From assembly GCA_038213805.1 (NCBI GenBank), contig JBBQSO010000078.1, positions 1 through 25,322 on the forward strand: a DNA stretch of 25,322 bases. Direction: 5' to 3'. The notes under the pieces are model-generated. The model was not told the origin of the DNA. It made no database searches and worked only from the letters and a program-made list of their open reading frames with translations. Position 1 is the first letter of the stretch; each line of letters opens with the position of its first letter. Origin of the DNA: Planctomycetota bacterium. GTDB taxonomy: Bacteria; Planctomycetota; UBA11346. This document shows, piece by piece, positions 1 to 25,322 of this stretch. A program made the translations under genes and the position numbers.

Positions 1-291
1 GACTCCCACACCAACCACGATGGCCACCGTCACGGTGATGGCGATGGTCTTCTGGAGAACTTCGCCGACCACGTGCGGCACGTGCGGCAGGCGATGCGAC
101 GAGAACGGGTGGCCATTCTGTGCCAACAGGGTGCGGGCCAAGGCTGGTGAGATCCGGACCGAAACCCACGTCGGGTCCGCCGGGGTCACCGGGCGGTGGC
201 GTGCGGTCAGGCACCCGGTCGGCAGGAGTACGACCAGCGCAAGCGCCAGGGCAGCGGCGCGGCGCCATGGACCTGACGCCGCGTTATCCAA
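1..291 (-). CDS. Putative lipoprotein, N-terminal part (runs off the left edge of the window)
   Basis: Not in the ORF track; translated by hand as (L/M)DNAASGPWRRAAALALALVVLLPTGCLTARHRPVTPADPTWVSVRISPALARTL...KTIAITVTVAIVVGVGV. It has a basic n-region, hydrophobic h-region and lipobox-like PTG-C. TTG at 291 chosen as start; an in-frame ATG at 339 is an alternative. Confidence 0.55.
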   Translation of the reverse strand, partial: MDNAASGPWRRAAALALALVVLLPTGCLTARHRPVTPADPTWVSVRISPALARTLLAQNGHPFSSHRLPHVPHVVGEVLQKTIAITVTVAIVVGVGV

Positions 292-416
292 ACCCTCGTG
301 TTCATGGCTGCCCGATGATCTGGATCGCACCTCGAACATAGGCGACAACTTTCGCGTCGACGGACAGGACCACAGCGTGCAGCCTACCCGCAGCGCGCCG
401 CGCCGCCAGCCGCAAG

Positions 417-944
417 CTACTTGGGAGGCGGTGGCGCCATGCCGGTCGCGACCGTGGTCTTTCCCCCGGCCTCGCCTGCGACGATGGTCACGCCTGGGTT
501 GGCGCCGTCGGGGATCACCGCGCTGCCGACGCCTTCCCAGCCCTCACGGCCGCCTTGGGCCTGGATGGCGAACTGGATGGTGCGGCCGGGCTTGAGCGGG
601 ACGCTGAAGGTGTTGTCGCCCCACTTCACTTCCTGGCGGAAGACCCCGGCCTCGCCAAGCGCGTCACCGCCGAGCAGGTACACCGTGGTGCTGGAGAAGC
701 TCAGTCCGATGCCGGTGCCGATGCCGCTGCCGCCACCGCTCGAGAAGCCGGCGCCGACACCCACCCCGACCCGGCCTTGGCGGTTGCGCATGCCGTTGAC
801 GAAGGCGCGCTCAAGGTGCACTTGGAAGGTCACCGGCACGCCGCCCTCGTCACCGTAGCGGCGCGCCTCGCCGCAGCTGTTCATGGCGAGCAAGGCGACG
901 CCCGCGAGGACCACGAGCGGGAGATGGCGGGCTGCGCTGCGCAT
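417..944 (-). CDS. Putative lipoprotein with a Gly-rich VGVGVGAGFSSGGGSGIGTGIGLSF segment
   Basis: 175 aa ORF; AGGAG SD upstream of the ATG; signal peptide ending ALLAMNS-C; starts 12 nt after the stop of the upstream gene. Confidence 0.8.
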   Translation of the reverse strand: MRSAARHLPLVVLAGVALLAMNSCGEARRYGDEGGVPVTFQVHLERAFVNGMRNRQGRVGVGVGAGFSSGGGSGIGTGIGLSFSSTTVYLLGGDALGEAGVFRQEVKWGDNTFSVPLKPGRTIQFAIQAQGGREGWEGVGSAVIPDGANPGVTIVAGEAGGKTTVATGMAPPPPK

Positions 945-956
945 GACGGCTCCTGA

Positions 957-3083
957 TCAGGGATCGATCTTGCCACCCGGAGTGGGGGCCGGCGCAGGAC
1001 GGGCAGGCTTGCCCGCGCCGGCGGCTGGGCGATTGCCCTTACCGAACGGCTTCCAGGTTGGCGCGCTACCCCAGCCTTGGCCACCGAAAATGGCATTCCA
1101 GTTCGGCGCTTCGCCAGTGGATGGGGCGGCATACACGATGCCGGCCTCGGTCACTGCGAACATCTGGCCCTTGGTGCCGTCGGCGGGCCAGGCGTAGGCG
1201 ATGAAGTGCTGCTCCTGCTCCTTGGCCGCGGGCTTGGCGGCCGGGCGCGGATCCGCGCCGTCCGGCTCGCCGACTGCGGCGCCCGCCCCGTCGGGCAGGA
1301 AGACCGTGAAGCTGTAGCCGCCGGACTCGCCTCCGGCGAGGGTCTCATTGACCAGCGACAACGTGCCCTGCGGGGCGTTGGCGGTGGCGCGCGCCCCACC
1401 CAGCTCGCTGAGCAGGCCGAATTCGCCGCTGCCGTTGCCGTCCTGGTCGACGTAGGCGCCGGCCTGGAAGGAGAGTTCGGCGGGCACGATGCCTTTGAGC
1501 GCGGCGACCGCCGCTTTTTCCTGCCCGCTGCCGGCCTGGGCCAGGCTGCCAATCACCCCGAGTGCAGCGATAGGGCCCATGCCGAACAGGCCGCGGTCCT
1601 CGACGACGGTGTGGCCATCCTTGGTCCCGGCCACCACGTAGCCCGGTGCGGCCAGGCTCGCGGCCTTTGCCAAGCCCTGGAGGATCGCCTGGCGCTGCTG
1701 CGGCGAGAGGTCCTGGCGGCTCGCCAGGCCGATGCCGGCGAACTGGGTGAGCATGCGCAGGACGTTGCCGGTGTCGCTGCCACCGACCACGACGGAGTCT
1801 GAGTTGGCTTTACTCAGCGCGAGGCTGCCGGTCGGGCTGTCCGCCCAGCCGCCGGGCTTGCCGGTGGTGAATCCAGGCGCGAGCTGCGGATCGCTGGTGA
1901 TGATCCAGGTCGTCTTATCCAAGCCGATCTGCACCGGGACCGGGACGTTGGGGATGGGCAGCAGGGTCGCGGTGCCCTCGGCGGGCGCGGCGGTCTGCAG
2001 CTTGTCGAGCAGCAGGCCGATGACCTGGTCGAGCGCGGGCGAGCGCGGCAGCGCCAGGGTCACCGCCGGGAAGGGCGCACTCGGCGTCACCGCGAACAGG
2101 GTGGTGCCGGTGAATCCCTCCACCATTTGCGCGAGCGTGCAGGTCAGGCCCATGCCCGCGAACTGCTGATCGATCTTCGCCTCGAGCTCGTCGGCGGTCG
2201 TCCCAGCCTGCTTGGCGAAGGCGGTGAGCAGCGGCGTGCGCAGCTGCTTCCAATAGGTCTTGCCATCGGTGCCGAAGCCGAGCACGAGCAGCGCGTTGGC
2301 TGGCAGGCGCGCGAGCAGGGCGCGGTCGACCGGCTTGGTGCCGGGTCCGACGGTGGTCGAGGTGAAGCGCTCGAGCACGCCTTCGGGCACGATGCGCAGC
2401 TGGTAGTCCATGTCGCCGATGTAGCCGGCGAAGGCGTCGAGGCTCTTGGCGTCGAAACCCGGCGCCTTGCTCGCCATCTGCTTGATGATTTCGAAGTAGC
2501 GCGCGCCGGAGATGCTTGCCTGGACGTCGGCATCGCTGATCGGCGGCTTGACGGGCATCAGCTCGGCGGGCGCGATGTGCGCTCCCAGCAACAGGATCTG
2601 GCCAACGCGCGCGATCAGCGAGGCGTCGGCGACGTTCTGGACGGCCTCGGCGGCGCCGGGGATGGTGATCGGGACCGCGCCCTGTTCCTTGTCGGCGTTC
2701 ATGGCGGCGGTGGCGACCTGGGTGGCCATCGCGCCGAAGTCGGCCTGGGCGAAGACTGCGGGCTGGGGCACGGCGCCGCTGGCGTCGACGCGTAGGATGC
2801 GCAGCACGCCGCCGCGCATGGCGGCAAGCGCAACGAAGGGGTCGAATCCGAGCTTCGCGGTGGTCTCGTCCATGCCCTTGGCGAACTCGGCGCGTCCATT
2901 CGCGCTCGCCGGGTCCTGCCAGAGCTTGTAGTAAAGGCTGGCCTTCCAGTGGTCGACCAGGCGCTGCCCGTCGCTGACCACCACCTCAAGCGGCAGCGTC
3001 GGTGCGGTTGCGGCCTGCGCCTGGCCGGCGAGGCCAGCGAGGGCGCAAAGCAGGGATGGCATCAGGAGGGCTGGACGGAGCAT
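957..3083 (-). CDS. Large secreted protein (DUF3352-like N-terminal region plus C-terminal pilin-like globular domain)
   Basis: Start MLRPALL at 3083 with AAAGGA SD; signal peptide ending AQA-A. The C-terminal EKAAVAALKGIVPAELSFQAGAYVDQDGNGSGEFGLLSELGG...GYSFTVFLP...FIAYAWP resembles planctomycete prepilin-like globular domains. Confidence 0.7.
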   Translation of the reverse strand: MLRPALLMPSLLCALAGLAGQAQAATAPTLPLEVVVSDGQRLVDHWKASLYYKLWQDPASANGRAEFAKGMDETTAKLGFDPFVALAAMRGGVLRILRVDASGAVPQPAVFAQADFGAMATQVATAAMNADKEQGAVPITIPGAAEAVQNVADASLIARVGQILLLGAHIAPAELMPVKPPISDADVQASISGARYFEIIKQMASKAPGFDAKSLDAFAGYIGDMDYQLRIVPEGVLERFTSTTVGPGTKPVDRALLARLPANALLVLGFGTDGKTYWKQLRTPLLTAFAKQAGTTADELEAKIDQQFAGMGLTCTLAQMVEGFTGTTLFAVTPSAPFPAVTLALPRSPALDQVIGLLLDKLQTAAPAEGTATLLPIPNVPVPVQIGLDKTTWIITSDPQLAPGFTTGKPGGWADSPTGSLALSKANSDSVVVGGSDTGNVLRMLTQFAGIGLASRQDLSPQQRQAILQGLAKAASLAAPGYVVAGTKDGHTVVEDRGLFGMGPIAALGVIGSLAQAGSGQEKAAVAALKGIVPAELSFQAGAYVDQDGNGSGEFGLLSELGGARATANAPQGTLSLVNETLAGGESGGYSFTVFLPDGAGAAVGEPDGADPRPAAKPAAKEQEQHFIAYAWPADGTKGQMFAVTEAGIVYAAPSTGEAPNWNAIFGGQGWGSAPTWKPFGKGNRPAAGAGKPARPAPAPTPGGKIDP

Positions 3084-3239
3084 GGTTTCCTTTCGCCCGG
3101 TCGCGGAAGCGCGACGCAGGCACTCGAGCATGGCGGCATGACATGGCGGCTCAAGCACCGGCCGATCCCCCGGATCCTCCAGCGCCGCCGAACCTGGTGT
3201 ACCTGAGTTGATCCCGCTGCGTTACAGCCTGATCCCGAG

Positions 3240-3367
3240 GATCTTAACCGCCACGTCGCCACGTCGCCAAGGATCGCAGGGGAATCCGCAACCCCGGGCC
3301 CGAGACGGGCCGTTGTCCGCCCTCCTTTGTCTTCCCTTAGCGTCTTGGCGTCTTGGCGGTAAAAATC
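3240..3367. repeat. Imperfect inverted-repeat element with 8-nt tandem units (CGCCACGT x2 / CGCCAAGA x2)
   Basis: Left arm GATCTTAACCGCCACGTCGCCACGTCGCCAAGG (3240-3272). Reverse complement of the right arm (3335-3367) is GATTTTTACCGCCAAGACGCCAAGACGCTAAGG. Confidence 0.85.
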
Positions 3368-3385
3368 GTCGCGGCCTGCGGGATC

Positions 3386-4444
3386 TCAGATCCCGCGGGC
3401 GAGCAGGCCGGTGGTTTCGGGCAGGCCGAACATCACGTTCAGATTCTGGATGGCCTGCCCGCTGGCGCCCTTGACCAGATTGTCGAGCACGCTGGTGATG
3501 ATCAGGGTGCGGCCGTCGCAGACCGCGCCGAGGTCGGCGAAGTTGGTGCCAGCGACGTTGGCGACTTCGACCGCTTGCGGGGTCTTGCGCACGCGCACGA
3601 AGGGCCGCCCGGCGTAGGTCGTGGTCCACGCCGCGAGCACCGCCTCGGCGGTGACGCCGGGCCGCACGGTGGCGGTGAGGGTGGAGTGGATGCCGCGCGT
3701 CAGCGGCGCGAGGTGCGGCACGAAGGTGCAGTGCAGCGGCCGCCCGGCGGCCAGGGACAGCTCCTGGTCGATCTCGCCGGTGTGCTGGTGGCCGACCGCC
3801 TTGTAACTGTGCAGGTTCTCGTTGAGCGCGTAGAACAGGTTGTTGTTCGACTCGAGGAAGCGCTTGCCCGCGCCCGAGATACCACTGTAGCTGATCGAGG
3901 CGAGTGGCGCGGCCGCATCGAGCAGCCCGGCGCGCAGCAGCGGCACCAGGGGCAGCAGCACGCTGGTCGCATAGCAACCGGGGTTGCCAACCACGCGCGC
4001 CGCGGCCACCGCGGCGGTGTTGAGTTCAGTGAGTCCGTAGACCGCCTCGCCGAGCAGCTCGGGACAGGCGTGGTGGTCGCCATGCCACGTGCGGTAGTCG
4101 GCATGCTCGCGCAGGCGGAATTCTGCGCCGATGTCGATCACGCGCAGACCCTGGGCGAGCAGCTCCGGCACCACCTTGGTCACGTCCGGACTCTTCTTGG
4201 CGAGGATCACCGCCTGGGCGCCGCTGGCGATCAGCGCCGCTGGCGTGTCGGCCGCCAGCACCAGGTCGGTCTCACCCCCGAAGGCCGGCACCGCGTCCGC
4301 CAGGCGTTGGCCGCCGAGCCGGTCGGAGCCCGCGTGCACGACGCGGAAGCCGGGATGACCGAGAAGGATGCGCAGGGCGACCTCACCAGCGTAGCCGGTG
4401 GCGCCGAGCACGGCGACGGGGATGGGGGCGTCGGTCATGGTCAT
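3386..4444 (-). CDS. argC: N-acetyl-gamma-glutamyl-phosphate reductase
   Basis: VAVLGATGYAG nucleotide-binding motif, VIDIGAEFRL, AVYGLTE, catalytic NPGCY, SGISGAG, FVPHLAPLTRGI, DNLVKGASGQAIQNLN. Start may be 4438. Confidence 0.97.
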   Translation of the reverse strand: MTMTDAPIPVAVLGATGYAGEVALRILLGHPGFRVVHAGSDRLGGQRLADAVPAFGGETDLVLAADTPAALIASGAQAVILAKKSPDVTKVVPELLAQGLRVIDIGAEFRLREHADYRTWHGDHHACPELLGEAVYGLTELNTAAVAAARVVGNPGCYATSVLLPLVPLLRAGLLDAAAPLASISYSGISGAGKRFLESNNNLFYALNENLHSYKAVGHQHTGEIDQELSLAAGRPLHCTFVPHLAPLTRGIHSTLTATVRPGVTAEAVLAAWTTTYAGRPFVRVRKTPQAVEVANVAGTNFADLGAVCDGRTLIITSVLDNLVKGASGQAIQNLNVMFGLPETTGLLARGI

Positions 4445-4515
4445 GGTTTCCGCGCTGGACTGTGGCGGCTGTGCGCGGGTGGCAAGGGTGGGGGGTTCCA
4501 GACCTCACGGCCTGC

Positions 4516-4653
4516 GACAGCCGATTGAACAGGAGCAGATGCGGAGACGCGGAGGTGCGAAGAGGGGAGGAAGCCTCGGCGGGACTCCGTTCTGCGGTCT
4601 GGTGGTCCTCCTCCAATCTCCGCGTCTCCGCGCCTCATGTTCGATCGGTTGTC
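4516..4653. repeat. Imperfect inverted-repeat element with 8-nt tandem units (CGCGGAGA)
   Basis: Left arm GACAGCCGATTGAACAGGAGCAGATGCGGAGACGCGGAGGTG (4516-4557). Reverse complement of the right arm (4614-4653) is GACAACCGATCGAACATGAGGCGCGGAGACGCGGAGATTG. Confidence 0.85.
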
Positions 4654-4687
4654 CTGCTCGGCTCGCGCCTGCGGGGTGGGCGCGAGC

Positions 4688-5842
4688 CTATTCTGGTGTG
4701 GTCGCAGCCGGGGCGGATGGCGGTGGGGCCGCCATCGGAGCGGTGACCAGCGGCGGGCGGCGGGAGATGCCGGAGCGTCCCGCAAGGCGGCGGTAATAGG
4801 CGCGCACCAGGTGGTTGTTGGGCGCGATCAGATAGGTCATCGAGATGGTGCGGTAGACCTCGCCGCGCGTGATCTTGACCTTGTGCTCGGCGTCGAGCAG
4901 GCGCGGGTCGTGCTCAGCCAGGCGCAGGGTGCGCACCGCGAAGAACAGCGGGGTCAGGCAGAACAGGCGGATGCGGTAGGCGCTGCGCGGCAGGCTCGTG
5001 CAGTAGCGCAGAGCATCGTCGAGGTGGCCCTTGGCCTTGGCGATGAGCAGCTCCATGACCAGCCGCGACTGGCGCTGGCAGTGCGGTGCGAGCAGCTCCT
5101 CCGGGGCGATGCCGGCGAGCTGGCAGAGCTGGCGTGGCACGAAGCTCCAGCCGCGCCGGCGGTCGTCGGCGACATCCTTGATGATGTTGGTGAGCTGCAG
5201 CCCCAGCCCAAAGCTGGTCGACAGCTCCTTGAGCCGCGCGTAATGCCGGCGGGTCAGGCGCGGGTGGTGCAGGCGGAACAGTTCGGTGAGCAGGTGGCCG
5301 ACGGTGCCCGCCACGAAATAGCAGTAGCGGTCAAGGTCGGCGAGGCTGGCCAGCGCCTCGAGGCGGTCGGGCCGCGCGCGGCTGTGCAGCACCGCGAACT
5401 CGGCCATGCCGGCGCACATCTCCTGCACCCACGGGCGGATGGCCTGCTGCTGGTCCGCGCCCAGGCGGCGGAACTCGCGCAGCACCGCGGCGCTCTCGCG
5501 CGTCAGCAGTTCGTCGTCGATGCGCGGAACGGCGAAGGCGGCGCTCAGCGACCCGAGATCGACGCGCGCGTCGTCGAGGGCGGCGCGGAACAGCGCCAGC
5601 AGGCGCTCCTTGTCCGCGACCGGCAGGTCGGCGGTGTCTTCGATGGTGTCGGCGATGCGACACAGCAGGTAGGCGAGCAGCACCGCGTGCGCGACCTTGG
5701 GCGGCAGCAGGCGGATGCAGGCGGCGAAGGTGCGCGAGACGCGCGGCAGCATCTCGCGGCAGAAGCGCCGTTCCCCGCCCGGCTCAGGCGGCAGCAGCGG
5801 GGGCAGGGTCTCGCGCTTACGGGTGCGTGGTGACGCGGTCAT
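4688..5842 (-). CDS. Squalene/phytoene synthase family protein, farnesyl-diphosphate farnesyltransferase (SQS/FdfT)-like
   Basis: VSRTF, AYLLCRIADTIED (first Asp-rich motif), LDRYCYFVAGTVGHLLTELF, FGLGLQLTNIIKDVADD (second motif), IRLFC, KVKITR. ATGA overlap with the upstream gene. Confidence 0.9.
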   Translation of the reverse strand: MTASPRTRKRETLPPLLPPEPGGERRFCREMLPRVSRTFAACIRLLPPKVAHAVLLAYLLCRIADTIEDTADLPVADKERLLALFRAALDDARVDLGSLSAAFAVPRIDDELLTRESAAVLREFRRLGADQQQAIRPWVQEMCAGMAEFAVLHSRARPDRLEALASLADLDRYCYFVAGTVGHLLTELFRLHHPRLTRRHYARLKELSTSFGLGLQLTNIIKDVADDRRRGWSFVPRQLCQLAGIAPEELLAPHCQRQSRLVMELLIAKAKGHLDDALRYCTSLPRSAYRIRLFCLTPLFFAVRTLRLAEHDPRLLDAEHKVKITRGEVYRTISMTYLIAPNNHLVRAYYRRLAGRSGISRRPPLVTAPMAAPPPSAPAATTPE

Positions 5843-6792
5843 GGCCCGACCTTGCCGTCGGCCCCGTCAAGCCCGCCCGCTTCGTCAGGACCGGCAGGCG
5901 CTATGGCAGGCAGGGCGCCCTCCGCCGGCCAGATCACCTGCTGGCTGGTCAACGTGCGCACCGCGACCAGGTCGAGCACCACGGCGTCGCCGGCCTGGCG
6001 CATGCGGTAGATGCGGCCGCGGCGGTCGCACCACAGCGTCGCGGCGGGCCGCGCGTCCTGCTCCATCTCGACGCGCAGCAGAGTCATGGTGCCACCGGCG
6101 GTGGCGACTGGTTCGCTGGGGTGCACGGTGAAGACCGCGCTCTGTACCACCGGGGCGAGGCGGCTTAGGTCGGCGGCGAGCACGTGCGTGGTAAAGCGTT
6201 CGCCGGGCTGCAGGTCGGGCGGCAGAGCGATCACCACGCCCAGCCCCTGGTTCTCGTCGCCGCGCAGCGCGGGGAATACGAAGGGCGTCGGCGTGCCGTG
6301 CGCGAAGCTCCACGTGCCTGCCAGTCCGCGCCCATCGACCACGCCCGAGGCGGTGAAGACCAGGTCGCCGAAGGCTGCGTCGACGTCGACGGACTGCAGG
6401 CGCAGGCGCTGATCGAAATGCTCGCGCGCCTCGAGCAGTGCACCGCGGCGGCCATGCTGCGGCAACCGCCCGGCCAGTCCCGCCAGGCCCGGCAGCAGGG
6501 TCAGATCGTCGATCGTTAGGCGGCTCGACAGCACGAAGGCCTCGGCCTCGGCGCCGAGCGCCAGCCGGCAGGTGCCGATAGGGCGGCCGTCCGCGCCCTC
6601 GGCGCCGCCGCTGCGCACGCGGTAGGTGAACTCCTGGTTGCCGTTCGCGCCGAGGATGGCACCAAGGTCGCGGCGTTCGCGCAGGCCCAGCCCGGGCAGG
6701 GCGTGGCGCAGCACGTGGCTGGTGAACAGCGCCAGCCAGCCGCACACCACCGCCAGACGGACCAGGGCTCCAAAGGTCATGCGCGCCGCCAC
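5839..6792 (-). CDS. Hypothetical membrane-anchored, beta-rich protein
   Basis: 317 aa; N-terminal hydrophobic helix (LVRLAVVCGWLALF); starts 3 nt after the lptD-like stop and overlaps the SQS start. Start may be ATG 6780. Confidence 0.75.
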   Translation of the reverse strand: MAARMTFGALVRLAVVCGWLALFTSHVLRHALPGLGLRERRDLGAILGANGNQEFTYRVRSGGAEGADGRPIGTCRLALGAEAEAFVLSSRLTIDDLTLLPGLAGLAGRLPQHGRRGALLEAREHFDQRLRLQSVDVDAAFGDLVFTASGVVDGRGLAGTWSFAHGTPTPFVFPALRGDENQGLGVVIALPPDLQPGERFTTHVLAADLSRLAPVVQSAVFTVHPSEPVATAGGTMTLLRVEMEQDARPAATLWCDRRGRIYRMRQAGDAVVLDLVAVRTLTSQQVIWPAEGALPAIAPAGPDEAGGLDGADGKVGP

Positions 6793-6795
6793 GGT

Positions 6796-9117
6796 TCAGT
6801 AGACCGGGAAGCTGCCGACGCGCGAGGTGCGCTGCGGCTGATTGTCGGGTCCGCCGCCGAGCGACAGGCTGAAACCGAGGCCGATGCGGCGATCGTAGAG
6901 CTCTCCGGTGCTGTTGTGCACGACGTCATAGAACAGGGTCAATTCACCATCGACCATGCGCCGCGTCAATTGCAGGGCCCACGCATCGATGAACGGACCG
7001 CCCGGCTGCAGCATGACGTCAGCATCGAAGCGGTAGCGGTTGCCGACCACGGTCAGCCCGGGACGGTGCTGCCAGGCCTGGTCGGCGACCACGGTGGCGG
7101 CGACGCCAGCTGCGGTCGGATCATGCTGCAGGGTGCCGGTATAGCGCAGCATGGCGTGCCGCGAAGGGATCCAGCTGATGGTGAAATCCAAGGCCTTGAA
7201 GCGCTGGTTGAGGTTGTCGTAGTCGGCGGCCCCGGTCATCGTCAAGGTCGGTGTGGGCGTGCCCTGAACCGTGGCCTGCACGTCGACCAGGCGCTGGCCG
7301 CTGGTCTGCAGGGTGCCGTCGTCGGCGGTATGCAGCAGGTCGCGCTGGCGCAGTCCCCAGAAAGAAACCACGCTCGCGACGAACAGGCCGCGTGTGCGGC
7401 TCAGCGCGGTATCGAAGCCGATGGTCAGGTAGCGCTGGTCCTCGTCGAGCAGTTCGCGCGAGTCGCCGAAATTGAAGGCTGGCAGATCCTGGCCATAGCC
7501 GCGGCTGGTGATGGCGACGCCGACGCGCGGGGTGAAGGTGTGGGTCAGGCCTTCGCCCAGCTCCCCGACCATGCGCACGCGCACGCCCGCCGTCTGGTAG
7601 TAGACGTGGCGGCCGGCGGCATCCTGCCGGTCAATTCCGGCGAGGCGGATGTCCTGATAGTCCAGTCCACGTACCCCGAGCCCCCCGTCGATGCCAAGGC
7701 CACCCATCCACTGCATGACCGACGCCGCGGTGTCGTAGCGCGTGCGCACGGTGGCGCTGTCGTCGAACTGCCGGCGCAGGTCTTCGGTCCAGAACTGGCC
7801 GCCGACGTGGAGCGGGCCGAGCAGGTGCAGATCGGGCACCACGCCTTCCACGCCCCACAGCCGGTCCGCGGTCCGCAGGAAGGGGTTGGCGCGGCGTTCA
7901 GTATCAACGGTGAAGGCGCCCAGGGCGTCGCCAACCGTCGCGGCGGCGCCCTGGCGCGCGAACGGCCTGGTCTCAAGGTCGCGGCGCAGGTAATCGGTGC
8001 GGAAGCGTTCGTCCGGCGGCAGGCCCGAACCGCTCAGGCCGAGACCGGGCGGATCGGCATCGGGCAGGGTCACGTAGCGCGCGGACAGCGCAGCGCTGGT
8101 GTCGCCGCCGGACGCGTGCAGGCGCTGCTCGGCGTCGAGCACGTGCGCTGAGCGCGTCTCGAGGTTCTCGCGCTCGTCCGCACCGCCCATGACGATCTCG
8201 TGCGGTGCATTGAACCACTCGACCTGGCCGGCCCCCCATTCCGGGCTGCGCCAGGAGGCGGTCGCGCCGTAGGTCTCGCCGGTGCGGCTGTACGCATCGC
8301 CGCGCAGCTCGAGGCGCGGGCGCCAGCCGAACACGTCAGGGAAGTCGCTGCCGATCCAGAAGCGCCCATAGGCGCCAAGGCGGTGCGTGCTGCCGGCCTC
8401 GAACCGCGTCCACGGGTAGATGTGGGTGAAGTCGCGGTAGGCCCACGGCACCCACAGCACCGGCATGCCCATCACCTTGGTGGTGGCCGAGACCAGCTTC
8501 AATCCCTCAAGGTCGCGCGCCGCCCCGTCCCGGCCGGGGTCCGGCTTGTCGCGCAGGTAGACGTGGGCGCTGGCCGCGTGCACGCTGACGATGCCGCCGT
8601 AGCCGCCGCGCAGGGTGACGTCGCCCAGCATCAGGTGGTGGCGGTCGAAGGAAACTCGCGCAGCCTGCAGCACCACGCGGTGGATCTGGTGCTCGACCTC
8701 GCGCTCGACAATGATCTCGACGTTCCAGGCGTCGCCGGTCTCGGCGCGCGGGTGCAACCCGATGCGCTCGGCGTGCAGGCGCACGCCAGGCATCACATAG
8801 ATGATGCGCCCATTGGCGTAAAGCTCGTCGTCCTTTTCGCTGTAGCGCATGGCGTCGCCGACCAGCACGCGCTGGTCCATGTGTGCGACGAAGCCGCGCG
8901 TGGCGACCAGCGAGTTGTCCGCACCGCTGAACGTCAGGCCGGGCGCCTCGAAGGCGATCGGGCCGCCGGGCGCGACGGGCAGGTCGGCCGCGCGCGCTGG
9001 CGCGCCCAGGCAGGTGGCCGCCAGCGTGCCGACGAGCGGCAGCAGGCGCGCGCGGGCCGGCGCGGTGACGGGGACGGCGGATGGGGCGGGAGCCGGACAC
9101 ATGCGGGCGGTCGCCAT
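6796..9117 (-). CDS. lptD: LPS-assembly protein LptD-like outer-membrane protein
   Basis: Signal peptide (LLPLVGTLAATCLGAPARA), OstA-like beta-jellyroll (LVATRGFVAH...VLVGDAMRYS...ELYANGRI...LHAERI), GMPVLWVPW segment typical of LptD, many amphipathic strands, C-terminal RRIGLGFSLSL. Start uncertain (9198/9117/9102). Confidence 0.7.
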   Translation of the reverse strand: MATARMCPAPAPSAVPVTAPARARLLPLVGTLAATCLGAPARAADLPVAPGGPIAFEAPGLTFSGADNSLVATRGFVAHMDQRVLVGDAMRYSEKDDELYANGRIIYVMPGVRLHAERIGLHPRAETGDAWNVEIIVEREVEHQIHRVVLQAARVSFDRHHLMLGDVTLRGGYGGIVSVHAASAHVYLRDKPDPGRDGAARDLEGLKLVSATTKVMGMPVLWVPWAYRDFTHIYPWTRFEAGSTHRLGAYGRFWIGSDFPDVFGWRPRLELRGDAYSRTGETYGATASWRSPEWGAGQVEWFNAPHEIVMGGADERENLETRSAHVLDAEQRLHASGGDTSAALSARYVTLPDADPPGLGLSGSGLPPDERFRTDYLRRDLETRPFARQGAAATVGDALGAFTVDTERRANPFLRTADRLWGVEGVVPDLHLLGPLHVGGQFWTEDLRRQFDDSATVRTRYDTAASVMQWMGGLGIDGGLGVRGLDYQDIRLAGIDRQDAAGRHVYYQTAGVRVRMVGELGEGLTHTFTPRVGVAITSRGYGQDLPAFNFGDSRELLDEDQRYLTIGFDTALSRTRGLFVASVVSFWGLRQRDLLHTADDGTLQTSGQRLVDVQATVQGTPTPTLTMTGAADYDNLNQRFKALDFTISWIPSRHAMLRYTGTLQHDPTAAGVAATVVADQAWQHRPGLTVVGNRYRFDADVMLQPGGPFIDAWALQLTRRMVDGELTLFYDVVHNSTGELYDRRIGLGFSLSLGGGPDNQPQRTSRVGSFPVY

Positions 9118-9301
9118 GGTGGGCGCGGCGCGGGCGGTGGCTAGTGGTGGATCGGGGTGCGCAGGGAAGGCGGCTGACGGCCGATCCCAGTTGCTCACAA
9201 CTGACCGGTGCGTGTCCCTGAACGCGAGGTGGTGCGGATCAACACACCTGCCTACAGCAATGACCGAAGTCAGCGCAGCGCGCCATGATGCTTCAACCCG
9301 C

Positions 9302-10501
9302 TCAGGGCTGCGGATAATTCGCCAGATCGGCCGGCGTCAGCCCACCCTTGAGTTCGCGCGCCTTGAGCTCGCGCGCCGCCGCCTTGCTCAACGGACCGAT
9401 CTTTCGCCCGAGCACAGTGATGAAGTAGGCGCGTTCCTCGCCGGTGCCCGGCTGGGTCACCGGCGCGGGGGCTGGTTTCGCGGCCGGTGTCGCTGCGCCT
9501 GGGCGCGACGCTGCCGCGGGCACCGGCACCGAGAGCGGACGCGGGGGTGGCGAGGCGGGACGCGAGACCGGGGTCACGGTCAGAGCGGCATCCTGGTCTT
9601 CGGCGATCACCGGCATGCCGTGCCCCGTGTAGTCGTCCTCCATTGGTCGGGCTGGAATCGGCGTGACGGCTGCGGGTGCCGGCGCCGCGCTGCGCGCCGC
9701 CGGGGCGGACTTCTGGTCTTCGGCGCGGAATACCGCCGTCGGCCGCACGACCGGGGTGGTGCCAGGACGCCGCGGTGCGGTGCTGGCAGGCGCGGCCGGG
9801 GCCGCGGGCGCTACCGGCCGCTGGGGGGCGACCGGCGCCGGCGGAGCCGCGACCGGTGCGCGTGCCGCCGTAACCACCGGCGTGCGCGGCATGCCGGGAT
9901 GCGGAATCAGCGATGCGGTCTTGGTCAGCGCCTCGGCCAGGGGTTCGGGGGTGAAGTCGGAGCTGTCGATGGCCGGTTCGATGCGGCTGTCGTCCTCGGG
10001 CATCTCGTCCTGCTCGAGGGGCGCGCGTGTGGTCTCGGTGTGGTCGGGTTCCGCAGGCTCGGCAGCGTCCTCGGCCCCATGGTCGCTCGATGGGGCGAGC
10101 GTGCCCTGGACCACCGGGGTGGCGGCGCGGGTTTGCTCGCCATCGCTGTGCGTGGTGTCCTCGTCCTCGGCGCGGCGTACGCTCACCGGTGCGGCGCCGC
10201 TGTCGACGATCTCGGCGACGATCAGCTGGGTCTGCCCGGCTTCTATGGCATTACCGGTGACCAGCGGCACGGTGCCGATGATCTGCTCGCCATCGAGCTT
10301 GCAGCCGTTGGTGCTGAGCAGGTCGATGACCTGCCAGGCGCCATCGCTGAACTCGACGGCGCAGTGTTTGCGGCTGAGCTTGAGATCGAGGATGCGCACT
10401 TCGCAGGCCGAGCCGCGGCCGATGTGGTAGCGCCGGCCCGGCTTGAGGTGGTAGGTGTCGACCTCGCCGTCGGGGCGCTGATGCTGGAGCCGCATGATCA
10501 T
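9302..10501 (-). CDS. FHA-domain protein with long Pro/Ala-rich linker and C-terminal GYF_2-like domain
   Basis: YHIGRGSACEVRILDLKLSRKHCAV...IDLLSTNGCKLDG has the FHA GR, SRxH and NG motifs. C-terminal YFITVLGRKIGPLSKAAAREL. GGAG SD before ATG 10501. Confidence 0.88.
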   Translation of the reverse strand: MIMRLQHQRPDGEVDTYHLKPGRRYHIGRGSACEVRILDLKLSRKHCAVEFSDGAWQVIDLLSTNGCKLDGEQIIGTVPLVTGNAIEAGQTQLIVAEIVDSGAAPVSVRRAEDEDTTHSDGEQTRAATPVVQGTLAPSSDHGAEDAAEPAEPDHTETTRAPLEQDEMPEDDSRIEPAIDSSDFTPEPLAEALTKTASLIPHPGMPRTPVVTAARAPVAAPPAPVAPQRPVAPAAPAAPASTAPRRPGTTPVVRPTAVFRAEDQKSAPAARSAAPAPAAVTPIPARPMEDDYTGHGMPVIAEDQDAALTVTPVSRPASPPPRPLSVPVPAAASRPGAATPAAKPAPAPVTQPGTGEERAYFITVLGRKIGPLSKAAARELKARELKGGLTPADLANYPQP

Positions 10502-10735
10502 CGGGACGCTCTCCGGGACGGTCACGCTCCGCAGCAGCCGTCCCCAGGCAAGCGAGCGGCAGCCTCTGGCGCGCTGCCGTGTCATCGGCAGGAAGGAGCG
10601 GCAGGGGGGGCAAGAGGCCGGAAATGACCTCGGTGCACGTCTAACCACCGGAGGTGCGTGACCTGCGGATCCTGCTGCCCTGCTGGCCTGCAGCGCCCTT
10701 CCATGCTCCTGCCTTCCCCTTCGCCCCTGGTGAAC

Positions 10736-10741
10736 TAGCCT
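10736..10741 (+). promoter_or_regulatory. Putative -10 box (TAGCCT) of a leaderless transcript
   Basis: TAnnnT hexamer 5 nt before ATG 10747; no SD present. Confidence 0.4.
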
Positions 10742-10746
10742 CCCGC

Positions 10747-11046
10747 ATGGCGATGCGCTTGGATGTGGAATTCGCCCGGCCGCTCAGCCGCCAGGACAAG
10801 TCCCTGGTGCTATTGGCGGCTGCTGGGCTGGCCAAGAGCGAACGTGTGCGGTTCCTGCGTGGCGACTACCGGGTGGTGGTGGTGGGCGAGGGGCTCAGCG
10901 TCCGGCGCCTGCGTGCTGCTCTGCTGGAACAGGGGCTTGGGCCGACCCACGTGCGCAGCAGCCTCGGTGAGGAGGAGGACGCGCATGCCGACGACCTGCC
11001 CGGTGGCGATGCCCCGGGTGAGCGGGTACGCGCGATCGGGCGGTGA
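10747..11046 (+). CDS. Small hypothetical protein (99 aa)
   Basis: MAMRLDVEFARPLSRQDK...; globular alternating alpha/beta pattern with an acidic tail; fills the gap between the FHA gene and mtnA. Confidence 0.65.
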   Translation: MAMRLDVEFARPLSRQDKSLVLLAAAGLAKSERVRFLRGDYRVVVVGEGLSVRRLRAALLEQGLGPTHVRSSLGEEEDAHADDLPGGDAPGERVRAIGR

Positions 11047-11137
11047 CCGGGGGCGCGCAGCGCCTATCCGTGACGGCCGGGGCTGAGGCTTGCCCGGACG
11101 GACCGGGGACGAGGATCAGCGCCCCGAGGATGACCCC

Positions 11138-12547
11138 ATGAAGCCGACCGTGCGCCCCAGCAAGCCGACCGCGACCGCCCGCAACGGGCAGCGCGCGTCC
11201 AAGGCAGGGACCAAGGCCAAGGCGCCGGTGAAAGCGGGGAAACGCACCAGCATGGCTCCTGCGGTCAGCGGCGCGCGAGCTGCGAAAGCAGCCAAGGGCG
11301 CAGCGCTGCGCCCGGCCAAGCCGGTTGCAAAGAAGGTCCGCCCGCCGGCTGCCGGGCGACGGTCCAAGGCCGCACCGGCCGGTCGCGCACCCAAGGTGCA
11401 GCCGATGGCCCCCCAGGTGGTGGCCAGCACCCTGCCTGCGGATGCCCTGCTCGTCCCCGCCGACCGCCCGCTGCGCGGCGTCGAATGGCGCGGCGGTCTC
11501 GAAGACGGCGTGCTGGTGCTGCTTGACCAGACGCGCCTGCCGAACGTGGTCATCGACCGCCAGGTGCGCGATCTCGAGACCCTGCGCGCGCACATCATCG
11601 ACCTGGTGGTGCGCGGTGCCCCGGCCATCGGCATCGCCGGGGCCTATGGCGTGGTCCTGCACCTCGCGCCCCTGGCCAAGTCAGGTGCTGGCGCCGACAG
11701 CCTCGAAGAATCGCTGCGCCACGCCCTCGACCGCCTCGTCACCAGCCGCCCGACGGCAGTCAATCTCAAGTGGGCACTCGACCGGCTGCGCGACTGCTAC
11801 GAACGCCATGTCGGCCATCTCACCGCCCAGGAGATGGTCGCGCGCCTGCTCATGGAGGCCAAGCGCATCCACCGCGAGGACGCCCAGTTGTGCGCGCGCA
11901 TCGCCGACAACGGTGCGGCGTTGCTGCCCGCGGACGGCGGCGTGCTGACGCACTGCAACACCGGTGCCCTGGCCACCGGCGGGGTCGGCACGGCGCTCGG
12001 CTGCATCGTGTACGCGGCGCGCGCCGGCAAGCGCATCCAGGTCTACGCGGACGAGACCCGCCCGCTGCTGCAGGGCTCGCGCCTCACCGCCCTCGAACTG
12101 CAGCGCGCGGGCGTGCCGGTGACCCTGATCTGCGACAGCATGGCCGCGCACCTCATGCAACGCGGGCGCATCCAGGCGGTGATCGTCGGCGCCGACCGCA
12201 TCACCGCCAACGGCGACGCGGCCAACAAGATCGGCACCTACGGCGTGGCGGTGCTGGCCAAGCACCATGGCATCCCGTTCTACGTCGCGGCGCCCTACAG
12301 CACCTTCGACCTGACCCTCGACAACGGGATGGACATCCACATTGAGGAGCGCAAGGGTGACGAGGTCCGCCGCCCCCAGGGCACGCTCTTCGCGCCCGCT
12401 GACGTGCCGGTCGCCAATCCAGCCTTTGACGTCACCCCGGCAGAGCTGATCACGGCCATCATCACCGAGCGCGGCATCATCCAGCGCCCCAACCGCGACA
12501 GCGTTGCGCGCCTGATGGCGGGCGACGCCTGGCAGCCGGCGGGGTGA
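11138..12547 (+). CDS. mtnA: S-methyl-5-thioribose-1-phosphate isomerase with Lys/Ala/Pro-rich N-terminal extension
   Basis: LLDQTRLP, VRGAPAIG, SRPTAVNL, LTHCNTGALAT, ETRPLLQGSRLT, VGADRI, ANKIGTY, NPAFDVTP. GAGGA SD before ATG 11138. Confidence 0.96.
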   Translation: MKPTVRPSKPTATARNGQRASKAGTKAKAPVKAGKRTSMAPAVSGARAAKAAKGAALRPAKPVAKKVRPPAAGRRSKAAPAGRAPKVQPMAPQVVASTLPADALLVPADRPLRGVEWRGGLEDGVLVLLDQTRLPNVVIDRQVRDLETLRAHIIDLVVRGAPAIGIAGAYGVVLHLAPLAKSGAGADSLEESLRHALDRLVTSRPTAVNLKWALDRLRDCYERHVGHLTAQEMVARLLMEAKRIHREDAQLCARIADNGAALLPADGGVLTHCNTGALATGGVGTALGCIVYAARAGKRIQVYADETRPLLQGSRLTALELQRAGVPVTLICDSMAAHLMQRGRIQAVIVGADRITANGDAANKIGTYGVAVLAKHHGIPFYVAAPYSTFDLTLDNGMDIHIEERKGDEVRRPQGTLFAPADVPVANPAFDVTPAELITAIITERGIIQRPNRDSVARLMAGDAWQPAG

Positions 12548-12981
12548 TGGAGCCCACCCCCGGCTGCGTGCGCCTGGCCCCGGGCGTGACCGTGCCGGCG
12601 GCGGCGATCACCGTCACCGCCTCGCGCGCTGGCGGGCCCGGCGGGCAGAACGTCAACAACACCTCCTCCAAGGCAGAGCTGCGCCTGCCGGTCGCCGCGA
12701 TCGTAGGCCTCTCCCCGGCCGCCGGTGAGCGGCTGGCCATGCTCGCCGGCTTCCGCCTGACTGCCGGCGGCGAGCTGCTCATCGTCTGCGACGAGACCCG
12801 CAGCCTGCGCACCAACCGCGAGCTGGCCATGGAGCGCCTGCGCGCGCTGGTGCTCGCCGCCCAGGCCGTTCCCCGTCCGCGCAAGCGCACCCGTCCCGGT
12901 CGCGGCGCGATCGAGCGCCGCCTGCAGGACAAGGCGGCGACCAGCGAGCGGAAGAAGGAACGGCGGAGCGATGGGGATTAG
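12547..12981 (+). CDS. arfB: Alternative ribosome-rescue peptidyl-tRNA hydrolase ArfB (YaeJ)
   Basis: SRAGGPGGQNVN (GGQ motif); basic C-terminal tail PRPRKRTRP...ERRLQDK...RKKER; TGATG overlap with mtnA. Confidence 0.93.
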   Translation: MEPTPGCVRLAPGVTVPAAAITVTASRAGGPGGQNVNNTSSKAELRLPVAAIVGLSPAAGERLAMLAGFRLTAGGELLIVCDETRSLRTNRELAMERLRALVLAAQAVPRPRKRTRPGRGAIERRLQDKAATSERKKERRSDGD

Positions 12982-13053
12982 CGTCGCTCCCCGGATAAGC
13001 CCGGGCTGCTCGCGCTTGCCTTGTCCGTCGCGGCGGCAGAGGATGCGCGACTC

Positions 13054-14016
13054 ATGATAACCGCGTGGCTGCCGGCCGAGAAGGGGCTCAAGAAGAACGA
13101 GTGCGACGCGCACGCGTTGCCGGAAGGCGCGTTGTGGATCGACCTCGTCGACGTCTCACGCGAGGAGGAGACGCTGGTCGAGAGCCACCTGGGCATCGAG
13201 ATCCCGACGCGCGCCGAGATGCAGGAGATCGAGGCGTCGAGCCGCCTCTACCGCGAGGGCGCCACCGCCTACATGACCGCGACCATGCTGATCAAGACCG
13301 AGACCGAGATGCCGGAGACCGCCGCGGTCACCTTCATCCTCTCGCGCGAGCGCATGCTTACCCTGCGCTATTCCGAACCGTGGTCGTTCCGCACCTTCGC
13401 GCAGCGCGCGCCGCGTTGCGGCGCCACCAACGCCGAGCAGGTCTTCACCACGCTTTTCGACACCACCGTCGAGCGCCTCGCCGACATGCTCGAACTGGTC
13501 TCGCTCGAACTCGACCACATCTCGCAGCAGGTGTTCCGGCGCAAGGGCCCCGGCTCCGACCTCGACCTGCAGCGCACGTTGACCAAGATCGGCACCTGCG
13601 GCAACATCCTTGGCAAGGTGCGCGAGTCGCTGCTCGACAAGAACCGCGTGCTGACCTTCTGCGAGCAGGCCACCCAGGACTGGATGTCGCCGGACGGCCG
13701 CTCGCGCATCCGCGCGCTGCTCCACGACATCCACTCGCTGGCCGACCATGCGACCTTCACCTCGGGCAAGATCAGCTTCCTGCAGGACGCCACCCTCGGC
13801 CTGATCAACATCGAGCAGAACCGCATTATCAAGCTGTTCTCGATCGCCGCGGTGATCTTCATGCCGCCGACGCTGGTGGCCTCGGTCTACGGCATGAACT
13901 TCGGCGACAAGATGCCCGAGCTCAGCTGGAAGTACGGGTATGAGTATGCCATCGGTTTGATGCTGATTTCGGTGCTGGGCACGCTGTGGTTCTTCAAACG
14001 GCAGCGCTGGCTGTGA
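13054..14016 (+). CDS. corA: CorA-family magnesium transporter
   Basis: LWIDL, EIEASSRLY, NIEQNRIIKLFS, PPTLVASVYGMNF (GMN motif), MPEL, two C-terminal TM helices. Confidence 0.95.
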   Translation: MITAWLPAEKGLKKNECDAHALPEGALWIDLVDVSREEETLVESHLGIEIPTRAEMQEIEASSRLYREGATAYMTATMLIKTETEMPETAAVTFILSRERMLTLRYSEPWSFRTFAQRAPRCGATNAEQVFTTLFDTTVERLADMLELVSLELDHISQQVFRRKGPGSDLDLQRTLTKIGTCGNILGKVRESLLDKNRVLTFCEQATQDWMSPDGRSRIRALLHDIHSLADHATFTSGKISFLQDATLGLINIEQNRIIKLFSIAAVIFMPPTLVASVYGMNFGDKMPELSWKYGYEYAIGLMLISVLGTLWFFKRQRWL

Positions 14017-15065
14017 ACGCACCTGCCCAGGGCGGCCGTGCGCCGTTCGCAGCTGCCCGCACCGGATACCCGGCCATGGCCATCGGTCTCGTCGTGCTGC
14101 TCGCCGGCCTGACCGGATCCGCCACCGCGGTCGAGCCAGTCCAGCGCCTGACGAAGCGCGTGGTCATCGTGGTCGTCGACGGCCCGCGCTGGAGCGAGAC
14201 CTGGGGCGAGCCCACCCGGAGTCACATTCCCCAGCGCGCCACCGTGCTCGCGCCGCAGGGCGTGCTGTTCACGCGCTTCCGCAACCAGGGTCCGACCTAC
14301 ACCAACGCCGGCCACACCGCGCTCTGCACCGGCGTCTACCAGGAGATCAACAACAGCGGCCTGGAGCTGCCCGGACACGCCAGCATCTTCCAGCACTACC
14401 TGGCCGCGACCAGGGCGCCGGTCACCGATGCGTGGCTGATCAGCAGCAAGGACAAGCTGCGCGTTCTCAGCGACTGCCTCGACCCGGCCTGGCGCCATGC
14501 CGCTACGTGCAGCATAGACTGCGGCGTCGACGGCAACGGCGGCGGTGGCTACCGCGACGACGCCATCACCGCGCAGCACATCCGGACTCTGCTGCCCCAG
14601 CACCATCCGCACTTGGTGCTGATCAACCTCAAGCAGGTCGACGCCTGCGGCCACGCCAAGGACTGGCCCGGCTATCTGCAGGGTATCCGCGACACCGACG
14701 CGATCGTCGCGCAGACCTGGGATGTCATCCAGCACGACGCAGAGATGGCTGGCCAGACCGCGCTGTTCATCACCAACGACCACGGCCGCCACCTGGACGG
14801 CATCAAGGACGGCTTCGTCAGCCACGGCGACGACTGCCTCGGCTGCCGCCAGATCGAGCTGCTCGCCATCGGCCCTGATTTCAAGCGCGGCGCAACCGTC
14901 GACATCGAGCGCGGCCAGATCGACGTAGCGGTGACCGCCGCGGCGCTGCTCGGCTTCGCCCTGCCCGACAGTCGCGGCACGGTCATCCCCGAATTGTTCG
15001 CCGATCCGGCGCTGGTGCCGGTCATCCCGACGGCCACGCCGGCGCCTGCGCGTCCGGCACCATGA
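14013..15065 (+). CDS. Exported alkaline-phosphatase-superfamily (sulfatase/phosphodiesterase-like) metalloenzyme
   Basis: Signal peptide; VVIVVVDG, TYTNAGHTALCTG (Thr nucleophile), DACGH and TNDHG metal ligands. GTGA overlap with the corA stop; ATG 14076 is an alternative start. Confidence 0.85.
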   Translation: MNAPAQGGRAPFAAARTGYPAMAIGLVVLLAGLTGSATAVEPVQRLTKRVVIVVVDGPRWSETWGEPTRSHIPQRATVLAPQGVLFTRFRNQGPTYTNAGHTALCTGVYQEINNSGLELPGHASIFQHYLAATRAPVTDAWLISSKDKLRVLSDCLDPAWRHAATCSIDCGVDGNGGGGYRDDAITAQHIRTLLPQHHPHLVLINLKQVDACGHAKDWPGYLQGIRDTDAIVAQTWDVIQHDAEMAGQTALFITNDHGRHLDGIKDGFVSHGDDCLGCRQIELLAIGPDFKRGATVDIERGQIDVAVTAAALLGFALPDSRGTVIPELFADPALVPVIPTATPAPARPAP

Positions 15066-16360
15066 TCGTTGCACCCGGCCCGGGCGTGCGCGTGCTGGTG
15101 TGGGGCTTCGGCAGCCACGGCGGCGGCTTGGCCGCGGCGCGGCACTGCGCGGCGTTGGGCGCGCAGGTCGAGATCCTTGACGACAGACCGGCGGCAGCCT
15201 GCGGTGACCATGGCGCCTGCGCCGCGGCCAGCGGTTGGGCTTGGCACGTCGGCGACGCCACGCACCCCGCCTTTGCCAGCGCCGACCTTATCGTCGCCTC
15301 GCCGGCCATCCCGCCGCGCGCTTGGCCGGCGCGCCACCCGCCGCGCACCGCGCCGGAAGGACTGGCGCTCGCCGCGCACCGCGGACCGCGCCTTGCGGTG
15401 ACCGGCACCAAGGGCAAGAGCACCACCGCGCTGCTGTGCGCGACCCTGCTTGGGTGGGAGGTGGCCGGCAACAGCAACGAGCCGCTGCTGGCCCTGCTCG
15501 CGCGGCGCGGGTCGCAGGTGCCGCTGGTCTGCGAACTGTCGAGCTTCCAGCTCGATCACCTCGCACACGACCAACTTGCGCCCCCGCCGCGCTTCGCCGC
15601 TGCGCTGGTCACCAGCCTGGCGCGCGACCATCTCGACTGGCACGACGACCTCGCCCACTACCACGCGGCCAAGCTGCGCCTGCTCGACTGGGCGGACGCC
15701 TGCGCGCTGGTTGACGAGGTCGTGCCGCTGGTCCCCGGGCGCACCCCGCTGCCGGCGGTGGTGCTGCGCGACGGGGCATTCATCGCGGCCGACGGCCTGG
15801 TGCTGGGCCGGCGCAGCGATCTCGCCCTGCCCGGCGCGCACAATGCTCGCAATGCCTGCCTGGCGCTGACCGTGGCCCGTCATCTCGGCCTCGATGCCGG
15901 GTTGGCGGCCGGGCGCCTGCGTGACGTGCGCGGTCTGCCGCACCGTCTCGAACTGGTTCATGCGGGACAGCGCTGGCGCTTCGTCGACGACTCGATCGCG
16001 ACCACGCCGGAGTCGGCGATGGCCGCGCTCGACGCGCTTTCCGGCCCGCTGGCGGTGATCCTCGGCGGGTCCGACAAGGGCGCGACCTGGGATGTCTTGG
16101 CTGCGGCGGTGGCGGCGCGCGGCGCGCTGCCCCTGCTGATCGGTCAGACCGCGCCGGCCATCGCCACCGCGCTCGCCGCCCGCGGCCTCGCGGCCCTGCG
16201 CGTCGCCGACCTCGATGAGGCGGTGGTGCGCGCCCAGGCGCTGCTGCCGCAGGGGGGCACCATCCTACTCAGCCCGGCCTGCGCCTCGTTTGACATGTTC
16301 CGCGGCTTCGCGGACCGTGGCCAGCGCTTCGCCGCGGCGGCCCGCCGACATGCCCCCTAG
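15062..16360 (+). CDS. murD: UDP-N-acetylmuramoyl-L-alanine--D-glutamate ligase
   Basis: SPAIP, VTGTKGKSTT P-loop, ELSSFQL, DHLDWH, GLPHRLE, DDSIATTPES, GGSDKG, LLSPACASFDMF. Confidence 0.92.
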   Translation: MIVAPGPGVRVLVWGFGSHGGGLAAARHCAALGAQVEILDDRPAAACGDHGACAAASGWAWHVGDATHPAFASADLIVASPAIPPRAWPARHPPRTAPEGLALAAHRGPRLAVTGTKGKSTTALLCATLLGWEVAGNSNEPLLALLARRGSQVPLVCELSSFQLDHLAHDQLAPPPRFAAALVTSLARDHLDWHDDLAHYHAAKLRLLDWADACALVDEVVPLVPGRTPLPAVVLRDGAFIAADGLVLGRRSDLALPGAHNARNACLALTVARHLGLDAGLAAGRLRDVRGLPHRLELVHAGQRWRFVDDSIATTPESAMAALDALSGPLAVILGGSDKGATWDVLAAAVAARGALPLLIGQTAPAIATALAARGLAALRVADLDEAVVRAQALLPQGGTILLSPACASFDMFRGFADRGQRFAAAARRHAP

Positions 16361-16391
16361 CCCGCCAACGCGGCCCCGGCATCATCACGGC

Positions 16392-18092
16392 ATGGCCACC
16401 ACCCTGGACTGTGTCCGCCACGAAGGCCCCTGGTCGCCCCGCTATCTGGTCGGCTTCGACCTGCGCCGGCGACCGCATCTCGAGAGCGATGTGCTGATCG
16501 TGGGCGGCGGAGTGGCAGGGCTGTGCGCCGCGCTCGCGGCTGCCGACGCCGGCAAAGAGGTACTGGTCCTGGTCAAAGGTCCACTGCTCGAGAGCAACAC
16601 CGCCTACGCCCAGGGTGGCGTCGCCGCGGTGCTCGGCGACGCCGAGCGCGAGGCACGCGACGAGGTCGACCTGCACGTCCGCGACACCCTCGCCGCCGGT
16701 GCCGGGCTGTGCGACGAGGGCGTGGTGCGCGATCTGCTCGAGGACGCCGCCGGCGCGATCCACTTCCTGCGCCGCCACGGTTGCCACTTCGACCTCTCGG
16801 GCGATGGCCACGTCGCGCTCGCGCGCGAGGGCGGGCACAGCGCGCGGCGCATCCTGCACGCCAACGGCGACTCGACCGGCGCCGAGGTTGCGCGCAGCCT
16901 GGCAGCCGCCGTCGCGGCAAACCCCGGCATCACGGTGGTCGAGAACGCCTTCGCCATCGACCTGCTCACCGAGGGCGGGCGCGTGGTCGGGGTGCTCTAC
17001 CACCGCCGCGAGGAGCTGGTCGCCGCCCTCGCCGGCGCCACTGTGCTCGCCACCGGCGGTTGCGGGCGGGTGTGGCGCGAAACCAGCAATCCTGCGGTCG
17101 CCACCGGTGACGGTCTGGCCATGGCGTACCGCGCCGGCGCCGAGCTTGGCGACATGGAGTTCATGCAGTTCCACCCGACCACGCTGTACATCGCTGGTGG
17201 TGCGCGCCTGCTCATCACCGAGGCGATGCGCGGCGAGGGTGCGGTGCTGAAGAACCATGCGGGCGAGCGCTTCATGCCGCGCTACCATCCGCTGGCCGAC
17301 CTCGCGCCGCGCGACGTCGTCACGCGCGCGATCATCGCCGAGGTCCGCGCCGGCGGCTTCCCGCACGTATGGCTCGACGCCACCCACCTCAAGGCGGAGT
17401 TCCTCGCCGAGCGCTTCCCGACCATCGCCCAGGCCTGTGCCAAGCTCGGCATCGATATCGCGACGCAGTGGATCCCGGTGCACCCCAGCGCCCACTACCA
17501 CTGCGGCGGCGTGCTCAGCGACGCGCGCGGATTGACCACCCTGCCCGGCTTGTGGGCGGCCGGCGAGGTCGGCTGCACCGGTCTGCACGGCGCCAACCGC
17601 CTGGCCTCGAACTCGATCCTCGAAGGCCTGGTGGTGGGCGTGCGCGCCGGCCGTGATGCAGCCGGTGGTGGCGGCCCGGCCGGGCGTGTGCGCCTGCACG
17701 AGGCGCGCGAACTGCCGGCGCCGGAATCGCTCGACGTGCCGGACCTGGTGCGCTCGTTGCGCTCGCTGATGTGGCGCCACGTCGGCATCGAGCGCACCGG
17801 CAACGAGCTCGCCACCGCGCGCCGCACGCTGCAGTTCTGGTCGCGCCACCAGGCACGCGGTGAATTCCGCGAGCGCAGTGGCTGGGAGCTGCAGAACCAA
17901 CTGACCGTCTCCAGCCTCGTCGCCGCAGGCGCCGAGCTGCGCACCGCCAGCGTCGGCACGCACACGCGCAGTGATTCCAGCGGGCTGCTTGACCTGCACC
18001 ACCATACGTTCCTGCGCAACGCCGCGGTGGACGCACGCGATGAGGCGGTGACGCCAGGCGTGGTCCCTCCGCGTGGCGGGCCGCTGCCATGA
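16392..18092 (+). CDS. nadB: L-aspartate oxidase
   Basis: DVLIVGGGVAG, SNTAYAQGGVA, REGGHSARRILH, LATGG, EFMQFHPT, LITEAMRGEG, LAPRDVV, AHYHCGG, GLHGANRLASNS. Confidence 0.95.
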   Translation: MATTLDCVRHEGPWSPRYLVGFDLRRRPHLESDVLIVGGGVAGLCAALAAADAGKEVLVLVKGPLLESNTAYAQGGVAAVLGDAEREARDEVDLHVRDTLAAGAGLCDEGVVRDLLEDAAGAIHFLRRHGCHFDLSGDGHVALAREGGHSARRILHANGDSTGAEVARSLAAAVAANPGITVVENAFAIDLLTEGGRVVGVLYHRREELVAALAGATVLATGGCGRVWRETSNPAVATGDGLAMAYRAGAELGDMEFMQFHPTTLYIAGGARLLITEAMRGEGAVLKNHAGERFMPRYHPLADLAPRDVVTRAIIAEVRAGGFPHVWLDATHLKAEFLAERFPTIAQACAKLGIDIATQWIPVHPSAHYHCGGVLSDARGLTTLPGLWAAGEVGCTGLHGANRLASNSILEGLVVGVRAGRDAAGGGGPAGRVRLHEARELPAPESLDVPDLVRSLRSLMWRHVGIERTGNELATARRTLQFWSRHQARGEFRERSGWELQNQLTVSSLVAAGAELRTASVGTHTRSDSSGLLDLHHHTFLRNAAVDARDEAVTPGVVPPRGGPLP

Positions 18093-18129
18093 ACCCGGAC
18101 CTGCGTTTTCCGCTGCGCGCGAGCGCCCG

Positions 18130-18453
18130 ATGAACCAGTCGGACGACCTGCGCTGGACCCCGGTTGGTCAAGCCGCCGAGTGGCCAGCAGACGGGGGCAA
18201 GCTGGTGACGGTCGGCGCGCGCCGCATCGGCGTCTACCACCACGCCGGCGCCTGGTATGCGCTCAAGGACATCTGCCCGCACGCCGGCGTCAGTCTGGTG
18301 CGCGGCCCGGTCGCCGAGGGCACGGTGATGTGCATCGGCCACGGCTGGACCTTCAGCCTGGCCAGCGGCGAGGTGGTGCGCGGCTCTGGTGGCCATAAGG
18401 TGGCGACTTGGCCCGTGCGCGTCGTCGGGGGCACGGTCGAGGTGGGGGTGTGA
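18130..18453 (+). CDS. Rieske [2Fe-2S] ferredoxin (NirD/MocE-like)
   Basis: CPH...CIGH ligand pairs, GWTFSLASGE, C-terminal WPVRVVGGTVEV; 107 aa. Confidence 0.9.
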   Translation: MNQSDDLRWTPVGQAAEWPADGGKLVTVGARRIGVYHHAGAWYALKDICPHAGVSLVRGPVAEGTVMCIGHGWTFSLASGEVVRGSGGHKVATWPVRVVGGTVEVGV

Positions 18454-18508
18454 GCGCCGGGCGCACGCCCTTGCGGGCCTAGGCTGGGCCGATACTTTCC
18501 GGCCTCAC

Positions 18509-18580
18509 GCCCGAGTAGCTCAGTGGTAGAGCAATGCTTTCGTAAAGCGGAGGTCACAGGTTCGAGTCCTGTCTTGGGCA
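18509..18580 (+). tRNA. tRNA-Thr(CGT)
   Basis: Acceptor GCCCGAG/CTTGGGC, D arm GCTC-AGTGGTA-GAGC, anticodon loop TT-CGT-AA, T arm ACAGG-TTCGAGT-CCTGT. CCA is not encoded. Confidence 0.95.
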
Positions 18581-18593
18581 TATATCTGAGATC

Positions 18594-18628
18594 ATAACCC
18601 CTTGCAAAACAAGGGGTTATTTCTTGTT
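18594..18628 (+). terminator. Hairpin after the tRNA (intrinsic terminator-like)
   Basis: Perfect 11-bp stem ATAACCCCTTG-CAAAA-CAAGGGGTTAT followed by TTCTTGTT. Confidence 0.7.
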
Positions 18629-18860
18629 CTCCGCTGATCTACCGAGTCACTCAAGCGTGTTGTCCACGAAGTGGCATGCGCTGGCCGGCGGTCCGGGCGC
18701 ACCGCTGGCGACCGCTCGTACATGCGGCATTGCCATGGGGTAGATCACCAGGCGTGCAGGTTTCCCAAGCCTCACGCACTTGGCAGGTTCCTCCCGCACA
18801 CCGCTGCGTGCTCATTTCTCCGCATGCTCGTCGCCATCGATGCCGGATCCCGACCGCGCT

Positions 18861-20165
18861 TCAGCAATCCAGCGTCGACGTCAGCTCATACGGAGAGATG
18901 TGCGCAGCATTCGTGTTCCACTCGATCATCTTGATCGCCAGGTAGCTGCGCACGAAATCCTGCCCCAGGCTCGCCGTGAACTCGTGGTTTGCTCGCAATT
19001 CGCGCATGGCATCCAGCAGGTTCGCCGGCAGCCGCTGGCACGCGCCTTCCGGCAACGGGTGGGTGTACATGTTGTTGTCGTGCCGCGGCCCCGGATCGCG
19101 GCGCTGGGCGACTCCGTCGAGCACCGCCGCGGTGATGCCGGCCTGCAACAGGTAGGGGTTCGCGGCGCCATCGCCCAGGCGCAGCTCGAAGCGGTCAACG
19201 TCGGGGATGCGGATCATGTGCGTGCGGTTGTTGCCGGTGAAGCTGACCGCGTTGGGCGACCACGTCGCGCCCGAGGTGGTCATCGGCGCGTTGAGGCGCT
19301 TGAATGAGTTCACCGTCGGGTTGGTCAGCGCGCACAGCGCCAGGGCGTGGTGCAGCAGCCCGCCGATCGCGTGGTATGCGGTGGGCGACAGACCGAGCGG
19401 GCCCTGGGGGTGGTGCATGAGATTGGTGCCGGCCAGGTCCCACAGCGACAGGTGCACGTGGCAGCCGTTGCCGGACTTGTGGGCAAAGGGCTTGGGCATG
19501 AAGGTTGCTCGCAGGCCGGCCTGCTCGGCGAGGGTTTTGGCCATGTATTTGAAGAACGAGTGGCGGTCGGCGGTGATCAGCGCGTCACCGTAGTGCCAGT
19601 TCATCTCGAACTGGCCGTTGGCGTCCTCGTGGTCGCTCTGGTAGGGGCCCCAGCCGAGCGCCTCCATGGCGTCGCTCAGACGCGCGATGAGCTGGAAGTT
19701 GCGCATCACCGCGGCCTGGTCATAGCACGGCTTGGCCTGCTGGTCGCGCACGTCGCCGGCGCCGCTGGCGGCGGCGTCGAGCAGGAAGAACTCGCACTCC
19801 ACGCCGGTGCGCACGCTGAATCCGCAGCTTGCGGCGAGCGCCAACTGGCGCTTGAGCACGGTGCGCGGCGCCTGCTCGAGCGGCTGACCGCCCATCACCA
19901 GATCGGCGGCGACCCACGCGACCTCGCTGTTCCAAGGCAGCTGGATCAGGCTGGCGGGATCAGGGATGGCGAACATGTCGGGATCGGCCGGGGTCATGTC
20001 CAGCCAGGTGGCGAAGCCGGCAAAGCCGGCGCCTGAGACCGCCATCGCGTCCATCGCCGCGCGCGGCACCAGCTTGGCGCGCTGCACGCCGGCGAGGTCG
20101 GTGTACGAGACCAGGAAGAAGCGCACGCCGCGCTCGCGGGCGTAGTCGGCGAAGGAAAACGGCAT
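18861..20165 (-). CDS. glnT: GlnT-type (type III) glutamate-ammonia ligase / gamma-glutamylmethylamide synthetase (GmaS)-like
   Basis: YTDLAGVQRAKLVP, GAGFAGFATWLDMTPADPD, LIQLPW, GVECEFFL, KPCYDQ, YQSDHEDANGQFEMNW, TFMPKPF, TTSGATWSPN, GNNRTHMIRIP, C-terminal TLDC. GGAG SD before ATG 20165; the ORF-track extension to 20591 is not part of the gene. Confidence 0.92.
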   Translation of the reverse strand: MPFSFADYARERGVRFFLVSYTDLAGVQRAKLVPRAAMDAMAVSGAGFAGFATWLDMTPADPDMFAIPDPASLIQLPWNSEVAWVAADLVMGGQPLEQAPRTVLKRQLALAASCGFSVRTGVECEFFLLDAAASGAGDVRDQQAKPCYDQAAVMRNFQLIARLSDAMEALGWGPYQSDHEDANGQFEMNWHYGDALITADRHSFFKYMAKTLAEQAGLRATFMPKPFAHKSGNGCHVHLSLWDLAGTNLMHHPQGPLGLSPTAYHAIGGLLHHALALCALTNPTVNSFKRLNAPMTTSGATWSPNAVSFTGNNRTHMIRIPDVDRFELRLGDGAANPYLLQAGITAAVLDGVAQRRDPGPRHDNNMYTHPLPEGACQRLPANLLDAMRELRANHEFTASLGQDFVRSYLAIKMIEWNTNAAHISPYELTSTLDC

Positions 20166-20179
20166 GCTGCGGCTCCGGC

Positions 20180-21187
20180 TCAGGCGGTGAGGAGGTCGGC
20201 CACCGCGTCGCGGATGGCCAGCGTGTCGACGGGATCGAGGATGGGGTTGCCGGCCCGGTGGCCGCGCCACGAGTGCAAGGGGTGCAGGCGCGCGTTGGGG
20301 ATCAGCGCCGCCTCTGCCGCGCAGTCGGTGACGGTGAAGTAGAGGTCGCTGGTGGACGGCATCACCAGGGTGCGTGCGGTGATCGCCTGCAGGGCGCGGC
20401 GCGTGTCGCCGCCATAGATCTCGTTGGCGCCGATGTCGGCGCGCATCCAGGTGCGCAGCATGCCGAGGTGGTCGAGCGCGTCGCGGCGGCGGTAGAACGG
20501 CTCCCACGCGCGCGCCAGGTAGTCCTCGAGGTCGGCGTAGCCCTGGCGGCGGTACTCCTGGCGGCGGTAGAACTCCTGCGAGGCGGCCCATGAGGCGTAG
20601 ATGCGCGCGAAGGTGCGAAAGCCGCGCTCCGGGACCGCGGTGAAGCGCGTCCCATCCCAGGCCGGGTCGGCGAGCAGCGCCGCCTCAAGCGACATCAGGA
20701 AGAGGCGGTTGTGCTCGCTGGTGCGCGCCGTCCCGCACAGCGCGGCGATGCGCGCGATGCGTTCCGGAAACAGCGCGCCCCAGTGGTAGGCCTGCTGCGC
20801 ACCCATCGACCAGCCGTAGACCAGCGCCAAGCGCTCGATGCCGAAGTGTTCGCGCAGCAGGCGCTCCTGCGCGCGCACGTTGTCGGCGTGACTGACGGTG
20901 AAGGCCGGCGCCGGGTCGGCGAGGTGGCTGGGTGACGTCGACAGCCCGTTGCCGAACATGTCGACGATGACCACGAACCAGCGCCGCGGATCGAGGATGC
21001 CCTCGGGTTTCACCAGCCACTCCACATCCGTGTGCTGGGCCCCGTACGAGGTCGGGTAGAGGATGGCGTTGCCGCGGTTCGCGTCGAGTTCGCCGAAGGC
21101 CTTCCAGCTCAGCTTCGCCGCCGGCAGCACCTGGCCGGAAAGCAGCGTCACATCGCCGAGTGGGAAGACCCCGGTGTATGGACTCAC
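20180..21187 (-). CDS. Alpha/beta hydrolase, homoserine-acetyltransferase-like (MekB/AcmB esterase-like)
   Basis: GDVTLLSG, FGEL...NAILYPT, DMFGNGLSTSPS, nucleophile elbow GWSMGAQQ, acid in DLYF, His in GHRAG. GTG start overlaps the upstream TGA (GTGA). Confidence 0.88.
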   Translation of the reverse strand: MSPYTGVFPLGDVTLLSGQVLPAAKLSWKAFGELDANRGNAILYPTSYGAQHTDVEWLVKPEGILDPRRWFVVIVDMFGNGLSTSPSHLADPAPAFTVSHADNVRAQERLLREHFGIERLALVYGWSMGAQQAYHWGALFPERIARIAALCGTARTSEHNRLFLMSLEAALLADPAWDGTRFTAVPERGFRTFARIYASWAASQEFYRRQEYRRQGYADLEDYLARAWEPFYRRRDALDHLGMLRTWMRADIGANEIYGGDTRRALQAITARTLVMPSTSDLYFTVTDCAAEAALIPNARLHPLHSWRGHRAGNPILDPVDTLAIRDAVADLLTA

Positions 21188-22167
21188 CCTGGACCCGCCC
21201 CGAGCGCGCGCAGCAGCTGTCGCTGGACACCGAGGTAGCCGTCGCGGGCGAGGTATGCGAGGTGCGGCTTGAGGTGGGCGTGCATCCGGCGCAGCGCGTG
21301 GAAGGGCAGCGCGGGGAAGCGGTGGTGTTCGGCGTGGTAGGGCATCTCCCACATCAGGTAGTCGATCAGCGCATTGGTGTAGGTGGTGCGCGTGTTGGCG
21401 TAGCGGTCAGGCCCCTCGACCGTGCCGGTGTGTTCGGAGAGCGTGAAGACGCGCAGGAAGGGCTCGCCAACGGCGAGCGGCAGCACCCAGCCGAGCACGA
21501 ACCACCACGAACCGGCCAATGCGCTGGCGGCGATGGCGATGGCGTACACCGCGACCTGCAGTCGTTCCGAACGCACCACCTCGGCGCGCGCGGCCACCGG
21601 AATGTACGGCTTCTTCTGTGCATGACCGAAGAAGGCCAGGGCGAGGTGACCGCGTACCTTGCCGTACCACCAGGTCAGCCCGGCGATTTCGATGACCCAC
21701 CCCGTGCGCGAGCGTGGCTTGGGATCGTCCAACTCCGGGTCCTTGCCTGCTTGCTGGGTGAAGCGGTGGTGCCAGCCATGGTAGTGACGGTAGAAGGTGC
21801 TGTTGTAGAACGATAGCAGGCCGGCGAACCAGCCCACCGCGTCATTGAGCGCGTTGGTCTTGAAGGCGGTACGATGCACGCACTCGTGCATCGGCGCGAA
21901 CATCGTCGCCAGGCACAGCCCGTAGAGCACCAATGCCGGCAGCGCGATCCATAAGGTCAGCGGCGCCATTCCGGAGAGCGGATACCAGTGCGCCAGCCAC
22001 AGCCAGCCGGCCGCCGCCATCAGCGCCAAGTGCCCGGCCAACCGCCACCACGCGGGCCCATCGCGGCGCATCAGCAGCTCTTTGAGCTCGCCGCCGCCCA
22101 GGCGCAGGGGATCGCCACTGGGTGACGTGGGTTCGGTGGTTGCGTCGATGGCGTCGATGGAGGTCAT
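21184..22167 (-). CDS. Membrane di-iron desaturase/oxygenase, MocD (rhizopine oxygenase)-like
   Basis: His boxes HECVH, HGWHH and HAEHH, plus EHTG, NTRTT, DPEL and PALPFHAL; several TM segments. Start MTSIDA at 22167. Confidence 0.88.
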   Translation of the reverse strand: MTSIDAIDATTEPTSPSGDPLRLGGGELKELLMRRDGPAWWRLAGHLALMAAAGWLWLAHWYPLSGMAPLTLWIALPALVLYGLCLATMFAPMHECVHRTAFKTNALNDAVGWFAGLLSFYNSTFYRHYHGWHHRFTQQAGKDPELDDPKPRSRTGWVIEIAGLTWWYGKVRGHLALAFFGHAQKKPYIPVAARAEVVRSERLQVAVYAIAIAASALAGSWWFVLGWVLPLAVGEPFLRVFTLSEHTGTVEGPDRYANTRTTYTNALIDYLMWEMPYHAEHHRFPALPFHALRRMHAHLKPHLAYLARDGYLGVQRQLLRALGAGPG

Positions 22168-22179
22168 GGTTGCCGGACC

Positions 22180-22309
22180 GGGCTGGGTACACTGGAAAGC
22201 GAGGATGCTGATCGGCAATGCTTCGCGATTAGACAATGCATCGACACTGGGACGCCGCCGGATGGGCGTGCGTGCGGAAGGTTGCCGACCCGCCAGAATA
22301 CCCAGGCCC
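22180..22309 (-). other. Predicted structured 5' leader RNA of the desaturase-hydrolase-glnT operon
   Basis: Nested minus-strand helices: 22293-22305 with 22183-22195 (12/13 pairs); 22282-22289 with 22211-22218 (8/8 including G-U); two small inner hairpins. Confidence 0.4.
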
Positions 22310-22346
22310 TGATGCGCGCACTTTCTGCAGGACGCCGGAGTCATCC

Positions 22347-22362
22347 TGCAAGCGCTTGGCCC
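22347..22362 (-). promoter_or_regulatory. Candidate sigma54 (-24/-12) promoter
   Basis: GGGCCAAGCGCTTGCA gives GG-N10-GC with a TTGCA -12 element, oriented toward the glnT operon. The -24 element deviates from TGGCAC. Confidence 0.5.
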
Positions 22363-22383
22363 GGGCCCCATTCCGCCTACCGT
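22356..22383 (+). promoter_or_regulatory. Candidate sigma70 promoter for a leaderless amidohydrolase mRNA
   Basis: TTGGCC-16nt-TACCGT, ending 6 nt before ATG 22390; no SD. Confidence 0.45.
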
Positions 22384-22389
22384 AAAAGT

Positions 22390-24117
22390 ATGCCCCATCC
22401 GCCTTATCTGGCCTGGACATGCGCCTGGCTCCTGGCCGCATGTGTCTCTGACGTACCTGCGGCCGACCTGCTGCTGCGCGGCGCGCGGGTCTACGACGAG
22501 AGTGCCGGCGCCTGGCGCTTCCCCTGCGACGTCCTGGTGCTGGGCGACCGCATCGCAGCGCTCGGGCCCGATCTGGTGCCGCCCGCTGGCGCGCGCGTGC
22601 TGCAGGTGCCCGGCACGTGGATCGTTCCCGGACTGATCGACGCGCACATCCACTTCGGGCAGTCAGGAGGCCTCTACACGCGGCCCGACGGTCTCGACCT
22701 CACCGCTGTGCGCCCCTACCCCGAGGAGCAGCGCCGCCTGCGCGCCGGCTGGGATGCGACCCTGCGCCGCTACCTGCGTTGCGGCATCACCACCGTGCAG
22801 GACGTCGGCGGGCCAATGTGGAATCTCGAAGTGCGCGCCCACGCCGCGGCCTCGCCGTGCGCGCCGCGCGTGCTGGTCGCCGGGCCGCTGCTGTCGTCGT
22901 GGCTGCCGCCGCGCCTGGTCTGCGACGACCCGCCCATCCTGCGCGTCTCCGACGCGGCCGCGGCGGTCGCCCAGGTCGATGCCCAAGCCGATGCCGGCGT
23001 CGACCTGATCAAGATCTGGTGGATCGTGCATGGCCAGGGTCCCGAGCCCTTCGCTGAAATCGCGCGCGCCATCGTCGCGGCCGCGCACCGCCGCCACCTG
23101 CGCGTCGCGGTGCACGCCACCGAGCTGGCCACCGCCAAGGCCGCTCTGGCCTGCGGCTGCGACCTGCTGGTGCACAGCGTCGAAGACCGCGACCTCGACG
23201 ACGCCTTCATTTCCGAACTGATCGCCAAGCGCATCCCGCTGATCCCTACACTGGTGGTCGGCCGCGACTACGCGCGCGCCTACAGTGGGCACTTCGCGCC
23301 GCTGCCCGAAGAGGCCCAACTTGCCGACCCTGATGCGCTCGGCAGCCTCTACGACGCCTGGCACCTGCCGCCGGAGCTGATTCCGCCCGGTCTGCGCGCG
23401 CGCATGGCCGCGCCGCTGACCATCGCCGATGATGCGCAACAGGCCGCAAATCTGTTGCGCCTGGTGCACGCCGGCGCGGTCATCGCGCTCGGCACCGACG
23501 CCGGCAACGTCGGCACGCTGCCCGGACCCGCGGTCTTCCGCGAACTCGCCGCCATGGCCCGCGCCGGCCTGACCCCGCGCCAGATCCTGCGTGCCGCCAC
23601 CGTCGATGGCGGTGCGGCGCTCGGCCGCCCCGAGCTCGGCCACCTCGCGCCCGGCGCCCCCGCCGACTTGCTGGTGCTGGACGCCGACCCGCTCGCGGAC
23701 AGCGCCAACCTCGCGCGCCTGCATCTCGTGGTCGCTGCCGGCCGGCCCTTCCTGCCCCGCGAGATCATCACCGATGATCCGGTGGCGGTGGCGCAGCGCG
23801 TGCTCAATGCGCTCAATGCCGGTGATTCCGCGGCGCTGATGGCGCTGTGCGCGCCGCAGATGTCGGTGGTCGCGGGAGGAGCGCCCGCACGTGACGTGGC
23901 GCACGCAGAGCTGGCGGAGCGGCTGCGCAGCGCGCTACCGTGGGCGCCGCGCTTCCACTGCGAGTTGCGCGCACGCCATGTGGAGGGGACGACGGCGCAC
24001 TGCGAGGTCCGCGTCAGCGAGGTGCGCGCGGGCAGCGCGGTTTCCGGCGTGCTCACCTGCCGGCTCGATGGCGAGGGGCTGGGGCTGATCGGCTGGGAGG
24101 AAGGTCTCGCGAAATGA
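22390..24117 (+). CDS. Exported metal-dependent amidohydrolase with C-terminal SnoaL/NTF2-like domain
   Basis: PGLIDAHIH, GITTVQD, IKIW (Lys), VAVHA, LVHS, GTDAGN, GAPADLLVLDADP. Tail DPVAVAQRVLNALNAGDSAALMAL is SnoaL-like. Hydrophobic N-terminus ends LLAAC. Confidence 0.88.
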   Translation: MPHPPYLAWTCAWLLAACVSDVPAADLLLRGARVYDESAGAWRFPCDVLVLGDRIAALGPDLVPPAGARVLQVPGTWIVPGLIDAHIHFGQSGGLYTRPDGLDLTAVRPYPEEQRRLRAGWDATLRRYLRCGITTVQDVGGPMWNLEVRAHAAASPCAPRVLVAGPLLSSWLPPRLVCDDPPILRVSDAAAAVAQVDAQADAGVDLIKIWWIVHGQGPEPFAEIARAIVAAAHRRHLRVAVHATELATAKAALACGCDLLVHSVEDRDLDDAFISELIAKRIPLIPTLVVGRDYARAYSGHFAPLPEEAQLADPDALGSLYDAWHLPPELIPPGLRARMAAPLTIADDAQQAANLLRLVHAGAVIALGTDAGNVGTLPGPAVFRELAAMARAGLTPRQILRAATVDGGAALGRPELGHLAPGAPADLLVLDADPLADSANLARLHLVVAAGRPFLPREIITDDPVAVAQRVLNALNAGDSAALMALCAPQMSVVAGGAPARDVAHAELAERLRSALPWAPRFHCELRARHVEGTTAHCEVRVSEVRAGSAVSGVLTCRLDGEGLGLIGWEEGLAK

Positions 24118-24135
24118 TGCGGGGAGTCGGGCGTT

Positions 24136-24160
24136 GCGAGATGCGGGACGCCGCTCTCGC
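24136..24160. terminator. Hairpin between convergent genes
   Basis: GCGAGA(T)GCGG-GACG-CCGCTCTCGC; no clear U-tract. Confidence 0.4.
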
Positions 24161-24162
24161 GT

Positions 24163-24627
24163 CTAGGTCAGCTCCACCTTGAACACCACCTTGCGGAACT
24201 CCGTCGGCCCATGGCTGCCATCGCAGCACGGCTTGTGCGCATCCTCGGGCCAGAAGATCGCGAACTCGTCGGGCCGTACGTGCAGCCGCGTCGGTGCGTG
24301 TGTCGGCGCGTGGTAGAAGGCGATGTCGCCGTCCACGGCGAAGTCGTCGGACACGGTGAGCCCCGTCAGCGGCGTCCACTCCATGACCTCGCCACCGCGC
24401 AGGTTGACCTGGATGTCGATGTAACGGCGGTGCGACTCGAAGCGCTTGGTCGCGGCTGGGCCGGTGTGGCCGCTGTCGAGGATCGCGAACAGTGCCTCGC
24501 CTTGGATGACATGGCGGCCATCCGGCCGCGCGCGATTGGCCGGATCGGTCACCCAGGCGAATGCTGCGGCGAAGCGCGGGTGCAGGGGCTGGTAGCGGAC
24601 CGCGTTGACGAGCTGGTCGTGGATCAC
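24163..24627 (-). CDS. YhcH/YjgK/YiaL family protein
   Basis: FESHRRYIDIQ, GGEVM, DIAFY, FAIFWPEDAHKP, RKVVFKV. Confidence 0.92.
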   Translation of the reverse strand: MIHDQLVNAVRYQPLHPRFAAAFAWVTDPANRARPDGRHVIQGEALFAILDSGHTGPAATKRFESHRRYIDIQVNLRGGEVMEWTPLTGLTVSDDFAVDGDIAFYHAPTHAPTRLHVRPDEFAIFWPEDAHKPCCDGSHGPTEFRKVVFKVELT

Positions 24628-24634
24628 GGGCCGC

Positions 24635-24898
24635 TCAAGCGGCCGGCGCGCGGCGCGCCGCGATGTGCTCGCTGAGCGCGGCGAGGCTGGCGAAGGCTTC
24701 GCGGTGGGTCTCCAGCTCCTGCGCCTTCACACCGTAGTGGCGCTCGACCAGCACTGCGATCTCAAGCGCGTCGATGGAGTCGAGGCCAAGACCGCCGGCA
24801 AAGAGTGGTTTCTGCGGGTCGATGTCATCCGGGGTCAGGCCCTCGAGATTGAGGCCGCTGATGAGCAGGGTCGCGAGTTCGCGCTGAGCTTGGTCCAT
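24635..24898 (-). CDS. Acyl carrier protein (aryl-polyene/flexirubin-cluster type)
   Basis: LNLEGLTPDDID...PLFAGGLGLDSIDALE (phosphopantetheine Ser), YGVK, AFASLAAL. Confidence 0.92.
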   Translation of the reverse strand: MDQAQRELATLLISGLNLEGLTPDDIDPQKPLFAGGLGLDSIDALEIAVLVERHYGVKAQELETHREAFASLAALSEHIAARRAPAA

Positions 24899-24904
24899 CC
24901 GCGC

Positions 24905-24910
24905 AGGTTA
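24905..24910 (-). promoter_or_regulatory. Putative -10 box (TAACCT) of a leaderless ACP transcript
   Basis: TAACCT 6 nt before ATG 24898; TTGCCC lies 15 nt further upstream; no SD. Confidence 0.4.
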
Positions 24911-25008
24911 GGACCCAGTGCCCCAGGGCAAGACTTCCTGCGGCCACTGCAGGCATAAGCGGGGAAACGGTCGCGGTGCGCGCGTTATTCCGCTGCATAT
25001 TGCATGGT

Positions 25009-25320
25009 TCACTCCGTCTGCCAGAGCTCCGCGCGCGCGCTCAGGGTGCCATCGGCCTCGATCCACCCGACCAGCAGCCGAGCGCAGTCCCAGGCAAGCA
25101 GATCGTCGCATACCGCTTGCTGCTGCGCCGCATCCGCGCCCAGCACCGCCAGGCCTGGCCCATCCAATCCCAGGCGGATGCTGGCCTCGCCGATCGGCGC
25201 GGTCGGCAGGGTGTAGGGGAAGCGCTGCGGATCGCAGACGCCGGCGCGGCGCTGGCGTTCAAAGTCGCGGTCGGTGGCGGCGCAGCCGCTGGTGGTGAAA
25301 AGCACGATGCCGGTGCCGGA
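25009..25320 (-). CDS. Beta-ketoacyl synthase N-terminal-like / chain-length-factor-like protein, C-terminal part (gene begins beyond the right edge)
   Basis: GIVLFTTSGC..TD..F...DPQRFPYTLPTAPIGEASIRLGLDGP...LLVGWIE resembles the P-x-x-F-x-Y-T-L-P-x-x-x-x-G-E-x-x-I segment of KS/CLF-like proteins; adjacent to an ACP. Confidence 0.7.
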   Translation of the reverse strand, partial: SGTGIVLFTTSGCAATDRDFERQRRAGVCDPQRFPYTLPTAPIGEASIRLGLDGPGLAVLGADAAQQQAVCDDLLAWDCARLLVGWIEADGTLSARAELWQTE

Positions 25321-25322
25321 AG

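What the first reader, a model, noticed from the sequence alone, without database searches (positions are those of the whole stretch)
18861..22167. MocD-like oxygenase + MekB/MetX-like hydrolase + GlnT/GmaS: candidate undescribed amine/amide nitrogen-scavenging operon
Seen: three co-oriented genes that are tightly coupled (GTGA overlap at 21184-21187; 14-nt gap with SD before glnT). Known: GlnT-type ligases include gamma-glutamylmethylamide synthetase, usually clustered with N-methylglutamate synthase genes (mgsABC/glxBCD), which are absent from this window. MocD-like di-iron enzymes are implicated in oxidative demethylation, and MekB/AcmB-type proteins are small-ester hydrolases. Inference: the oxygenase and hydrolase release a small amine (e.g. 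methylamine) from an unknown N-alkyl compound and the ligase traps it as a gamma-glutamyl amide. Alternatively the three build a gamma-glutamylated metabolite.
Basis: partly seen in the sequence, partly recalled or inferred. Interest (0 to 1): 0.82.

Follow-up and report, generated by a model that had tools for sequence, protein, structure and literature searches.

The report
Methylamine ligase with oxygenase-esterase partners
A three-gene operon pairs a methylamine-glutamate ligase with a membrane iron oxygenase and a small esterase; it recurs in cyanobacteria and two other phyla, only in genomes lacking the usual follow-up enzymes, so it is probably an undescribed way to take nitrogen from methylamine.

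Summary
On the minus strand lie three coupled genes: a FA-desaturase-type di-iron oxygenase (DES, 22167-21184), a PRK07581/MekB-type alpha/beta hydrolase (HYD, 21187-20180) and a TIGR03105 ligase (20165-18861).

The ligase is a GmaS (gamma-glutamylmethylamide synthetase). It scores 562 bits to RhGmaS (PDB 7cql), keeps every methylamine-pocket residue, and branches inside the GmaS clade that sits in N-methylglutamate (NMG) clusters.

The trio is conserved in Cyanobacteria, Planctomycetota and Myxococcota. HYD follows DES in 68 of 74 loci. The ligase is in the locus in 30 of 41.

In 301 cyanobacterial genomes the two contexts exclude each other:
- 16 of 16 genomes with a trio-type ligase have DES, and 0 of 16 have MgsB.
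- 4 of 4 genomes whose best ligase match is only 40-51% identical have MgsB, and none has DES.

Four cyanobacterial trios carry the same XRE-cupin regulator as NMG clusters (up to 65% identity). NtcA-like sites are enriched upstream.

Best reading (about 0.45): the ligase acts first, then DES and HYD oxidatively remove the methyl group from gamma-glutamylmethylamide, giving glutamine. This replaces the NMG pathway.

No paper on this trio was found, and no experiment exists.

The parts
21184..22167 (-). DES: membrane di-iron oxygenase of the fatty-acid-desaturase superfamily, MocD-like subgroup, 327 aa. Proposed to oxidise the N-methyl group of gamma-glutamylmethylamide.
   Evidence: PF00487 at 137.6 bits. 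No NCBIfam equivalog reaches its cut-off; the best is GntB at 39.8 bits against 380. Three His boxes (HECVH, HGWHH, HAEHH) are invariant in alignment A1. Two hydrophobic hairpins lie at about residues 63-97 and 203-241. The AlphaFold model has pLDDT 86 and pTM 0.85. The nearest solved folds are a chain of the Chlamydomonas Orf2971/Ycf2-FtsHi motor complex (8xks_K, TM 0.72) and AlkB (8sbb, TM 0.52). It is 34-36% identical to the desaturase of a MocE/FAD-reductase cluster in R. leguminosarum.
20180..21187 (-). HYD: serine alpha/beta hydrolase of the PRK07581 (MekB/CgHle-like, MetX-related) subfamily, 335 aa. Proposed to resolve the oxidised intermediate (N-hydroxymethyl- or N-formyl-glutamine).
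   Evidence: PRK07581 at 451.8 bits against 332; the MetX equivalogs are far below their cut-offs. PDB 5e4y scores 196 bits and 5d6o 192 bits, aligned over residues 9-311. The GxSxG serine (GWSMG), the Asp (SDLYF) and the His (RGHR) line up with both chains. Its start overlaps the DES stop by 4 nt.
18861..20165 (-). GmaS-type ligase (annotated glnT, 'type III glutamate--ammonia ligase'), 434 aa. Proposed to join glutamate and methylamine (or another short alkylamine) using ATP.
   Evidence: TIGR03105 at 623.9 bits against 469.6. 562 bits to RhGmaS (7cql) and 323 bits to 9qur, 'Glutamate--methylamine ligase'. K31, A49, Y148, Q176, D178, E180, E187, N189, W302 and R314 match the RhGmaS methylamine-pocket and catalytic residues. 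Each is identical in all 41 trio-type ligases (K31: 40 of 41, one gap) and in 5 of 5 NMG-cluster ligases, while the genome's own GlnA has Asp at the A49 column.
22168..22386 (.). Divergent intergenic region between DES and the amidohydrolase gene; the presumed promoter and regulatory region of the trio.
   Evidence: Read. The likely amidohydrolase start is the ATG at 22387. No sigma-70-like site was found by the consensus scan and no Rfam family was found. Function is not shown.

Best explanation
The three genes form a self-contained module for taking nitrogen from methylamine (possibly also ethylamine) without the N-methylglutamate (NMG) pathway.

Step 1 is well supported by sequence. The GmaS-type ligase joins methylamine to the gamma-carboxyl of glutamate with ATP, giving gamma-glutamylmethylamide (N5-methylglutamine).

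Step 2 is inferred. The membrane di-iron oxygenase DES, fed by a general ferredoxin, hydroxylates the N-methyl carbon, and may oxidise it a second time. The product would be N5-hydroxymethyl-glutamine or N5-formyl-glutamine.

Step 3 is inferred. The small-acyl esterase-type hydrolase HYD resolves that intermediate to glutamine plus formaldehyde or formate.

The net result is that methylamine nitrogen ends up as the amide nitrogen of glutamine. DES and HYD would thus do the job that MgsABC and MgdABCD do in the NMG pathway. The logic (glutamylate first, then oxidise the alkyl group, then hydrolyse) is that of the puu, ipu and aniline pathways, which are recalled here, not tested.
For: (1) The ligase is a GmaS.
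- 562 bits to the crystallised RhGmaS.
- All pocket and catalytic residues named in PMC7948447 are kept in all 41 trio-type ligases, apart from one gap at K31.
- Rooted on the genome's own GlnA, the beta/gamma NMG-cluster ligases branch outside. The trio ligases form an unresolved three-way split with the alpha NMG-cluster ligases.

(2) Five of five plasmid glnT loci from alpha-, beta- and gammaproteobacteria have mgsABC adjacent. In contrast, the window's genome and five trio genomes have GXGXG domains only inside GltB-sized frames of more than 1500 aa.

(3) Distribution in one sample of 301 cyanobacterial genomes:
- DES is in 23 genomes.
- A trio-type ligase (at least 58% identity) is in 16, and all 16 have DES.
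- A HYD orthologue is in 15, all of which have both DES and the ligase.
- Stand-alone MgsB is in 4, exactly the four genomes whose best ligase match is only 40-51% identical, and none of these has DES.
- 0 of 16 trio-type genomes have MgsB.

(4) Co-occurrence holds even without linkage. The three genes are contiguous in 9 of 15 genomes, and the ligase is elsewhere in the genome in 6 of 15.

(5) The XRE-cupin regulators divergent from the trio in 4 cyanobacterial loci are 65% identical to the regulator of the Aquabacterium NMG cluster, 52-54% to the Acinetobacter one and 44-47% to the alpha ones.

(6) GTAN8TAC sites (the recalled NtcA consensus) lie upstream of DES in 16 of 78 loci, against 3.8 +/- 1.9 (maximum 11) in 200 dinucleotide shuffles. 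Ten of the 16 have a TAN3T at the expected spacing.

(7) The module moves as a unit.
- It is on plasmids in Leptolyngbya sp. BL0902.
- DES was found in 0 of 300 other Planctomycetota genomes sampled.
- The DES and ligase trees both separate Planctomycetota, Myxococcota and Cyanobacteria.

(8) HYD can be lost while DES and the ligase stay adjacent: L105 keeps a 37-aa HYD remnant, and L042 has none. This fits HYD speeding up a step that can also proceed slowly on its own.

(9) Relatives of the DES-HYD pair sit with an iron alcohol dehydrogenase in two proteobacterial plasmids, one of which also has rubredoxin and its reductase. That matches a hydroxylate, oxidise, then hydrolyse chemistry.
Against: - No experiment of any kind exists. 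The substrates of DES and HYD are inferred only from context.
- DES occurs without HYD or a trio-type ligase in 7 of 23 cyanobacterial genomes. In three of these it is followed by a FA_hydroxylase-SDR fusion. These proteins nest inside trio clades and one keeps a HYD remnant, so they look like secondary losses, but they show that DES can persist alone.
- The DES-HYD pair also exists without any GmaS, so its chemistry is not tied to gamma-glutamyl amides.
- No ferredoxin or reductase gene is conserved with the trio. Only L001 shares the window's Rieske gene, 1 of 80 loci.
- The regulators differ between loci: GntR/UTRA in 10, XRE-cupin in only 4, and neither in the window. No homologue of the XRE-cupin regulator was found in the window's genome.
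- The role of HYD is the weakest link. Its solved relatives are recalled to be acetyl esterases, not amidases or lyases.
- The window's genome is only 90% complete, so the absence of mgs genes there is provisional.
- The cyanobacterial genomes are related, so the counts are not independent events.
Confidence: 0.45

Rival explanations
1. DES and HYD act upstream on an unknown N-alkyl or N-acyl compound and release methylamine (for example by oxidative dealkylation followed by ester or amide hydrolysis). The ligase then traps it as gamma-glutamylmethylamide.
For: The gene order is DES-HYD-ligase. [quoted passage not shown] The DES-HYD pair exists without GmaS, so it can work on non-glutamylated substrates. 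Some loci lie in organic-nitrogen islands or next to creatininase-family genes.
Against: The product would be a dead end. 0 of 16 trio-type cyanobacterial genomes have MgsB, and the window's genome plus five trio genomes lack a stand-alone GXGXG protein. If DES and HYD only fed methylamine to GmaS, they should also accompany NMG clusters, yet 0 of 4 MgsB genomes have DES and none of the 5 plasmid NMG loci has them.
Confidence: 0.2
2. Biosynthetic reading. The three enzymes build a modified gamma-glutamyl compound (for example a hydroxylated or acylated N5-alkylglutamine) that serves as a metabolite, solute or signal, rather than breaking down an amine.
For: MetX-family proteins include true acyltransferases. 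A hydroxylase plus an acyltransferase is a common tailoring pair (general knowledge). The module is patchy and plasmid-borne.
Against: HYD falls in the PRK07581 group, far below the MetX acyltransferase cut-offs. The linked regulators are catabolic types, one shared with NMG methylamine clusters. NtcA-like sites point to nitrogen control. No exporter, further tailoring gene or precursor-supply gene is conserved nearby.
Confidence: 0.08
3. Only a loose link. The ligase detoxifies methylammonium or makes gamma-glutamylmethylamide for its own sake. DES and HYD act on an unrelated hydrophobic substrate or a membrane lipid, and are kept nearby for regulatory reasons.
For: DES belongs to a lipid-enzyme superfamily and its nearest solved folds include AlkB and SCD1. 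DES-only genomes exist, some next to a FA_hydroxylase-SDR fusion.
Against: Genome-level co-occurrence is near-perfect even when the genes are unlinked: 15 of 15 HYD genomes have the ligase and DES, and 16 of 16 trio-type ligase genomes have DES. The genes are translationally coupled. All three genes were found together in three phyla.
Confidence: 0.1

Closest known systems
N-methylglutamate (NMG) pathway of methylamine use: GmaS-MgsABC-MgdABCD
   Same: The first enzyme is the same. The ligase falls in the same TIGR03105 family as the NMG-cluster ligases of Rhizobium johnstonii pRL11, Rhodobacteraceae SC52, Paracoccus yeei, Aquabacterium olei and Acinetobacter ursingii, with identical pocket residues. 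Some trios also carry the same XRE-cupin regulator family.
   Different: NMG synthase was not found: no stand-alone GXGXG or Glu_synthase protein and no MgsB in trio-type cyanobacterial genomes. NMG dehydrogenase was not searched for. A membrane di-iron oxygenase and an alpha/beta hydrolase sit in the place of these enzymes. The two contexts did not overlap in the 301 cyanobacterial genomes sampled.
Gamma-glutamylation pathways for amines: Puu (putrescine), Ipu (isopropylamine, Pseudomonas sp. KIE171), aniline/naphthylamine dioxygenase systems. All recalled; PMC11335346 was seen only in a search listing.
   Same: They use a GS-like ligase, then an oxygenase or oxidase acting on the glutamylated amine, then a hydrolase. 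The ligate-first logic is the same.
   Different: Those pathways use P450, flavin or Rieske oxygenases and class-I glutamine-amidotransferase-type hydrolases. Here the oxygenase is a FA-desaturase-type membrane enzyme and the hydrolase is MetX/MekB-like. The proposed product is glutamine itself, not glutamate plus an oxidised amine.
MocDEF rhizopine oxygenase system
   Same: DES shares the His boxes and the DPE(L/I) and N(T/S)RT motifs with the desaturase of a MocE-ferredoxin/FAD-reductase cluster, at 34-36% identity. A 2008 survey already labelled cyanobacterial genes of this kind 'mocD' (PMC2593844, passages read).
   Different: No MocE or MocF partner is conserved with the trio. The window's nearby Rieske protein reaches only 33 bits on the MocE model, against a cut-off of 136. 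The partners and the likely substrate differ.
MekA-MekB and AcmA-AcmB ketone pathways (Baeyer-Villiger oxygenase plus PRK07581-type esterase; recalled). MekB is described as a broad-specificity esterase in the abstract of PMC2975365, seen in a listing.
   Same: An oxygenase makes a labile oxygenated product that a MekB-type serine hydrolase cleaves. HYD aligns over nearly its full length with PDB 5e4y and 5d6o.
   Different: The oxygenase here is a membrane di-iron enzyme, not a flavin Baeyer-Villiger enzyme. The bond to be cleaved would be on an amide nitrogen, not an ester oxygen.
Fe-ADH + PRK07581 hydrolase + DES module of Cupriavidus basilensis pRK1-2 and Paroceanicella profunda pD4M1A (uncharacterised)
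   Same: It has the same DES-HYD pair. HYD scores 485 bits on PRK07581 in Cupriavidus, and DES is 35-42% identical.
   Different: The third partner is an iron alcohol dehydrogenase (plus rubredoxin and its reductase in Cupriavidus) instead of GmaS. The regulator is TetR and the gene order is HYD-DES.

Membership tests
GmaS (gamma-glutamylmethylamide synthetase; NCBIfam TIGR03105 'type III glutamate--ammonia ligase') | Scores above the curated family cut-off | tested here: met
   623.9 bits against 469.6. GlnA (TIGR00653) scores 269.7 against 429.
GmaS | Methylamine-pocket and catalytic residues of RhGmaS (Lys30', Tyr147, Gln175, Asp177, Glu179, Glu186, Asn188, Arg312) | tested here: met
   All are identical in the window protein. 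They are identical in all 41 trio-type ligases, apart from one gap at the Lys30' column.
GmaS | Lacks the GS ammonium-site Asp50' and the Glu-flap glutamate | tested here: met
   Ala49 and Trp302 occupy these positions. The genome's own GlnA has Asp at the first.
GmaS | Makes gamma-glutamylmethylamide from methylamine, glutamate and ATP | not testable with these tools
   Needs an enzyme assay.
N-methylglutamate pathway cluster | mgsABC (amidotransferase, GXGXG protein, FMN glutamate-synthase-like protein) present with gmaS | tested here: not met
   The only GXGXG and Glu_synthase domains over the cut-off in the window's genome are in one 1522-aa frame. The same holds in 5 trio genomes. 0 of 16 trio-type cyanobacterial genomes have MgsB.
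Classical glutamine synthetase (ammonium-using GSI) | Ammonium-binding Asp50' loop and Glu flap | tested here: not met
   A separate GlnA is present on contig C4.
MocD (rhizopine oxygenase of MocDEF) | FA_desaturase fold with three His boxes | tested here: met
MocD (rhizopine oxygenase of MocDEF) | Encoded with a MocE Rieske ferredoxin and a MocF reductase | tested here: not met
   No such genes lie in the trio. A ferredoxin-like hit appears in only 1 of 80 loci. The window's Rieske protein scores 33 bits against a cut-off of 136 on TIGR02377.
PRK07581 (MekB/CgHle-like) alpha/beta hydrolases | Scores above the curated cut-off and has an intact Ser-Asp-His triad | tested here: met
   451.8 bits against 332. 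The GWSMG serine, the Asp and the His align with 5e4y and 5d6o.
PRK07581 (MekB/CgHle-like) alpha/beta hydrolases | Paired with a Baeyer-Villiger monooxygenase, as mekA-mekB are (recalled) | tested here: not met
   No flavin monooxygenase is among the window's neighbouring genes or among the conserved neighbours of the 80 loci.
MetX homoserine O-acyltransferase | Scores above the equivalog cut-off | tested here: not met
   105 bits against cut-offs of 331 and 500.

The most novel reading that the evidence does not exclude
The trio is a complete, portable three-enzyme pathway not described before. It turns methylamine into the amide nitrogen of glutamine. GmaS makes gamma-glutamylmethylamide, a membrane di-iron enzyme performs a new reaction (oxidative N-demethylation of an N5-alkylglutamine), and a MekB-type hydrolase clears the carbinolamide or N-formyl intermediate. 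This would mean that part of the cyanobacteria (15 of 301 sampled species genomes carry all three genes), and some Planctomycetota and Myxococcota, can feed on methylated amines without the NMG pathway.
Probability: 0.4. Interest if true: 0.8.

Novelty: new variant of a known kind. Interest (0 to 1): 0.72.

Why it matters
Methylamine is a common breakdown product of osmolytes and proteins, and a climate-relevant trace compound. The gmaS gene is used as a marker for bacteria that consume it (PMC7948447, abstract read). That use assumes that the NMG enzymes follow GmaS.

If GmaS can instead be followed by a di-iron oxygenase and an esterase, several things change:
- gmaS-positive organisms that lack mgs and mgd genes, including many cyanobacteria, would be real methylamine users. 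Primary producers would then be linked directly to the methylated-amine pool.
- The desaturase/AlkB superfamily would gain a new reaction type, on a soluble amino-acid amide.
- PRK07581 proteins would gain a physiological role.
- The cyanobacterial 'mocD' genes, listed without a function since 2008, would be explained.

The pathway is small (three genes, with general ferredoxin as electron donor). It would therefore also be a handy part for engineering nitrogen use.

Tried and rejected
- **Riboswitch control.** Rfam at gathering thresholds, on the window plus 13 trio loci, found no guanidine or other riboswitch before the trio. It found only tRNAs and one c-di-AMP riboswitch facing away from the trio in L002.
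- **Promoters in the window.** The sigma-70 consensus scan found none in 18400-22600.
- **Island borders.** No direct repeat of the tRNA-Thr end was found in 18400-25322.
- **Expression.** No RNA holder was listed for 18700-22400, only DNA metagenome runs.
- **A dedicated electron donor.** The window's Rieske gene is shared only with L001 (1 of 80 loci) and is 22-26% identical to MocE-type ferredoxins.
- **The XRE-cupin regulator in the window's genome.** No match was found.
- **Sequence search of DES against PDB.** No hit up to E = 1.
- **Protein atlas for DES.** It returned only generic 'fatty acid desaturase' clusters.
- **Earlier notes of this scan.** Searches by place and by sequence gave nothing. 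The search by words gave two notes on GmaS-like ligases paired with creatininase-fold hydrolases in guanidine operons. Creatininase-family genes do lie beside the trio in 7 Pseudanabaena-type loci, but nothing else ties the trio to guanidine.
- **Literature.** Six searches found no paper on this gene trio. The locus tags of the 2008 'mocD' list appear in no other main text. Supplementary tables of transcriptome papers were not searched and might hold expression data.
- **Not attempted.** Complex prediction was not run, because no binding between the proteins is claimed.

Full report
**1. What is in the window**

The window is GC-rich, about 70%. It lies on contig C78 of a 5.5-Mb, 90%-complete genome. 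The nearest relative found is a Planctomycetota MAG (L001, 92% identity for DES).

Three genes lie head to tail on the minus strand between 22167 and 18861:
- DES, 22167-21184, 327 aa, FA_desaturase PF00487 at 137.6 bits.
- HYD, 21187-20180, 335 aa, NCBIfam PRK07581 at 451.8 bits against a cut-off of 332.
- A ligase, 20165-18861, 434 aa, TIGR03105 at 623.9 bits against a cut-off of 469.6.

DES and HYD overlap by 4 nt (GTGA). HYD and the ligase are 14 nt apart, with a GGAG before the ATG. Codon-position GC is like that of the neighbouring genes.

The flanking genes:
- Upstream and divergent: an amidohydrolase-SnoaL fusion, likely starting at 22387.
- Downstream and convergent: tRNA-Thr (18509-18580), a small Rieske protein (18073-18453) and nadB.

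**2. The ligase is a GmaS**

Its best solved relative is RhGmaS from Rhodovulum (7cql, 562 bits over residues 5-434). The next is 9qur, 'Glutamate--methylamine ligase', at 323 bits. Ordinary glutamine synthetases score 207 bits or less.

I read passages of the RhGmaS paper (PMC7948447). It names these residues:
- The methylamine pocket: Tyr147, Gln175, Asp177, Glu179, Glu186, Asn188, Lys30'.
- The catalytic Arg312.
- Two differences from GS: Ala48' in place of Asp50', and Trp300 in place of the flap glutamate.

The PDB chain numbering is offset by 20 from the paper's numbering. I worked this out from the alignment. After mapping, every one of these residues is identical in the window protein. 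Each is identical in all 41 trio-type ligases (one has a gap at the Lys30' column) and in 5 of 5 ligases from NMG clusters. The genome's own GlnA has Asp at the Ala48' column.

I built a maximum-likelihood tree of 47 ligases rooted on that GlnA. The beta/gamma NMG-cluster ligases branch outside. The alpha NMG-cluster ligases, a Planctomycetota plus Myxococcota trio clade, and a cyanobacterial trio clade form an unresolved three-way split (quick search, SH-aLRT support only).

So the trio ligases sit inside the range of ligases that work in methylamine clusters. Methylamine is the most likely substrate, and ethylamine cannot be excluded.

**3. The usual partners are missing**

All five plasmid glnT loci that I opened have mgsABC next to the ligase, usually with sarcosine-oxidase-like mgd genes, ammonium transporters and an XRE-cupin regulator. 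These are Rhizobium johnstonii pRL11, Rhodobacteraceae SC52, Paracoccus yeei, Aquabacterium olei and Acinetobacter ursingii.

In the window's genome the only GXGXG domain, and the only Glu_synthase domain over the cut-off, lie in one 1522-aa GltB frame. The same holds for five other trio genomes.

**4. The trio is conserved**

A profile of DES homologues found 401 relatives in species genomes. The best 80 loci are mostly cyanobacterial (Gloeobacterales, Thermostichus, Pseudanabaena, Leptolyngbya, Pleurocapsales and others). Four are Planctomycetota MAGs and a few are Myxococcota.

- HYD lies directly downstream of DES on the same strand in 68 of the 74 loci with at least 1.1 kb downstream.
- The exceptions are L014 (HYD divergent), L078 (HYD further downstream) and L022, L042, L070, L073 (no HYD).
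- The ligase is in the locus in 30 of the 41 loci with enough flank, always on the same strand (27 downstream, 3 upstream).
- Of five genomes whose locus lacked the ligase, three have a 62-64% identical orthologue elsewhere. Two have only a 49% identical relative.
- An annotated, complete trio sits on a 78.5-kb plasmid of Leptolyngbya sp. BL0902. A HYD-ligase pair beside insertion sequences sits on a Nostoc plasmid.

Within Planctomycetota the trio is rare. DES was found in 0 of 300 other genomes sampled, including 3 of the same genus and 12 of the same family. The window's copy was therefore probably acquired horizontally.

**5. Two exclusive contexts for GmaS in cyanobacteria**

I ran four searches over the same 301 genomes of the phylum of G001. 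G001 was itself chosen because it holds the trio.

| Query | Genomes with a match |
|---|---|
| DES | 23 |
| Ligase at 58% identity or more | 16 |
| HYD orthologue | 15 (plus one 44% relative in G468) |
| Stand-alone MgsB (238-264 aa frames) | 4 |

How the sets relate:
- All 16 trio-type ligase genomes have DES, 15 of them have HYD, and none has MgsB.
- The four MgsB genomes (G321, G390, G468, G558) are exactly the four whose best ligase match is only 40-51% identical. None of them has DES.
- Among the 15 genomes with all three genes, the genes are contiguous in 9. In the other 6 the ligase lies elsewhere, on another contig or 0.5 to about 2 Mb away.
- G552 has DES next to the ligase with a 37-aa HYD remnant between them.
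- Seven genomes have DES alone.

In a DES tree, the six DES-only proteins that could be included fall inside cyanobacterial trio clades (the seventh, G570, has stop codons). One of them (L099) keeps a 96-aa HYD remnant. They therefore look like secondary losses. Three of the seven loci have a FA_hydroxylase-SDR fusion downstream, so a changed role cannot be excluded.

These genomes are related, so the counts are not independent events. Even so, the pattern is what is expected if DES (with HYD) and the NMG enzymes are alternative ways of dealing with the GmaS product.

**6. Regulation**

Conserved neighbours of the cyanobacterial trios:
- A divergent GntR/UTRA regulator in 10 loci.
- A divergent XRE-cupin regulator in 4 loci.
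- A creatininase-family gene in 7 Pseudanabaena-type loci.

The four XRE-cupin regulators are 65% identical to the one in the Aquabacterium NMG cluster, 52-54% to the Acinetobacter one and 44-47% to the two alpha ones. These values are as high as, or higher than, those among the NMG regulators themselves (41-68%). A shared regulator family suggests a shared inducer.

GTAN8TAC, the NtcA consensus as I recall it, occurs in the roughly 400 nt before DES in 16 of 78 loci. Dinucleotide shuffles give 3.8 +/- 1.9, with a maximum of 11 in 200. Ten of the 16 have a TAN3T at the right distance. Some of these loci are close relatives, and two of the sites may lie inside the divergent regulator gene.

The window itself has neither regulator type nearby, no detectable promoter consensus and no known riboswitch.

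**7. What DES and HYD are**

DES:
- It has the three His boxes and two hydrophobic hairpins of membrane desaturases and hydroxylases.
- The AlphaFold model is confident (pLDDT 86). It best matches a chain of the Chlamydomonas Orf2971/Ycf2-FtsHi motor complex (TM 0.72), then AlkB (TM 0.52).
- No curated equivalog fits. The best is GntB arginine hydroxylase at 39.8 bits against a cut-off of 380.
- On plasmids, 33-42% identical relatives sit next to a MocE-family ferredoxin and an FAD reductase (R. leguminosarum) or next to a Rieske ferredoxin (Ruegeria).
- 'MocD-like' is therefore a fair label. A 2008 survey already listed such cyanobacterial genes as 'mocD' without testing them (PMC2593844, passages read).

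HYD:
- It aligns over nearly its whole length with PDB 5e4y and 5d6o, with the Ser-Asp-His triad in place.
- I recall these entries as the esterases MekB and CgHle, but could not confirm this in the library. That search's listing does describe MekB as a broad-specificity esterase for methyl acetate and methyl propionate (PMC2975365, abstract start).

The pair in other settings. A PRK07581 hydrolase and a DES relative are also adjacent in two proteobacterial plasmids:
- Cupriavidus basilensis pRK1-2, with an iron alcohol dehydrogenase, an FAD oxidoreductase and rubredoxin.
- Paroceanicella profunda pD4M1A, with an iron alcohol dehydrogenase.

Both have a TetR regulator. The DES-HYD pair is thus a reusable core whose third partner is either GmaS or an alcohol dehydrogenase.

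**8. Most likely mechanism**

- Shown by sequence: the ligase has the GmaS active site.
- Inferred from distribution: DES and HYD act on its product.
- Inferred from chemistry: di-iron membrane oxygenases hydroxylate C-H bonds next to heteroatoms. This is recalled from MocD O-demethylation, alkylglycerol monooxygenase and AlkB-type ether oxidation.

Hydroxylating the N-methyl group of gamma-glutamylmethylamide gives an N-hydroxymethyl amide. Such carbinolamides break down slowly on their own. Peptide amidation, for example, needs a separate lyase after the hydroxylase (recalled). A helper enzyme is therefore plausible.

HYD could do one of two things:
- Speed up the release of formaldehyde.
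- Hydrolyse N5-formyl-glutamine to glutamine and formate, if DES oxidises the methyl group twice (or, in the proteobacterial modules, if an alcohol dehydrogenase takes over that step).

This would suit an esterase with a pocket for small acyl groups. Loss of HYD with retention of an adjacent DES-ligase pair (L042, L105) fits a helper role.

I put this reading at about 0.45. The role of HYD is its weakest part.

**9. Rivals**

It also does not explain why DES and HYD avoid NMG genomes. About 0.2.
- A biosynthetic role: about 0.08.
- A merely regulatory linkage, with DES acting on lipids: about 0.1.
- The remainder is for mechanisms not thought of here.

**10. Novelty**

Six literature searches found no description of this trio. 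The library lacks most subscription journals, and supplementary tables were not searched.

The principle (glutamylate, oxidise, hydrolyse) is known. The enzymes, the proposed reaction and the cyanobacterial setting are not.

Noticed in passing
window 18509-18620: A tRNA-Thr (CGT) gene is followed by a perfect 11-bp hairpin with a T-run. It lies about 240 nt from the 3' end of the trio. Together with the absence of DES from 300 other Planctomycetota genomes, this hints at an acquired island. No repeat of the tRNA end was found within 18400-25322.
   Followed up: partly
window 16215-18453: The nadB (L-aspartate oxidase) frame overlaps by 20 nt a 126-aa Rieske ferredoxin-like gene (18073-18453). 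Its best but sub-threshold matches are AndAb, NirD and MocE. It is a possible electron donor for DES in this organism, but is shared only with L001. Curiously, the MocDEF-like cluster of R. leguminosarum (L095) also lies beside nadA and nadB.
   Followed up: partly
window 22387-24117: This is an Amidohydro_1 plus C-terminal SnoaL-like fusion with a lipoprotein-like N-terminus, divergent from the trio. No curated family fits. Among the 80 fetched loci it is shared only with L001.
   Followed up: partly
window 417-944, 957-3158, 5839-6792, 6796-9198: Four long frames (175, 733, 317 and 800 aa) have coding-type GC3 but no Pfam match at E <= 0.001. They lie in one minus-strand run with a semialdehyde dehydrogenase gene and a squalene/phytoene synthase gene.
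   Followed up: no
window 11090-12547: An IF-2B family protein of 485 aa whose Pfam domain starts only at residue 174. It therefore has a long N-terminal extension or a mis-called start.
   Followed up: no
L093 4780-10427; L108 4865-7986: An uncharacterised module of an iron alcohol dehydrogenase, a PRK07581 hydrolase and a DES relative, under a TetR regulator, sits on two proteobacterial plasmids. The Cupriavidus copy also has an FAD oxidoreductase and rubredoxin. It looks like a small ether or alkyl oxidation pathway.
   Followed up: partly
L102 5106-6371; L103 2616-3884: In DES-only cyanobacterial loci, the gene after DES encodes a fusion of a FA_hydroxylase domain and a short-chain dehydrogenase (about 421 aa).
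   Followed up: no
L107 (G010:C32:10000-29900); L106 (G580:C18:17000-36000): These are organic-nitrogen islands near DES-HYD or the trio. One holds two further GS-like ligases, one paired with a class-I amidotransferase and one with an iron alcohol dehydrogenase and an aldehyde dehydrogenase, plus Rieske oxygenases and a dimethylglycine-dehydrogenase-like protein. The other holds an arginase-family protein, a GS-like ligase, an NMT1-type ABC transporter and a Rieske oxygenase.
   Followed up: partly
L002 926-1069: A c-di-AMP riboswitch (72.9 bits) lies on the strand opposite to the trio, just upstream of DES, in a Planctomycetota MAG. It presumably controls the divergent neighbour.
   Followed up: no
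G570:C1:2914406-2915269: The DES match in this cyanobacterial genome carries two in-frame TAG stops, so it is a probable pseudogene.
   Followed up: no
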